Shown: positions 1-64,000 of the stretch, piece by piece
Layout of the letters: each line of letters starts with the position of its first letter
Position numbering within the stretch: the first letter of the stretch is position 1
Assembly: GCA_963678065.2 (NCBI GenBank)
Contig: CAXXVZ010000003.1
Coordinates: 288,001-352,000 of the forward strand
Reading direction: 5' to 3'
DNA: 64,000 nt
DNA from: Treponemataceae bacterium
GTDB lineage: Bacteria > Spirochaetota > Spirochaetia > Treponematales > Rectinemataceae
Made by a program: the position numbers and the translations under genes
Notes under the pieces: model-generated
The model's database searches: none
Seen by the model: only the letters and a program-made list of their open reading frames with translations
Told to the model about the DNA's origin: nothing

Positions 1-19
1 TACACTAGGAGTCAGATCC

Positions 20-3000
20 GTGATCAATAGAAAGAGCTTGTCTTCCATCTTAGCCGTCGTGTTCATATGTGGTCTTGTCCTCGCGCCGGTATCGGCCCAG
101 ACTACCACCCTTGCAGGACTCACTGCGGCCCAGGCTGCGGCTCTTGCGGCTGCGCAGGGAGGTACTTCGGACCAGTCGGTTTCCGCACAATCTCCTGTAG
201 TTAACGAGCTCTCCGTCAACAAAGCCGGCGCGGACGCCAAGGGTTCTGTGTCGACTACCCCGATTTCACAGACTCCCCAGATCCAGTTCTCCATCGTAGA
301 GCGCATGTACGCGGCCACCGGGGTGGGGGAAGGAGATCAACTCACTCAGTACGGATACTCGCTTTTCTCCGGCGCTTCCGCTCCCTCCCTCGCTTCCGTG
401 GGGGACGATTATGTGCTCGGCCCCCAGGACAAGCTGGTACTGTATCTCTGGGGCGACCCTGTGGACATCAAGGAACTCCAGCCGAGCTACGAACTCTCCG
501 TTGACAGAGCTGGCAATATCTTCTTCGCTCCAGTCGGTCAGATCGCCGTTTGGGGGCAGGATCTCGGCACTTTCCGCACCCTTCTTAAGGCCCAGCTCGA
601 CCGTCGCTACAAAAAGCTGAGCATCTCCGTCGTTCTCGGAAAATTGCGGGAGTTCCCTGTGTCTGTCGCAGGTTTCGCGGGCGAACCGGGGACTGTCATG
701 GCTACCGGCGCGGATACCCTCGTATCCGTCCTCTCGCGCGCAGGCGGAATCATGAAGACAGGCAGTCTCAGGTCCGTCCGGCTCACCCGCGCGGGCAAGT
801 CGAAACAGGAATCCGTGACGGTGGACTTCTACGACGTTCTCATAAAAGGGAAAACTCTCGATCTGCGCGTGCGTGAGGGGGACTCTGTCTTCGTTCCAGG
901 CATTGGTCCTGTGGCGGGGCTTGCGGGGGAAATCCGCAGACCTGGAATCTATGAGCTGAACGGGGAAAAAACCATCGCCGAACTTGTGTCGCTGGCTGGA
1001 GGCCTTCTGCCCTCCGCTCGTTCCTCTTCTGCCTCGGTGGTCCGTTACGCGGGCGACCAGAAGAAACTCATCGCGGGTGATCTCTCCACTCCCACCTTTG
1101 CCGCTACCCCGTTTGCCGACGGTGACCTCGTGCTCGTGGGCAAGGTTAATTCCCTTGTCGCGAACGCCATCGAAGTAACGGGAGCTGTCAAGTTTCCAGG
1201 ACGCTACACTGTCGAATCATATGCGAGTCTCAAGGATCTTCTTTCGAAAGTCCAGGTTTTGCCCGAGACAAATCTCTATTATGGTCGCGTTTACCGGATC
1301 GATGCATCCGGCAGGGATCTGAGTTTCACCTTCTCTCCCAAGGACATCCTCGGAGGTAGTGCGGATTATCCCCTTCGTGCACAGGATATCGTCGTTTTTT
1401 ACCGCTACGACTACCAGCCGGCCAATCCTGAAGCCGACCGTTTTCCCGCAACCATTGTTCTCTCGGGCCCCGCCCGATACGCGGGACTCTATGCGTGGAA
1501 GCCGGGCACGAAACTTTCTTCCATCGTGACAAAAGACCAATTCCTTGTCGGTACAAGTCTTGAGTATGCCGAGATCGAGCGCAGATCCGTAGGCGGAAAG
1601 GCAGAGTACCGGACCTTCTCACCCCGCGATGTCATATCGGGTAAGTACGATATCGAGTTATCGGGGCGGGATGTGATTCGTTTTGTGGCATCTGAGTATC
1701 TGCCGGCGAAGCCAGACTTTGACAAGTATCCGGAGACGGTGGCGTTGTATGGGCCGGCGAAGTACAAGGGCTTGTATGCGTGGAAGAGTGGGTTGAAGCT
1801 GGGGATGCTGCTGAAGTCAGCGGAAGTGTTGTTGGATGCGAACCAGTACTATGCGGAGATAGTGCGGCCGCTTGGTGGTGGGAAGAACGAGTATCTGACG
1901 TTTGCGCCGCGTGAGGTATTGGCGGGGACGTTCGACATGGAGTTGCGGTCGAGCGATTCGGTGAAGCTGGTATCGTATGCGTCGAAGTCTGGTGGGATGA
2001 CGAGGTCGGGAGCGGAGGTGGCGCCGCCGGCGACAGGAAATGGCACGGTGATGGCAGCGGGGACGGCTGGTGTCGAGGCTGCGACAGGGCAAGGGAATTC
2101 ATTACCGTCGGGTGTCACGGTTGGCGGAACGCAAGCGAATGTGGTAGGAGCAACGGCTGCGTCGGTACCGGGAACGGCGGCTGGAACGACCGTGTCGGCG
2201 GCGATGGGGACTGCTCCGACGAGTGCTGCACAGAATCAGACGGAAGTCACAAGCCAAGAGAGCGTGGAAGCGCAATTTCTGGAAGCGGTGAGTGTGATGG
2301 GGCCGGTGCGGTATCAGGGGGTGTATGCGCGGACGCCGAACCTGAAGCTGTCGGATGTGGTGACGGCAGACCAGATACTGCAGACGACGAACACGATGTA
2401 CGCGGAGTTGACGCGGTACCTCGGGGACGGGAAGTACGAGTACTACGCGTTCAGTCCGAAGGACGTGTTGGAGAAGCGGTATGACATGGCGCTTGCGGCG
2501 CAGGACATGATCCGGTATGTGACGGTGGGGTATCTGCCGGCGAAACCGGACTTTGACCGGTTTGCGAGTGCGGTGGCGGTGTATGGGCCGGTGAAGGCAG
2601 CGGGATTGTATGCGTGGAAGCAAGGGCAGACGCTGTCGGGGCTGGTGAAGTATGCGGAGCTGGTGCAGGAGACGAACCGGTACTATGCGGAGTTGAAGCG
2701 ACCGATTGGTGGAGGGAAGTACGAGTACAAGACGTTTGCGCCGCGGGATGTGGTGGCGGGGACGTTTGAACTGGAGCTGAGAGCGAGCGACACGGTGACG
2801 TTCTATCCGGCGGGGTACAATCCGGAGAAACCGGACTTCGAGCGGTATTCCGAGGCGCTCTTGGTAGCGGGGAGTGTGAAATATCCTGGTCTGTACGCGA
2901 AGACGCCGGGGATGAAACTGTCCAGTCTGGTGACGAAGGACTGGTTTCTGACGACGACGAACACGGCGTATGGGGAACTGGTACGGTTTGTGAAAGAAGG

Positions 3001-6000
3001 TGTGTACGAATACCGGACCTTCAATCCGTCTGACCTCATCGAGGGGAAACAGGATTTTGAGTTAAATGGACGGGATGTGATCCATTTTGTGGCATCGGAG
3101 TATCTGCCGGCGAAGCCAGACTTTGACAAGTATCCTGAGACGGTGGCGTTGTATGGGCCGGCGAAGTACAAGGGCTTGTATGCGTGGAAGAGTGGGTTGA
3201 AGCTGGGGATGCTGCTGAAGTCAGCGGAAGTGTTGTTGGATGCGAACCAGTACTATGCGGAGATAGTGCGGCCACTTGGTGGTGGGAAGAACGAGTATCT
3301 GACGTTTGCGCCGCGTGAGGTATTGGCGGGGACGTTCGACATGGAGTTGCGGTCGAGCGATTCGGTGAAGCTGGTATCGTATGCGTCGAAGTCTGGTGGG
3401 ATGACGAGGTCGGGAGCGGAGGTAGCGCCGCCGGCGACAGGAAATGGCACGGTGATGACAGCGGGGACGGCTGGTGTCGAGGCTGCGACAGGGCAAGGGA
3501 ATTCATTACCGTCGGGTGTCACGGTTGGCGGAACGCAAGGGAATGTGACGGGAACAAGTGCTGCGGTTGCGTCAGTGCCGGGAACAGCGGCTGGAACGAC
3601 CGTGGCGGCGACGATGGGGGCTGCTCCGACGAGTGCTGCACAGAATCAGACGGAAGTCACAAGCCAAGAGGGCGTGGAAGCGCAATTTCTGGAAGCGGTG
3701 AGTGTGATGGGGCCGGTGCGGTATCAGGGGGTGTATGCGCGGACGCCGAACCTGAAGCTGTCGGATGTGGTGACGGCAGACCAGATATTGCAGACGACGA
3801 ACACGATGTACGCGGAGTTGACGCGGTACCTCGGGGATGGGAAGTACGAGTACTATGCGTTCAGTCCGAAGGATGTGTTGGAGAAGCGGTATGACATGGC
3901 GCTTGCTGCGCAGGACATGATCCGGTATGTGACGGTGGGGTATCTGCCGGCGAAACCGGACTTCAATACCTACCGTAATTTCATACTCGTGACGGGACCG
4001 GTGCGCCGACCTGGTGTCTATGCCTTCTCTTCGGGAATGAAACTGTCATCCTTTGTGAGGACAGAGGATCTACTTCTTGAGACAAACAAGCGGTATGCGG
4101 AACTGACACGGAAGAACTCGGACGGGAGCGAGAAGTACTACAGCTTCGATCCGACCGATATCGCGACCGGTAAAAAGGACATGAATCTTACCGAGCGCGA
4201 CCAGATTCGTTTTGTGGCATCGGAGTATCTGCCGGTGAAGCCGGACTTTGACAAGTATCCGGAGACGGTGGCGTTGTATGGGCCGGCGAAGTACAAGGGC
4301 TTGTATGCGTGGAAGAGTGGGTTGAAGCTGGGGATGCTGCTGAAGTCAGCGGAAGTGTTGTTGGATGCGAACCAGTACTATGCGGAGATAGTGCGGCCGC
4401 TTGGTGGTGGGAAGAACGAGTATCTGACGTTTGCGCCGCGTGAGGTATTGGCGGGGACGTTCGACATGGAGTTGCGGTCGAGCGATTCGGTGAAGCTGGT
4501 ATCGTATGCGTCGAAGTCTGGTGGGATGACGAGGTCGGGAGCGGAGGTGGCGCCGCCGGCGACAGGAAATGGCACGGTGATGGCAGCGGGGACGGCTGGT
4601 GTCGAGGCTGCGACAGGGCAAGGGAATTCATTACCGTCGGGTGTCACGGTTGGCGGAACGCAAGCGAATGTGGTAGGAGCAACGGCTGCGTCGGTACCGG
4701 GAACGGCGGCTGGAACGACCGTGTCGGCGGCGATGGGGACTGCTCCGACGAGTGCTGCACAGAATCAGACGGAAGTCACAAGCCAAGAGAGCGTGGAAGC
4801 GCAATTTCTGGAAGCGGTGAGTGTGATGGGGCCGGTGCGGTATCAGGGGGTGTATGCGCGGACGCCGAACCTGAAGCTGTCGGATGTGGTGACGGCAGAC
4901 CAGATACTGCAGACGACGAACACGATGTACGCGGAGTTGACGCGGTACCTCGGGGACGGGAAGTACGAGTACTACGCGTTCAGTCCGAAGGACGTGTTGG
5001 AGAAGCGGTATGACATGGCGCTTGCGGCGCAGGACATGATCCGGTATGTGACGGTGGGGTATCTGCCGGCGAAACCGGACTTTGACCGGTTTGCGAGTGC
5101 GGTGGCGGTGTATGGGCCGGTGAAGGCAGCGGGATTGTATGCGTGGAAGCAAGGGCAGACGCTGTCGGGGCTGGTGAAGTATGCGGAGCTGGTGCAGGAG
5201 ACGAACCGGTACTATGCGGAGTTGAAGCGACCGATTGGTGGAGGGAAGTACGAGTACAAGACGTTTGCGCCGCGGGATGTGGTGGCGGGGACGTTTGAAC
5301 TGGAGCTGAGAGCGAGCGACACGGTGACGTTCTATCCGGCGGGGTACAATCCGGAGAAACCGGACTTCGAGCGGTATTCCGAGGCGCTCTTGGTAGCGGG
5401 GAGTGTGAAATATCCTGGTCTGTACGCGAAGACGCCGGGGATGAAACTGTCCAGTCTGGTGACGAAGGACTGGTTTCTGACGACGACGAACACGGCGTAT
5501 GGGGAACTGGTACGGTTTGTGAAAGAAGGTGTGTACGAATACCGGACCTTCAATCCGTCTGACCTCATCGAGGGGAAACAGGATTTTGAGTTAAATGGAC
5601 GGGATGTGATCCATTTTGTGGCATCGGAGTATCTGCCGGCGAAGCCAGACTTTGACAAGTATCCTGAGACGGTGGCGTTGTATGGGCCGGCGAAGTACAA
5701 GGGCTTGTATGCGTGGAAGAGTGGGTTGAAGCTGGGGATGCTGCTGAAGTCAGCGGAAGTGTTGTTGGATGCGAACCAGTACTATGCGGAGATAGTGCGG
5801 CCACTTGGTGGTGGGAAGAACGAGTATCTGACGTTTGCGCCGCGTGAGGTATTGGCGGGGACGTTCGACATGGAGTTGCGGTCGAGCGATTCGGTGAAGC
5901 TGGTATCGTATGCGTCGAAGTCTGGTGGGATGACGAGGTCGGGAGCGGAGGTAGCGCCGCCGGCGACAGGAAATGGCACGGTGATGACAGCGGGGACGGC

Positions 6001-9000
6001 TGGTGTCGAGGCTGCGACAGGGCAAGGGAATTCATTACCGTCGGGTGTCACGGTTGGCGGAACGCAAGGGAATGTGACGGGAACAAGTGCTGCGGTTGCG
6101 TCAGTGCCGGGAACAGCGGCTGGAACGACCGTGGCGGCGACGATGGGGGCTGCTCCGACGAGTGCTGCACAGAATCAGACGGAAGTCACAAGCCAAGAGG
6201 GCGTGGAAGCGCAATTTCTGGAAGCGGTGAGTGTGATGGGGCCGGTGCGGTATCAGGGGGTGTATGCGCGGACGCCGAACCTGAAGCTGTCGGATGTGGT
6301 GACGGCAGACCAGATATTGCAGACGACGAACACGATGTACGCGGAGTTGACGCGGTACCTCGGGGATGGGAAGTACGAGTACTATGCGTTCAGTCCGAAG
6401 GATGTGTTGGAGAAGCGGTATGACATGGCGCTTGCTGCGCAGGACATGATCCGGTATGTGACGGTGGGGTATCTGCCGGCGAAACCGGACTTCAATACCT
6501 ACCGTAATTTCATACTCGTGACGGGACCGGTGCGCCGACCTGGTGTCTATGCCTTCTCTTCGGGAATGAAACTGTCATCCTTTGTGAGGACAGAGGATCT
6601 ACTTCTTGAGACAAACAAGCGGTATGCGGAACTGACACGGAAGAACTCGGACGGGAGCGAGAAGTACTACAGCTTCGATCCGACCGATATCGCGACCGGT
6701 AAAAAGGACATGAATCTTACCGAGCGCGACCAGATTCGTTTTGTGGCATCGGAGTATCTGCCGGTGAAGCCGGACTTTGACAAGTATCCGGAGACGGTGG
6801 CGTTGTATGGGCCGGCGAAGTACAAGGGACTGTATGCGTGGAAGAGTGGGTTGAAGCTGGGGATGTTGCTGAAGTCAGCGGAAGTGTTGTTGGATGCGAA
6901 CCAGTACTATGCGGAGATAGTGCGGCCGCTTGGTGGTGGGAAGAACGAGTATCTGACGTTTGCGCCGCGTGAGGTATTGGCGGGGACGTTCGACATGGAG
7001 TTGCGGTCGAGCGATTCGGTGAAGCTGGTATCGTATGCGTCGAAGTCTGGTGGGATGACGAGGTCGGGAGCGGAGGTGGCACCGCCGGCGACAGGAAATG
7101 GCACGGTGATGGCAGCGGGGACGGCTGGTGTCGAGGCTGCGACAGGGCAAGGGAATTCATTACCGTCGGGTGTCACGGTTGGCGGAACGCAAGCGAATGT
7201 GGTAGGAGCAACGGCTGCGTCGGTACCGGGAACGGCGGCTGGAACGACCGTGTCGGCGGCGATGGGGACTGCTCCGACGAGTGCTGCACAGAATCAGACG
7301 GAAGTCACAAGCCAAGAGAGCGTGGAAGCGCAATTTCTGGAAGCGGTGAGTGTGATGGGGCCGGTGCGGTATCAGGGGGTGTATGCGCGGACGCCGAACC
7401 TGAAGCTGTCGGATGTGGTGACGGCAGACCAGATACTGCAGACGACGAACACGATGTACGCGGAGTTGACGCGGTACCTCGGGGACGGGAAGTACGAGTA
7501 CTACGCGTTCAGTCCGAAGGACGTGTTGGAGAAGCGGTATGACATGGCGCTTGCGGCGCAGGACATGATCCGGTATGTGACGGTGGGGTATCTGCCGGCG
7601 AAACCGGACTTTGACCGGTTTGCGAGTGCGGTGGCGGTGTATGGGCCGGTGAAGGCAGCGGGATTGTATGCGTGGAAGCAAGGGCAGACGCTGTCGGGGC
7701 TGGTGAAGTATGCGGAGCTGGTGCAGGAGACGAACCGGTACTATGCGGAGTTGAAGCGACCGATTGGTGGAGGGAAGTACGAGTACAAGACGTTTGCGCC
7801 GCGGGATGTGGTGGCGGGGACGTTTGAACTGGAGCTGAGAGCGAGCGACACGGTGACGTTCTATCCGGCGGGGTACAATCCGGAGAAACCAGACTTCGAA
7901 CACTATCCCGAGGCGATTCATGTATCTGGAGCCGTCCGGTATCCCGGCCTGTATGCCTTGTCGGGAAATACGATGCTTTCCTCTATCTTGGACGCGGAAG
8001 TTCTGCGCACGGATACCAACATGGCGTATGCCGAGTTGAAACGGTACGCAGGCGAAGGAAAGTACGAATATACGGCATTTGCGCCTGGCGATGTGCTTGC
8101 GCGAAAATTTGACGTGGCTCTTTCTCCCAGAGACAGTCTTCGTTTCATCTCTGTGGATGGACCTCCGCCTGCACCCGACTTCGATCTTTTCCCCGGTTCC
8201 GTGTCGATCACAGGTTCCGTGAAGAATGGGGGATTGTACGCGCTCCGAAGGGGAATGAAACTTTCCGACCTCGTCAAAGAAGCTGCTCTGCGTCTCGACG
8301 CCAACATCTATTATGCCAGGTTTATCAAGACGCAGCCTGGCGGGCGCAATGAGTACCGGACCTTCGCGCCGCGCGAGGTGCTTGCCGGGACCTTCGACAT
8401 GGTGCTCACCGGTTCGGAGTCGATTCGCATCCTTTCGATCTCGGAAACCCGCCAGCCGCTCGGTGCCGAACGTAATGTCCGGACCCTCGGGGCGCCTCTT
8501 GTCGATAATTCCGGACAAGTGGCGGTCGGTGTCGCGCCTTCTCAGGGAAACACGATACCTGCTCCTGCAACCAGCGCCGCCTCGACTGTTGTCGCGGCCA
8601 AGATCGATGAGAAGAGTGTTTTATCGCCTTCAGCGCAGGTTGGCGTGCCTGCAGGACAGACGCAGGGAAGCGCCCTGGCCCAGACAGCAGTCAATCCGCT
8701 TCCGGTTCAGGATGCCGGGAAAGCCTCCGAGCCTGTCCTCACGGATATAGTCACTGTGGAGGAGGACCCCGAAGCGAAGCTCTACCCGCAAGTCGTGACG
8801 GTCTCGGGACCTGTCAAGTATTTCGGTTACTACGCGCGGACTCCCGGACTCAAACTCTCTTCTATTCTTGACAAAGAACAGATTCTGCCTTCAACCCATA
8901 CCGGATACGCGGAGCTCACCCGTTTTGTAGGCGACGGACGGTATGAGTACCTGACCTTCAGTCCGAAGGATGTCCTCGATGGAAGATTCGACCTTGTCCT

Positions 9001-10675
9001 GAAGGACCGCGATGCCATACGCTTCGTGCCCGTCGGCTATCTGCCCACGGAGCCCGATTTTAATCATTTCGACAAAGCTGTCGCGCTGTATGGTCCGATA
9101 GGAAACGCAGGGCTTTATGCCTGGACTCCCGGCGCGAAGCTTTCCTCGTTTGTGTCTTCCCGGTTCTTCCAGACCGAGACGAATCTCAATTACGCCGAGA
9201 TTGAGCGGCGGCTTCCGGGCGGCCGGTTCGAGTACCTTACGTTCAGTCCCAAGGCGGTAGTTGAAGGCGCTATGGACGTCGACTTGTCGGCGCGGGATGT
9301 GATCCGTTTCGTTCCTGCAGCGCTGAAGTCATCTTCTGTGAACAAGGATCGATTCTCCGCCGTCGTCACGCTTGACGGGAGCATAGATCATGCCGGGCCT
9401 CATGCTTGGCGGGAGGGGCTGACGCTGCTTGATGTTGTCGATCCCGCTTACTATAGGATGGATACCAATCTCGATTATGCGGAAATCCGGAGATCCACGC
9501 AGGCAGGGGACGCGATAATCACCTTTGCGCCCAAAAATGTCTGGGCGGATGGGAAGGCCGGGGGCATACGTCTCCAACAGCGCGACGCCGTGTATTTCTT
9601 CCCGAAGTACTACAAGGCTCCTGTTTCTATTTCAGGCGAAGTGCTCAATCCCAAAGTCATTCCCTATTTCGAGGGGATGACCATCCTCGATGTCCTGCGC
9701 GCCGTGGAACCAGCTTCCGAAACACGCGGACTGAAGGCCATCCTGAACCGCGCCGACGGAAAGGACGTCGCAGTCTACCTCGAAGACGTCCTCTATCGAC
9801 AGACGAACTCCTCTATTCCCCTCCTGCCGGGCGACAGCATCACTCTGCAGAAGCTTCTGCCCGACGAACGCCTGCCCCAGATCGTAGTCCGTGGCGCCGT
9901 CGTCAAACCGCAGACACTTCCCTGGAAACAGGGTATGAAGCTGTCGGAAGCGCTGAAGGCCTCTGGCGGCTACGATGTCAACGCCTATCCCAAGGGACTC
10001 GTTCTCATACGGAAGAGCGCCGCCTACGCCCAGCAGCTTCAAGTCGACCGTCTCATCTCGAGCCTCGATGCCGCTTCCCAGGAGGCCAAAACGGCTGCGG
10101 CTGCGGGCTCCTCTCTGAGCGCCTTGGAGGGAGGCGCGACCCTCGTCAATCTCCAGCTTGAACTCATCACGCAGAAGACTCAGCTCGCGGAACTGAAACA
10201 GCTCGGCAAGGAGGGCTTCGGCCGGCTCAATCTCGACCTTCCGCCGACAATCGCCGAGCTGGAAAGGAGTTCTGAGGATGTCCCTATCGAGCGAGACGAC
10301 ACGATCTTCGTGCCGACCACTCCTTCCTACGTGCTCGCGATCGGACAGGTGACCCAGCAGTCCGTCCTTGCGTACAAGAAAGGCATGACCGTCCGCGATG
10401 TCATCGCGGATTCGGGCTGGGCTACCCATGCGGCCGATCTCGGAGCCATCTCCGTCCTGCACTCGAATGGCAAGCTGACGAATTATGCCGGCAAGGGTTT
10501 CCTCTTCTTCCGTCCGAACATTCTCGATCTCACGCTTGAGCCAGGAGATGCTGTGCTCGTGCCGCGGGAGACGGTGAAGGTCAACGCGACCTGGGCATAC
10601 ATCAAGGACTCCGTCACAATCATCTACCAGCTCGTGACGGCGACCGTCTCGACACTGAAAATTCTCGGATTCTAG
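20..10675 (+). CDS. Giant Wza/KpsD-like polysaccharide export protein with ~29 SLBB modules (3551 aa)
   Basis: AGGAG RBS at 7-11 and GTG start. Signal peptide (..APVSA/Q). Poly_export-like DYVLGPQDKL..SVDRAGNIF segment. Repeated V-x-G-x-V-x-x-P-G-x-Y beta-grasp modules. C-terminal amphipathic helix (WAYIKDSVTIIYQLVTATV) like Wza D4. Adjacent to a Wzz-like gene. Confidence 0.9.
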   Translation: MINRKSLSSILAVVFICGLVLAPVSAQTTTLAGLTAAQAAALAAAQGGTSDQSVSAQSPVVNELSVNKAGADAKGSVSTTPISQTPQIQFSIVERMYAATGVGEGDQLTQYGYSLFSGASAPSLASVGDDYVLGPQDKLVLYLWGDPVDIKELQPSYELSVDRAGNIFFAPVGQIAVWGQDLGTFRTLLKAQLDRRYKKLSISVVLGKLREFPVSVAGFAGEPGTVMATGADTLVSVLSRAGGIMKTGSLRSVRLTRAGKSKQESVTVDFYDVLIKGKTLDLRVREGDSVFVPGIGPVAGLAGEIRRPGIYELNGEKTIAELVSLAGGLLPSARSSSASVVRYAGDQKKLIAGDLSTPTFAATPFADGDLVLVGKVNSLVANAIEVTGAVKFPGRYTVESYASLKDLLSKVQVLPETNLYYGRVYRIDASGRDLSFTFSPKDILGGSADYPLRAQDIVVFYRYDYQPANPEADRFPATIVLSGPARYAGLYAWKPGTKLSSIVTKDQFLVGTSLEYAEIERRSVGGKAEYRTFSPRDVISGKYDIELSGRDVIRFVASEYLPAKPDFDKYPETVALYGPAKYKGLYAWKSGLKLGMLLKSAEVLLDANQYYAEIVRPLGGGKNEYLTFAPREVLAGTFDMELRSSDSVKLVSYASKSGGMTRSGAEVAPPATGNGTVMAAGTAGVEAATGQGNSLPSGVTVGGTQANVVGATAASVPGTAAGTTVSAAMGTAPTSAAQNQTEVTSQESVEAQFLEAVSVMGPVRYQGVYARTPNLKLSDVVTADQILQTTNTMYAELTRYLGDGKYEYYAFSPKDVLEKRYDMALAAQDMIRYVTVGYLPAKPDFDRFASAVAVYGPVKAAGLYAWKQGQTLSGLVKYAELVQETNRYYAELKRPIGGGKYEYKTFAPRDVVAGTFELELRASDTVTFYPAGYNPEKPDFERYSEALLVAGSVKYPGLYAKTPGMKLSSLVTKDWFLTTTNTAYGELVRFVKEGVYEYRTFNPSDLIEGKQDFELNGRDVIHFVASEYLPAKPDFDKYPETVALYGPAKYKGLYAWKSGLKLGMLLKSAEVLLDANQYYAEIVRPLGGGKNEYLTFAPREVLAGTFDMELRSSDSVKLVSYASKSGGMTRSGAEVAPPATGNGTVMTAGTAGVEAATGQGNSLPSGVTVGGTQGNVTGTSAAVASVPGTAAGTTVAATMGAAPTSAAQNQTEVTSQEGVEAQFLEAVSVMGPVRYQGVYARTPNLKLSDVVTADQILQTTNTMYAELTRYLGDGKYEYYAFSPKDVLEKRYDMALAAQDMIRYVTVGYLPAKPDFNTYRNFILVTGPVRRPGVYAFSSGMKLSSFVRTEDLLLETNKRYAELTRKNSDGSEKYYSFDPTDIATGKKDMNLTERDQIRFVASEYLPVKPDFDKYPETVALYGPAKYKGLYAWKSGLKLGMLLKSAEVLLDANQYYAEIVRPLGGGKNEYLTFAPREVLAGTFDMELRSSDSVKLVSYASKSGGMTRSGAEVAPPATGNGTVMAAGTAGVEAATGQGNSLPSGVTVGGTQANVVGATAASVPGTAAGTTVSAAMGTAPTSAAQNQTEVTSQESVEAQFLEAVSVMGPVRYQGVYARTPNLKLSDVVTADQILQTTNTMYAELTRYLGDGKYEYYAFSPKDVLEKRYDMALAAQDMIRYVTVGYLPAKPDFDRFASAVAVYGPVKAAGLYAWKQGQTLSGLVKYAELVQETNRYYAELKRPIGGGKYEYKTFAPRDVVAGTFELELRASDTVTFYPAGYNPEKPDFERYSEALLVAGSVKYPGLYAKTPGMKLSSLVTKDWFLTTTNTAYGELVRFVKEGVYEYRTFNPSDLIEGKQDFELNGRDVIHFVASEYLPAKPDFDKYPETVALYGPAKYKGLYAWKSGLKLGMLLKSAEVLLDANQYYAEIVRPLGGGKNEYLTFAPREVLAGTFDMELRSSDSVKLVSYASKSGGMTRSGAEVAPPATGNGTVMTAGTAGVEAATGQGNSLPSGVTVGGTQGNVTGTSAAVASVPGTAAGTTVAATMGAAPTSAAQNQTEVTSQEGVEAQFLEAVSVMGPVRYQGVYARTPNLKLSDVVTADQILQTTNTMYAELTRYLGDGKYEYYAFSPKDVLEKRYDMALAAQDMIRYVTVGYLPAKPDFNTYRNFILVTGPVRRPGVYAFSSGMKLSSFVRTEDLLLETNKRYAELTRKNSDGSEKYYSFDPTDIATGKKDMNLTERDQIRFVASEYLPVKPDFDKYPETVALYGPAKYKGLYAWKSGLKLGMLLKSAEVLLDANQYYAEIVRPLGGGKNEYLTFAPREVLAGTFDMELRSSDSVKLVSYASKSGGMTRSGAEVAPPATGNGTVMAAGTAGVEAATGQGNSLPSGVTVGGTQANVVGATAASVPGTAAGTTVSAAMGTAPTSAAQNQTEVTSQESVEAQFLEAVSVMGPVRYQGVYARTPNLKLSDVVTADQILQTTNTMYAELTRYLGDGKYEYYAFSPKDVLEKRYDMALAAQDMIRYVTVGYLPAKPDFDRFASAVAVYGPVKAAGLYAWKQGQTLSGLVKYAELVQETNRYYAELKRPIGGGKYEYKTFAPRDVVAGTFELELRASDTVTFYPAGYNPEKPDFEHYPEAIHVSGAVRYPGLYALSGNTMLSSILDAEVLRTDTNMAYAELKRYAGEGKYEYTAFAPGDVLARKFDVALSPRDSLRFISVDGPPPAPDFDLFPGSVSITGSVKNGGLYALRRGMKLSDLVKEAALRLDANIYYARFIKTQPGGRNEYRTFAPREVLAGTFDMVLTGSESIRILSISETRQPLGAERNVRTLGAPLVDNSGQVAVGVAPSQGNTIPAPATSAASTVVAAKIDEKSVLSPSAQVGVPAGQTQGSALAQTAVNPLPVQDAGKASEPVLTDIVTVEEDPEAKLYPQVVTVSGPVKYFGYYARTPGLKLSSILDKEQILPSTHTGYAELTRFVGDGRYEYLTFSPKDVLDGRFDLVLKDRDAIRFVPVGYLPTEPDFNHFDKAVALYGPIGNAGLYAWTPGAKLSSFVSSRFFQTETNLNYAEIERRLPGGRFEYLTFSPKAVVEGAMDVDLSARDVIRFVPAALKSSSVNKDRFSAVVTLDGSIDHAGPHAWREGLTLLDVVDPAYYRMDTNLDYAEIRRSTQAGDAIITFAPKNVWADGKAGGIRLQQRDAVYFFPKYYKAPVSISGEVLNPKVIPYFEGMTILDVLRAVEPASETRGLKAILNRADGKDVAVYLEDVLYRQTNSSIPLLPGDSITLQKLLPDERLPQIVVRGAVVKPQTLPWKQGMKLSEALKASGGYDVNAYPKGLVLIRKSAAYAQQLQVDRLISSLDAASQEAKTAAAAGSSLSALEGGATLVNLQLELITQKTQLAELKQLGKEGFGRLNLDLPPTIAELERSSEDVPIERDDTIFVPTTPSYVLAIGQVTQQSVLAYKKGMTVRDVIADSGWATHAADLGAISVLHSNGKLTNYAGKGFLFFRPNILDLTLEPGDAVLVPRETVKVNATWAYIKDSVTIIYQLVTATVSTLKILGF
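1675..7899 (+). repeat. In-frame intragenic tandem repeat, period 2529 bp (843 aa), ~2.5 copies, with nested ~880-bp sub-repeat (5 copies)
   Basis: gattcgttttgtggcatc recurs at 1675, 4204 and 6733. The sub-repeat recurs near 1681, 3085, 4210, 5614 and 6739. Shadow ORFs in the track recur with the same 2529 offset. Confidence 0.97.
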
Positions 10676-10685
10676 GGGGAACACG

Positions 10686-11957
10686 GTGACCGACAACACG
10701 CTTCAGAACAGTCCCCAGTCTCTCCCGGGCAGTCCCGGACAGAACGACGATGAGATCAGTCTCGTGGACCTTGCTGCCGTCCTGTGGCGGCGCAAGGTCC
10801 TGATAATCGGCATAACGGTTCTCGCTGCCGTCCTGTCCGTGCTCTATGCCTTGAGCCAGCCGAACAAGTATTCCGCCCAGGCCGTGATCATGCCTATCGC
10901 GCAGGACAAATCATCTTCTCTTTCCCAGTACGCCGGGCTTGCCGCCATGGCTGGAGTGAGCTTGCCGGGAGGGAGTTCGGCGAGCCCTGTCGCTAAAATT
11001 ACGGCTATTCTCAAGAGTCGCACCCTTGCGGAGCGACTCGTGGACGAGCTTGGACTCGTGGACCGGCTCCTGGAAAAGCCGAAGAATGCACCAAAAATTA
11101 GATCCGGAGAGAAGCCCGCCGACCCCCGCATGATGGCTGTGGGATCGCTTATGAAAGGAGCATTCTCGGCGTCGGTGGACGACAAAACCTCGGTGATCAA
11201 AGTGTCCTCGACCACAAGGGACCCTGTTCTCTCCCGCGATATCGCCAATGGCGGCGTCAAGATTCTAGAAGATCTCCTCAACGAAAAGGCTCTCACGGTG
11301 AGTTCGAAATCCATCAAGGTTTTGGAGGAGCAGACGGCCGGGCAGGAAAAGAAGGTCAAAGAGCTGCAGGCCAAACTTTCGAGCTACCAGAAGCGCACCA
11401 AGGTCATCCAGCCTGAGGGGCAGCTCTCCGCTTCCCTTACCTTGTATCAAGGCCTGATCACTCAGAAAATCGGTCTTGAAGTCGAACTTGAACGGCTCCA
11501 GAGCGCCCTCTCCTCCGACAATGCCAAAGTGGTCTCCGCCAAAGCCCAGCTCTCGGCCATCCAGAGGCAGATCACATCTCTCGAAAAAACCGGCCTCGGC
11601 ATAGGTCCTTCGCTCTCTTCTGCTTCCGATATCGGAATGGAATACAGCAACATCCAGGGTGAGCTCGAGCTCGCGGCCAAACTCTACGGAGGACTTCTCG
11701 CCAGTCTTGAGAACGCCCGTCTCCAGAAAAATGACGACCAGCTCTATGTCGAAGTCATCGACCCGGCGATTACACCTGATAAGAAGTCTGAACCGAGTCG
11801 TTCAATGATTTGTGCCGTCGGTACATTGGCGGGCGCCTTCTTGGGCATTCTTCTTTCCTTCGTCCTCGACGCGCTTGCCAAAATCGCCGCCGATCCCGAG
11901 ATCCGCACCAAGTTTGCTTCCTCCCGCGCGGCCCGTAAAGGTCGGAATTCCCGGTAG
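10686..11957 (+). CDS. Wzz/GumC-family polysaccharide co-polymerase (chain-length determinant)
   Basis: N-terminal DEISLVDLAAVLWRRK plus TM, coiled coil, C-terminal VIDPAITPDKKSEPSR plus TM. No kinase domain. Confidence 0.88.
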   Translation: MTDNTLQNSPQSLPGSPGQNDDEISLVDLAAVLWRRKVLIIGITVLAAVLSVLYALSQPNKYSAQAVIMPIAQDKSSSLSQYAGLAAMAGVSLPGGSSASPVAKITAILKSRTLAERLVDELGLVDRLLEKPKNAPKIRSGEKPADPRMMAVGSLMKGAFSASVDDKTSVIKVSSTTRDPVLSRDIANGGVKILEDLLNEKALTVSSKSIKVLEEQTAGQEKKVKELQAKLSSYQKRTKVIQPEGQLSASLTLYQGLITQKIGLEVELERLQSALSSDNAKVVSAKAQLSAIQRQITSLEKTGLGIGPSLSSASDIGMEYSNIQGELELAAKLYGGLLASLENARLQKNDDQLYVEVIDPAITPDKKSEPSRSMICAVGTLAGAFLGILLSFVLDALAKIAADPEIRTKFASSRAARKGRNSR

Positions 11958-11995
11958 GTGCTCGGGTCGGCTTGGTTATGTCTTCAGGTCTATAC

Positions 11996-12026
11996 AGGGC
12001 GTCCCTTCGCGGGACGCCTTTTTTTT
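11996..12026 (+). terminator. Intrinsic terminator after wzz-like gene
   Basis: agggcgtccc-ttcgc-gggacgcctt hairpin followed by a T run. Confidence 0.85.
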
Positions 12027-12069
12027 GCTTCCTTGAAGGGCATTGGCCTTGGGAAATGCTGGTTTTCGC

Positions 12070-12098
12070 TTGAACCACATCGTCGGCGAGTTTATCAT
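12070..12098 (+). promoter_or_regulatory. sigma70 promoter, leaderless geometry
   Basis: TTGAAC-17-TATCAT-6 nt-ATG(12105); no SD. Confidence 0.65.
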
Positions 12099-12104
12099 CG
12101 ACGC

Positions 12105-13190
12105 ATGATCACGATAGCCTTCCTCCTTTCCGGCGCGATCGCGGCGGCTGTACTTCCTGCGATCATCGCATATGCCGCGCACAACCGGCTTTTCGATCCG
12201 GTCGACGCGCGGAAGATACACTCGGGCGAAGTATCTCGCCTGGGCGGGGTAGGAGTCTTCATCGCCTTCGTCCTGACTATCGCTGCCTTTGCCGTGCTAG
12301 CGAACTCGGTCATGACGCATATAGGCCGGGAACTGCGGTATTGGCCGGTCATGGCCGGCATCCTTTCCATGTTTATCCTCGGCCTCGTGGACGATCTCAG
12401 AAATCTTCGCGCCCGTTTCAAGCTTGTGATACAGCTGGCTGCGGCCTGTCTCGTGGTCTGTTCCGGATTTCGCTTCAGCGTGTTCTATATTCCCTTCGGT
12501 GACGGCCGCATCGACTTTGGCTGGTTTTCCTGGCCTCTCAGCATCGCGTGGATCGTCGGTGTTACCAACGCCATGAATCTCATCGACGGCCTGGATGGCC
12601 TTTCGGGCGGTATCACTGTCATAGCCTCCGCTGCCTTCGGTTGTTTCTTCCTTGTCAGGGGCGATACTTCCTCCGCTGTCATCTGTTTCGCCCTCTGTGG
12701 TGCCGCAGGCGGTTTTCTATTGTATAACTGGCCGGTGGCAAAGATCTTCATGGGAGATGCGGGCGCCCTCTTTATCGGCTTCACCCTCTCCGTCCTTCCT
12801 CTTCTCAACCAGAGCGCCGCTTTTTCCGATATCGGTCTTCTTTCCGCCCTGGCAATTCTCGGCATTCCCATACTTGACACGCTCGCCGCCATCTGGAGGC
12901 GTACAAAGGCTGGTGTCCACTTTTTTACGCCTGATCGCGGCCATATACACCACATGTTCCTGGACCTCGGCTTCAGCGTCTGGAAGATTCTTGGCATGGT
13001 CTATTCTGCATGTTTCGCCTTGTCGGTCTGCGCCCTGTCATTTCTCTTCCTGCCCGAGCGGCTCAGTTTTCTTCTGACCCTTGCCGGCCTTACTGTTCTC
13101 GTCTATATGTATGCCCTCCTCAGGGCGAGGACGGCGCTCAGACGCGAGATCGCCTCGCAGAAGGCAATTAATTTTTCCTCAAAGGATTGA
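12105..13190 (+). CDS. WecA/TagO-like undecaprenyl-phosphate HexNAc-1-P transferase (MraY/GT4 family), paralog 1
   Basis: RKIH..RLGG, GLVDD, NAMNLIDGLDG, FMGDAG and DRGHIHH motifs. Start moved to ATG 12105. Confidence 0.88.
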   Translation: MITIAFLLSGAIAAAVLPAIIAYAAHNRLFDPVDARKIHSGEVSRLGGVGVFIAFVLTIAAFAVLANSVMTHIGRELRYWPVMAGILSMFILGLVDDLRNLRARFKLVIQLAAACLVVCSGFRFSVFYIPFGDGRIDFGWFSWPLSIAWIVGVTNAMNLIDGLDGLSGGITVIASAAFGCFFLVRGDTSSAVICFALCGAAGGFLLYNWPVAKIFMGDAGALFIGFTLSVLPLLNQSAAFSDIGLLSALAILGIPILDTLAAIWRRTKAGVHFFTPDRGHIHHMFLDLGFSVWKILGMVYSACFALSVCALSFLFLPERLSFLLTLAGLTVLVYMYALLRARTALRREIASQKAINFSSKD

Positions 13191-13255
13191 ACCGCCTCCG
13201 GAAATAGTTTATAAAATACCTATCTGAGTTGTGCTGAAGTATTGCGGAGATTTAC

Positions 13256-14395
13256 ATGCAGAGCGTCGCGTTCATGGTGGCTGCAATTCTGTCTGTTGCC
13301 ATCACGCCGGGCATCATCTGGTTCGCCCGCAGTAAAAATCTCTTCGATTCAACCGGAGGGCGCAAGATCCATTCCGGCAAAGTCCCCCGGCTTGGTGGCA
13401 TCGGGGTCTTCGCCGCTTTCATAATGACGATTTTTGTTTTTGTCCTCCTCGAAAGAAGCATCCGTTCCGATCTATCCTCCGATTTTCGCTACTGGCCTGT
13501 CTTTAGTGGCCTGGTTGTTGTTTTTCTGCTCGGACTTGTCGACGATCTCAGGAATCTTCGTGCACGTTTCAAAGCCCTTGTTCAGCTCGCCGTCGCCATC
13601 CTGGTCGTCTCCATGGGCTTCCGTTTCCGGATTATCCTTGTGCCATGGGGCGGCGGCGTACTGAACCTGGGATTGCTCTCTGTTCCCCTCACCATCGCCT
13701 GGATCATCGGTGTCACGAATGCCACCAACCTCATAGACGGCATGGATGGGCTTTTGGGCGGCATAACTGTCCTCGCGGCCTCCGCCTTCGGCTTTTTTTT
13801 CGCCTTCAAGCGTGACACCTCTTCGATGGTTATCTGCTTCGCCCTCGCAGGCGCCTCTGCGGGCTTTCTCCCCTACAATCTTCCCAAGGCCAAAATCTTC
13901 ATGGGCGATGCCGGGGCGCTCTTCATAGGCTTCACGCTCTCTGTCCTGCCTCTCCTCAATCAAACGGACTCATCTGCCGAAATCGGCCTCATTTCCGCTG
14001 TCACCGTCCTTGGCATTCCCATACTCGACACCCTTGCAGCCATGTACCGAAGAAAACGGGCCGGCGTTCACTTCTTTACACCCGACCGGGGTCACATCCA
14101 CCACCTATTCCTGGATCTTGGCTACACTGTCTGGGGCATCCTCGCGCGCATCTACGCTGTATGCATTTTCCTCGATCTCGCCGCACTCTCTACTCTCTTC
14201 CTTCCCGGAGCGACAAGCTTCACGCTCAAACTCGTTTCTCTCTTTTTTCTCCTCGTGACCTACAGATTCCTCGTGCAGCGTGCCCGCGCGGTGGAGGGTT
14301 CCGGTATCTCCCTGGTCGGAAGCAATTCTGTCCCTGGCAGAGACAGCCAACCTGAAGCTTCCGCGTCGCTCCGTGCTGCCGAAAAAGAGGCATGA
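13256..14395 (+). CDS. WecA/TagO-like transferase, paralog 2
   Basis: Same motif set (GLVDDLRNLRARFK, NLIDGMDG, FMGDAG, DRGHIHH); GGAG RBS. Confidence 0.88.
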   Translation: MQSVAFMVAAILSVAITPGIIWFARSKNLFDSTGGRKIHSGKVPRLGGIGVFAAFIMTIFVFVLLERSIRSDLSSDFRYWPVFSGLVVVFLLGLVDDLRNLRARFKALVQLAVAILVVSMGFRFRIILVPWGGGVLNLGLLSVPLTIAWIIGVTNATNLIDGMDGLLGGITVLAASAFGFFFAFKRDTSSMVICFALAGASAGFLPYNLPKAKIFMGDAGALFIGFTLSVLPLLNQTDSSAEIGLISAVTVLGIPILDTLAAMYRRKRAGVHFFTPDRGHIHHLFLDLGYTVWGILARIYAVCIFLDLAALSTLFLPGATSFTLKLVSLFFLLVTYRFLVQRARAVEGSGISLVGSNSVPGRDSQPEASASLRAAEKEA

Positions 14396-14444
14396 TTCAC
14401 GGGATTCTGGCCGACTTCTCCGTTTGTCCGACCGGCAGAGCCAC

Positions 14445-14473
14445 TTGTTCACTCCAGTCCTTCATTTTACACT
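14445..14473 (+). promoter_or_regulatory. sigma70 promoter, leaderless geometry
   Basis: TTGTTC-17-TACACT-6 nt-ATG(14480). Confidence 0.6.
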
Positions 14474-14479
14474 GCACGC

Positions 14480-17400
14480 ATGACAGTTCCATCCCCCGAC
14501 AACGCCATATCCGACCTTTCCCTGCGCGAGGGTGAGCGTCGCACCGTCACCGTCCTCTTTTCAGACATGCAAGACTTCACTCGCTTCTCGTCGGGATCCG
14601 ATCCCGAGGTGGTGGACGCTCTCATGAGTCGGGTCTTCGACGCCTTCGAGTCTGTGGTTCTCTCTCGGGGTGGGATGGTGGAGAAGTACATCGGGGATGC
14701 CCTCGTCGCTGTCTTCGGCTATCCGGTCCTCCACGAAGACGACCCGGTCCGCGCCCTGGATGCCGCCCTTGAGTTCAACGCTGCCGTGGCCGCCCTTTCG
14801 TCGTCCCCGCCGGTCTTCCGTACAGGCATCCACACTGGCCTCGTTGCGACGGGCAGACGAGGCCAGTTCGACGTCGTGACGGGTCACACAATGTCCTGCG
14901 CCTCGCGCATAGAGGGCCGTTCGATGCCGGGGCAGGTCCTCGTCTCCGAGGAGACTGTCGAGCGCTGCCGCAACTTTTTCGTCTTCGGCGACATCCAGCG
15001 CTTCATGCCCAAGGGGGACAGCCAGATCCTCACGGTCCGTCCCCTCATCGGGAGACGCCGTGCCTCGGTCCAGTACGAGACACCCTTTGTCGGCCGCTCC
15101 GACGAGCTCGACTCCCTTGTGGGGGCCTTCGTCCGTCCCATGGGCTCCGAGCGTTACGGGATCTACATCCACGGCGACGCAGGACTCGGCAAATCCCGCC
15201 TCGCTGTCGAGTTCTGCACCCGCCTCAAGCGCTACCCTGAATTCCACTCCCTCATACTCTTCGCGAATCCTTCCCTCTACCCCGAGCTTCCCTACAGCAC
15301 CATCCTCCGCCTTATTCTGGACGCTCTCGACCTCGACTCGAGCGTCTCCCTGGCGAGTATTCAGGTGGCTCTTTTGCGCCTCATGCCCAGTCCTCCCCGC
15401 GAACTGTCCACCGTGCTCGAGTGCCTCCTCAGGGTTTCGCGGCCGGGCGCCTCGAGTAGCCCGGGACCTGCTCAGGCCCAGCTCAGGCAGATGGGGGAGG
15501 GCCAGATTCTCGACGTGCTCGCCGGAGTCTTCGACGCGATCTTCTCATCCTGTTGCTCCATCTATCCCGGACTTGTCATTCTCGACAACGCCTCGATGAT
15601 GGATGAGTTGAGTCGCGGGTTCTTCCGCCACTATCTCTCGGGTTCGGGCGAGCGTCCTTTTTTCGTTCTCTGCGACCGCGCGCCGCACAAGGAGATCGCC
15701 TCGATCTTCGGCATCTCGAACCTCATCGCACTCGACACTCTCGCCGACGATGAATCCACCGAACTCGTCAGGCTTCTCGCAGGATCTCAGGTCGACGGAG
15801 CCCTCGTGGAGCGTATAGTCCAGCTCGCCCAGGGCTACCCCCTCTTCATCGAGGAATACGCGAGGCTTGCAGCCCGTGGTAGATCGATGGACGAGATGCC
15901 CGACACGGTGCAGACGGCCGTGTTGTCGTCGATGGACCGCTTCGAACCGGAACCGCGCTCGCTTCTGCCGCGCGTTTCTGTCTTCAAGTATCCCTTCACG
16001 TGCGAGGCGGCTGCCATGATGGCCGGGATGGAGCCCTTCCCCGTGCGGAATCTCGAAGACTGCCTCGCCCGCCTCGTGGAGGATGGCATACTTGTGCGCG
16101 GCACCTCGGGCTTCTACGGCTTCCGCCACGCCCGTATCCGGGAAGCCCTCTACGGCTCCATCCTCAACCACAACAAGCGCATCCTCCACGGACGCGCGGC
16201 CGAAGCCCTTCTCGCCTACACACCCTCGCGCGAGGACGAAATTCTCTACCACCTCGTCGGCGCTCAGGACTGGGAGAAGGCCCGCGCCTACCTCTTCAAC
16301 ATCGTCACCTCGCTCGGCATCGACTCCGAGCCCGTCGTGCGGCGCCTTCTCGAGGCTACCGGCCCCGACATGCCCGAAGCTCGCATCGAGATGCTCTTCA
16401 AGGAGTATGCGGTCCGCTTCAACAACCACGTCTACGAGGGCCTCGAGGACATCCTTTTCGAGATGCACCGCCTCGCCTGTTCGACGAAGCTCGACGCTCC
16501 GCTTGCCCGCACCTATCACCTCTTCATGACGTATTATCTGAAATTCGGAGATCCTTACGCCGCCGTGCGCTTCGGCGAGCGCGCCCTCGACCGTTACGCC
16601 TCGGGAACGAATCCCCGTGGGGCCTCCAATGCGCGCTTCTTTCTCTCCGAAGCCTACTGCCGGCTGGGCAACTACAGTCGCTCCCTGGAAATCCTCGCCG
16701 ACATTCCCTGCGACAACCCGCAGGGCGAACTCTTCCACGCCAAGACCATGCTCATCCACAAGCAGTACCGCTCGGACTACGCAGGCATCGAGGAATGGAG
16801 GCTGAGGGTTCTGGAACTCGAAACGAAAGCGGGCAACGAGAAGGCCATGCTGGACGCGAAGTTCCTCTGGTACTCCTATATGCTCCAGAACTTCGAGATC
16901 GACCGAGTCGACGAATCAGGTCTGCCCGAGGCCACATCCGGCGCCGACGTCGACACGTCATTCTTCTTCAATGCCAGCGTCGCCTCTGCCCTAGCGCGGA
17001 CGGGGCGCAAGGAAGAGGCCACCGAACGCTTCTCCCGCGCCGAATACTTCGCCGCCCAGATGCCCGGCTCCGACATGGAGTGTGCCGCCGACATGTGGCT
17101 CGCCTGGTCCTATTGGTTCGCCCCCGGAAACGCCCAGCGCGCCGGCTTCTGGGCTCGGCGCGCCCTCGACGCCGCCCTCAGCTCGCGCTCTGTCTGGCTC
17201 GAATTCGAATCTCTCGTCTTCCTCGCCATGCACGCACGCGATTCCGGCGACACCGTACTCTACACAAGCTACATCCGCGAAGCCGAAAGCCTTTCCCGCT
17301 GGACCTTCCACCGTGAACGCCGCGTCGAATCCATCTTTCACTTCCTGAAAGGCGACCCCGCCCGCGCCCGCGATCTTCTCGCCGACGAAGTCGCCTCCCT

Positions 17401-17488
17401 CCTCTCTGCCTCAGCCCGCAGCCACTTCCTTGCCATTCCCATCTTCGCCGAAATCCTGTCGAATTTTCACGAAACGACCCAAAATTGA
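14480..17488 (+). CDS. Class III adenylate/guanylate cyclase fused to STAND/AAA ATPase and helical-repeat region
   Basis: VLFSDMQDFT, EKYIGDA and GIHTG cyclase motifs; FVGRSDE; Walker A GDAGLGKS; GYPLFIEE; TPR-like C-terminus. Confidence 0.85.
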   Translation: MTVPSPDNAISDLSLREGERRTVTVLFSDMQDFTRFSSGSDPEVVDALMSRVFDAFESVVLSRGGMVEKYIGDALVAVFGYPVLHEDDPVRALDAALEFNAAVAALSSSPPVFRTGIHTGLVATGRRGQFDVVTGHTMSCASRIEGRSMPGQVLVSEETVERCRNFFVFGDIQRFMPKGDSQILTVRPLIGRRRASVQYETPFVGRSDELDSLVGAFVRPMGSERYGIYIHGDAGLGKSRLAVEFCTRLKRYPEFHSLILFANPSLYPELPYSTILRLILDALDLDSSVSLASIQVALLRLMPSPPRELSTVLECLLRVSRPGASSSPGPAQAQLRQMGEGQILDVLAGVFDAIFSSCCSIYPGLVILDNASMMDELSRGFFRHYLSGSGERPFFVLCDRAPHKEIASIFGISNLIALDTLADDESTELVRLLAGSQVDGALVERIVQLAQGYPLFIEEYARLAARGRSMDEMPDTVQTAVLSSMDRFEPEPRSLLPRVSVFKYPFTCEAAAMMAGMEPFPVRNLEDCLARLVEDGILVRGTSGFYGFRHARIREALYGSILNHNKRILHGRAAEALLAYTPSREDEILYHLVGAQDWEKARAYLFNIVTSLGIDSEPVVRRLLEATGPDMPEARIEMLFKEYAVRFNNHVYEGLEDILFEMHRLACSTKLDAPLARTYHLFMTYYLKFGDPYAAVRFGERALDRYASGTNPRGASNARFFLSEAYCRLGNYSRSLEILADIPCDNPQGELFHAKTMLIHKQYRSDYAGIEEWRLRVLELETKAGNEKAMLDAKFLWYSYMLQNFEIDRVDESGLPEATSGADVDTSFFFNASVASALARTGRKEEATERFSRAEYFAAQMPGSDMECAADMWLAWSYWFAPGNAQRAGFWARRALDAALSSRSVWLEFESLVFLAMHARDSGDTVLYTSYIREAESLSRWTFHRERRVESIFHFLKGDPARARDLLADEVASLLSASARSHFLAIPIFAEILSNFHETTQN

Positions 17489-17512
17489 CAGTAGCAGTAT
17501 TTCAGCCTAGAA

Positions 17513-17821
17513 TCATTCTCCAATGCGTCGTTTCGTGCTCCGCGCAACTTCTACGAGCATCAACTTTCGTTCAGCGGCCAGGTTTCGGGCGATAATCTGG
17601 CTGTCGTATGCGACGAGTACCCCTGGTACCTCAAAAATGAATCGCCTGTAGGCATCCTCCGCGAACTGAACGACTTCTCGGATATCCTGGCCTGGAATAA
17701 TTCCGCCGCGCGCCTGGGCGAAGTAGCCCAGCCTGTCGTGTACCGTTTTTATAAAATAGCGGGCGCAAAACCAAGACCACGTTTTGTGATCCAGCCTGGA
17801 ATCGTGCCGGCGGAGCTGCAC
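17513..17821 (-). CDS. Small hypothetical protein (uncertain)
   Basis: 102-aa ORF filling a lower-GC gap between convergent genes; no recognisable motif. Confidence 0.3.
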   Translation of the reverse strand: MQLRRHDSRLDHKTWSWFCARYFIKTVHDRLGYFAQARGGIIPGQDIREVVQFAEDAYRRFIFEVPGVLVAYDSQIIARNLAAERKLMLVEVARSTKRRIGE

Positions 17822-17880
17822 AAAATCTATACAAACCCATAAATCGCTATCAGCGAAGTCGAATTTTCATCCCTTCAGAT

Positions 17881-19584
17881 TCATCCCTCCCTCTTCGGGT
17901 ACAGGAATCGTTTGATTTTCTGTGTAGGCGTCTTCTCGAAAGGCTCTTTCTGTATCTTGACCTTCCCTATCCGCGAGAAGGCTGCGAGTCTCTCGTTCGC
18001 TTCTTTTTTGACTTTCTCGAGTAGCTGTGCGGCCGCTTTTTCTGCGGCCTTCTCCGCGTCCGAGACAGCCTGTCCGAGGCGCGTAGCAGCTTCCCCGGCT
18101 TCCTCAATTCCGTCCCGCAATCGGGCTTCCAGGTTTTCCCATACTTCAGGCTTCAGGTGTATGAGCGCTGTCAGTCCCGATTCGTCGCCGTAAACCAGCG
18201 ATTCGTTGACATAGGGAGATCGATTGATGACGGCTTCGATTTCCTCGGGGTAAATGTTCTCACCGGAGGCGCCGAGAATCATGTTCTTGAGCCTGCCGCG
18301 CACGAAGACAGTACCCTTGGAGTCGATGTAGCCGAGATCTCCTGTCCTGAACCAGCCGTCATCGGTGAAGGCCTCTTTTGTGCGTTCAGGGTCCTTGAAG
18401 TATCCTTTGAAGATGTTGGGTCCCTTGGCCTGGATTTCGCCTTCGCCCGAATCGGGCCGCGGGTCCGCGATGCGCAGGCTCACTCCCTTCAGCGCGGGGC
18501 CAGTGGAATGCAGTCGTGTCTTCGCCGGGTTGCAGCCGGCGAGAAGCGGCGAAGTCTCTGTGAGGCCGTAGCCGATAGCGTAGGGAAATCCCGCCGTTTT
18601 CAGAAACTGCTCGACGTCGGGGGCGAGGGGGGCGCCACCTACGCCGAAAAAGCGGATATGGCCGCCGAAAGTTTTCTTGAGCTTCATGCCGGCGAGGAAC
18701 TCGAGGATAGGCTTGAAGAAGGGTTTCTTGTACAGTTTCATCGCCTCGAGGGCAGGTTTTACGCTGGAACGGTAGATTTTTTCGATGACGAGGGGCACGG
18801 AGAGCATGATGGTCGGCTTGACAGTTTTGAGAGCGGGCAGGAGTGCCGTCGCCGAGGGCGGTCTGTCCATGTAGTACATGGCTGATCCGGCCATGAGTGG
18901 AATTGTGAAGCCGATCGTGAACTCGTAGGTGTGCGCGATCGGCAGGATGGAGAGGAGTCTGTCCAGCCTGTGCAGGATAATGATAGAGCGGCAGGCAATG
19001 GCGTTCGAGATGACGTTCCGGTGGCTCAGCATGACGCCTTTGGAGAGTCCTGTCGTTCCCGAAGTGTAGACGATCTCGAGTATGTCGTCCGCCAGGATTT
19101 TCGGCTTCACGAAGCCCTGCACCGCCTTTTCGATATCGGCTTGTGCGAGCGCCGTTGTTCCTGCGGGGCCCGCAATGAAGTTGGAGTCTTCAGCGGAGAT
19201 GAGTATGCGCCGGTCCGCTTCCGTCTCGACTTTGGGAAGGAATCGCTTCGAGACGATCACGGCCTTCGCGCCCGAGTGCTCGAGTATGTTGGCGATCTGT
19301 TCGGATGTGAAATCGGTCAGGATAGGCACGAGCATGACGCCCGTGCGAGTGGCTCCGAGGTAGGAGATGCCCCAGAATGGCGAACTCTCGGCGATGAGGG
19401 CGACGCGATCTCCTTGTTTGAGACCATAGGCGGAGAGAATGGCTGCCACCCGCAGAGTCTTCGCTCCCAGTTCGCCGTAGCTCACCGCCCTGCCTCCGAC
19501 CATGCCGAATACGGGCCGCTCGGCGTACCGGGCGGAGCTTTTTTCTATGATCTCGGGGAATGTATAGTCTTTTAGTTCATACAT
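17881..19584 (-). CDS. Long-chain acyl-CoA ligase (AMP-binding family)
   Basis: YTSGTTGLSKG, GYGLTET, WFRTGDLG and GENIYPEEIE motifs; AAGGAGG RBS before ATG 19584. Confidence 0.9.
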   Translation of the reverse strand: MYELKDYTFPEIIEKSSARYAERPVFGMVGGRAVSYGELGAKTLRVAAILSAYGLKQGDRVALIAESSPFWGISYLGATRTGVMLVPILTDFTSEQIANILEHSGAKAVIVSKRFLPKVETEADRRILISAEDSNFIAGPAGTTALAQADIEKAVQGFVKPKILADDILEIVYTSGTTGLSKGVMLSHRNVISNAIACRSIIILHRLDRLLSILPIAHTYEFTIGFTIPLMAGSAMYYMDRPPSATALLPALKTVKPTIMLSVPLVIEKIYRSSVKPALEAMKLYKKPFFKPILEFLAGMKLKKTFGGHIRFFGVGGAPLAPDVEQFLKTAGFPYAIGYGLTETSPLLAGCNPAKTRLHSTGPALKGVSLRIADPRPDSGEGEIQAKGPNIFKGYFKDPERTKEAFTDDGWFRTGDLGYIDSKGTVFVRGRLKNMILGASGENIYPEEIEAVINRSPYVNESLVYGDESGLTALIHLKPEVWENLEARLRDGIEEAGEAATRLGQAVSDAEKAAEKAAAQLLEKVKKEANERLAAFSRIGKVKIQKEPFEKTPTQKIKRFLYPKREG

Positions 19585-19727
19585 GCGGACATCCTCCTTG
19601 GGGACGCGCCGTGATAATGCAGCATCAGTATTGATGACGCGTCCTTCGGAGGCTGTCAAGCTCAGGATCTGGAAGCCATGGATCTGGAAGCCGCCGGAAC
19701 GGCTGTCTTCACGAAGTCGCAGAGACT

Positions 19728-22139
19728 TCAGGGACTGAGCACCTCGACGAGGGCGATAGAGGCGGAGGCACTGTTGCCGGCAAGCACGATGCTTGTTCCC
19801 GCCAGCGCCGATCCCACGGTGCCCGTGATTCCGTACATGTCTTCCCCGCTGGGCTCAAGGAGAGAGGCGGGGCCAGGGATGCCTGACGCTCCATCACGGG
19901 GCAGGAAGAGAAGTCCCTGTTCTCCTGAAAGCACGATGAAGTCTCCGCCTCCCCCTCCCCGGCTGCCGGAGTGGATCGTGCTGCATTCCCCGCCTGCCCC
20001 CGGCAGTGTAGTCGATGCTAGAGGGATGAAGGTGGAACCCACTCCATCCTTCCTGAAATGCTTGATGGCCTTTCGGTCACATAGAACATAGAGATCGTTC
20101 CCCTCCGGAGAGAAGGCCAGTGATTCGGGGTTAGTGAAGTCGCCGCCAGCTTGGGCCTTCTCGACCGTCTGCGAAAGACCGAGGCCTGTGATTCCCGGAA
20201 CAAAGAGGAAGATTCGTGACGACGATAAAGAGCTCGCTGCCACGCCGCCCCACGCTGCCACTGCGAGTCCCGACATGCCGAGACTCGTGCCGGGATAGAG
20301 TGCGTCGATGTCGAAGCGCTGTTCGAGCTCCGGCACGAAGCCTGAACTTTCCGGCATCCTGAGAGTGTACAGGGACTCCGGGCTATTAGAGAGAACGTAG
20401 AGGCGCTTTGAGTCCGGGGAGAAGGCGATGGCCTTCACTGAGGAGAGCTCCGCGAATCCGGAACTTGCGGACGTGAGATCGTATGCCGCGGATTTCCTGC
20501 CCGCCGCGTCGAGCTCGTAGATTCTGAGCCAGGTCGAGCTGGAGCCCGCTGCCGCGGCGAATCTTCCGTTGGCAGAGAGCGCAAGTCTGTCCGGCGTGCG
20601 TGCGGACGAATTGATCCGGACTTCATCTTTCCAGAGCCGGAAAAGCTCGCCTTCGCCTGTGATCCTGAAGGCGTGGACAGCCGATGGCGCGTCGAGTCCC
20701 GCGGCCATGAGAATTCCTGGTTTTCCGCTCGCTGCGACGGCCTTGACGGGAGTAGGGGAATCGGACCCGGGCGCTGATCCGGGACTTCCTGGGAAGAGCG
20801 AGGCTCCGGTAACCGCTTTCGCTTCATACAGCGACTTCCACGCGAGGCTCGCGTTTGCGGGGCCTGTAGCGAACTCGTAGAGAGCGCCCATCGAGCCCTG
20901 GCGCCCGGAAACGGGGTTGCGTGCGAGCACGTCGAGCCGTACAACGCTCGGCAGAGTGGAGACATCCATTGCCGCGCCGGGTGTGAAGATCGGCAGGTCG
21001 GCAGGCCATCCCGCCGGTGTTGGCGCGACGGTCGAACTTCCCTCCGGGTTCCCGTTCATCTTCCATGACAGAGTAGTTCCCGCTTCAGCCCCTGCGAGAC
21101 TGGGTTGAAAGGGTAGAAGACTCGTGGCTTTGTGCCGTACAGGGAGAAGCATGCCGGAAATCGGCTCGACCGACACCGGCGTCAGATTCATCGTGATGCC
21201 AGGTGTCCCGAGCTCGAGGCGGCAGCTCCCCCTCGTCTCGAATCCCGCGAGGATGAGCACGGTCTCGCTCGCGCCGGCCAGTGTTCCTCTCCCGTCCGCG
21301 AGTGATAGCTCGAGGGTGTAGAACCCTGCAGGAACTTCGGTGATCTCGACCAACGACGCGCCCCATTCGAGGTCGATGGGGAAGCTTGTAGTCAGGCTGG
21401 GCCTGCCCGCGGCCTGGGCAGGTCCGTCCACGGGGGACAGCGAACCTCGTATCCTGCTACCGGAAGGCGGTGCGAGGCTCGACGACAGTTCCACTGCGAA
21501 GCTTCCGTTCCCTTCCACGGGCAGCATTTTCAGATCGAGACTCGAGCTCCGGCTCGCCTCGAGAAGGACAGTCCCCCGCGCTGTGGCCACGGATTTTGCC
21601 GTGGATGTGAGCGCTCTGACGGTGATCTCCCAGGAGCCGGGCGCCAGGTTTGCGCTCAAGGATGTCCTGCTTGTCTCTTTATTGAAAACCGCTCCTCCGG
21701 GCCCGGTTCCCGAAACGGCGTACCGTGACGTAGCCCAGGATTCTCCCGGCGCGATTGTCCTGCCGGCAGCCTCTGCTTCCCTGATCCCCGACGCCGACGG
21801 ACTCATTCCGGCTATGGAAAAAAGCTCCGGATCGAGCTTGAACCTGAGTTCGAGCGACGCTCCAGATGACCCGGAGATGGGCGCGCAGCAAAAACAGAGC
21901 GTCGCAAGTGCGATTGAGCCGAGCACAAGGAACCAGATGCCGCAGACAGCCTGGAAGCGTCGTCTCGTGCGCTGCGCGGGATACTCAGGGTATCCGGGAT
22001 TCCCATGATAGCCCGCACACGGGAATGCCGTGCCCGGTTTCTTGCGGGGAAGACGAGGGGGAACGGGAAGGGCTGCGGGGGGCAGAGGTAATCCCGGCAA
22101 TCCCGGGACACAGAGATACGAATTGAACGCGTGTGCCAT
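19728..22139 (-). CDS. Putative exported/lipoprotein with beta-sandwich N-region and C-terminal beta-propeller (lactonase-like)
   Basis: GGAGG RBS before ATG 22139. Hydrophobic stretch ending LCFCC. Propeller repeats (ALSANGRF, AFSPDSKRLYV, AFSPEGNDLYV). The upstream part of the 1069-aa ORF is a glgA antisense shadow. Confidence 0.6.
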   Translation of the reverse strand: MAHAFNSYLCVPGLPGLPLPPAALPVPPRLPRKKPGTAFPCAGYHGNPGYPEYPAQRTRRRFQAVCGIWFLVLGSIALATLCFCCAPISGSSGASLELRFKLDPELFSIAGMSPSASGIREAEAAGRTIAPGESWATSRYAVSGTGPGGAVFNKETSRTSLSANLAPGSWEITVRALTSTAKSVATARGTVLLEASRSSSLDLKMLPVEGNGSFAVELSSSLAPPSGSRIRGSLSPVDGPAQAAGRPSLTTSFPIDLEWGASLVEITEVPAGFYTLELSLADGRGTLAGASETVLILAGFETRGSCRLELGTPGITMNLTPVSVEPISGMLLPVRHKATSLLPFQPSLAGAEAGTTLSWKMNGNPEGSSTVAPTPAGWPADLPIFTPGAAMDVSTLPSVVRLDVLARNPVSGRQGSMGALYEFATGPANASLAWKSLYEAKAVTGASLFPGSPGSAPGSDSPTPVKAVAASGKPGILMAAGLDAPSAVHAFRITGEGELFRLWKDEVRINSSARTPDRLALSANGRFAAAAGSSSTWLRIYELDAAGRKSAAYDLTSASSGFAELSSVKAIAFSPDSKRLYVLSNSPESLYTLRMPESSGFVPELEQRFDIDALYPGTSLGMSGLAVAAWGGVAASSLSSSRIFLFVPGITGLGLSQTVEKAQAGGDFTNPESLAFSPEGNDLYVLCDRKAIKHFRKDGVGSTFIPLASTTLPGAGGECSTIHSGSRGGGGGDFIVLSGEQGLLFLPRDGASGIPGPASLLEPSGEDMYGITGTVGSALAGTSIVLAGNSASASIALVEVLSP

Positions 22140-22290
22140 GAATGATCCTCCATGCAAGGACATCGCCTGAGTAAACGGATTTTGATTGAAACCTTCGCTG
22201 GTTTTTCGTATTTTTGTATTTATTGCCGAGTGACCGCGCGAGGGTTCGCGATTTCCTTCTCCGGGAGCCTTCCCCGAAGCCTCGCCTTTG

Positions 22291-22319
22291 TTGCCTAAGC
22301 CCGGCAGGCTCTGTATAAT
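22291..22319 (+). promoter_or_regulatory. sigma70 promoter for glgA operon
   Basis: TTGCCT-17-TATAAT. Confidence 0.7.
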
Positions 22320-22361
22320 CAATTTCCCGTCCCACGATGTTCTGCAGGAGGACCGAGAGCC

Positions 22362-23855
22362 GTGAAAATACTCATGGTCACGAGCGAAGCCATTCCCTTT
22401 GCGAAGTCCGGGGGGCTCGGCGATGCCGTTTCGGCCCTCTCCCGCGCGCTCTCCCGCCTGGGCCACGATGTCCGTATCGTCATGCCCCGCTATTATTCCA
22501 TAGATCGCTATTCTCTCGAGCGCATGGAAGGCGCCATGGGCGTGCCGGTCGGCGAGGGCGAGGAGTGGACGGCCGTCTACCGCGGAAAGCTCCCGGGCTC
22601 CGGAGTCGAGATCTACTTCATCGACCACGAGAGGCTCTACGGACGGGAAGGCGTGTATGGCGACAAAGCCACGCCCGACTTTCCCGACAATCCTCAGCGC
22701 TTCGGCCTCCTCGCGCGCGCCGCCTTCCAGCTCTGCCGCAAAATCTCCTGGATTCCCGATATAATCCAGGGCAACGACTGGCCCGGCGCCCTCTCGGCGG
22801 TCTTCCTGCGCCATGTCGAGCGCCAGAAGGACTTCGCCGGCACCGCCAGCGTCTTCTCGATCCACAACCTCGGCTACCAGGGAATCTATCCGAAGGATGA
22901 CTTCCCTTATTTTCAGCTTCCCTGGGAACTCTTCCACTCAGCCGGATTCGAGTTCTATGACAGGCTCAACATGCTCAAGGCCGCCTTGCGTTCCGCCGAC
23001 AGTCTCGCCACCGTCTCTCCGACGTATGCGCGGGAGATCCAGACTCCCTCCTTCGGCTTCGGCATGGACGGAATCCTGCGCTCGCGCAGCTCCGACTTGG
23101 TCGGCATCATCAACGGGATCGACGCGGAGGACTGGAACCCTTCCCTCGATCCCCTCATCCCCGCCCGCTACACGGCGACGGAGCTCTCCGGAAAATCTCT
23201 CTGCAAGACAGCCCTCCAGAAGGCATTCGGACTGCCGATCCGCCCCGAGGTGCCGATCGTCGGCATGATCTCGCGCCTCGCCGACCAGAAAGGGGTGGGG
23301 GAGCTCTTCGGCCCTGGCTACGGCGCCGCCTTCGGCCTCTGCAGGGACATGGACCTCCAGTTCGTCATTCTCGGCTCAGGTGAGCGTTGGTGCGAGGAGG
23401 AGCTTCGAACCCTCTCGTCGACCCTGCCCAACTTCCGTGCGCGGATCGGCTACGACGAGAAGATAGCCCACCTCATCGAGGCCGGCAGCGATTTCTTCAT
23501 GATGCCGAGCCGCTACGAACCCTGCGGTCTCAATCAGATGTATTCCCTCGCCTACGGCACGCTTCCCATAGTCCACAGGACAGGCGGGCTCGCCGACACG
23601 GTCGAGAACTACAATCAGGAGACCGGCTCGGGCGTCGGCTTCATGTTCGACAACCTTACGCCCCGCGCCATCTACGACACGACGGGCTGGGCAGTCTGGG
23701 CATGGTACAACAGACCAGAACACATCCAGGCTATGCGCGTCAGGGCCATGGGCCGCGATTTCCCTTGGGAACGCAGCGCCGCGCAGTACGTCAAGCTCTA
23801 TGAGAGGACTCTCGCCGCTGTACGCGGCACAGCGAGTCCCGGTCGACGGGAGTGA
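22362..23855 (+). CDS. glgA: Glycogen synthase
   Basis: PFAKSGGLGD, FSIHNLGYQG and PSRYEPCGLNQM motifs. Confidence 0.95.
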   Translation: MKILMVTSEAIPFAKSGGLGDAVSALSRALSRLGHDVRIVMPRYYSIDRYSLERMEGAMGVPVGEGEEWTAVYRGKLPGSGVEIYFIDHERLYGREGVYGDKATPDFPDNPQRFGLLARAAFQLCRKISWIPDIIQGNDWPGALSAVFLRHVERQKDFAGTASVFSIHNLGYQGIYPKDDFPYFQLPWELFHSAGFEFYDRLNMLKAALRSADSLATVSPTYAREIQTPSFGFGMDGILRSRSSDLVGIINGIDAEDWNPSLDPLIPARYTATELSGKSLCKTALQKAFGLPIRPEVPIVGMISRLADQKGVGELFGPGYGAAFGLCRDMDLQFVILGSGERWCEEELRTLSSTLPNFRARIGYDEKIAHLIEAGSDFFMMPSRYEPCGLNQMYSLAYGTLPIVHRTGGLADTVENYNQETGSGVGFMFDNLTPRAIYDTTGWAVWAWYNRPEHIQAMRVRAMGRDFPWERSAAQYVKLYERTLAAVRGTASPGRRE

Positions 23856-25402
23856 TGATGAGCGAGAAACAGACCAAAGTCTACGATTACAATGTCGACA
23901 AGGTGCGCGAAAAACTTGTCGACGTCTTCCGTTCGCGCCGCAACGAGGCGACGGTCGCCGACCTCATCGCCACGACGGGACTTCCCGCCATTCAGGTTCA
24001 GACGGAATTGCCCGCGGTGTCCGACGAGTACGGGGCCCGCCTCAGGGTCACGGAATCGGGCGAGATACTCTACTCCTTCCCCGATGGCATGAAATCCCGT
24101 TACCGGGGCTTCGTGGCTGGCCTCAAGCGGTTCTGGAAAGGTACGAAGAAGGTCGCGACTGCCGTGGGAACGGCGGTCTTCAAGGGTTGGATCGTCCTCA
24201 TGCTCGTCGGCTACTTCGTCCTCTTCATCGCCCTCGCGCTCTTCGCTCTCGTGGCCTCGGTGGCCATCTCCCAGGGCGGTGGGTCGAGCGATTCCCGGAG
24301 TTCGAGCCGCCGCGGCGGCGGCCTCGGCGGTCTCATGCTCACGGGTCGGCTCTTCGACACCATCATCCGCATCTGGTTCTATTCAGAGCTTTTCAAATCC
24401 CCGGAACAGCGCGCGTACGCCCGTTCCCACCGGGGCTCAGGCGAGAGCGACGAGCAGCGCAGGCCCCTGCACAAGGCCGTCTTCTCCCACGTTTTCGGCG
24501 ATGGCGATCCCGACGCCGCCTGGGCCGAGGCCGAAAAGAAGGCTGTCGTCGCCTTCCTCCAGTCCAACCGGGGTGTCATCACAATGCCCGAGTTCATGTC
24601 CATCACGGGCCAGAAACCCACTGAGGCCGAGCTCGCCATCAACCGCTACATGCTCGAATTCGGCGGCACGCCCGAAGTGACTTCCGAAGGAACCATCTAT
24701 TACAACTTCCCCGAGCTTCTCCGGCGCAAGGATACGGCTGACCGGAGCTACGGTTTCTCCGTCCTCTTGAAGCGCATGGCCGCCTTCTCTTCCAATTCCA
24801 AAAAAGCCGACACGACTTTCCGTCTCATCAACCTCGCCAACATCCTCTTCGGGGGGTATTTCCTCTACGGGGCCCTCTCGGTGGGGCAGTCCTGGTTTTA
24901 TCAGACACCGAAAGGCCTCGCTCTCCGCGGTGGCCTCGATTTCTTCTATTCTATCACCGCCTACCTCTTCGGCGGCATCATGAACATCCCCAACCCTGTC
25001 ACCCTCATAACCTGGGGTCTCGGCGTGACTCCCCTCGTCTTCTCGGCTCTCTTCTACCTCGTCCCCATGATCCGCGGACAAAGACTTACGTCCCGCAACG
25101 AGAAGGCGAGGTTCGAGAACCTGCGCCGAGTCGTCTACCGCGCTATCTGGGACAGACCGCGCGGCTTCCGTCCCGAAGCCATTCCCGCGGGTGGCGCAGA
25201 GATCACGCCCAAAGACCCTGGCCGCGCCACCGCAGTCATCGTGGACGAGGTGGCGGCTTGGTCCGGCGGCGAGCCCGTCTCTGACGGTTCCTGGAATTTC
25301 GACGAACTCGAGCGCACTCGCCGCGAAGTCCAGACCGTCCGCGCCAACGTGGATCCCTCGAAGTACGACCTCGGTCAGACTGTCTTCGACAGCCACTCCT
25401 GA
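23852..25402 (+). CDS. Conserved membrane protein resembling the plant/cyanobacterial At5g03900-like family
   Basis: TVADL..LRVTESGEILYSFP, VFSHVFGDGDP and FGGTPEVTSEGTIYYNFPEL segments; several TM helices; overlaps glgA stop. Family call is from memory. Confidence 0.6.
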   Translation: MMMSEKQTKVYDYNVDKVREKLVDVFRSRRNEATVADLIATTGLPAIQVQTELPAVSDEYGARLRVTESGEILYSFPDGMKSRYRGFVAGLKRFWKGTKKVATAVGTAVFKGWIVLMLVGYFVLFIALALFALVASVAISQGGGSSDSRSSSRRGGGLGGLMLTGRLFDTIIRIWFYSELFKSPEQRAYARSHRGSGESDEQRRPLHKAVFSHVFGDGDPDAAWAEAEKKAVVAFLQSNRGVITMPEFMSITGQKPTEAELAINRYMLEFGGTPEVTSEGTIYYNFPELLRRKDTADRSYGFSVLLKRMAAFSSNSKKADTTFRLINLANILFGGYFLYGALSVGQSWFYQTPKGLALRGGLDFFYSITAYLFGGIMNIPNPVTLITWGLGVTPLVFSALFYLVPMIRGQRLTSRNEKARFENLRRVVYRAIWDRPRGFRPEAIPAGGAEITPKDPGRATAVIVDEVAAWSGGEPVSDGSWNFDELERTRREVQTVRANVDPSKYDLGQTVFDSHS

Positions 25403-25423
25403 CACTCCGCACTGGCAGCCGAC

Positions 25424-26449
25424 GTGAGCCACCACACATCCCATCCAGATGGCAGAGGTATAATCCTCGCCTTTGCCTCCGCGGCGGGATTCTCGACCCT
25501 CTCCCTCTTCGCCAAGCTCATCTACGCCGAGGGCTTCTCAGTCCAGCAGACCCTCGCCTGGCGCTTCACACTCGCCTCCGTCTTCCTCCTCATCCTCGTT
25601 TACGCCCGCCATTCCGCCGCCAAAGCCTCTCGGGCGCCCGCAACTGCCTTCATGGCCACCCTCTCTGCCGAGCCTTCCGTCGCAGCCACCGGCTGGGCTT
25701 CGGGCCCTCTCGTCCTCGGACTTCCCCGCGCGCGTCTTTTGCCCGTCATCCTCCTCGGGCTTTTCGGCTTCGCCCCCCAGGCCGGTCTCTTCTTCCTCAC
25801 TGTCAAAATCCTGGACCCCGGAATCACGGGTCTCTTGCTGTACCTGTATCCCTCCTTCGTCGTCCTCTTCTCTTTCGTTTTTCTGAAGAAGAAGCCGGTC
25901 ACGATACAGATCCTCGCCCTCGTCCTTTCCCTCGGAGGCTGCGCTCTGACCTTCTTCAAGGCTGGACGCTACCCGGCGGTCGGCCTCGCACTCGGGGCCT
26001 TCGTGGCCCTGGCCTACGCCGCCTACCTCGTCGCCGGCGAGAAAGTCCTCGCCGGCCTCGACCCCGTCGGCGCCACCGCGGTCATCATGCTGGTCGCCGC
26101 GATCGTCTACTGGACCTTCGTCATCTTTTCCGGCATTCCCCCTCGCGCCCCCAAAAGCCTCGTCTCGATCCTCGGCTTTCTCGGCGTCTCTCTCGTCTCC
26201 ACGGTCCTGCCCATCACGACCCTCTTCATGGCCATGGAGCGAATCGGCGCCGCTGACACTTCCCTCGTCTCCACCGTCGAACCCGTCTTCACCCTCATCA
26301 TGTCCGCCCTCCTCGTCGGCGAACGCCTCGGCGCCCCCCAACTCGCCGGCGGAGCCCTCATTCTGTCCGCAGTCATTCTCCTCCGCTTCGCCCCCGCCGC
26401 TTCCGCCACGGCTTTCGAACGCATCCTCCCCCCCTCGAAACACCCCTGA
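25424..26449 (+). CDS. EamA/DMT family transporter
   Basis: ~10 TM helices; LAWRF, IGAADTSLVSTVEPVF and LVGERLG motifs. Confidence 0.85.
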   Translation: MSHHTSHPDGRGIILAFASAAGFSTLSLFAKLIYAEGFSVQQTLAWRFTLASVFLLILVYARHSAAKASRAPATAFMATLSAEPSVAATGWASGPLVLGLPRARLLPVILLGLFGFAPQAGLFFLTVKILDPGITGLLLYLYPSFVVLFSFVFLKKKPVTIQILALVLSLGGCALTFFKAGRYPAVGLALGAFVALAYAAYLVAGEKVLAGLDPVGATAVIMLVAAIVYWTFVIFSGIPPRAPKSLVSILGFLGVSLVSTVLPITTLFMAMERIGAADTSLVSTVEPVFTLIMSALLVGERLGAPQLAGGALILSAVILLRFAPAASATAFERILPPSKHP

Positions 26450-26563
26450 GCCCATAACCCCTCATCTGCAATCTCTCTCCTCCATCCTGAAATCCTGTCA
26501 TCTCCCTTCTGTTGCCAGGGCTGAGAGGCGAGAAGTTCGGACTTGTACGGAGACGAAACGGTT

Positions 26564-27346
26564 TTAGATTCGGGGCAGTTTTGCGAGTTCCCCGTCATCG
26601 AAGTCGCCGGGGATCATCGAAGCCGTGTCGTAGTCCGGCGAGATGAGGAGTCCCACCGCGAGGCATGCGAGGAAATAGTCCTCGTGCCTCTCTCTCGGAT
26701 AGAGCGGGACGAGGTATGGCCCCTTCCGCTCGAAAGCGCCGGCGACAAACCTGTCGACACGGCGCCAATGTTTTTCCGTATACGTTTTTGTGAATCCGTC
26801 AAACTCAAAGAGAGCCCGGACGAGGCCCGCGAGTTGGACTGGGGGCACGAGCTCCTCGGTGATATCGTGCGCTTCTTCCTGATTCCTGAAAAGAAGTACT
26901 CCCGGCGAGAGCGCTGAAGGGCAGGGAAGGAGGGCTGTGGCCACGGAGACCTGCACTTCGCCGTTTCCGTTCCTCTCTTCAAGATACTCGCCGAAAGGAC
27001 GCAGAATCCGCAATTCCGCCTCTCCCCTCTCGCCGAGCGCGCGCAGTGCCGCTGTTTCCGACCTGTAAAACAGGACATATGTGTAGGCTGGCCATCGGCG
27101 GAGAAGCTCTTTCCTGAGCCTGGCTTCCCAGGGCGAGGGCATGGGTCTCGAAAGCCCCATGTCGATGGCCGCCTTGAGGCTTGTACCGATGCCGCTTCCT
27201 TTCGCGCCAAGAATCGCGCGTCCGCCATCCATCCACAGGTCGAGAAAGCGTTCGCCCGAGTACGCGTACAGCCGCCAGAGTCTCGCCCTCCTGATTCCGG
27301 GGAGGTTTCGTAGAAGCCGGTCCGTCTCCGCCGTGACTGCGCGCAT
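26564..27346 (-). CDS. Hypothetical protein, degenerate class-III aminotransferase-like fold
   Basis: RRARLWRLYAYSGERFLDLWMDGGRAILG resembles the HemL/ArgD N-terminus; GGAGG RBS; starts right after the uvrD stop. Confidence 0.55.
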   Translation of the reverse strand: MRAVTAETDRLLRNLPGIRRARLWRLYAYSGERFLDLWMDGGRAILGAKGSGIGTSLKAAIDMGLSRPMPSPWEARLRKELLRRWPAYTYVLFYRSETAALRALGERGEAELRILRPFGEYLEERNGNGEVQVSVATALLPCPSALSPGVLLFRNQEEAHDITEELVPPVQLAGLVRALFEFDGFTKTYTEKHWRRVDRFVAGAFERKGPYLVPLYPRERHEDYFLACLAVGLLISPDYDTASMIPGDFDDGELAKLPRI

Positions 27347-27348
27347 GC

Positions 27349-29739
27349 TCAGCTCCTCCACGCTTCTAGTTTCGTGGTGAATTTAGGGAAGAACTGGGCC
27401 TGTTTGCCGGTTTCGAAGCGAACGACGACGAGAGGGCCCGCGCTCGGTGTCGGGCTGACCTTGAGGATGACCCCCGCGCCATATTCGTCGTGGTAGACCG
27501 CCATGCCCGCGTGCCAGATCTGCTCGGGAGCCTTGGCCGGCCCGGAAACTGCCCTCGGGCGTCCGCTTCCCGGGTAAGAAGCAGTCTGCGCGCCGTAGCC
27601 TGTCCCGGAGCGAGCAGGCATCTGCGAAGAGGCGTAGCCGCCTTTGCCCTGCAGGAGACTTGTCTTCTTGCTCCCCACGATCTCGAGCCGTCCGGGCGAT
27701 ATCTCCGACAGGAAACGTGAGGGCGAGGTCTCGAAAAGTCTTCCGTGGAGCGTGCGCCAGCGGCAGGCCGTGAGGAGAAGCTTGTCCTTGGCCCTCGTTA
27801 TGGCGACATAGAAGAGCCTTCTCTGCTCCTCGAGATCCTCGCCGTCTTCGTCGTCGCGGGGAAAGAGCCCTTGCTCGAGACCAGTGACGATGACGAAGGG
27901 AAATTCGAGCCCCTTGGTGTTGTGCATGGTGATGAGGGTCACGGCCTCTGCACCCGATTCTTCGGCGGAGAGGCTTCTGTCCAGCTCGATCGTCTCGAGG
28001 AAATCGGAGAGGCCCTTCGCGGAGAGCGGGTAGAGTGAGGCGGCGTTGACGAGTTCGTCGAGGTTCGCGAGTTTCTGGGTTCCCGCGACCTCATCCTGGC
28101 TGCGGTGGTACTCGGCGAGTCCCGAGCGCGTCGCGACCGCCTCGACGAGGAGGGCGAGGGATTGCGAACCAGCCTCCGGTTTGGCCGCCCCGCCGTCCGA
28201 TACGGAATAAGGGATGTCGGGGATATCTTCACTCCCGGTCTCAGCGGTCTCAGCGGTGCCGGGACTATCGGTGCCGGAAACGTCGTCCTCGCCTTTCTGG
28301 GCTCCGCGGTCAGGCGGCATCATGGGAAGGCCGGCGGTGCTGCGGAAAATCTTTGCGAGGCGCAGGAATTCGGCGATGCCGGTTTTCGCCCTGCCTTTGA
28401 GGGAGCCGGACATTTCCTCCGACGCGCCCATGAGGTCGAGTCCCCTCTCTCCCGCCCGGTCGACGATGGATTCGAGGGCTGTGTCGCCGAGACCGCGGGT
28501 GGGTTTGTTCGCGATTCTCGTGAATGCAATCTCGTCGCGGGGGTTCTGCATGAAGGAGAGCCAGGCGAGGACATCTTTTACTTCTTCGCGCTCGTAGAAG
28601 CGCAGAGCCCCGACGATCCGGTAGGGGATGCCCATGCGCGGGAAGTCCTTCTCGAACCCGAGGGACTGGGCGTTCGTACGGTAGAGGATGGCGATGTCGG
28701 AGAGCCGTCCGCCCGCCTTCACGTGTTCCTTCACGACCTGGCCGCAGTAGGATGACTCCATATTCTGATCGTCGAGGAGAGCGAGGCGCGGCTTCGTTCC
28801 GCCGATCCGTTCGGCGACGAGGGTCTTGCCGAGCCTGCCCTCGTTGCGGGCGACGACTTCGCCGGCGATATCGAGGATGTTCTGGTATGAGCGGTAGTTT
28901 CTCTCGAGCTTGATGATGGTCGTGCCGGGGAAAATCCTGGGAAACTCGAGGATGTTCCGGATTTCGGCTCCCCGGAAGCGGTAGATGGACTGGTCGTCGT
29001 CCCCCACGACGCAGACGTAGGCCGAGTCTCCTGCGAGTTCCTTGAGGAGTTCGAACTGCGCGACGTTGGAGTCCTGGTACTCGTCGACGAGGATGACGCG
29101 GAAGCGCTGTCTCGTGCGGCGTCTTATGACTTCATCGTTCCGGAGAATCACGGTGGGCAGACGGATGAGGTCACCGAAGTCGACATTGCCCGTCCGCTTG
29201 AGTCTCTCCTCGTAGGTCGCGTAGATCCTGCGGAACTCAGGCTCGGCCGAGGCTTCCGAAAGGTCAGGAGCGTCGCAGGCCAGGCCGTAATCTTTGGCCC
29301 TCGCTATGGCGGAGCAGAAGCGGGAGCATTCCTTTTTCGTGTACTGGGGCAGGGCGGCGTGCAGGAGGGATGCCGAGTCGTCATCGTCGTAAATGACGAA
29401 GTTGGAGTCGAGTCCGGCCGCCGTCGCGTTCCGTCTGAGGAACCAGGCGCCGAAAGAGTGGAAGGTGCGCAGAATGGCCCGCGAGCATTCGGGCTCGATA
29501 GCCGCAGCCCGCTCGCGCATTTCGCGCGCCGCTTTGTTCGTGAAGGTCACCGCGAGGATGGACTCGGGCTCCATTCCACGCTCCCGCACGAGCCAGGCGA
29601 TTTTTGTCGTTATGACCCGCGTTTTGCCTGAGCCGGCTCCCGCCAGGATGAGGAGGGGCGAGCCCGAGTGCTTCACCGCCTCGAGCTGGGCGGGATTGAG
29701 CCTGTCCAGATAGCCGTCGTCGCGCGGGATGCCGTTCAT
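27349..29739 (-). CDS. uvrD: UvrD/PcrA superfamily-1 DNA helicase
   Basis: AGAGSGKT, VTFTNKAA, VDEYQD, GDDDQSIY, KGLEF and RRLFYVAITRA motifs; ATG overlaps rimO stop. Confidence 0.93.
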   Translation of the reverse strand: MNGIPRDDGYLDRLNPAQLEAVKHSGSPLLILAGAGSGKTRVITTKIAWLVRERGMEPESILAVTFTNKAAREMRERAAAIEPECSRAILRTFHSFGAWFLRRNATAAGLDSNFVIYDDDDSASLLHAALPQYTKKECSRFCSAIARAKDYGLACDAPDLSEASAEPEFRRIYATYEERLKRTGNVDFGDLIRLPTVILRNDEVIRRRTRQRFRVILVDEYQDSNVAQFELLKELAGDSAYVCVVGDDDQSIYRFRGAEIRNILEFPRIFPGTTIIKLERNYRSYQNILDIAGEVVARNEGRLGKTLVAERIGGTKPRLALLDDQNMESSYCGQVVKEHVKAGGRLSDIAILYRTNAQSLGFEKDFPRMGIPYRIVGALRFYEREEVKDVLAWLSFMQNPRDEIAFTRIANKPTRGLGDTALESIVDRAGERGLDLMGASEEMSGSLKGRAKTGIAEFLRLAKIFRSTAGLPMMPPDRGAQKGEDDVSGTDSPGTAETAETGSEDIPDIPYSVSDGGAAKPEAGSQSLALLVEAVATRSGLAEYHRSQDEVAGTQKLANLDELVNAASLYPLSAKGLSDFLETIELDRSLSAEESGAEAVTLITMHNTKGLEFPFVIVTGLEQGLFPRDDEDGEDLEEQRRLFYVAITRAKDKLLLTACRWRTLHGRLFETSPSRFLSEISPGRLEIVGSKKTSLLQGKGGYASSQMPARSGTGYGAQTASYPGSGRPRAVSGPAKAPEQIWHAGMAVYHDEYGAGVILKVSPTPSAGPLVVVRFETGKQAQFFPKFTTKLEAWRS

Positions 29740-31118
29740 TCCCCGATGCCCCCGGAGTCGCCGCCGGTTCCGGCGAGGCCGACTGCCCTCGTCGGGACCG
29801 CCTCGAAGTCGACTCCGTTCAGCGCGACGATTGTGCAGCGCACGAGGCTGCCCGGGGCATGTGTCCCCCGCACGACCGTGAGGCCGTCGACATCGGGAGT
29901 CTGCATCCAGGCGCGCCCGATGCACAGTTCTTCACCCTTGATTTTCTCTTCGATGACCACGTCGACGGAAGATCCGATGAATCGCGCGAGCCGTCTGGCG
30001 GTGATGCCCACCTGGGCCTCTTCTATCGCCCTGCGGCGCGCCTCGGCTGTCTTCTTGGCGACCCTGCCTTTCATGGAGTACGAGGGAGTTCCCTCTTCGC
30101 GCGAGTAGGCGAAGGTCCCGAGCCAGTCGAGCCCGGCCCTGTCCTGGAAATCCCGCAATGTGGCGAAATCCTCTTCTGTCTCGCCGGGGAATCCGACGAG
30201 GAAGGTCGAACGGACCATGCAATCCGGAAGCCTCTCCCGGATTGCCGTGATGAGGCCGAGGTAGCTCTCTTCGTCGCCGCGACGGTTCATCGCACGAAGG
30301 AGCATCTTCGCCGCATGCTGGAATGGTATGTCGAAATAGGGGATGAGGCGGGAATCGCGGGCCATGATGTCGAGTATTTCGAGGGGAAAGTTGTCGGGAT
30401 GGATGTAGAGAATCCGTACCCGGAAGACAGGTTCCGCCGGCAGAGCCGAGAGGGCCGCGAGAAGCTCGGGCAAGGCCTGTCTTCCGTAACGGTCCTTCCC
30501 GAATGATCCGAGATCCTGGCCGACGAGGACGAGCTCGTGGATACCGCGGGCGACGAGTCCCCGGCATTCCTCCACGATATCCTCGACTTTTCGTGAGCGA
30601 AGGGATCCGCGGATGAGGGGTATCGCGCAGAAGCTGCAGCGGTTGGAGCAGCCCTCGGTGATTTTGACGTGGACCGTGCCCGCGAAATCGAAGAAACGTT
30701 CTCTGCAGTAGACGGGTTCGTCGTAGTCGGCGGTCGACGCCGATTCCGCGTCCGAGACGGCCACGGGCCGTTTTCCCGCGACGGTAGCCTCCGCGGTGGC
30801 GACGATAGCCGAGAAATCCGTGTTGCCGGCGATCCCGTCGGCCTCCGCCATGTCGAGCGCGAGTTCCGCGGAATAGCGCTGGGAGAGGCATCCTGCGACG
30901 AGGATTTTCTTCTCGGGATACGCGGCCTTGAGGGACATGATGGCGTCCACCGATTCGCGCTTGGCAGATTCGATGAAGCCGCAGGTGTTGACGATGACGA
31001 GTTCGGCCTCCGCCGCCGAGTCGACCCAGCTGTGGCCGGCGTTCTCGAGTCGGGTCGAGATTTCCTCGCCGTCTACCTGGTTTTTGGCGCAGCCATGGTT
31101 GTCTATCCAGAATTTCAT
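29736..31118 (-). CDS. rimO: Ribosomal protein S12 methylthiotransferase
   Basis: GCAKNQVD, VNTCGFI, EGCSNRCSFC motifs and C-terminal TRAM (PDVDG). Confidence 0.93.
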   Translation of the reverse strand: MKFWIDNHGCAKNQVDGEEISTRLENAGHSWVDSAAEAELVIVNTCGFIESAKRESVDAIMSLKAAYPEKKILVAGCLSQRYSAELALDMAEADGIAGNTDFSAIVATAEATVAGKRPVAVSDAESASTADYDEPVYCRERFFDFAGTVHVKITEGCSNRCSFCAIPLIRGSLRSRKVEDIVEECRGLVARGIHELVLVGQDLGSFGKDRYGRQALPELLAALSALPAEPVFRVRILYIHPDNFPLEILDIMARDSRLIPYFDIPFQHAAKMLLRAMNRRGDEESYLGLITAIRERLPDCMVRSTFLVGFPGETEEDFATLRDFQDRAGLDWLGTFAYSREEGTPSYSMKGRVAKKTAEARRRAIEEAQVGITARRLARFIGSSVDVVIEEKIKGEELCIGRAWMQTPDVDGLTVVRGTHAPGSLVRCTIVALNGVDFEAVPTRAVGLAGTGGDSGGIGE

Positions 31119-31124
31119 GCTTGT

Positions 31125-32462
31125 TTAGTCATTCTCCACGGCACTCATGACCCAGGAGCCTTCGGATTGAGACCATCCGATGCGTTTTACCGCGACTTCT
31201 CCGGGTGCGCCCAGTTCGAGATCGGCGGTTTTCCCGCCCGATGCCGTGATGGTTATCTTCGCGGCCTGGGCATTGGATGCCCATACGACGAGGGAATTGT
31301 CCGCATTCACCGTTATGGTCTCGCCTTTGGAGTAGTAGCGCTCTTTCCACTCCCTCCTGTCGGCCTCGTAACGGAACATGCAGGCCGCGCGGAAGGTGAT
31401 GGTCGCGACGAAGGGGTAGGGTCCTTTGCTGGAGCGGAAGAGTATCCCGGTTTTCCGGGCGGTCGGCTCGGCGCTCTGGATATCGTTCGGGCCGACAGTT
31501 ATGTCGGTGCTCGCCGTGCTGTCGGGGGATTTCTGGGCAAAATACTCGATGCGGATGAGGGCTCCGGATCTCCCTTCTTTCCGGGCGAAATCGGCGACGG
31601 TCAGCTTCAGTTCGGGAACCTTGTCCTTGTTGAAGTCGATGTGGGTCTCTTCCCCGAGCATGAGGGAGAGAAGCCCGAGAGGCGTCTCGATGTTGACTGT
31701 GTCGGTGATGCTCGCGAGCCTGAGTTTGTAGGTATCCGTGTCGATGACGGCGAGGATGCTGTCGCCGGGGTAGATCCGCTTCTCGAAGGCCGATCCTTCG
31801 ATCCTGTACTCCACGGGAAGGGCCGGCTTGCCGGCGCTGGAGTAGTCGCCTCCCTGGTTTCTGCCTTTGACGATGAAGAAGGCCGAAACGGCGACGATGA
31901 GGACCGCGAGGATTGCGAGTGCCGGAACGAGCGAGGGGAATCGTGCGCTGACAGGTTTTTTTTCGCCCGTCCTTTTCGTGATTGATGCAAAAGCCTTGTC
32001 CCCCCCCGGCGTCTCCGATCCCTGGACGGTTCCTGAGGCTGTCTCATTTTCGGGAGTGGGAGATGGGACGGGTTTCCGGAGGGCATCGGGGAGTGGTGCG
32101 GGCTCCAGATGTTCTTCGGCGGCCTTTCGTGCGAAGACGTGCCCGCGCCCTGGCTTCGCTGAGACAATGTCAGGGCGGGGCGCGGTGACGGGAGCCACTG
32201 TCTGTTCGGGCACAATGCCCCGGGAGGCCTTGTATTCCGCAATGAGGGGATCAGGGTCGATCTCGAGATACTCAGCGTAATTGCGCAGAAAACCGATGAT
32301 GTACGGTTCGCCGTGGAAACCTGTATAGTCTCCGCTTTCGAGTCCGGAAAGATAAGCCGGGCCGATATTCGTGTCTTCGGCCACCCGCGCGAGGCTCAGT
32401 TTCCTGTCCTCGCGGGTCTTCCGGAGTATCTCTCCGATGCCCGGCTTCAGGTCTTTGTCCAT
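31125..32462 (-). CDS. RodZ-like HTH membrane protein
   Basis: GEILRKTRE..GFLRNYAEYL HTH, single TM, C-terminal periplasmic domain; lies between lolA and rimO. Confidence 0.8.
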   Translation of the reverse strand: MDKDLKPGIGEILRKTREDRKLSLARVAEDTNIGPAYLSGLESGDYTGFHGEPYIIGFLRNYAEYLEIDPDPLIAEYKASRGIVPEQTVAPVTAPRPDIVSAKPGRGHVFARKAAEEHLEPAPLPDALRKPVPSPTPENETASGTVQGSETPGGDKAFASITKRTGEKKPVSARFPSLVPALAILAVLIVAVSAFFIVKGRNQGGDYSSAGKPALPVEYRIEGSAFEKRIYPGDSILAVIDTDTYKLRLASITDTVNIETPLGLLSLMLGEETHIDFNKDKVPELKLTVADFARKEGRSGALIRIEYFAQKSPDSTASTDITVGPNDIQSAEPTARKTGILFRSSKGPYPFVATITFRAACMFRYEADRREWKERYYSKGETITVNADNSLVVWASNAQAAKITITASGGKTADLELGAPGEVAVKRIGWSQSEGSWVMSAVEND

Positions 32463-32467
32463 AAAGT

Positions 32468-33151
32468 TCAGTTGTCCGATTTGAACAGGAAGTTGTTGTA
32501 GACGTTGGCTGTCGCCGGCGTATCGTACATGAAGCGGTTCGCCGATATACCGACGTTCGTCTTGATGCCCGAAAAATTGAAGACAAGCTTTTCGTTGGCG
32601 ATTGTCCAGCCCTCTATCCTGCGGATGAGCTTCGTTTCAGGGTTAACGGATAGCTTGATGGCCTTGAGTCCGTCGGAAACGTTCTTGCGCACGAGGGAGA
32701 GCCTCTGTATCTGCTCGGAAGATCCCGGATCGAGGGGAACAGGTTCCGGGCTTGTTTCCCAGGCGATCGTGTAGCTGCGCTTCATCATTTTGAGCCCGTC
32801 GCGGGACGCGAGTCCTGCTCCCGTGCTGCGGACGTCGCCTGAATCCTGGGAGAGCACCGCGTGGTACTGGGGAATGTAGACGAGGAGTCTCGTGCCATCA
32901 TACACGATGACCTGCTCCGCCGGCTGGGAAAAGTCGATCCTGAGCAGGGAGGGCGCCTTGAAGGCTATGTTCCCGTACATGACCTGCTTTCCGGAATTTA
33001 TTGAGATCTGACCTTCGTAGTCATTGACCTGGGCGTAGCGATCCGATACCTGATTGAAGAATTGTTCGGCCGTCTGCATGTCCTGCGAGCCGAGGAGCGG
33101 CGCGGTCAGGGTCAGGAAGGCAAAAAAAACGGCGATCGTAGCTGTTTTCAC
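32468..33151 (-). CDS. lolA: Outer-membrane lipoprotein carrier protein LolA family
   Basis: Signal peptide; FKAPSLLRIDFSQPAEQVIVYDG. Confidence 0.8.
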   Translation of the reverse strand: MKTATIAVFFAFLTLTAPLLGSQDMQTAEQFFNQVSDRYAQVNDYEGQISINSGKQVMYGNIAFKAPSLLRIDFSQPAEQVIVYDGTRLLVYIPQYHAVLSQDSGDVRSTGAGLASRDGLKMMKRSYTIAWETSPEPVPLDPGSSEQIQRLSLVRKNVSDGLKAIKLSVNPETKLIRRIEGWTIANEKLVFNFSGIKTNVGISANRFMYDTPATANVYNNFLFKSDN

Positions 33152-33157
33152 GATTGA

Positions 33158-33186
33158 ATACTAACTTCGTCCGGTAAAAAAAACAA
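33158..33186 (-). promoter_or_regulatory. sigma70 promoter, leaderless geometry
   Basis: Minus strand TTGTTT-17-TAGTAT-6 nt-GTG(33151). Confidence 0.55.
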
Positions 33187-33239
33187 GGTCGAAAGGCATG
33201 GCGAGCCGGAAACCGCAGAACGTCGCGGAAGCGGAAAAC

Positions 33240-33284
33240 AAAGCGGGAGAATGGTGGAATGATCCGCGGCATCCTCCCGCTTTT
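33240..33284 (-). terminator. Hairpin terminator downstream of pfp
   Basis: aaagcgggag...ctcccgcttt inverted repeat with A/T tracts on both sides. Confidence 0.55.
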
Positions 33285-33292
33285 CGATACTT

Positions 33293-34963
33293 CTAGACCG
33301 TCGTTATCCTTTCAAGGGAGAGGGTCATTGTCGGGCTGTCCGTGAGAATCGCCGGGCCGAAGTACTGGATTCCGCCGGGTACGCGGAAATCGGACGAGAG
33401 TGCCCACTCGCCGCGCTTACCCGCGAACTCGAGGAAGGGCTTCCCGTCGAGCTCGACGAGGGCTTTGCGGATGACAGGCTTGTCCTGGCCATGCCTGCGC
33501 TCCATGTTCATGAGGCTGACGAGGGGAACGCCGCCTGAGATCCATTCGATCGCGGGGGCGACAAGGTTGCGGACCGAGGAGAGGTAGCCCGTGAGGCAGT
33601 TGGCCACGAGAGCGAAGGCGGTGTAACCGAGGGCGTAGCAGTAGTCGGCGTCGAAGTTCGAGGGAAAGGCGCAGCGGCCTTCATAGCCGAAGAAGTGGTT
33701 CTGCCAGTCGAACTTGCCGGCATAGGTGCCGGCCGCCGCCATCTCGGCCATGCGAGCCTTGACCATGGCGGCGAGGAGCTTCTCGGTCTCGATCCTGGAA
33801 ACCTGGACGTTTCCGTGGGGATCCCGGTCCCAACAGAGCTGGGCCTGGATTTCCGCGGGCAGGGATGCGTAAACGGCGGCGGATGCGGCGCCGAGGTTTG
33901 CACGGACAAAGTCCCTCTGGGCGGCGGAGTCGGGGAGGGCCTTGAACTCGGCTTCCTTGTGGGCCATGAGGTCGTTGAGCTCGGCGATGAGAACCTTGAA
34001 CTCGGGAACGAACTCGATGAGCCCTTCGGGAATGATGACGACGCCGAAGTTTTCGCCCTTCTGCGCGCGCGCGGCGACGGAGGCGGCGATCTGGGTCACG
34101 ATGGCGTCGAGACTCATCTTTTTTGCCTCGACTTCCTCCGAGATGAGGGCGACGTTCGGGTGGCACTGCAGGGCGACTTCGAGGGCAATGTGGGAGGCGG
34201 AGCGCCCCATCAGCTTGACGAAGTGCCAGTACTTGCGGCCCGAGGCTGAGTCGCGCTCGATGTTGCCGACGAGTTCGGAGTAGAGTTTGGCGGCGGTGTC
34301 GAAGCCGAATGAGGTCTCTATCTGCTCGCTCTTGAGGTCGCCGTCGATGGTCTTGGGAACGCCGACGACGCAGATGGGGGCCTTCCGGGCGGCGAAGTAC
34401 TCGGCGAGGAGGGCGGCGTTGGTGTTGGAGTCGTCTCCGCCGACCACGACGACGGCGTCGAGGCCGCGGCGCATGGCTGTCTGGTAGGCCTTGTCGAACT
34501 GCTCCGGGGTCTCGATCTTAGTGCGTCCCGAGCCGATGAGGTCGAAGCCGCCGGTGTTGCGGTAGCGGTCCACGAGTTCGGCATCGATGTCCATGCATCT
34601 GTCGTCGACGAGTCCGCCGGGACCGCCGCGGAATCCGTAGAGTCTGGAGGCGGGGTTCCCGGCGATGAGTCCGTCATAGAGGCCTGCGATGACGTTGTGA
34701 CCGCCGGGCGCGGGGCCTCCGGAGAGAATGACTCCCACGGTGAGGGGGCGGTTCATGGCGGAGTTGTCCGCGTCCCCGGGAACGAAGGTGATGGAGGGAA
34801 GGCCGTAAGTGGCGGGGAAGGTGGCCTTGAGCTTGTCCTTGTCGGTATCGGGCTCGGCCACCGCACCGCGGCTGGCGGAGATTCGTGCAGCGCTTGCGCG
34901 CAACACGGAAGGAAGTTTCGGTGCGTAGGCGTAGCGTGCGTTCTGTAAGGTGGAAGAGTTCAT
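33293..34963 (-). CDS. pfp: Pyrophosphate-dependent phosphofructokinase
   Basis: [33 protein letters not shown] and GYEGR motifs; AGGAG RBS before ATG 34963. Confidence 0.93.
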
Positions 34964-35141
34964 TTCCTCTCTCCTGTCGTGAATATTCATACGGAATCTA
35001 TACGAAAAGAACGAAAAAGAATAGCCCGCTGCGGCGGGCCGGGATACAGGATCGGCCGAGCGCGTGAACGCCGTCGTTGCGTCCTGACGGAGCCTTTGCC
35101 GAGGTTGACCTCAATATTCATGGAAAGGTAGACTGACCATG

Positions 35142-36020
35142 ATGAAAAACCGCACCATGGTCGTGGCTTTCAACGCCGTCGTCGGCTTCTCGTTTTTTTT
35201 CCTTTTTATCCTTCCTCTCTTGCTTTTCGGTCCCGGGTACGCAGCCTCCTGGTGGCTCGCCTCTCTTCCTGCCTTTTTTATTTTTTCCGTTGTCCTCGTG
35301 ATCATAAATCTCGTGCTCCATGCAAACGGTGTCATGTACGCAAAAATAGAGGCGCAGGACTGGAAGGGGCTTGTGGAGTGGCTTCTGCCCCGCATCATCC
35401 GGCCGAAGGGCAGGATAAGCCGCAGTCCCATGGCGCCGGTGAGAGTGAGGTTGTACGTCGACGCGTGCATTCTCCTGGGCGATCACGACCGCATCCACGA
35501 ACTGGAGGACCGGCTCGCAGGCGCAGGCAGTCCTCTCCTCGCTTCCCAGGCTCTCGCCTTCGGCCTCTCCCGCTTTGTCAGAAATCGTGTCGACGAGGCC
35601 GCAGACTTTTTTGAGCGCTATCTTGACAGCGCGAAGACCGAGAGCAGGGACTGGCTCCGATTCGCTTACGGCTTCTGTCGGGTGCTGCAGGGGCGCTTCG
35701 ACGATTCGGTGCCCTATCTCAAGGAGGCTGCTCTGTCGGCCGATGCGGTGCTGGCCATGATAGGCGGGTATCTTTTGTCCTCTCTCCAGGCCCTCGTGGC
35801 AAAAAATGGCCATAGCGACGAACTCGCCGACCTGGCCCGGTCCGCCCGCGAGCGGATCTTGCGATCTTTTCCCGGAAAGAAGCTGGACGCCGAGTGTGAG
35901 CGCGCCGCCGGAGAGCTCCATGTCGTTTTCTTCGGAAAGATTCTGGATGACGCGAAAGCCTGGCTCGTCGACAAAACGCTAAATGCCGACCTCGATTCGG
36001 CCGATAAACCTAGCAGATGA
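35142..36020 (+). CDS. Hypothetical membrane protein (2 N-terminal TM plus helical domain)
   Basis: Two hydrophobic helices; stop overlaps next start; TTGACC-18-TAGACT upstream favours ATG 35142 (35139 alternative). Confidence 0.7.
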   Translation: MKNRTMVVAFNAVVGFSFFFLFILPLLLFGPGYAASWWLASLPAFFIFSVVLVIINLVLHANGVMYAKIEAQDWKGLVEWLLPRIIRPKGRISRSPMAPVRVRLYVDACILLGDHDRIHELEDRLAGAGSPLLASQALAFGLSRFVRNRVDEAADFFERYLDSAKTESRDWLRFAYGFCRVLQGRFDDSVPYLKEAALSADAVLAMIGGYLLSSLQALVAKNGHSDELADLARSARERILRSFPGKKLDAECERAAGELHVVFFGKILDDAKAWLVDKTLNADLDSADKPSR

Positions 36021-37090
36021 AGCTCCATCTTCTACCCGCCGCGGTCCTTGCCGCCGCTTTTGTTTTCGCTGCTGCGGCCTCTGCCTTTGCGGCCGACCCC
36101 ATTTACCACGAACTCAGGAAAGGTGATACGCTGTTCAGCATCGCCCGTAAGTACGTTATTCCCTATGAGGCCCTCGCGGCAGCCAACGGCATCGACGACC
36201 CCACGAGGCTCAGGATCGGTGAGAAGCTCGTCATTCCGGAACTCTACAAGGTCGAAGCGGGCGATTCCCTCTCCGGAATAGCCAAGGCATACGGTATAAC
36301 CACCGATGTGCTGCGCAAGACGAACAAGCTGGGCGGCCAATCCGTACTCCAGCCTGGAGACATACTCGTCATTCCGGCTTCGCGCTTTGTGCCGGGTGCG
36401 CCCAAAGTCAAGGCGCCTCTGGATCCCCCGACTTCCACGACCGCGACCTCCACGACGGTCAAGCCAGCAGCATCGTCAACCTCGACCATGACAAAATCGC
36501 CCTCTGCCGCATCCACCACCACAGCCAAGCCTGTTCCCGCGCCTACCGTCACGACAGCGGCCAAGCCCCTCCCTCTCCCTACGTCGACCACGGAAAAAAC
36601 TTTTTCCCCGTCCTCCACGACAGCGACCTCTGTGCGTCCCACGACGACGCTCCAGCAGCCACAGATGCCTGTCACCTCGTCGCTCACCCTCCCGCCGGAG
36701 GTCCCCGCCATCAGGACGGCCGCTCGTCCCGTGGACCGCAAGCTTGCCTGGCCATGCCCCGGTGAATACATGTACCTCGATGGCAAACTTGAGGGAATCA
36801 TGGTCAGAACCCTGCCAGGCGAAGCCGCAAAAGCCGTGGCGAACGGGATGGTGGTTTCGGCCGGCCCCGCGCGCGGATTCGGCCTCGTGGCTTTCGTCCA
36901 ATCCGCATCCGGATACATCTACGTCTACGGAGGCAACGAAAAACTTTCTGTCGCAGTGGGGGAATCCGTGAAGTCCGGACAGGAGATCGGGACAATCGGC
37001 GTCGATGCCAAGGATGGAGGCCCTGTCGCCTATTTCATAGTATTCAGGGACGGGACTTCGATCGATCCGGCGCGGGCTCCAAGGGACTGA
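36017..37090 (+). CDS. NlpD-like LysM x2 plus M23-fold protein
   Basis: Signal peptide, two LysM ([18 protein letters not shown]), Thr/Pro linker, [15 protein letters not shown]. Confidence 0.85.
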
Positions 37091-37092
37091 AA

Positions 37093-38121
37093 ATGTCAGA
37101 CAAACCCTTGCCCGGCCAGGTCCCTCCAAGGCGGAAAACATCTGCGGCGGATACTGAAGTGGCAAGGCGAGTCGACGAGGAGTTCATTCCCGAAAGCGAT
37201 ACTCTGGCTGTGTATCTGAAACAGATATCGCGCTTCCCTCTTCTCGGCCAGGATGAGGAGAAAAGAATCGGGGAAATGATGAAAGCCGCCCGTTCGGCGA
37301 TCGAAGAGTACGATAGGCTCCACGCGCAACCACGCGCGGAAGAAGAGGGTCAGGAAATCCAGGAGGACAGCGAGCGGAAGAAGCTCACGGATCATTTCCT
37401 CGAAATCAAGAACCGGATGGTGTCCTCAAACTTACGACTCGTCGTCTCGATAGCCAAGAATTACCAGCACAGGGGATTGTCCCTTCTCGATCTGATCGAC
37501 GAAGGCAATATCGGTCTCATCGAGGCAGTCGAACGGTTCGACTACAACAGAGGCTGCAGGTTCTCCACCTATGGGACCTGGTGGATCAGGCAGGCCATCA
37601 TCAAGAGTCTGGCGGACAAGGGCAGAGTCATCCGCATCCCCATCCACATGCTCAATACAATCAAAAAGTGTTATTTCATGGCCAAACAGCTCACTCAGGA
37701 CTTAGGACGCGATCCGAGACCCGAGGAACTCGCCGAGAAACTCGGCATCGACGCCTCGCGGGTCAAGGAGATCATGAAGCTCTCCGACGAGCCCGCGAGC
37801 CTCGATTCGACGGTGGACGACGACAATGTGACGCATCTCTCCGATCTGATAAGCACAAGTGGTTTCTCGGAACCCTTCGAGGAGGTCTTTTCGGCGACTC
37901 TGCAGGAGACGATCCGGAATGTCCTCACGAACCTCTCGACCCGCGAGATGAAGATTATCCAGCTGCGCTTCGGACTCGGAGGCGAGGGGCCGCGTACCCT
38001 TGAAGAGACTGGAAAACTGCTCGGCATCACGCGGGAACGCGTGAGACAGATCCAGGAAAAGGCCCTCGCCAAACTGAAACTCATCCCAGAGCTCTCCGAC
38101 TTCCACGACGACGGGATCTGA
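37093..38121 (+). CDS. RpoS-like group 2 sigma70 factor
   Basis: Region 1.2 [42 protein letters not shown]; no region 1.1. Confidence 0.88.
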
Positions 38122-38176
38122 GTTTCCCTCATTCATCATTCAGCCCATCCCTCATTGAACTCGGCCGGTATCCGAC

Positions 38177-38215
38177 AAAAAAGAAAGGCCGCGCGTGTGC
38201 AACGCGCGGCCTTTC
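38177..38215. terminator. Terminator between convergent sigma and ankyrin genes
   Basis: Perfect 14-bp stem gaaaggccgcgcgt/acgcgcggcctttc with an A-tract (U-tract on minus strand). Confidence 0.85.
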
Positions 38216-38232
38216 CGGTCTGGAAGGGTGAC

Positions 38233-41043
38233 CTATTTTACCGCGAGAATTTCCGCGAGCGCGCGATTTTCGCGCTTTACCGCCAGTCCGGCGGCTGTCT
38301 CGCCGGCGATATTCTTCTGCGAGGGGTCGGCCCCCAGTTCGAGAAGAACCTTGGCCGCTTCGGTGTTTCCGGCCATGGCGGCGTAGTGAAGAAGGCTGTT
38401 CCCGAGGGAGTCGCTGATTTTGATGCCCGGTCCATCTTTGGTTTTGCCGGCCGCCGTCACGATCATCCTGATAGCGTCCGGACCCATGCCGATGGCTATC
38501 GCCGCCGGACTCACGTTTTCCGCGTTGGGTGCAAACAGATCCGACCCGGCCTGTATGAGTCTGACAGCCGAGGTCAGGTCCTTCCGTTTGAGTGCGGCGT
38601 AGAGAGGAGTCTCCGAATGCCGGTCGCGGATATCGGTCAGGGCTCCTGCGGCGAGGGCTGTTTCGATGTGTTCGACGGACATTCCGTAGTCCACAATGAC
38701 TCGCAGCGCCGTTTTTCCCTCGGAATCGGTTCTGTTGGCGCTGGCGGGGCTCAGAAGTTCGCGCAGTTGCGCCGTTCCCTTGCGGAAGGACTCGGTGAGC
38801 GGAGATTCTCCCGCTCCATTGCGGGCAAAGATGTCCGCACCGGCAGCGACGAATATTCTGAGGAGTTCGAGGTTGCCGGATTCGACGGAGATGTATAGCG
38901 GAGTCTTGCCCGAAAGATCCCGGGCGTCGATCTCGGCTTTGGCCGCCAGAAGGGTCTTGGCAAGTTCTCCCGCCGAGCCGGAAGCCGCCACGGAGAGGGG
39001 AGTCTGGCCGCGCGAGTCGCGTGGATCGATCGACGCCCCGTGATCGAGAAGGTAACGGAGGGCCGCACCGTTGCGCTTGCGGACAGCCTGGTGCAGGGGG
39101 GTCTCTCCTGCGAAGTTTCTGATATCTGGATTGGCTCCGGCGAGGATGAGGACCTTCATGCACTCGTCCGAGTTCCAGAGCACGGAGGTGTTGAGGGGAG
39201 CGTCGCCCATAGAGTCGCGGTCCGTGGTCTTCGCTCCGAGCGAGAGGAGAACGCGGGCGGCCTCGGCTCCGTCGACGCGGACTGCGGAGTGGAGGGGGGT
39301 CTCGTTGGCGCCGTTGATGGCGGAGAGGAGTTTCGGCTCCTTGCCCGCGAGAAAGAGGATGCCGGCGCTGAGGTTGCGGCGGGCGGCGTAGTGGAGGGGA
39401 CTGTCTCCGTTGGCGTCGCGGGACGCGAGGATGGCGGGAGTGAAGAGCCACTCGAGGGGACCGTCTTTGTGCTCGAGCCCGAGTATGAGGGGCGATTCGC
39501 CGCGAGTATTCATGCTGAAGATATCCGCTTTCGCGCCGAGGAGTATGCTGCCCTGGGACTCGAGGTTGCGCCGGACCGCGACATGCAGCGCCGTGTCGCC
39601 TGAGTTGTTCCGGAGGTTCGGATCGGCGCCTTTGGAGAGGAGGAGGGAGATGACCTCATCCGAGCCTTCGAGGCCGACGGCGGTGGCCAACACTCCGTTC
39701 CCGAGGTTGTCGCGTTGGGCGACGTTGGTCTTGGTGACGACCGCATCCACAGCCTGTGTTCCCGACGCCACGGCGAGGGAGAGCGCGCTCTCCTGCTTCA
39801 GGTTCTGGAGGAAAAGGTCGGCTCCGTTTTCTATGAGGGGAGGGGCAAACTCGAGGTGTCCCGAGCGGACGGCGAGGATGAGGGGCGTATCGCCCGCGGA
39901 ATTCGCGGAGTTGGCGCTCGCGCCGGCAGCCACGAGGGTGCTGAGGATCTCCGTGGGGTATCCGTTCTGGACGGCGATGTGGAGGGGAGTGTTTCCTCCG
40001 TTGTCCTTGAGTGTCGGGTCGGCCTTGTATTTGAGGAGGAGTTTCGTTCCCGAAAGCATGATCGCCTCCGGCATGGCTATGTGGAGAGGCGTTCCGTTCT
40101 CGGCGTTCCTGACGTTGGGATCTGCGCCGCCTGCGAGAAGGAGCCCCGCACCTTCGAGCCACCCCATCTTGATCGCCTCATGGAGGGGGGCATTCCCCAG
40201 CCGATTGCGCACATTGAGCGCGACCCGCCGGTCGAGGAGGAATATGACGAAGCCCTTCTGTTTCCGCATTACGGCTTCGTGGAGCGGCGTATTGTCGTCC
40301 TCGTACCTGACCGAGCTGTAGTCCATCGCGCGCACGGCCTTCACGAACCAGGCGAATTCGGGGAAGCTCTGGTTGGCTCCGCGCTGGATGAGTCTCTCGG
40401 CGATGTTGGCGGCTTCAACCCTGTCGGGATAGAGGAGGACGAGATCGAGAGGAGTCCTTCCCGCCTTGTCGCGGATCTGAGCCTGAGCTCCGAGGTCGAG
40501 AAGTTTGTAGACGACATCCTTGAGAAGCCTGTCGGCCGCGATGTGGAGCCCCGTGCGGCCATCGATGCCGCTCGCGTTGATGTTTTTGGGGGTAAACACC
40601 GCGGGTATCATGTCACCGCCGGCCATGAGCACGGCCTCGGCAGCTGTGGCTCCCGAAGCGTCGGCGAGGAAGGGGTTCGCTCCCCTCTCGACGAGCAGCT
40701 TGACCGTGTCGACGAGTCCCCTGTCGACGGCGTACCTGAGAGGCGTCTTGCCCGCCGGGTCCTGGACATCGACTTTGGCTCCGAGGACGATGAGGATTTC
40801 GACAATCTGGGTATTGCCCCTTGTGACGGCGTAATGGAGGGGATAGAGGCCCTGACTGTCCTTCTGGTTGAGCTGTTCCTGATTGGAGTAGAATTTTTTT
40901 ATTCCCTCGAGATCGCCTCGCATGACGTAGTCGGTCAGGGATTGGGCGGTGGTCGCCGGTGTGCTGGTGCAGGAAGCCAGACCGGCGAGGGCGATGATGG
41001 CGGCACATGTGGCTGGCAGTATTCGTTTGTGGATGCGCTTCAT
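38233..41043 (-). CDS. Large ankyrin-repeat lipoprotein
   Basis: Lipobox LAS-C; >20 GxTPLH-type ankyrin repeats. Confidence 0.92.
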   Translation of the reverse strand: MKRIHKRILPATCAAIIALAGLASCTSTPATTAQSLTDYVMRGDLEGIKKFYSNQEQLNQKDSQGLYPLHYAVTRGNTQIVEILIVLGAKVDVQDPAGKTPLRYAVDRGLVDTVKLLVERGANPFLADASGATAAEAVLMAGGDMIPAVFTPKNINASGIDGRTGLHIAADRLLKDVVYKLLDLGAQAQIRDKAGRTPLDLVLLYPDRVEAANIAERLIQRGANQSFPEFAWFVKAVRAMDYSSVRYEDDNTPLHEAVMRKQKGFVIFLLDRRVALNVRNRLGNAPLHEAIKMGWLEGAGLLLAGGADPNVRNAENGTPLHIAMPEAIMLSGTKLLLKYKADPTLKDNGGNTPLHIAVQNGYPTEILSTLVAAGASANSANSAGDTPLILAVRSGHLEFAPPLIENGADLFLQNLKQESALSLAVASGTQAVDAVVTKTNVAQRDNLGNGVLATAVGLEGSDEVISLLLSKGADPNLRNNSGDTALHVAVRRNLESQGSILLGAKADIFSMNTRGESPLILGLEHKDGPLEWLFTPAILASRDANGDSPLHYAARRNLSAGILFLAGKEPKLLSAINGANETPLHSAVRVDGAEAARVLLSLGAKTTDRDSMGDAPLNTSVLWNSDECMKVLILAGANPDIRNFAGETPLHQAVRKRNGAALRYLLDHGASIDPRDSRGQTPLSVAASGSAGELAKTLLAAKAEIDARDLSGKTPLYISVESGNLELLRIFVAAGADIFARNGAGESPLTESFRKGTAQLRELLSPASANRTDSEGKTALRVIVDYGMSVEHIETALAAGALTDIRDRHSETPLYAALKRKDLTSAVRLIQAGSDLFAPNAENVSPAAIAIGMGPDAIRMIVTAAGKTKDGPGIKISDSLGNSLLHYAAMAGNTEAAKVLLELGADPSQKNIAGETAAGLAVKRENRALAEILAVK

Positions 41044-41193
41044 TGCGGAAGACTCCTTGGCGCTAGGCGGTATGTCCTTCCCATTATCGGCCTGAAACCG
41101 AGTCCGGCAAAGGACACTACACTATATATATCACGGTTTGTGACCTTCCGGTATGCGTGTTCACGATGTCTTCAAAGGGAGCCGACGTACGGG

Positions 41194-43014
41194 CTATGTA
41201 TTGAAGAGTTCCTCGGGGATTTCGACGAGCATGTGGCGGAAATCCGCGTAGATGCTCATGAGGTCGTAAACTCTGTCGAAGGGCATGGTTTCCTTGTCGA
41301 AGGCGACGAAGGGCAGCTGCTCCGCGAGTCTGTCGGCGTTGAATCCGGCTTTTCCGGAGAGGACGAGGAGGGTCTCGAGATCCTGAGCCTCTTCCATGGC
41401 GCGGTAGGCGAGGGAGGGGTTGCGGGTTGCGAAGAAGAGTCTTGTCTGGTATCCGGGCTGGGGATCGAGCGAGAAAAAGTGTGAGAGTTCGTAGTAGTGG
41501 TCCGCGAAGGTGAAGGCGTCCCTGACTCGGGAGGAGAGTTTTTCCGAGGGTATTCTTGTGTCCGAGAACAGGACGATCTGATAGAGCGTGAAGGGATTGT
41601 CCCTCCTGAGATCCTTTGCGGTGCGCACAAGCCTCGCGAGGGTTTCGGGATCGTCGGCGTCGGCCAGGATGGTGACCGAATTGGCGAGGTGCGAAGGATT
41701 GAGGCGCATCCAGTCGATGTTCTCTCCCTTGCGCGCGTCGATGAAGGCGTGAAAACCATGTTCTTCCGGCTTGAAGTGGGGCGCTGGCGGAGAGGCCCAC
41801 TCGACGTCGAAGCTTTCCTCGAAGGCCGCCACCGCGTCGGCCATGTCGTCCTGGGATATCCAGTCGGTGCTCGTTACCCAGTAGGGCGGCTTCTCCATGC
41901 GCGCCATGCCCCAGTCGTCGGCCTTGGCCCTCACATCGGTGCCGGGAAGGAGAGAGAGGGGGTAGAGCTCGGCTTCCTGTCCGAGACCGTGCATACCCAG
42001 GAAATCAAAGGTCTCGATGACGTTTTCGTAGGCGTCAAAGGGCAGGCCGAGTATGAGGCCGGTTTTGACAACGATGCGGTTGCGGTCCATTATTTCCGCG
42101 CCACGCTCGAAAGCGGCCCGTTCCCACCCGCGGTTTACAGCCTTGAGGGCTGCGGGATTCACGCTCTGCAACCCCACTTCGGCAGATATCAGCCCTGCTG
42201 CGGAGTACAGCCTCCCGGTCTCCTCCGTGACGGATTCGAGTCGGAGTTCGGCGTGGATGGCAAGCCCTGCGCTGTTGGCCCGGGCGAGGGCGACGAGTCT
42301 GTCGGCGAGGCCTTCCGTGGCCTGGAATGAAGGATCCATGAGGTAGAGTTCTCGCGCGCCCGCGAGACCCGCCATCTCCGTGACTTTCGTCGCGACATCG
42401 GGCGGAAATCTTCTGAGATCTCCGTAATTCTTTCCATAATAGCAATATCCGCATTTCGCGGGACAGCCGCGCATGGTTTCGAGGTGAACCGGCCTGTCGG
42501 ACAGAATGGGCAGCGTGCCAGCGAGATAAGGGTTCGGAAGCGTCGCGAGATCGAGGAGCTGTGTGGCCCGGTAGAGCCGCGAGAGGGGAAGATGGCGCCT
42601 GACATCCTCGAGGATCTGGACGAAGGACAATTCGCCTTCTCCCTCGACGAGGCTGTGGAAGGGCGAGCGATCCGTGATGGGCATGCCCTTGACGACCTCG
42701 GGCCCCCCGCCGATGAAACGAGTGCGGGGACAGAGGGCAGAGGCGCGGGCGACGATGTACTGGCTGCGCTCCAGGTTCCATGCATAAAGGCTGAAGCAGC
42801 AGAGTTCGGCTTCCTCGTGGACAATAGCCTCGATGATTGCGGTGTCGGAGCCGTAGTCCATTATGGAGGAGTCGAGAATCCTCCATTCGTCGCGGGCGAG
42901 CTGCCCCTTGGATTCAGCGTAGGCGGCCAAGTATCCAGCGGCGAGAGGAATGTTCGCGTGTCCCGAATCCCAGCCCGGTTCCTGAACCGGCAACTGTACG
43001 AATAGTAGTTTCAT
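41194..43014 (-). CDS. Cobalamin-dependent radical SAM protein
   Basis: B12-binding N-terminus (PLAAGYLAA, FSLYAWN, GGPEV, VEGEGE); RGCPAKCGYC; C-terminal extension. Confidence 0.88.
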   Translation of the reverse strand: MKLLFVQLPVQEPGWDSGHANIPLAAGYLAAYAESKGQLARDEWRILDSSIMDYGSDTAIIEAIVHEEAELCCFSLYAWNLERSQYIVARASALCPRTRFIGGGPEVVKGMPITDRSPFHSLVEGEGELSFVQILEDVRRHLPLSRLYRATQLLDLATLPNPYLAGTLPILSDRPVHLETMRGCPAKCGYCYYGKNYGDLRRFPPDVATKVTEMAGLAGARELYLMDPSFQATEGLADRLVALARANSAGLAIHAELRLESVTEETGRLYSAAGLISAEVGLQSVNPAALKAVNRGWERAAFERGAEIMDRNRIVVKTGLILGLPFDAYENVIETFDFLGMHGLGQEAELYPLSLLPGTDVRAKADDWGMARMEKPPYWVTSTDWISQDDMADAVAAFEESFDVEWASPPAPHFKPEEHGFHAFIDARKGENIDWMRLNPSHLANSVTILADADDPETLARLVRTAKDLRRDNPFTLYQIVLFSDTRIPSEKLSSRVRDAFTFADHYYELSHFFSLDPQPGYQTRLFFATRNPSLAYRAMEEAQDLETLLVLSGKAGFNADRLAEQLPFVAFDKETMPFDRVYDLMSIYADFRHMLVEIPEELFNT

Positions 43015-43799
43015 TGTCTGCCCGAACTCTTCGCGTGGAGGATGGTGTCGTATGCCGCCGACGACGGATAGCCATCAAACATTGTGTTCCAGTTTCCTTT
43101 TCGGGTGGGCTTCGCGAGACACCCGGCGAGGAGCTCGAGGTAGCGCCACCTCGGTATTTCCTCGGCGCCAAGGCCTGCAAGGTGGGCAGTATACACTTGA
43201 GAGTCGATGAGGGGAAAGCCCTCATCGCGCAGGCGGAATACCAGGGGAACGAACGCGGCCTTGGAGGCGTCGCTCTCGACGCTGAACATCGATTCTCCGA
43301 AAAAGATCGAGCCGAGACTCAGGCCGTAAAGGCCCCCGACGAGTTCGCCGTCGATCCATGTCTCCGCGGAATGGGCATAGCCGAGTCTGTGGAGCTCCTC
43401 GTAGGCATCGATCATGCCGGAGGTGATCCAGGTTCCGTTCTGCCCCGGACGGGGGCTCGCCGAGCAGGCGCGGATCACTTGAGGAAACGCCCTGTCGAGG
43501 CTCGTGCTGAACTTTCCTCCACGGAGGAGCTTTCTCATGGTTCCGGAGACGTGCAACTTTTCTGTGAAGAGCACGAACCGGGGATCGGGGCTCCACCACA
43601 GGATCGGATCCCCCTCGGAAAACCAGGGAAATATCCCGCTACGGTAGGCCGAGAGAAGCATGCCGGGCGACAGGTTCCCTCCCGTGCACACGATGCCCGC
43701 CGGATCAGCCCCCTCGGCCGGAGGAAATGGAAAATCCACCTCCTCCGGGAGCCAGGGGAAACTGTCTTTCCTCCGCGCCGTTCTGCGCGCCATGGTCAT
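43011..43799 (-). CDS. aat: Leucyl/phenylalanyl-tRNA--protein transferase
   Basis: AYRSGIFPW, WWSPDPR, LVGGLYG, FFGESMFS and DASK motifs. Confidence 0.95.
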   Translation of the reverse strand: MTMARRTARRKDSFPWLPEEVDFPFPPAEGADPAGIVCTGGNLSPGMLLSAYRSGIFPWFSEGDPILWWSPDPRFVLFTEKLHVSGTMRKLLRGGKFSTSLDRAFPQVIRACSASPRPGQNGTWITSGMIDAYEELHRLGYAHSAETWIDGELVGGLYGLSLGSIFFGESMFSVESDASKAAFVPLVFRLRDEGFPLIDSQVYTAHLAGLGAEEIPRWRYLELLAGCLAKPTRKGNWNTMFDGYPSSAAYDTILHAKSSGRQ

Positions 43800-46249
43800 T
43801 CTTTCCGGGATTCTGACGTACTCTGTTCGGCCTGTTCCGGCTCTGTTTCCGGCGCGGACGAAACGGCCGTATCCACGAAGCCGGAAGGGCTGAAGTCTTT
43901 GTCGGGTTCTCCCGAGGGTTTTTCTCCGGAGGAGAGCTTCCCGGAGGGGAGGGAGGAGTCGGTGGGCTGGGAGCAGGTCCCGATCGAGATGACCACCTCT
44001 CCGTTCACGATATCCGCGCAGGCGGCTCCACCGGCTTCCAGCCTGCCGAAGAGGACCTCGTCCACGAAGAAGGTCTTGATCTTGTCTTCGACGAGTCGTC
44101 CGACGTTGCGGGCACCGAACTCCTTGGAGTATCCTTTTTCGGCGAGCCAGGCGACAAGGGCCGGTGTGACCTCGAGGCTGACCTTCTTCTCGGTCAGCTG
44201 TACCCGGAAGTCGTCGATTGCCTTGACGACAATTTTTTCGATGATGTTCTGCGGCAGATTTTCGAACTTGACGACGGCGTCCAGGCGGTTGCGGAATTCG
44301 GGCGTGAAAGCGCGCTCCACGGCATCTCCGAGCGCCGAATCGGTCACCGTGCGCTCGCCGAAGCCGATGAGGTTCTTGCCGATCTCGCGGGCGCCCGCGT
44401 TGCTCGTCATGATGAGGATTACGTTGCGGAAATCCGCCTTCCTGCCCTGGTTGTCGGTCAGCGTCGCGTAGTCCATGATCTGCAGGAGGATGTTGTAGAC
44501 GTCCGGGTGGGCCTTCTCGATCTCGTCGAGGAGGACGACGGCGTGGGGTGTCTTGCGGATGGCGTCCGTGAGGAGTCCGCCCTCCTCGTAGCCGACATAG
44601 CCGGGAGGCGAGCCTATGAGGCGACTCACGGTGTGCTTTTCCTGGTACTCGCTCATGTCGAAGCGGTGGAGGGCGATCCCGAGTTGCTTCGCGAGCTGGC
44701 GGGCAAGTTCGGTCTTGCCGACGCCGGTGGGGCCGACGAAGAGGAAGTTGGCCACGGGCTTGTCGGGCGAGCGGAATCCCGCCCTCGATCGCTTGACCGC
44801 CCTGACTACGGCGTCGATGGCCTTGTCCTGGCCGAAGACTTCGCCTCTGAGGGAGGCTTCCAAGCCGGCAAGTTTGTCCTTCTCGGAGGAGGTCACGGAG
44901 CGTTCGGGAATGCGGGCGATTTTTGCCACGACGGTCTCGATCTCCTTCGTGCTGATATCGATGACGGCCTCCTCGGCCTCTGCTCCTGACTTGTAGGCGT
45001 TCATGCGGGCACGGGCGCCTGCCTCGTCCACGACATCGATGGCCTTGTCGGGTAGGTGGCGCTCCGTGATGAACTGGGATGCGAGACGGACGGCGAGCTC
45101 GAGCGCCTCGTCCGAGTAGCGTACCTTGTGGTATTCCTCGTACTTGGACCGGAGACCCTTGAGTATCTCGACTGCCTCGCTCTGGCTCGGCTCGACGATG
45201 TCGATCTTCTGGAAACGTCGGGAAAGGGCGCGGTCCTTCTCGAAGTATTTGTTGTACTCGTCGTAGGTGGTGGAGCCGATGCAGCGGAGTTTGCCCGAGG
45301 TGAGGGCGGGCTTGAGGAGGTTCGAGGCGTCCATCGAACCTCCGGAAACGGCGCCGGCGCCAACGATCGTGTGAATTTCGTCGATGAAGAGGATGGACTT
45401 GTCCTTCTTGAGGAGCTCGTCCACGACTTTTTTGATTCGCTCCTCGAAGTCGCCGCGGAACTTGGTTCCTGCGAGGAGAGCGCCCATATCGAGCCCGTAG
45501 ATGGTGTAGTCGCGCAGGCGGGGAGGTACGGTGCCCGCGACGATGCGCTGGGCGAGCCCTTCAGTGATGGCTGTCTTCCCGACGCCGGCATCGCCGACGT
45601 GGATGGGATTGTTCTTGAGCCTGCGACAGAGAACCTGAACGGTGCGCTCGATCTCGCTGTCCCGGCCGATGACGGGCTCGAGCTTGCCCTCGCGGGCCAG
45701 CTTGGTGAGATCCGTGGTAAAGCGCTCGAGGGGATTACCTCGCGGAGCGGCGCGCGGCCTGCGCTCCTCTCGTTCCTCGCCCTCTTCTTCGTCTTCCTCG
45801 TCCTCTTCGTCCTCGCCGGACTCCACGACATCCTCTCCGTGGGCGATGATCTCGAGGAGCTGGAGGCGTTTGACGCCGAGCTTGCGGAGATAGTAACCGG
45901 AGTAGGTCCTCTCCTCGTCGTAGATCGAAACGAGGAGGTCCGAAACCTCGACTTCGTCCTTTCCCGCGGACTGGGACTGGAGGACAGCGCGCTCGATCAC
46001 GCCCTGGAATCCGGCCGTCTGCACGGGCTCCGCGTTCTTGATCTGGGGTATTTTCTGCTCGAAATATGCCTCGATGCCGCGGCGCAGCTGGTCGATGTCA
46101 GCCTCGCAGGCTTCGAGAATGCTGCGCACCTGCTCGAAGGAGATGGATGCGTAGAGTATGTGCTCGGGGGTGAGGTATTCGTGATTGCGAAGCTTGGCTT
46201 CGTTGTACGCGGCATTGAATATCGCCTGAACTTCCTGGCTGACTTTCAT
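43796..46249 (-). CDS. clpA: ATP-dependent Clp protease ATP-binding subunit ClpA
   Basis: Two Walker A (GDAGVGKT, GPTGVGKT), RFDMSEY, IGF loop; follows clpS. Confidence 0.95.
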   Translation of the reverse strand: MKVSQEVQAIFNAAYNEAKLRNHEYLTPEHILYASISFEQVRSILEACEADIDQLRRGIEAYFEQKIPQIKNAEPVQTAGFQGVIERAVLQSQSAGKDEVEVSDLLVSIYDEERTYSGYYLRKLGVKRLQLLEIIAHGEDVVESGEDEEDEEDEEEGEEREERRPRAAPRGNPLERFTTDLTKLAREGKLEPVIGRDSEIERTVQVLCRRLKNNPIHVGDAGVGKTAITEGLAQRIVAGTVPPRLRDYTIYGLDMGALLAGTKFRGDFEERIKKVVDELLKKDKSILFIDEIHTIVGAGAVSGGSMDASNLLKPALTSGKLRCIGSTTYDEYNKYFEKDRALSRRFQKIDIVEPSQSEAVEILKGLRSKYEEYHKVRYSDEALELAVRLASQFITERHLPDKAIDVVDEAGARARMNAYKSGAEAEEAVIDISTKEIETVVAKIARIPERSVTSSEKDKLAGLEASLRGEVFGQDKAIDAVVRAVKRSRAGFRSPDKPVANFLFVGPTGVGKTELARQLAKQLGIALHRFDMSEYQEKHTVSRLIGSPPGYVGYEEGGLLTDAIRKTPHAVVLLDEIEKAHPDVYNILLQIMDYATLTDNQGRKADFRNVILIMTSNAGAREIGKNLIGFGERTVTDSALGDAVERAFTPEFRNRLDAVVKFENLPQNIIEKIVVKAIDDFRVQLTEKKVSLEVTPALVAWLAEKGYSKEFGARNVGRLVEDKIKTFFVDEVLFGRLEAGGAACADIVNGEVVISIGTCSQPTDSSLPSGKLSSGEKPSGEPDKDFSPSGFVDTAVSSAPETEPEQAEQSTSESRKE

Positions 46250-46252
46250 GTT

Positions 46253-46564
46253 TTAAGCCTTCTCCATGGTGCACTTCAGCGGAAAACCGTTCTGCCGCGC
46301 GAGCTGGTGCACTTGGTTTATTTTCGTCACGGCAATGTCGTACCCGTAGATTCCGACCGTCGCTCTTCCTTTCTTGTGTACGTCGAGCATGAGTCGCGTC
46401 GCTTCGGGTATGCTCTTGTGAAAGACCGTCATGAGGACCGAGACGACGAACTCCATGGTGGTAAAATCGTCGTTGAGGAGAAGAACCCGGTACTCTTCGG
46501 GTTCTTTGGCCTCCTCACGATGCTTTTCTATCGTCGCGGTGCCGGAATTTACATCAGTTTCCAT
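46253..46564 (-). CDS. clpS: Clp protease adaptor ClpS
   Basis: YRVLLLNDDFTTMEFV..MLDVHKKG..FPLKCTME. Confidence 0.95.
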   Translation of the reverse strand: METDVNSGTATIEKHREEAKEPEEYRVLLLNDDFTTMEFVVSVLMTVFHKSIPEATRLMLDVHKKGRATVGIYGYDIAVTKINQVHQLARQNGFPLKCTMEKA

Positions 46565-46707
46565 CGTTGTGCTTATAACATACCCATGCGCGATATGTAA
46601 AACAAGTACGGCTGGATCCGCGCCGGAAGGACAGGCAGATGTGTGTCGGGGAATTCCCTATCACGACCCGCCGGCCCCGAGTGGGCCAAAGAGGCTTTGA
46701 GCCGCGC

Positions 46708-46736
46708 TTGACAGAAGTTTTTACTGTACTGATAAT
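46708..46736 (+). promoter_or_regulatory. sigma70 promoter for the T-box/thrS leader
   Basis: TTGACA-17-GATAAT. Confidence 0.8.
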
Positions 46737-46744
46737 GTCTATAC

Positions 46745-47201
46745 AGGCTGAGAAGGAGACGAGTACTCCGAGGCGCCGCCTACAGAGAGGGACCCCATTG
46801 TCCGCAGATGCAGGAATCTGTCCTGCCCGCTGCTGGCGCTGGCTGAGAGGGTCCCGGCGAGCGGACGGACGAAGACCACTCCGGAGCCGTCCGGGTGAAA
46901 CCCTGCGTGTAGTGGAGCTTCCTTTATCGATGGGGAGCTTCGTTGCATCGGAGTATGTGATCGGGCTGTCGCAGCGGATCACATACCGTGGCAGTAAACC
47001 GGACCGTAACGCGAGCGAGGCCGCAGGCTAAAGTTCGCGGGCCCCCGTCACAGGGCGAAGAGCGCGGTTTCCATCGCGGAAACCGAAGTAAGGTGGTACC
47101 GCGGGTTTGACTCGGGGCCCGTCGGGCCCCCGTCGGATTCGTCCTTACGTGAAGGGTGTCCTTCCGTCCGGATGTTTCCTGCGGGGGCCCCTCTCATTTT
47201 T
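46745..47201 (+). ncRNA. T-box riboswitch (Thr, specifier ACC)
   Basis: Stem I GA/AGUA motifs, AGAGA box 46784-88, GGCUGAGA 46841-48, specifier GAAG-ACC-A 46871-78. Stem II S-turn. Stem III 47065-85. T-box AAGUAAGGUGGUACCGCG 47086-47103 pairing with CGUCCUUAC 47140-48. Confidence 0.93.
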
Positions 47202-47250
47202 CCGGCGCACGCGACCTTTCACGAGGGGAAGCGGGCCGCAAGGAGTACCC

Positions 47251-48993
47251 ATGTCGCTTTCCAACTCTCTCGATCTCGTCAGACATTCTGGCGCGCACAT
47301 CATGGCCGAGGCTGTGCTCAAGCTCTATCCCGGCACCAAATTCGGGATAGGCCCCGCTATCGACAACGGCTTCTACTACGATTTCCAGCTGCCGGCCCCC
47401 ATCCAGACCGAGGATCTCGCCGCGATCGAAAAGGAGATGCGCAGGATCATCGCCGGAAACCACGCATTCGTCCGCAGCGAGGTATCCAAAGAGGAGGCCA
47501 GGAAACTTTTCGCGGACCAGCCATTCAAGCTCGAACTGATCGAGGGTCTCGAGGATGGAACCATCTCCGTCTACGAGCAGGATGGTTTTCGCGACCTCTG
47601 CCGCGGCCCCCACGTCGCCACAACCCGCGACATTAAGCCTGATTCCTTCAAGCTGGTCTCCATCGCCGGAGCCTACTGGCGCGGCGACGAAAAGCGGCCC
47701 ATGCTCACCAGAATTTACGCCTACGCCTTCGCATCGAAGGCCGAGCTCGAGGCCTACATAAAGATGCTCGAGGAGGCCGAACGCCGCGACAACCGTCGTC
47801 TGGGCAAGGAGCTCGACCTCTTCTCCACCCACGAGGAGGCCGGCCCAGGTCTCATCTACTGGCACCCCCGCGGCGGGCGCTTCCGCGTCGAGCTGGAGAA
47901 TTGGTGGCGCGAGGAGCACTACAAGAACGGCTACGAGATCCTCTTCACCCCCCACATCGGCAAGAGCTGGCTCTGGGAGACCTCGGGCCACCTCGGCTTC
48001 TACAAGGGCAACATGTACTCGCCGATGAAGATCGACGAGGACGACTACTACGCGAAGCCGATGAACTGCCCCTTCCACATCATGATCTACAAGAGTTCTA
48101 CCCGCTCCTACCGCGAGCTGCCCCTGCGCTGGGCGGAGCTCGGCACCGTGTACCGCTACGAGCGCGCCGGCGCCCTCCACGGACTCATGCGCGTCCGGGG
48201 CTTCACCCAGGACGACGCCCACATCTTCTGCACCCCCGAGCAGATCGAGGACGAGATCGCCGAGGTCCTGCGCTTCAGCCTCTCCATGTGGAAGACCTTG
48301 GGATTCAAGGAGATCAAGGCCTACCTCGCCACCAAGCCCGAGGGAGCCGGCGCTGTCGGAGATCCTGAGCGTTGGGACCAGGCCCTCGAGTCGCTGCGCA
48401 AGGCCATCGAAAAAGAGGGGCTCGAGTACGAGAGGGACGAGGGCGGTGGGGCATTCTACGGCCCGAAGATCGACCTCAAGGTGAGGGACGCAATAGGCCG
48501 CGAGTGGCAGATGACCACCATACAGTTCGACTTTAACATGTCAGAACGCTTCGAGATGGAGTACATCGACGCAGACGGACAGCGCAAGCGGCCCTACATG
48601 GTCCACCGCGCCCTCCTCGGGTCGATCGAACGCTTCTTCGGCGTCTTCATCGAGAACTGCGCCGGAGCCTTCCCGGTCTGGCTCTGTCCCGACCAGGTGG
48701 CCGTAATCCCCGTCGCGCCCACCTTCTCTGACTACGCGAAGGAAGTTGCCGCGAAGCTCAAGCTTGTCGGAGTGCGGGCCATGGCCATGCTCTCCGACGA
48801 GAGGATGAACGCCAAGATCCGGGACGCACAGAATCTCAAGATTCCCTATATGCTCGTCGTCGGGCAAAAAGAAGCCGAGGGCGGCCTCGTGTCTGTGCGC
48901 ACCAGGGACGGAAAGCAGGAGAACGGCCTCGCCTACGCCGATTTCCAGGCCCGAATTCTGGAAAAGATCGCCTCAAAGGCCCTCGACCTCTGA
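47251..48993 (+). CDS. thrS: Threonine--tRNA ligase (lacks N-terminal TGS domain)
   Basis: RHSGAH, DLCRGPH, KPMNCP, RVRGFTQDDAH and FYGPK motifs; AGGAG RBS before ATG 47251. Confidence 0.96.
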   Translation: MSLSNSLDLVRHSGAHIMAEAVLKLYPGTKFGIGPAIDNGFYYDFQLPAPIQTEDLAAIEKEMRRIIAGNHAFVRSEVSKEEARKLFADQPFKLELIEGLEDGTISVYEQDGFRDLCRGPHVATTRDIKPDSFKLVSIAGAYWRGDEKRPMLTRIYAYAFASKAELEAYIKMLEEAERRDNRRLGKELDLFSTHEEAGPGLIYWHPRGGRFRVELENWWREEHYKNGYEILFTPHIGKSWLWETSGHLGFYKGNMYSPMKIDEDDYYAKPMNCPFHIMIYKSSTRSYRELPLRWAELGTVYRYERAGALHGLMRVRGFTQDDAHIFCTPEQIEDEIAEVLRFSLSMWKTLGFKEIKAYLATKPEGAGAVGDPERWDQALESLRKAIEKEGLEYERDEGGGAFYGPKIDLKVRDAIGREWQMTTIQFDFNMSERFEMEYIDADGQRKRPYMVHRALLGSIERFFGVFIENCAGAFPVWLCPDQVAVIPVAPTFSDYAKEVAAKLKLVGVRAMAMLSDERMNAKIRDAQNLKIPYMLVVGQKEAEGGLVSVRTRDGKQENGLAYADFQARILEKIASKALDL

Positions 48994-49031
48994 GACCGAG
49001 AGAGGTCGGAACACAGGAGAGCGGGAGAGCC

Positions 49032-49745
49032 ATGACGGACAAGGACAATCTGCCATTGACGAAGGGGCTTTCTCGGCTCGCGGCGGCCCTCTCTCTCACG
49101 GGCGGGGGCTGCGTCGTCCTCTACGCCGTTCGCGTTTCCTTTTCGGGGAAAACTTCGTATTCCTTCCTGCTCTGGAATCTCTTCCTCGCCTACGTTCCCT
49201 TTCTCGTCGCCGTCGGGGGGGCCTGGCTTCTCGAGTCTCTCCCCCGACGCGCCAGACCGGCCTTCCTTGTCCTTCCTGTCTCTCTGGTCTGGCTTCTCTT
49301 CTATCCGAACGCCCCGTATATTTTCACCGACTTCATCCATGTCATGAACAAAACCTACATAAATACCCAGTCGGCCGAAATGCTCGGAAAAAATGGTTTC
49401 CTGTGGTACGACCTCATCATGACGGCGGCCTTCGCTTTCGTGGGGCATTTCGTGGGCCTCATATCGGTGTGGCTCGTGCAAAGAGAACTTGAGCGTTTCT
49501 GGGGAACATGGCCGGCCCGGCTCTGTACGGTCGCCGCCATCGGACTCTCCGGCTTCGGCATCTATCTGGGCCGTTTCTCCCGCCTCAACTCCTGGGATCT
49601 GCTCGTCTCGCCGCGCAAGGTCGCGGGAGCCATGCGCGTGATCGCCGGAGATCCCCATGCGATAGTTTTTTCTCTCGCCTTTTCCCTCGTGATCCTGCTG
49701 TCCTATTTCGCCCTTGTCGTCTTCAAGAAGACCGGTCAGTCCTGA
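49032..49745 (+). CDS. DUF1361-like membrane protein
   Basis: WNLFLAYVP, WLLFYPNAPYIFTDFIH and GIYLGRFSRLNSWD motifs. Confidence 0.8.
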   Translation: MTDKDNLPLTKGLSRLAAALSLTGGGCVVLYAVRVSFSGKTSYSFLLWNLFLAYVPFLVAVGGAWLLESLPRRARPAFLVLPVSLVWLLFYPNAPYIFTDFIHVMNKTYINTQSAEMLGKNGFLWYDLIMTAAFAFVGHFVGLISVWLVQRELERFWGTWPARLCTVAAIGLSGFGIYLGRFSRLNSWDLLVSPRKVAGAMRVIAGDPHAIVFSLAFSLVILLSYFALVVFKKTGQS

Positions 49746-50752
49746 TTTTTGCCGCAGGGCGCGGCTGTCGATTCCCGTACTACGAGGGAGTGGGAAAAAA
49801 CGAGGGGTTCCGTGCCGATTCCCTCTCCGGATATGAGAAGGGACATGACCTCGGCCGTCCTGGCGCCCATGTCGAGGATGGGCTGGCGGACCGTCGTGAG
49901 GCCTGGCGTCATGTAACCCGTGATATCGATGTCGTCGAAGCCGATGATGCTGACATCGCCGGGCACTGAGAGGCCGGCTTCGTAGAGGGCTCGGATGGCC
50001 CCGATGGCGATCTCGTCCGTGACAGCGAACACTGCCGTGCATTCCCTGCCCGCCTGGAGGAGTCTCTCCATGCCGAGTTTTCCGGCCTCTGGGCTGTAGG
50101 ATGGGACACTCACCTTATCCTTTTCGTGAAAGGCGATGCCGTGAGCCTCGAGAGTCCTGCGGTAGCCCGTTGTCCTCTGGTCGCTGAAACTGAAATGGGC
50201 CCCCGCGATGATCCCGATCCTGCGGTGTCCAAGTCCGACGAGATGGTTGACAGCCTCGGCGGCTCCCGACTCCTCGTCGACGTGGACCGCCGGAAAATCG
50301 TAGTCCACGCGGTCGAAAGTCGAGAGCACCACCGGCATCGGAGACTCGGCGAGGTACTCGTAGAAGGCGGGGTATCTGACTTCGTGGATCATGATGATGC
50401 CGTCGAGCTTCTCGGATTTGATCCGCTTGAGGCAGGCCTGTTCGCTCTCGTTGTCCCACTTCACGAAAAAAAAGAGCGTGTGGTAGCCGTAGATTTCCAG
50501 ATGCCGCTCGATGATCGAGAAGAGTTGACGCTGGAACATGTTGAAGGTGTCGGGGATGACGATGCCCACCGTGAATGTGCGTCTCAGCACCATAGATCGC
50601 GCGGCGTGGCTGGGGACATAGCCCTTTTCCTTCACGACGGCCATGACCCTCTCCCGGATTTCCTTCTTGACATATTCCCGGTTGTTGATGACCCGCGATA
50701 CAGTTGCAGGCGAAACTTCCGCGAGACGGGCGATGTCCTTGATGCTGAGCAT
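49736..50752 (-). CDS. LacI-family transcriptional regulator
   Basis: IKDIARLAEVSPATVSRVIN HTH; VSIIGFDD..LTTVRQP; start ATG 50752. Confidence 0.93.
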   Translation of the reverse strand: MLSIKDIARLAEVSPATVSRVINNREYVKKEIRERVMAVVKEKGYVPSHAARSMVLRRTFTVGIVIPDTFNMFQRQLFSIIERHLEIYGYHTLFFFVKWDNESEQACLKRIKSEKLDGIIMIHEVRYPAFYEYLAESPMPVVLSTFDRVDYDFPAVHVDEESGAAEAVNHLVGLGHRRIGIIAGAHFSFSDQRTTGYRRTLEAHGIAFHEKDKVSVPSYSPEAGKLGMERLLQAGRECTAVFAVTDEIAIGAIRALYEAGLSVPGDVSIIGFDDIDITGYMTPGLTTVRQPILDMGARTAEVMSLLISGEGIGTEPLVFSHSLVVRESTAAPCGKNQD

Positions 50753-50758
50753 TTTTGG

Positions 50759-50787
50759 AGTATACGCGAGGCTCTCGGCTCCGACAA
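50759..50787 (-). promoter_or_regulatory. sigma70 promoter, leaderless geometry
   Basis: Minus strand TTGTCG-17-TATACT-6 nt-ATG(50752). Confidence 0.7.
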
Positions 50788-50825
50788 GCGAAGCATTCCG
50801 GTCGAGAGACAAAAATCGACATTCG

Positions 50826-50870
50826 TGAAATATTGTTTGCAGAATTTGAATAAATGAAATATAATTGTCA
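50826..50870 (+). promoter_or_regulatory. Promoter overlapped by twin TGAAAT-N-TGCA-like boxes
   Basis: TTGCAG(50837)-17-TATAAT(50860); boxes tgaaatattgtttgca and tgaaatataattgtca start 29 bp apart. Confidence 0.7.
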
Positions 50871-50876
50871 TAAAGA

Positions 50877-50987
50877 ATGACGGCGAATTTGCGACTCTAA
50901 ATGCGGGCGGTGTTCAAACGGCTTCACGAAACCCTGGGGAATACTATAATTTATGTAACGCACGACCGACTCGAGGCCATGACCATG
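50877..50987 (+). pseudogene. Remnant of MalK/UgpC-type ABC ATPase
   Basis: Translates ANLRL*MRAVFKRLHETLGNTIIYVTHDRLEAMTM (D-loop to H-switch region) with in-frame TAA at 50898. Confidence 0.8.
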
Positions 50988-51218
50988 ATCTCTTCGACGG
51001 AGACGACGCGAGGCTGGAATTACAGTGAAATGAACGATATCCCGGAGCAGGGCTCCGGGGTATCGTTCGTTCTGTAAGGAATGGATTGTATGCGGGTCCA
51101 TACCCGATAGTCACTTCACAAGAAAGAGCGAATCAAGCGGAGGTATGGACCCGCATGTGAATCAAGCGGAGAAGGTCGCTTCGGCCTTCTCCTCGTTACC
51201 TCGATTAAGGCGGTATAC

Positions 51219-52100
51219 ATGACAGCACCGGACGACCTGCGGGTTTTTAAACGACTCCTCGAGGAAAAGAACGAGGGATTTTCCAAGAGCCAGAAGAAAA
51301 TTGCCGCCTACCTTCTCTCCGACCACGACCACGCCGCTTTCATGAACGCGGCCGAGCTCGCGGCCCGGCTGGAGGTGAGCGAGGCGACAATCGTCCGTTT
51401 CGCCGTCGCCCTCGGTTTCGAAGGCTTCCCCCAGCTGCGAAAGTTCCTGCAGAACATACTTCGCGACAAGGTCTCGCCCGCAATCCGCATGCAGAACAAG
51501 CTCGAGGATCTCCGCCATGGCGAAGGGCACATCCTGTCTCAGGTAGTCGAGATGGAGACGAAATCCATCTCGGAGATAGGGCACACCGTCCATGTCAGGG
51601 AATTCGACACGGCAGTCTCCGCCATCCTGCGCGCGCAGCGGCTCTTCGTATTCGGCATAGGTCCCTCGCGCATCCTCGCGGAACTCATCCAGCTCCGCCT
51701 GAACCGTTTCGGAATCCAGACAGAGGGACTCATGGAGTCGGGCAGGGATCTCCTCGACAAGCTCCTCCTCCTCCGACCCGGCGATGTCGTCTTCGCCTCG
51801 GCCTTCACTCGGATGACGGGCGAGCTGATAGCCGTTCTCAAACATGCGAGGCGCGTCGGCTGCGCCAAGATTCTCATCACCGACATCACGGATACGGACC
51901 TTTTCTCATACGTCGACACGGTCATGAGCGTGAAGCGCGGTCCAATCCATTCCTTCCATTCCATGACGGCGCCTATGACCGTCATCAATGCACTCATCCT
52001 GGCGGTTGCGATGGCCAAACCCGAAGAGAGCCTGCGCTCTCTCGCCGAACTTGAGGAATTCCGCAAGGAATACGATCTCGATCCGATCGGGGTTCTCTGA
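51219..52100 (+). CDS. RpiR/MurR-family regulator (HTH plus SIS)
   Basis: SKSQKKIAAYL, VSEATIVRFAVALGFEGF and FGIGPS motifs. Confidence 0.92.
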   Translation: MTAPDDLRVFKRLLEEKNEGFSKSQKKIAAYLLSDHDHAAFMNAAELAARLEVSEATIVRFAVALGFEGFPQLRKFLQNILRDKVSPAIRMQNKLEDLRHGEGHILSQVVEMETKSISEIGHTVHVREFDTAVSAILRAQRLFVFGIGPSRILAELIQLRLNRFGIQTEGLMESGRDLLDKLLLLRPGDVVFASAFTRMTGELIAVLKHARRVGCAKILITDITDTDLFSYVDTVMSVKRGPIHSFHSMTAPMTVINALILAVAMAKPEESLRSLAELEEFRKEYDLDPIGVL

Positions 52101-52228
52101 TGGGAGCTTCAGTCGCGCGAACGCGCCGACGCGATTAACCTGGCGCTCATGCAGCCAGAATGAGATTCTGCGAGGGCACGTTTCCCTGCGTCCAATCGGC
52201 ATCTGATACTACACAAAAGTTTAGAATC

Positions 52229-52298
52229 TGAAAACGTTTTTATAAAACGAAATGAAATGATTCTTGCATGAACAAAATTAGTGAAGTACAATTTTGCA
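52229..52298 (+). promoter_or_regulatory. ABC operon promoter with LacI-type site and twin boxes
   Basis: tgAAAACGTTTT at 52229-40; TTGCAT(52264)-17-TACAAT(52287); boxes at 52253 and 52282. Confidence 0.7.
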
Positions 52299-52319
52299 AT
52301 ACTCAAAGGGAGGTATTCC

Positions 52320-53354
52320 ATGCGAAGACTTCTTCTTTCCCTCATCGCCCTGACGCTGCTCGCTCTACCGGTCATGCAAGCAGCTGCAGCGGGCGAATCC
52401 GATTCCAAAACACTTGTCGTGTACACGGCATTGCCCGAGTCCGAACTGCCGACCTACTTCGGCGAGTTCCAGAAAGACACAGGCATAAAGGTCCAGTACG
52501 TACGGCTTTCCGCCGGCGAGGTGCTTGCGCGGGTGAAGGCAGAAAAAGCCAATCCCCAGGCTAGCGTGTGGTATGGGGGCTCCTACGACAACTTCGTCGC
52601 GGCAGCCAAGGATGGCCTGCTTGAGGCCTACCAGTCCCCCGAGCTCAAGAACATCCCAAAAGAGTATTACGACGCCGCTGGCTTCGCGAATCCTTTCTAT
52701 GTGGGCGCGATTTCCTTCGCCTGCAATACGGAGTGGTTCAAGAAAAAGGGGCTGCCATACCCGACATCCTGGAATGACCTGCTCAAGCCCGAATTCAAAG
52801 GGCAGATTTCGATGGCCCATCCCGGGACATCGGGCACTTCCTACACCATACTCGCGACCATCGTGCAGATGCGCGGCGAGGCGGGCGCCTGGGAGTATTT
52901 CAAGGCGCTCAACCAGAATATCCGCCAGTACTCCAAGGCCGGAGCCGCTCCGCCCATGGACGTAGGTCTCGGCGAGGCCGCCATCGGCATCACTTTCTCG
53001 CACGACGGACTCAAGCCTGCCTTCGAGGGATACCCCGTAGCCCTCTCCTTCCCCAAGGACGGCACCGGCTACGAGATCGGCTGCTCAGCCCTCATCAAGG
53101 GCGGCCCCGCGAAGGAACTCGCCAACGCCAAACGCTTCATCGACTGGACGATGAGCAAGCGCGGGCAGGAACTCTTCGAGCCATCCAATTCTTTCCGGCT
53201 CCCGGTGAACCGCCTCGCCAAGCCGCCGAAGGGCGCCATCGACATCGACAGTCTCAAGGTGATCAATTATGACGCTGTCTGGGCGGGTGAGAACCGCAAG
53301 CGCCTCGTCGAAGAATTCACCAAGACCATAGCATCCCAGAACAACCTCAAGTAG
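52320..53354 (+). CDS. ABC substrate-binding protein, FbpA/AfuA family
   Basis: Signal peptide; EKANPQASVWYGG, PTSWNDLLKPEFKG and PGTSGT motifs; GGAGG RBS. Confidence 0.88.
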   Translation: MRRLLLSLIALTLLALPVMQAAAAGESDSKTLVVYTALPESELPTYFGEFQKDTGIKVQYVRLSAGEVLARVKAEKANPQASVWYGGSYDNFVAAAKDGLLEAYQSPELKNIPKEYYDAAGFANPFYVGAISFACNTEWFKKKGLPYPTSWNDLLKPEFKGQISMAHPGTSGTSYTILATIVQMRGEAGAWEYFKALNQNIRQYSKAGAAPPMDVGLGEAAIGITFSHDGLKPAFEGYPVALSFPKDGTGYEIGCSALIKGGPAKELANAKRFIDWTMSKRGQELFEPSNSFRLPVNRLAKPPKGAIDIDSLKVINYDAVWAGENRKRLVEEFTKTIASQNNLK

Positions 53355-53362
53355 TGCACACC

Positions 53363-53391
53363 CGCGGCGGAAAGACTGTCTTTCCGCCGCG
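53363..53391 (+). other. Intercistronic 13-bp hairpin after SBP gene (mRNA stabiliser/attenuator)
   Basis: cgcggcggaaaga-ctg-tctttccgccgcg. Confidence 0.75.
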
Positions 53392-53434
53392 CACATTTTC
53401 CTCAGCCACAAGAGAAAATCTCCAAGGAGCCGCA

Positions 53435-55105
53435 ATGAAGGGTCGAAATTCATCTACGCGCCTTTCTCATCTCGTGCGGGACCCGGTGCTGCTTTTTTTT
53501 GTCGTTCTGGTGTTCGCGGGGCTTGCGCTCTTCGTCGTCCTGCCTCTGTACCGTATTTTCGTCTACGGTGTCACGAACGACGCGGGAAGGCCGGATCTCA
53601 GCGCCGCTTTCGGGATGCTCAGGTCGGGGAGCTACGCGGCGACCTTTCGCAACTCGATGCTGCTCGGCATCGTGACCGCGCTGATCGCCACTGTGGTGGG
53701 CTACATTTTTGCCTACGCGATCACGCGCACTGACATACCGCTCAAGGGATTCTTCAAGGCCATCGCGACAATTCCCATCATTTCGCCGCCCTTCGTCCTT
53801 TCCCTCTCGATGATCTTCCTCTTTGGCCGCAACGGCCTCATCACGAGAAAACTGCTCGGAATCGAGGATGCTAATGTCTACGGCATGCGCAGCCTCGTGA
53901 TCGTCCAGTCGATTTCCTTCTTTCCCATCGCCTATCTGACCCTCACCGGCATTCTGCAGAAGATAAACCCCGCCGTCGAGGATGCCGCATTGAACCTCGG
54001 CGCGTCGAAATGGAGGATATTCCGCACGGTTACCCTTCCGCTTTCGCTGCCAGGGATAGTGAGCGCCCTCCTCCTCGTCTTCATCCAATCTATGGAAGAC
54101 TTCAGCAATCCCGCTGTCATATCGGGAAGCTTCTCGACCCTCGCCGTGGAGGCATACAGGATCATAACCGGCATGTACGACATGCGGGGCGGCTCCCTCA
54201 TGGCCCTCATGCTGCTCGCTCCGACCCTCCTCGCTTTCGCACTCCAGAAGTACTGGCTCTCGGGAAAATCCTTCGTGACCGTGACGGGGAAGCCCAGCCA
54301 GGCCAGGAAGCGCACGGCCGATCCCCGCCTGACCTGGCCGCTCTTCGCTTTCTGCGCGCTCGTGGCCTTCATCGTTCTTCTGTTCTACGGAACCGTCCTC
54401 GTGGGCGCCTTCGTGAAGATATGGGGAATCAACTTCTCCTTCACACTGAACCACTTCAAATATGTCTTTTCGCTCGGTTGGGAGCCATTGCGCAATTCCG
54501 TCACCCTGGCCCTCCTCGCGACGCCGCTCACCGGCCTTTTGGGAATGATCATCGCGTTTCTCGTCGTCCGGAAGGATTTCCCTGGAAAAAGACTCATGGA
54601 GTTCGTGTCCATGCTGACTTTCGCTGTGCCGGGAACCGTGGTCGGGATAGGTTACATTCTGGCCTTCAACCAGAAGCCCCTCCTCCTGACGGGCTCGGCC
54701 TTCATCCTTGTGATGGTTTTTACCTTCCGGAACATGCCTGTCGGCATCGAGGCGGGAACTTCGACCCTTCTCCAGATCGACAGGTCCATCGAGGAAGCTT
54801 CCGCCATTCTCGGCGCCACGAGTGCGGTGACCTTCAGGCGCATCAGTCTGCCCCTCCTCAGGCAGGCATTCTTTTCCGGCCTCGTATACTCCTTCGTGAG
54901 GTCGATGACCGCGGTCAGCGCTGTCATATTCCTCATCTCGCCGCGCTGGAACCTCGCGACGGCCGGCATCTTCTCGCTCTTCGAATCGAGCAAGTATTCC
55001 GACGCGGCGGCGTACATCGTCGTCATGATCGCAATCATCATCGCGGCCATCGGGATACTGAACCTTCTCGTCGGCCTGCTCGGCAAACCCGAGCGCCAGG
55101 CATAG
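53435..55105 (+). CDS. ABC permease, FbpB family (two EAA motifs)
   Basis: EDAALNLGA and EEASAILGA; AGGAG RBS before ATG 53435. Confidence 0.9.
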   Translation: MKGRNSSTRLSHLVRDPVLLFFVVLVFAGLALFVVLPLYRIFVYGVTNDAGRPDLSAAFGMLRSGSYAATFRNSMLLGIVTALIATVVGYIFAYAITRTDIPLKGFFKAIATIPIISPPFVLSLSMIFLFGRNGLITRKLLGIEDANVYGMRSLVIVQSISFFPIAYLTLTGILQKINPAVEDAALNLGASKWRIFRTVTLPLSLPGIVSALLLVFIQSMEDFSNPAVISGSFSTLAVEAYRIITGMYDMRGGSLMALMLLAPTLLAFALQKYWLSGKSFVTVTGKPSQARKRTADPRLTWPLFAFCALVAFIVLLFYGTVLVGAFVKIWGINFSFTLNHFKYVFSLGWEPLRNSVTLALLATPLTGLLGMIIAFLVVRKDFPGKRLMEFVSMLTFAVPGTVVGIGYILAFNQKPLLLTGSAFILVMVFTFRNMPVGIEAGTSTLLQIDRSIEEASAILGATSAVTFRRISLPLLRQAFFSGLVYSFVRSMTAVSAVIFLISPRWNLATAGIFSLFESSKYSDAAAYIVVMIAIIIAAIGILNLLVGLLGKPERQA

Positions 55106-55114
55106 GAGGGTATC

Positions 55115-56287
55115 GTGGCAAAATCCGAATTCAGCTCGAAGAGTTCGAGCGTGACGCTGAAAAACCTTACCAAGAAATTCGCGAGCCTCGACGGGTCCGG
55201 CGAGATGACTGCAGTGGACGATGTCAGCCTCGAAATCGGCGACGGAGAACTCGTGACCCTCCTCGGTCCCTCCGGATGCGGCAAAACGACGACTCTGAGG
55301 ATGGTGGCCGGCTTCGAGTTCCCGACCTCGGGTTCCATTTTTATCGGTGGCAAGGATATCGCCCTCGTGCCGCCGAACAAGCGCGGCATATCGATGGTCT
55401 TCCAGAGTTACGCTCTCTTTCCCCACCTCACGATCTACGAGAACGTGGCCTACGGACTCCGGGTGCAGAAGCTGCGCAAGGCCGAGATCGCGGAGCGCAC
55501 CGCGAAGGTCCTCGATCTCATGCAGCTGACATCCATGGCCAAGCGTTTTCCGAGCCAGGTTTCCGGCGGACAGCAGCAGCGCATCGCCCTCGCACGCGCC
55601 GTCGTCATCGAACCGAAGGTGCTCCTGTTCGACGAACCCCTGTCCAATCTCGACGCGAAGCTTCGCGAGTATATGCGCGACGAGCTGCGCAAGCTGCAGA
55701 AGAGACTCGGCATCACGAGCCTTTACGTGACCCACGACCAGGACGAAGCCATGGCCATCTCCGATCGCGTCGTCATCATGGAGGGTGGAAGGATACGGCA
55801 GGCCGGGACGCCGAGGCAGATCTACGAGCATCCCGGCTCGAAATTCGTCGCGAATTTTATGGGAAAGGCGAATTTCATACCGGCACGCTTCGGGGGCATG
55901 GAGGGAGAGGCCGCGCGTGTCGAGGTCTGGGGCCGCGAGATCAGCCTTCCCAGGCCCGGCCTGCCATTCGCCGGGGGCGCGGCGCTTCCCGAATCGGGCG
56001 AAGGACTTTCCCTTGTCGTGAGGCCCGAGGCGGTCAAACTATCCCCGGCGGGGGAGGGAAGCGGGGCGGGGCTCCGCAGGGCTTCCGTGGAGCGGCTCAC
56101 CTATTTCGGCGGCGTCGCCCTGTACGAAGTGAAGGCGGGCGAACTCACGCTGATCGTGGAGAGCTACAATCCCCAGGCGACAGGCGTCTACGAGGAAGGG
56201 ACGGAGGTGGATATTCACTTCGATCTGGATTCCGTGCGGATCCTCCCGGAAACCGATACAAGGAACATCGATGCGCAGCGACCATGA
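55115..56287 (+). CDS. ABC ATP-binding protein (FbpC/PotA-like)
   Basis: GPSGCGKT, VSGGQQQR, LFDEP and YVTHD motifs. Confidence 0.93.
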   Translation: MAKSEFSSKSSSVTLKNLTKKFASLDGSGEMTAVDDVSLEIGDGELVTLLGPSGCGKTTTLRMVAGFEFPTSGSIFIGGKDIALVPPNKRGISMVFQSYALFPHLTIYENVAYGLRVQKLRKAEIAERTAKVLDLMQLTSMAKRFPSQVSGGQQQRIALARAVVIEPKVLLFDEPLSNLDAKLREYMRDELRKLQKRLGITSLYVTHDQDEAMAISDRVVIMEGGRIRQAGTPRQIYEHPGSKFVANFMGKANFIPARFGGMEGEAARVEVWGREISLPRPGLPFAGGAALPESGEGLSLVVRPEAVKLSPAGEGSGAGLRRASVERLTYFGGVALYEVKAGELTLIVESYNPQATGVYEEGTEVDIHFDLDSVRILPETDTRNIDAQRP

Positions 56288-57158
56288 TTTCGACATCGCC
56301 TTCATAGGCCAGTACACCAAGGATACTATCGTGACGCGGTCCGGAACCCGCCTCGTCGATGGGGGGGCTTATTTCTACGGAGCCTGCGCCTCTCGGCGCA
56401 TGGGACTCCGCGTCGCCGCCGTCACCCGGCTCGCAGCCGCCGATTTTTCGAGTTTCGCGCCCCTTTGCGCCCTGCGCGCCATGATACGCCCCATCCCCAC
56501 CGAGGTATCGACCTGCCTCAAGCTGGACTATCCTACAGACAACCCCGACGACCGGATACTCTCGGTCACGACGGTTGCGGCGTCTTTCGAGCCTGAGGAC
56601 GTGGAGGGCATCGACGCCGCAGCCTGGTCGGTCGGGGCCTCGATCCGCGGCGAGGTGGGACTGCCGGTTCTGAGAGCCATCAAGAAGAGCGGCGCGAGAA
56701 TCGGACTCGACGCACAGGGCTATGTTCGCATCGTGGCGAATGGCTCTTTGGCTTATGACCGCAATTGGCCCGAACGCGAGGAGGTGCTCGGCCTCGTCGA
56801 CGTGTTCAAGGCCGATGTCGTCGAGGCGGAAATCCTGACAGGGACCGGGAACCTGAGGGATGCGGCGCGCATCCTTCTACGCGCAGGAGAGAAGGAACTC
56901 GTTCTCACCCACGGCGACGGAGTCGTGGTCTACGCCGACGGCTCCTTCCACGAAGCGCCCTTCCGCCCCTTGAGCCTCGTCGGCCGGAGCGGGCGGGGAG
57001 ACACCTGCCTCGCGAGCTATATCGCGGCCCGCCAGTCCATGGGCCCCGCCGAAGCGACGCGATGGGCAGCCGCCCTCACCAGTCTCAAGATGGAGACTGT
57101 CGGGCCCTTCTCGGGCAGTCCGGATGATGTCCGTACCGCCCTCAAGGAACGCTACTGA
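56271..57158 (+). CDS. PfkB-family carbohydrate kinase
   Basis: DGGAYFY, LDAQG, FKADVVEA and GRSGRGDT motifs. Confidence 0.85.
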   Translation: MRSDHDFDIAFIGQYTKDTIVTRSGTRLVDGGAYFYGACASRRMGLRVAAVTRLAAADFSSFAPLCALRAMIRPIPTEVSTCLKLDYPTDNPDDRILSVTTVAASFEPEDVEGIDAAAWSVGASIRGEVGLPVLRAIKKSGARIGLDAQGYVRIVANGSLAYDRNWPEREEVLGLVDVFKADVVEAEILTGTGNLRDAARILLRAGEKELVLTHGDGVVVYADGSFHEAPFRPLSLVGRSGRGDTCLASYIAARQSMGPAEATRWAAALTSLKMETVGPFSGSPDDVRTALKERY

Positions 57159-57259
57159 GATTTTTTACGGCTCCGAGTAGAGTTATTTAGGTAGGGGGCA
57201 GTCGCTCGGCTGCTTCCGTTGCGATTAATCCTGAAATGAAAAATTTCTTTCTTTTTTGA

Positions 57260-57304
57260 TTGACAACTTGCAAAACTGGATTTAGACTTCCTTAAACGTT
57301 TAAG
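57260..57304 (+). promoter_or_regulatory. Promoter plus perfect LacI-type operator
   Basis: TTGACA-17-TAGACT followed by the 14-bp palindrome CTTAAACGTTTAAG (57291-57304). Confidence 0.8.
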
Positions 57305-57311
57305 TACTCCA

Positions 57312-58334
57312 ATGAATGCGACCATAAAAACCGTAGCGAAACTTGCCGGCGTCTCACCCGCCGCTGTTTCCAAGGCCCTGAACGGCTACTCCGACATCGG
57401 ACCGGAGACCCGGAAACGGATCGAGGATATCTGTGTCCAGGTGGGCTACACGCGCAACCAGGCGGCAAGAAACCTCGTGACCAGGGCAAGCTCGATGCTC
57501 GGCCTCCTCATTCCGGACATCTCCACGCCCATTTACCCGGAAATTTTCAAAGGATTGGATGCGGAGGCGAAAAGGCGGGGTTTCAACCTTTTTCTCTGCG
57601 ACACCAACCGCAGCGCCGAGTTCGAGAAGGATTACATCCGCATCCTCATGGAAAATCGGGCCTGCGGCATCATCGTGGCGCCGGTGGGCAACGAGGTCGG
57701 ACATATCCTCGACCTGATACGCGGCGTCATCCCGACCATCTTCATAGGCGGCAAGGTGAACGACGACATGGACAACTATGTCGCCACGGACAACAGGCAC
57801 GGTTCGTTCCTGGCCGTGGAGCATCTGACGGGACTCGGCCACCGGGACATCCTCATGATATGCGATAACTACGGCACGAAGACGAAGCAGGACCGTATCG
57901 GCGGATACCGTTCGGCCATGCTGGAGCGGGGACTCGAGCCCCGGATCATCGCGGCGGGAGCGGGGCACGCCGAAGGCCTGGACTATGGCTACGCTTCCGC
58001 CATGTCTCTCGCGGATTCGGGCGAATTGCCCACGGCCATCTACACCTCGAGCGACATGGTCGCTCTCGGCGTCCTGAAAGCCGCGTCGGAGCGGGGCATA
58101 CGGATTCCCCAGGATCTCTCCCTCGTCGGATACGACGACATCATGTTCTGTTCCCTGCCGACCATCATGCTCACGACGATAGCCCAGCCGCGCTACGAGA
58201 TCGGCGTGCAGGCTGTCGAACTCCTGTGCAGGGCCATGCAGGAGAAGGAAGCGGGGATGAAGCACCGCGCGACGGTCCGGCCGCGCCTCGTAGTGCGGAA
58301 CTCAACGACCGCTCTCGAAGAGGAGCACACATGA
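57312..58334 (+). CDS. LacI-family transcriptional regulator
   Basis: TIKTVAKLAGVSPAAVSKALN HTH; LSLVGYDD..LTTIAQP. Confidence 0.93.
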   Translation: MNATIKTVAKLAGVSPAAVSKALNGYSDIGPETRKRIEDICVQVGYTRNQAARNLVTRASSMLGLLIPDISTPIYPEIFKGLDAEAKRRGFNLFLCDTNRSAEFEKDYIRILMENRACGIIVAPVGNEVGHILDLIRGVIPTIFIGGKVNDDMDNYVATDNRHGSFLAVEHLTGLGHRDILMICDNYGTKTKQDRIGGYRSAMLERGLEPRIIAAGAGHAEGLDYGYASAMSLADSGELPTAIYTSSDMVALGVLKAASERGIRIPQDLSLVGYDDIMFCSLPTIMLTTIAQPRYEIGVQAVELLCRAMQEKEAGMKHRATVRPRLVVRNSTTALEEEHT

Positions 58335-59101
58335 CAATCGACACGATCCTGTTCGACATGGGCGGCACGATAGAGGACATACACTTCGATCGTGCCCTGC
58401 GCCTTGAAGCCCTTCCGCTCATTCTCTCCGTCCTGGAGGCCGAAGGCCTCGTCCTCCCCGGCAGTCAGGAATCAATTCTCGAAACAATTCTCGAGCGCAA
58501 TGCCGAGTACAAGGCATGGAGTGAGCGCGAGCTGGTGGAATCTTCCGCTTCCTCGATCTGGAATGACTGGAACCTGCGGGACTATTCTCTTCCCGCCGAC
58601 AGGGTAGCCTCTGTCGCGGAACGCCTCGCATGCCTCTGGGAAACCCGCTTTTTTGACCGGCGGATGCGGCCCGACGCGGTGGATACGCTCGAGGCCCTGC
58701 GCGATCGCGGGTACAGGCTCGGAATAATCAGCAACACCTCTTCCAGGACCCAGGTGTACAAAACCCTCGAGGCCTACGGGATCGCTCGCTTCTTCGAGTG
58801 TGTCGTCCTCTCGAGCGTCGAGGGCATCAGGAAGCCACATCCCGGCATTTTCGAGGCCGCGCTTCGGGCGATGAACTCGCGCGCGGAGAGGACCGCTTAT
58901 GTGGGGGATACCCTTTCACGGGACGTGATCGGCTCAAAACTCGCGGGTTTCGCCCTCGCCTTCCAGATCCGATCCTTTCTGACGGCGCCCAGCGACGCGG
59001 CGATTCCTTCGGGCAGCGCGCGTCCCGACCACCTGGTCTCCAGCCTGAAAGAGACTGTCGGAATACTCGATTCGATCCGATCCGGAGGTGGAGAGCCATG
59101 A
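58331..59101 (+). CDS. HAD-family hydrolase
   Basis: LFDMGGT, ISNT, KPHPGIF and VGDTLSRD motifs; ATGA overlap with lacI. Confidence 0.88.
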   Translation: MTIDTILFDMGGTIEDIHFDRALRLEALPLILSVLEAEGLVLPGSQESILETILERNAEYKAWSERELVESSASSIWNDWNLRDYSLPADRVASVAERLACLWETRFFDRRMRPDAVDTLEALRDRGYRLGIISNTSSRTQVYKTLEAYGIARFFECVVLSSVEGIRKPHPGIFEAALRAMNSRAERTAYVGDTLSRDVIGSKLAGFALAFQIRSFLTAPSDAAIPSGSARPDHLVSSLKETVGILDSIRSGGGEP

Positions 59102-60975
59102 GGCCCGAAATAGCCACTCCTGAAGCATCCGGTCCCGGTCCCGGCGGCACGATCGGGCCGGCTGGCCGTCGATCCCGCGGCCTCGAGAGGACGAAAAATA
59201 TCCTCATTTCGGTCATATCGAATCCCTACAATGTAATAAGCCTCGTCTCGGTGATCCTTCTTGTCTATCTCATAATCGTGCCACTCGGCGAGATCGTCTC
59301 GACGACGCTGCGATGGCAGCCGAAGGACATCCGACTCTCCCCCGACGCCGTGCCAGGCCGCCTCACGCTCTACCACTGGAAGGCCATGTTCGCGGGCAAG
59401 ACCGCGGCCGCCATGCTCTACGGCCCCTTGCTCAACTCCCTCGCCGTCTCCCTGTGCGTATCCGTCATATCGCTTCTCACGGGCGGACTCATGGCATGGG
59501 TCGTTACGCGCACGGACATCCCGGCCCGCAAGTTCCTGTCCTTCTCGATCCTCGTTCCCTACATGCTGCCCTCCTGGTACAAGGCATTGGCCTGGATCAC
59601 GGTATTCAAGAACGACCGGATCGGCGGCTATCCCGGCTTCCTGCAGGCCATCTTCGGCATAAACCCTCCCGATTGGCTCTCCTACGGCTTTGTCCCGATC
59701 GTTCTGACGCTCTCCGTGCACTATTATGCCTTCGCCTACCTCTTGATCTCTTCCTCTCTCTCGTCGATAGGCGGCGACCTCGAAGAAATGGGAGAGATCG
59801 CCGGGGCAAACAGATTCCAGATCCTCAAACGCATAACTTTTCCCCTCGTGTTGCCGGCAATTCTTTCGTCGTTCATACTGACCTTCTCCCGGGCCATCGG
59901 AACCTTCGGCGTTCCTGCCTTCCTCGGACTCAAAACCAATTACTACACGATCTCCACCATGCTCTATTCGAGTGTCCGCTCGCGACGAACCGTACAAGCC
60001 TACATCCTTTCCCTGGTTCTCATCGTGATCGCGGTGTTCACCGTCTGGATAAACCAACGCATGATCGGCAAGCGCAAGAGCTACACGACGATCGGCGGAA
60101 AGGGGACGCGAAGGAATCCAATAGCCCTCGGCACGTGGAAAACTCCGATACTCGTCCTCATCCTCTTTTTCATCGGCATGGCAGTCCTCTTTCCTGTCGC
60201 TATCCTCCTTTTCCAGACGTTCATGCTGAAGGACGGAGTTTACAGTTTTTCCAATCTGACCATGCACTACTGGATCGGGGCCTCCGATCCGAAAATATTC
60301 GAGGGCGAGGCAGGCATCTTCCGCAATCCGGCGATCTGGACATCGCTGCTCAATACGATGAAGCTCGTCCTCACCGCCTCCCTCATCGCGACTTTCGTGG
60401 GACTCATCCTCGGCTATGTCATCTCGAGGGGACGGAAAAAACTCTCCGGTCGCGTCATCGAGCAGGTTTCCTTCCTTCCCTACCTGATTCCCTCCATAGC
60501 CTTCGGCGCGATCTACCTCTCCATGTTTTCGGTTCGCCACCTCTTCATCCCCGCCCTCTACGGAACCATGGCCCTTCTCGTCATCATCAGCGTCGTCAAG
60601 TATCTGCCCTTTTCGACCCGTTCGGGGACCAGCAACATGATGCAGATCGGCAACGAACTCGAGGAAGCGGCCATGATCGAGGGTGCATCCTTCTTCAAGC
60701 GCTTCATGCGCATCATCATGCCTCTCGCCGGAAAGGGCTTCATGAGCGGCTTCATTCTCATCTTCATCAGCGCCATGAAGGAGCTCGACCTCGTCGTCCT
60801 CCTCATGACGCCCTCCACCTCGACGCTCGCGGCGATGACCTATTCCTACGCCGAGTCCGGATTCCACCAATTCTCGGACGCCCTCATCACCGTCATCGTG
60901 CTCATCATAATGGCTGTCTACTTCGTCTCGGCCAAGATCGGAAACGTCGACATGTCCAAAGGCCTGGGAGGCTGA
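59098..60975 (+). CDS. ABC permease, FbpB family
   Basis: EEMGEIAGA and EEAAMIEGA; ATGA overlap with HAD gene. Confidence 0.9.
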   Translation: MRPEIATPEASGPGPGGTIGPAGRRSRGLERTKNILISVISNPYNVISLVSVILLVYLIIVPLGEIVSTTLRWQPKDIRLSPDAVPGRLTLYHWKAMFAGKTAAAMLYGPLLNSLAVSLCVSVISLLTGGLMAWVVTRTDIPARKFLSFSILVPYMLPSWYKALAWITVFKNDRIGGYPGFLQAIFGINPPDWLSYGFVPIVLTLSVHYYAFAYLLISSSLSSIGGDLEEMGEIAGANRFQILKRITFPLVLPAILSSFILTFSRAIGTFGVPAFLGLKTNYYTISTMLYSSVRSRRTVQAYILSLVLIVIAVFTVWINQRMIGKRKSYTTIGGKGTRRNPIALGTWKTPILVLILFFIGMAVLFPVAILLFQTFMLKDGVYSFSNLTMHYWIGASDPKIFEGEAGIFRNPAIWTSLLNTMKLVLTASLIATFVGLILGYVISRGRKKLSGRVIEQVSFLPYLIPSIAFGAIYLSMFSVRHLFIPALYGTMALLVIISVVKYLPFSTRSGTSNMMQIGNELEEAAMIEGASFFKRFMRIIMPLAGKGFMSGFILIFISAMKELDLVVLLMTPSTSTLAAMTYSYAESGFHQFSDALITVIVLIIMAVYFVSAKIGNVDMSKGLGG

Positions 60976-60977
60976 CC

Positions 60978-62174
60978 ATGAGTCGCATAGAGCTGCGCGG
61001 CATCAACAAATATTACGGCGACGTCCACGTTCTCAAGGATCTCGACCTGACCGTCGGGGATGGGGAGTTCATGACCCTCCTCGGTCCCTCGGGTTGCGGG
61101 AAAACGACGACGCTCCGTGTCATCGCCGGCCTCGAGGCGCCGCGAAGGGGAACGCTCACTATCGACGGGACAGTGGCCGCCGACGGGGAGGCCCTGTACA
61201 ACATGCCTCCCGCGAAGCGCGGCGTGAATCTCGTTTTCCAGAGCTACGCGCTGTGGCCGCACATGACTGTTGCGGAGAATGTCGCCTTCGGCCTCGCCAT
61301 CCGCAAGACCCCGAAGGCCGAGATGGCCGCCCTCGTCGAGGCTGCCCTGAAACGGATGCGCATCGACGAGTACTCAGGGCGCTATCCCTCCGAGCTCTCC
61401 GGCGGACAGCAGCAGCGCGTGGCCATAGCGCGCTCCATCGTTTCGAAGCCGCGCATCCTCCTTCTTGACGAGCCGCTGTCCAATCTGGATGCCAAGCTGC
61501 GCGTCGAGATGCGCTCGGAGCTGAAACGCCTCCACAGCGAGCTCAAAACGACGGTCATCTATGTCACCCACGATCAGGTGGAGGCCCTGACCATGTCGAC
61601 GAAGATTGCCGTCTTCTTCGAGGGAAGGCTCGTACAGGCCGACACGCCCAAGGGCATCTACAACAACCCGGCCGATATCCGCGTCGCCGACTTCATCGGG
61701 AATCCATCTATCAATTTCATACCCTGCGAGACGAAGGTCGACGGCGACAGCCTGGTCGCGGATTCCGAGCTCGGTCGCCTCGTTCTTTCCAGGATCGCGG
61801 CGCGCAACTCGGGACTCTGTGCCGGCGGAGTATCTGCCGAGGCTCGCTCTGGCGCGCCAGACAGCGGCGGAGGGGTGGCCTCTTGCGGCAAAGCGGAACT
61901 TTCCGGCAAGGCGACGCTCGCGATCCGCCCCGAACACGTCGCAGTCCTGCGCGAACCCGCTCCCGGCGCGATCGAGGGGCGGATCTATTCGGCCATGCCT
62001 GCGGGTTCGGAGACACTCATCCACACCGCGGTGCGCGGCTGCACCATCCTTGCGAAGGTGATCGGGCAGGAAGAGTATTCCTGCGACCAGAAAGTCTGGC
62101 TCAGCCTGCAGACGGACAGGATCAATGTCTACGGCGTGGAGTCGGGAAAACTCATTCTCGGAGCGATGGCCTGA
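60978..62174 (+). CDS. ABC ATP-binding protein
   Basis: GPSGCGKT, LSGGQQQR, LLDEP and YVTHDQ motifs; GGAGG RBS before ATG 60978. Confidence 0.93.
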   Translation: MSRIELRGINKYYGDVHVLKDLDLTVGDGEFMTLLGPSGCGKTTTLRVIAGLEAPRRGTLTIDGTVAADGEALYNMPPAKRGVNLVFQSYALWPHMTVAENVAFGLAIRKTPKAEMAALVEAALKRMRIDEYSGRYPSELSGGQQQRVAIARSIVSKPRILLLDEPLSNLDAKLRVEMRSELKRLHSELKTTVIYVTHDQVEALTMSTKIAVFFEGRLVQADTPKGIYNNPADIRVADFIGNPSINFIPCETKVDGDSLVADSELGRLVLSRIAARNSGLCAGGVSAEARSGAPDSGGGVASCGKAELSGKATLAIRPEHVAVLREPAPGAIEGRIYSAMPAGSETLIHTAVRGCTILAKVIGQEEYSCDQKVWLSLQTDRINVYGVESGKLILGAMA

Positions 62175-62234
62175 TTCCTCAAGGCCACGATCATATGTCC
62201 GACCCGGGAAGGCCGGGCGCCATGGAGGCATGAG

Positions 62235-63410
62235 ATGAAGAGACTGAATCGAATTGCTGTCCTCGCGGTATCGGTGGCCTGTGCGCTGTCGATTTTTTCC
62301 ACCAACCTGTACGCGGCCGATACGAAGCCGAAATCCCAGGCGGCCTGGATAGCCAAGGCCGCCCTCGACGCTCCGGACACTCAGGAACAGCTCTACGAGG
62401 CGGCGAAGAAAGAAGGCAAGGTCGTCATCTATTCGATGTCGAGCCGGATCAAGAACGTGAAGAGCGCCTTCGAGAAAAAATATCCCGGCGTCATCGTCGA
62501 GGCCTACGACATGCGCAATACCGAGATTTTCGAGAAGGTCGAACGCGAACATTCGGCCGGGATTTACAACGCGGACGTGATTTTCGCCAAGGATTCCGAC
62601 GGCACCATGGCCAACAATTTCTTCAAGGCGGGCGTCGTCTTCAGCTACGTCCCGAAGGACATAGGCGCGAAAGTCGATTCAGAGTTCAAAACTCCCGGAT
62701 TCGCCACCTACATCGAGATGAAGCTCGTCTTCTACAACACCGAGGTCTGGCAGAAGGCGCCCATCGACAGCTGGTGGGATCTCACCCGTCCCGAGTGGAA
62801 GGGCAAGATCATGCTCACCAACCCCATGGCAGCGATCGAGACCCTCGGGCTGTTCTGCAGCTTCGTGATGCACGCCGACGAGATGGCCGCCTCATACAAA
62901 CAGGAATTCGGCGAGGCGATCAAGCTTTCCCCTGGAGTCGAGAACGCGGGCTATGAGTTCATCAAACGTTTCGCGGCCAACGACCTCGTCCTCACGAACT
63001 CCGACCAGGAAGTCGTCGACGCACTCGGCGCGCCGGGACAGAAGAATCCTCCGATCGGAATCGCCACGTCGAGCAAGGTCAGGGACAAGAGCAAGGGGCT
63101 CAAGCTCGGGATCATCACGAGCCTCAAGCCCAGGACCAGCACCAAGAATCCGGCCTACCTCAACATCGTCGGCGACGCGCCCCATGTAAACGCCGCCAAG
63201 CTCCTCATCAGATTCATGGCAGGCGACGCGGACGGGAAGGGCGCGGGCTTCGAACCTTTCAATGTCGAGGGCGGCTGGCCGACCCGCAGCGACGCGCCCC
63301 ATTTCAACAATGTGCCGCTCTCCGCGATGAGCCTCTGGAACGAGGACTCCGATTACAATTTCTACAATTCGGAGGCGGTCACGTCCTTCTGGCTCTCCCT
63401 CAAGAAATGA
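62235..63410 (+). CDS. ABC substrate-binding protein (Fe/polyamine/phosphoester SBP class)
   Basis: Signal peptide; AAKKEGKVVIYS, SWWDLTRPEWKGK and APHVNAAKLLIRF motifs. Confidence 0.85.
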   Translation: MKRLNRIAVLAVSVACALSIFSTNLYAADTKPKSQAAWIAKAALDAPDTQEQLYEAAKKEGKVVIYSMSSRIKNVKSAFEKKYPGVIVEAYDMRNTEIFEKVEREHSAGIYNADVIFAKDSDGTMANNFFKAGVVFSYVPKDIGAKVDSEFKTPGFATYIEMKLVFYNTEVWQKAPIDSWWDLTRPEWKGKIMLTNPMAAIETLGLFCSFVMHADEMAASYKQEFGEAIKLSPGVENAGYEFIKRFAANDLVLTNSDQEVVDALGAPGQKNPPIGIATSSKVRDKSKGLKLGIITSLKPRTSTKNPAYLNIVGDAPHVNAAKLLIRFMAGDADGKGAGFEPFNVEGGWPTRSDAPHFNNVPLSAMSLWNEDSDYNFYNSEAVTSFWLSLKK

Positions 63411-63472
63411 CCACGAGATAATCCCGCCCGACGGGACGTCGGGAAACCGGGGTCTTCGACATTCTGCCGAAA

Positions 63473-63520
63473 CCCGCTTCATCCACTCCGTTCGCTTCCG
63501 GAGGGGGTGGATGAAGCGGG
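63473..63520 (+). other. Intercistronic hairpin after second SBP gene
   Basis: cccgcttcatccac...gtggatgaagcggg 14-bp perfect stem abutting the next RBS. Confidence 0.7.
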
Positions 63521-63533
63521 GAAGGAATCACCG

Positions 63534-64000
63534 ATGATCAACGCGATCGCATTCGACGGAAACGGAGTCCTGTACTACCGCGACCGCGATTTCGTCCTTT
63601 CGCTCATGGAGTACATTCGCGACCGCCACGTACCCGATTTTGACGCACAGGCCGGTGCGACGGTTTTCAATGACTTTATGCGCCACTCCTTCGGTGGCGG
63701 CATCGAGAAGAAGGAAGTTGTCGGGCTCTTTCTGGATGCATCCCGCATCGCCGATCCGGAGATGCGCGCCGACATAACTCAGAAGGAAGTCGAGTATTCG
63801 CGCCGGATCTGTCTTTTCCCGACCGAGAAGGAGACCCTCCTCGAGCTCTCACGCCGGGGATTCCGCCTCGGCATGATCACTAATTCCTTCCAGCCGGCGG
63901 CTGAAAAGGCTTCCTGGTTCCGCGTTCTCGGACTCGACTGTATCGCCGATGCGATCGTCTCTTCTATCGACGTGGGCTCTTCCAAGCCGAATCCGGGGAT
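63534..64000 (+). CDS. HAD-family hydrolase (partial, runs off window; absent from ORF track)
   Basis: MINAIAFDGNGVLY..GMITNS..SSIDVGSSKPNP; AAGGA RBS. Confidence 0.82.
   Translation, partial: MINAIAFDGNGVLYYRDRDFVLSLMEYIRDRHVPDFDAQAGATVFNDFMRHSFGGGIEKKEVVGLFLDASRIADPEMRADITQKEVEYSRRICLFPTEKETLLELSRRGFRLGMITNSFQPAAEKASWFRVLGLDCIADAIVSSIDVGSSKPNPG

Follow-up and report, generated by a model that had tools for sequence, protein, structure and literature searches.

The window (the whole 64,000-nucleotide stretch of DNA that was analysed) opens with one very long gene for a polysaccharide export protein of the Wza/KpsD type (OPX), which raises the question of whether an exporter of this size is real and, if so, what distance it might span. 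The gene is a single intact open reading frame of 3,551 amino acids (a product of about 380 kDa) with zero internal stops. It starts with GTG behind an AGGAG motif at positions 7-11, and an identical full-length protein is recorded on two contigs. The following features were located in the gene:

20..10675, plus strand: giant OPX gene (open reading frame, Pfam, profile of its own modules, fold matches to Wza 2J58 and GfcC 3P42)
20..97, plus strand: predicted cleavable Sec/SPI signal peptide, amino acids 1-26, cleaved between VSA and Q (inspection of the sequence)
398..634, plus strand: Poly_export domain, amino acids 127-205 (Pfam)
653..1987, plus strand: conserved opening block with modules 1-5 (this block has 5-6 modules in 23 of 25 relatives)
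1988..2278, plus strand: low-complexity linker 1, 97 aa (this and the next five from the module profile)
3392..3688, plus strand: low-complexity linker 2, 99 aa
4517..4807, plus strand: low-complexity linker 3, 97 aa
5921..6217, plus strand: low-complexity linker 4, 99 aa
7046..7336, plus strand: low-complexity linker 5, 97 aa
8450..8785, plus strand: low-complexity linker 6, 112 aa, of unique sequence
8786..10579, plus strand: conserved closing block, six modules long as in 24 of 25 relatives
10013..10213, plus strand: predicted long helical hairpin in the penultimate module, KpsD/GfcC-like region (AlphaFold2 helices 217-250 and 253-283 of the model)
10586..10672, plus strand: predicted C-terminal amphipathic helix, Wza_C-like outer-membrane anchor (AlphaFold2 helix 408-435, low pLDDT)

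Pfam identified the export domain (Poly_export, PF02563; E 5.5e-10, 39.7 bits against a cut-off of 28) and SLBB (PF10531; E 4e-49). Only two individual SLBB stretches passed on their own, so that Pfam undercounts the modules. A profile made from the protein's own modules found 29 beta-grasp (SLBB) modules in the order 4 + (A~B C D A'~B' E)x2 + A~B C + 8. The six linkers measure 97, 99, 97, 99, 97 and 112 aa from the N- to the C-terminus. A preliminary description, made from the DNA letters, had proposed a Wza/KpsD protein with an export domain, about 29 modules in this order and six linkers of about 100 aa. Pfam, the module profile and the fold matches agree with it on all of these points.

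AlphaFold2 predicted the middle triplet of modules from 57 sequences with a pLDDT of 94 and a pTM of 0.88, which suggests that three-module runs are likely to be rigid segments. The best fold match of this model was Wza (E 1.5e-7; rmsd 6.2-6.8 Å over about 195 columns), and it also matched GfcC (3P42, E 9e-5). The modelled triplet would thus share the fold of Wza but differ in the angle between modules. The C-terminal model was weak (pTM 0.35, six sequences) and was used for fold class only, with matches to Wza (2J58, E 4.5e-8) and GfcC (3P42, E 1.4e-6). The best Pfam score for GfcC_C was E 0.06, in the relative P0028. A three-copy complex prediction of the middle triplet scored 0.00 and counts neither way. 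The predicted C-terminal helix of 28 residues has a mean hydrophobicity of 0.39 and a moment of 0.24. Its position is conserved in relatives, and Pfam Wza_C did not match it.

The combination of Poly_export, a following SLBB, and co-polymerase and biosynthesis genes nearby places the protein in the OPX superfamily. Class 1 OPX proteins, typified by Wza, are SPII lipoproteins in 78% of cases according to PMC9603273. In contrast, inspection of the N-terminus found no conserved lipoprotein Cys in the giant OPX, and its relatives have an AxA-Q type cleavage site; the first 40 aa were Cys-free in 6 of the 8 relatives listed, two of them called from a later start. Class 3 proteins are short, lack a terminal helix and work with a separate beta-barrel porin, a set of traits that the giant OPX with its predicted terminal helix does not share. 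The closest correspondence is with the KpsD-like Class 2B described by Saidi et al. 2022 (PMC9603273), in Poly_export and the multiple SLBB modules and, as predictions in the giant OPX, in the SPI signal peptide, a C-terminal region that may be GfcC-like and has a helical insert, and a terminal amphipathic helix. Class 2B proteins have a median length of 824 aa in that source, against 3,551 aa and 29 modules here, and the giant OPX differs further in its periodic disordered linkers and its near-identical DNA repeats. We read it as a real, new giant version of a KpsD-like OPX.

Directly downstream of the giant OPX are three genes, all assigned by Pfam:

10686..11957, plus strand: Wzz/GNVR polysaccharide co-polymerase, 423 aa, without a kinase domain, of ordinary size
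11958..13190, plus strand: first WecA/MraY-like (Glycos_transf_4) initiating transferase
13256..14395, plus strand: second WecA/MraY-like (Glycos_transf_4) initiating transferase

The Wzz/GNVR gene starts 10 bp behind the giant OPX, in the same order as in the relatives' loci shown, and its product is the likely partner of the exporter. The upstream cluster is low in GC and riddled with insertion sequences; it contains glycosyltransferases, nucleotide-sugar enzymes, a Wzy-like gene and a Wzx-like fragment. The cargo is likely to be a Wzx/Wzy-type surface polysaccharide made by this cluster. In this respect the locus departs from the KpsD system, which uses KpsE and the KpsMT ABC transporter. 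A Wzi-like barrel gene was observed near the relatives' loci (a weak match) and elsewhere in this genome.

A large part of the gene consists of a tandem repeat with a unit of 2,529 bp, or 843 aa, comprising seven modules and two linkers and present in about 2.45 copies:

1715..4243, plus strand: repeat unit copy 1 (self-comparison)
4244..6772, plus strand: second copy of the repeat unit, without differences from the first; the relative P0002 lacks this unit (self-comparison, module order of P0002)
6773..7890, plus strand: partial third copy (A, linker, B, C), with 4 synonymous differences

Copies 1 and 2 are identical across 1715-4299. Tandem Repeats Finder reported nothing in the gene because the 2,529-bp unit exceeds its period limit of 500 bp. 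Among the copies of the A and B modules, 2-5 of 86 codons differ, and all of these differences are synonymous, with zero replacements; this substitution pattern is purifying.

We searched for relatives of 1,953-6,215 aa and obtained 25 proteins of 2,191-3,551 aa, of which the protein in the window is the longest. Their named source organisms are Spirochaetales and Rectinema. The record titles of related loci also include Rectinemataceae and Treponemataceae. The preliminary description had pointed to module number across orthologues as a check, and this number indeed varies: 18 modules in three proteins, 20 in three, 21 in fourteen (the mode), 22 in two, and 24, 27 and 29 in one each. The end blocks are fixed, whereas the middle is built from blocks of three modules in 50 of 69 cases. 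P0002, which is 97% identical at the N-terminus, has 22 modules, exactly one seven-module unit fewer, and a second near-identical pair of relatives has 27 and 24 modules. Length changes between genomes thus consist of whole triplet-plus-linker or septet-plus-linker units gained or lost, and recombination among the near-identical repeats would drive them. Shorter members of the linker subfamily have 10-12 modules and one linker (P0028, P0030, P0032).

The linkers evolve differently from the modules. The 94 linkers across the family range from 32 to 198 aa, are about two thirds Ala, Thr, Gly, Pro and Ser, and contain zero Trp or Cys. Between the giant OPX and P0003 the linkers are 30-36% identical and the modules 50-90%, and across the family the linkers diverge much faster. 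The same A-to-B junction carries a linker in some relatives and none in others. A quick module tree of 86 columns shows position-specific classes and classes that flank linkers, with many open forks.

The carriers have one trait in common. Flagellin was not found in this genome, nor in 20 of the 36 family genomes, whereas the search detected it in every one of 24 further genomes of the order. Linker-type giant OPX genes, whole or in pieces, occurred in 9 of 21 flagellin-negative and 0 of 16 flagellin-positive family genomes, and none was found in the 24 other genomes of the order. Hence, all carriers among the 61 genomes were without flagellin. The flagellin-negative genomes form one clade on the tree of the tether protein described below, so that flagellum loss and protein lengthening count as a single event rather than as independent samples. 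A class-wide flagellin search used too strict a threshold and missed known flagellated genomes. Rectinema cohabitans is described as rod-shaped (PMC6052044), and PMC12236494 reports for other spirochaetes that loss of flagellar genes accompanies a non-spiral shape.

Several other proteins that span the envelope are also lengthened in this clade. A second OPX subfamily sits on a branch separate from the giant OPX. Five flagellated genomes encode members with 4-5 modules and two encode members with 8, against at least 20, 22 and 24 modules in three flagellin-negative genomes; a fourth gene is split by a scaffold gap. Against this trend, genome G029 has OPX genes of 807 and 264 aa. They lie in a foreign-looking stretch whose neighbouring genes are mostly without matches in the genome studied here, and this stretch is possibly a chimera or a transfer.

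The tether consists of a barrel-like N-terminus, a chain of Ig domains and a C-terminal OmpA domain. It was fetched from 40 of 60 relatives, and eight truncated genes were set aside. The complete genes of flagellated genomes encode 8 Ig domains in 18 of 20 cases, and 9 and 12 once each. In contrast, the 13 complete flagellin-negative genes encode 16 Ig domains in nine cases, 20 in three and 48 in one, which is this genome as assembled. No orthologue longer than 3,152 aa was found for the 48-Ig tether, and this genome also retains a second paralogue with 9 Ig domains. Tether lengths in the protein database show two peaks, at about 1,350-1,400 and about 2,240-2,280 aa, with Rectinema in the latter, and matches in 65 of 110 other genomes of the class included no frame above 1,747 aa. 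The N-terminal part has no Pfam family; its structural look-alikes are PorV-like barrels with scores below 0.9, which serve as a lead only.

A helical protein with a weakly LysM-like end (below the Pfam cut-off, E 0.004) has a median length of 259 aa and a maximum of 615 aa in 35 flagellated genomes, against 841-1,335 aa in ten flagellin-negative genomes and 2,076 aa here. It exceeds 800 aa in 11 of 18 flagellin-negative matches, and the other seven are fragments of long genes. TamB measures 1,390-1,576 aa in 35 flagellated genomes, with four short frames left out. The six complete flagellin-negative genes encode 2,603, 2,900, 2,923 and 1,993 aa in four cases and 1,493 and 1,127 aa in two; most of the remaining ones break at contig ends or gaps. 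The lengthening amounts to as much as twofold in TamB and to about fourfold in the LysM-like protein. Frames of TamB in other genomes of the class reach at most 1,735 aa, except for one weak match of 2,074 aa, and such stretching is therefore not general in the class. Background on TamB and on OmpA as a spirochaete tether is given in PMC8407342 and 10.1101/2021.05.31.446380. When 5,604 frames of at least 300 aa in this genome were ranked by near-identical internal repeats, the top four were the tether, the giant OPX, the LysM-like protein and TamB.

We consider it fairly probable that the giant OPX is an extra-long export conduit across a periplasm that is predicted to be unusually wide in a flagellum-less clade of spirochaetes. 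The preliminary description had already suggested that the protein could be a length-tunable conduit or scaffold across a wide periplasm; the length differences observed are those between genomes. The wide-periplasm reading gains independent genomic support because the second OPX, the tether, TamB and the LysM-like protein also became longer in this clade; its extension to spirochaetes in general does not hold, as flagellated relatives use exporters of 4-8 modules. PMC13469938 describes the end of Wza formed by the export domain as docking on the inner-membrane co-polymerase. By analogy with Wza-Wzc, the N-terminal export domain of the giant OPX would dock on the adjacent Wzz-like co-polymerase, the helix at the C-terminus would lie in the outer membrane, and the protein would form an oligomeric tube with all intervening modules in the periplasm. 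The optional, fast-evolving, disordered linkers may provide slack or hinges between rigid segments, and could let the conduit adapt to a gap whose width differs around the cell. The linkers are unnecessary for length as such, because giants of 23-28 modules in Firmicutes and the second spirochaete subfamily do without them.

How wide the gap might be can be gauged from two proteins of known dimensions. The three domains of Wza cover 12 nm (PMC13469938), and by extrapolation at 4 nm per domain the 22 domains of the clade would extend for about 88 nm and those of the giant OPX for about 120 nm, plus linkers, although this rise per module is uncertain because the predicted geometry between modules differs from that of Wza. 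YhdP, a protein of 139 kDa, measures 25 nm according to PMC10592960, and extrapolation from it puts the long TamBs at about 52-58 nm, where TamBs of usual length come to about 29 nm. The two rulers disagree, although a rise of about 2.5 nm per module would bring the OPX into line with TamB. A variable gap would also reconcile both: the periplasm may be wide or ballooning, close in places and wide elsewhere. TolC (466 and 501 aa), efflux adaptors (454 and 486 aa), BamA (850 aa) and Wzz (423 aa) are ordinary-sized in this genome, which implies that the gap is not uniformly wide. LptD was undetected by Pfam in five genomes. Furthermore, module number is no precise ruler, because the 97%-identical relative manages with 22. 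In Thermotoga maritima the lateral periplasm measures 70±10 nm and the polar periplasm far more (PMC10160955), and the OPX is 992 aa long.

The ordinary sizes of TolC, the adaptors, BamA and Wzz would also fit a periplasm of near-ordinary width at the export site. The polymer would then pass through a short core, with the additional triplets looped out to the side on their linkers as a periplasmic scaffold, a polymer-holding chamber or an extra membrane tether. The existence of members with 10-12 modules, strains that differ by 3 or 7 modules, and the A-to-B junction that occurs with or without a linker point the same way. We nevertheless regard sideways loops as unlikely, since they leave unexplained both the 20-24 modules of the linker-poor second OPX subfamily in the same clade and the joint lengthening of TamB, the Ig tether and the LysM-like protein.

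The extra length could also be a tolerated by-product of G-skewed, recombination-prone repeat DNA that amplifies in this lineage's modular genes, with no selection for span. The new segments in all four genes share a strong third-position skew of G over C on the coding strand. This skew amounts to up to +0.8 and is at least +0.4 in 19 of 22 sequence windows, against a genome mean of -0.19 (sd 0.16), which points to a common process at the DNA level. Together with the identity of repeat copies 1 and 2, such amplification may well account for the last step, from 22 to 29 modules. As an account of the length as a whole it is improbable, as the clade-wide 21 modules and 16 Ig domains are old, diverged, unskewed and tightly held, the amplification is concentrated in envelope spanners, and the module copies show no amino acid replacements.

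There is very little to commend the idea of a glycosylated filament, secreted or displayed on the cell surface, whose mucin-like linkers would be modified by enzymes of the neighbouring glycan locus. The composition of the linkers, rich in Ala, Thr, Gly, Pro and Ser and devoid of Trp and Cys, would suit it, and a Wzy_C/O-antigen-ligase-like gene lies upstream; this family includes O-oligosaccharyltransferases. The conserved Poly_export domain and the adjacent Wzz, however, imply a periplasmic topology. The earlier suggestion that the linkers are glycosylated found no support either: STT3 was absent from the genome, and N-x-S/T motifs were not enriched (22, against 20.5±3.9 in shuffles). A search with PF11846 (O-glycosylation) gave no match here and none in the controls.

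The number of repeat copies was checked by dividing the depth of public short-read unitigs by the multiplicity of their 31-mers in the window. Runs X14 and X16 may include the source sample, and runs with a small share were left out. In X14, depth per copy was 27.4-28.2 in all six listed repeat unitigs, with 27.9 in a unique 5' piece and 32.4 in a unique 3' piece. In X16, it was 23.7-26.3 in all six, with 24.0 and 33.4 in the corresponding unique pieces. Runs X17 and X1 were patchy over the gene; X1 represents a diverged strain, in which the sole testable piece fits a shorter allele. These results support the doubling of the 2,529-bp unit, since a false doubling would halve the depth per copy in two-copy pieces, and confirm that the assembled copy number matches short-read depth. 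An assembly error that hides a true protein of 22 modules is therefore scarcely credible. In its favour are the 100% identity between copies 1 and 2, the 22 modules of the closest relative and the lack of a short-read contig that bridges the array, but in both runs depth rises with the number of assembled copies (2x, 3x, about 4x) in each of the 12 listed repeat unitigs.

The giant OPX can be set against several known systems. E. coli Wza (PDB 2J58) was the best fold match for both modelled parts and has the same domain order, but Wza is a lipoprotein of 12 nm with two SLBB domains (PMC13469938), whereas the giant OPX is without a conserved lipid-anchor Cys. Relative to Wza-Wzc, the predicted angle between modules differs and the partner has no kinase. 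PMC11041684 presents a model of KpsD as a barrel of eight subunits. Long OPX proteins of Thermotogae, Limnochordia and other Firmicutes (P0034, P0038, P0182) reach 23-28 modules and 2,040-2,563 aa in hosts that apparently have wide envelopes. They differ from the giant OPX in their separate tree branch, uninterrupted arrays without low-complexity linkers and shorter length. The native spirochaete OPX of the Treponema primitia type (about 490-630 aa) belongs to the same superfamily and order as the giant OPX, and its own members reach 20-24 modules in the flagellum-less clade, but it is a separate subfamily with 4-8 modules in flagellated hosts and no long linkers.

Published ranges of SLBB per protein are 1-8 (PMC1796856) and, by Pfam count, 1-14 (PMC9603273); lengths compare better than counts because Pfam undercounts modules. 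The longest OPX among the rows compared from PMC9603273 is 1,728 aa (Kosmotoga), alongside others of 1,550-1,672 aa, and the giant OPX doubles that length. The preliminary description would have lost its point if large orthologues proved common and already described. Proteins of more than 2,000 aa are indeed common in the clade, but no description was found: the literature searched, with most subscription journals outside its coverage, held no account of giant OPX proteins or of this clade's envelope.

Most work on how trans-envelope machines are matched to the width of the periplasm has dealt with envelopes of the size found in E. coli, about 23 nm. On a wider view, we tentatively suggest, as a possibility slightly short of even, that the Rectinema-like spirochaetes without flagella have remodelled their envelope around a toga-like periplasm 2-4 times as wide as is usual in spirochaetes. 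The genomic sign of this would be that two independent exporters, an Ig-chain tether, TamB and a LysM-like coiled spacer all became longer in parallel. The lineage studied here would be in further, ongoing lengthening via G-skewed recombinogenic repeats, with a segmented, linker-jointed tube of at least 100 nm. This would be counter-intuitive, since a spirochaete that lost its periplasmic flagella might rather be expected to have a narrower periplasm. Several unrelated spanners that change length together in one clade offer a genomic ruler for periplasm width, and no single marker of the probable widening of the envelope in these spirochaetes is better than the giant OPX. Its family, with 10 to 29 modules, provides a natural length series for asking how polymer export copes with distance.

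The Ig/OmpA tether, TamB and LysM-like proteins, which like the OPX protein are lengthened in the flagellum-less clade, are encoded in the source genome (G000) on the contig that holds the window (C3):

L060:1415-18736 (G000:C3:181914-199235), + strand: Ig/OmpA tether, 5,774-aa frame
L102:5030-12838 (G000:C3:925029-932837), - strand: TamB, 2,603 aa
L103:1266-7493 (G000:C3:1628765-1634992), + strand: LysM-like helical-repeat protein, 2,076 aa

The tether frame runs from a barrel-like N-terminus through Ig domains to a C-terminal OmpA domain. The assembled gene contains 48 Ig domains of the FlgD/CHU_C type, i.e. six times the usual number, arranged as near-identical tandem units. TamB, whose gene adjoins a BamA gene, carries a near-identical internal duplication with copies 3,186 bp apart; contig ends often interrupt TamB genes in the flagellum-less clade. 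The LysM-like protein, probably a lipoprotein, consists of helical repeats with a weak LysM domain at its end, and its homologues in flagellated relatives measure only ~250 aa.

In the recently amplified segments of these genes (L060, L102, L103) and of the giant OPX gene (window 1715-7890), third codon positions were strongly skewed towards G over C. This skew followed the coding strand irrespective of the genome strand of the gene. The segments accounted for 19 of the 22 most skewed windows of G000 at these positions, and the same skew occurred in expanded segments of three related genomes (G017, G026, G035). R-loop-prone DNA or biased gene conversion could underlie this pattern.

Related genomes contained further OPX genes:

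L126:1406-7789, L127:1677-8033 and L036:1997-7585: expanded members of a second OPX subfamily
L035:6342-8762 and L135:5941-6732 (G029:C5): ordinary OPX genes, 807 aa and 264 aa
L051:3489-11869: second copy of the giant OPX gene in one related record, broken into three frames

In flagellum-less genomes, the expanded proteins of the second subfamily have 20-24 modules and lack long linkers; both giant types are present in G026 and G029. In G029, a single contig carries a giant OPX gene and both ordinary ones; the stretch around the latter looks foreign for spirochaetes, possibly reflecting a chimeric assembly or transfer. The split at L051 (frames of 1,853, 285 and 747 aa) may stem from frameshifts or read errors.

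Several features surround the giant OPX gene, in G000 or in relatives:

L058 and L046 (G000:C3 about 250000-288000): upstream glycan cluster
Window 14480-17488: adenylate/guanylate cyclase with AAA domain, 1,002 aa
L031:2063-3916, L038:4803-6629 and L053:15632-17452: Wzi-like barrel gene of relatives, ~610 aa

The upstream cluster has a low GC content (0.28-0.45), is broken up by several IS-like ORFs and includes what appears to be a fragment (184 aa) of a Wzx-like gene. Directly 5' of the giant OPX gene lies a MarR-like gene. Two WecA-like genes stand in tandem (window 11958-14395), directly upstream of the cyclase gene, whereas the relatives' loci viewed contain one. Farther downstream, a 1,069-aa frame (window 19728-22937, - strand) had no match in Pfam. 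In several relatives, the giant OPX, Wzz and WecA genes are followed by the Wzi-like barrel gene, which gave a weak Pfam match in the single relative gene scanned; the Wzi match of G000 (L139) is on a different contig from the giant OPX gene.

A tomographic study of Thermotoga (PMC10160955) describes tubes with a length of ~80 nm and a width of 10 nm that span the periplasm, attributes them to pili or secretion systems, and reports a toga enriched in a beta-grasp protein. A long OPX protein is a candidate alternative identity for these periplasm-spanning tubes.
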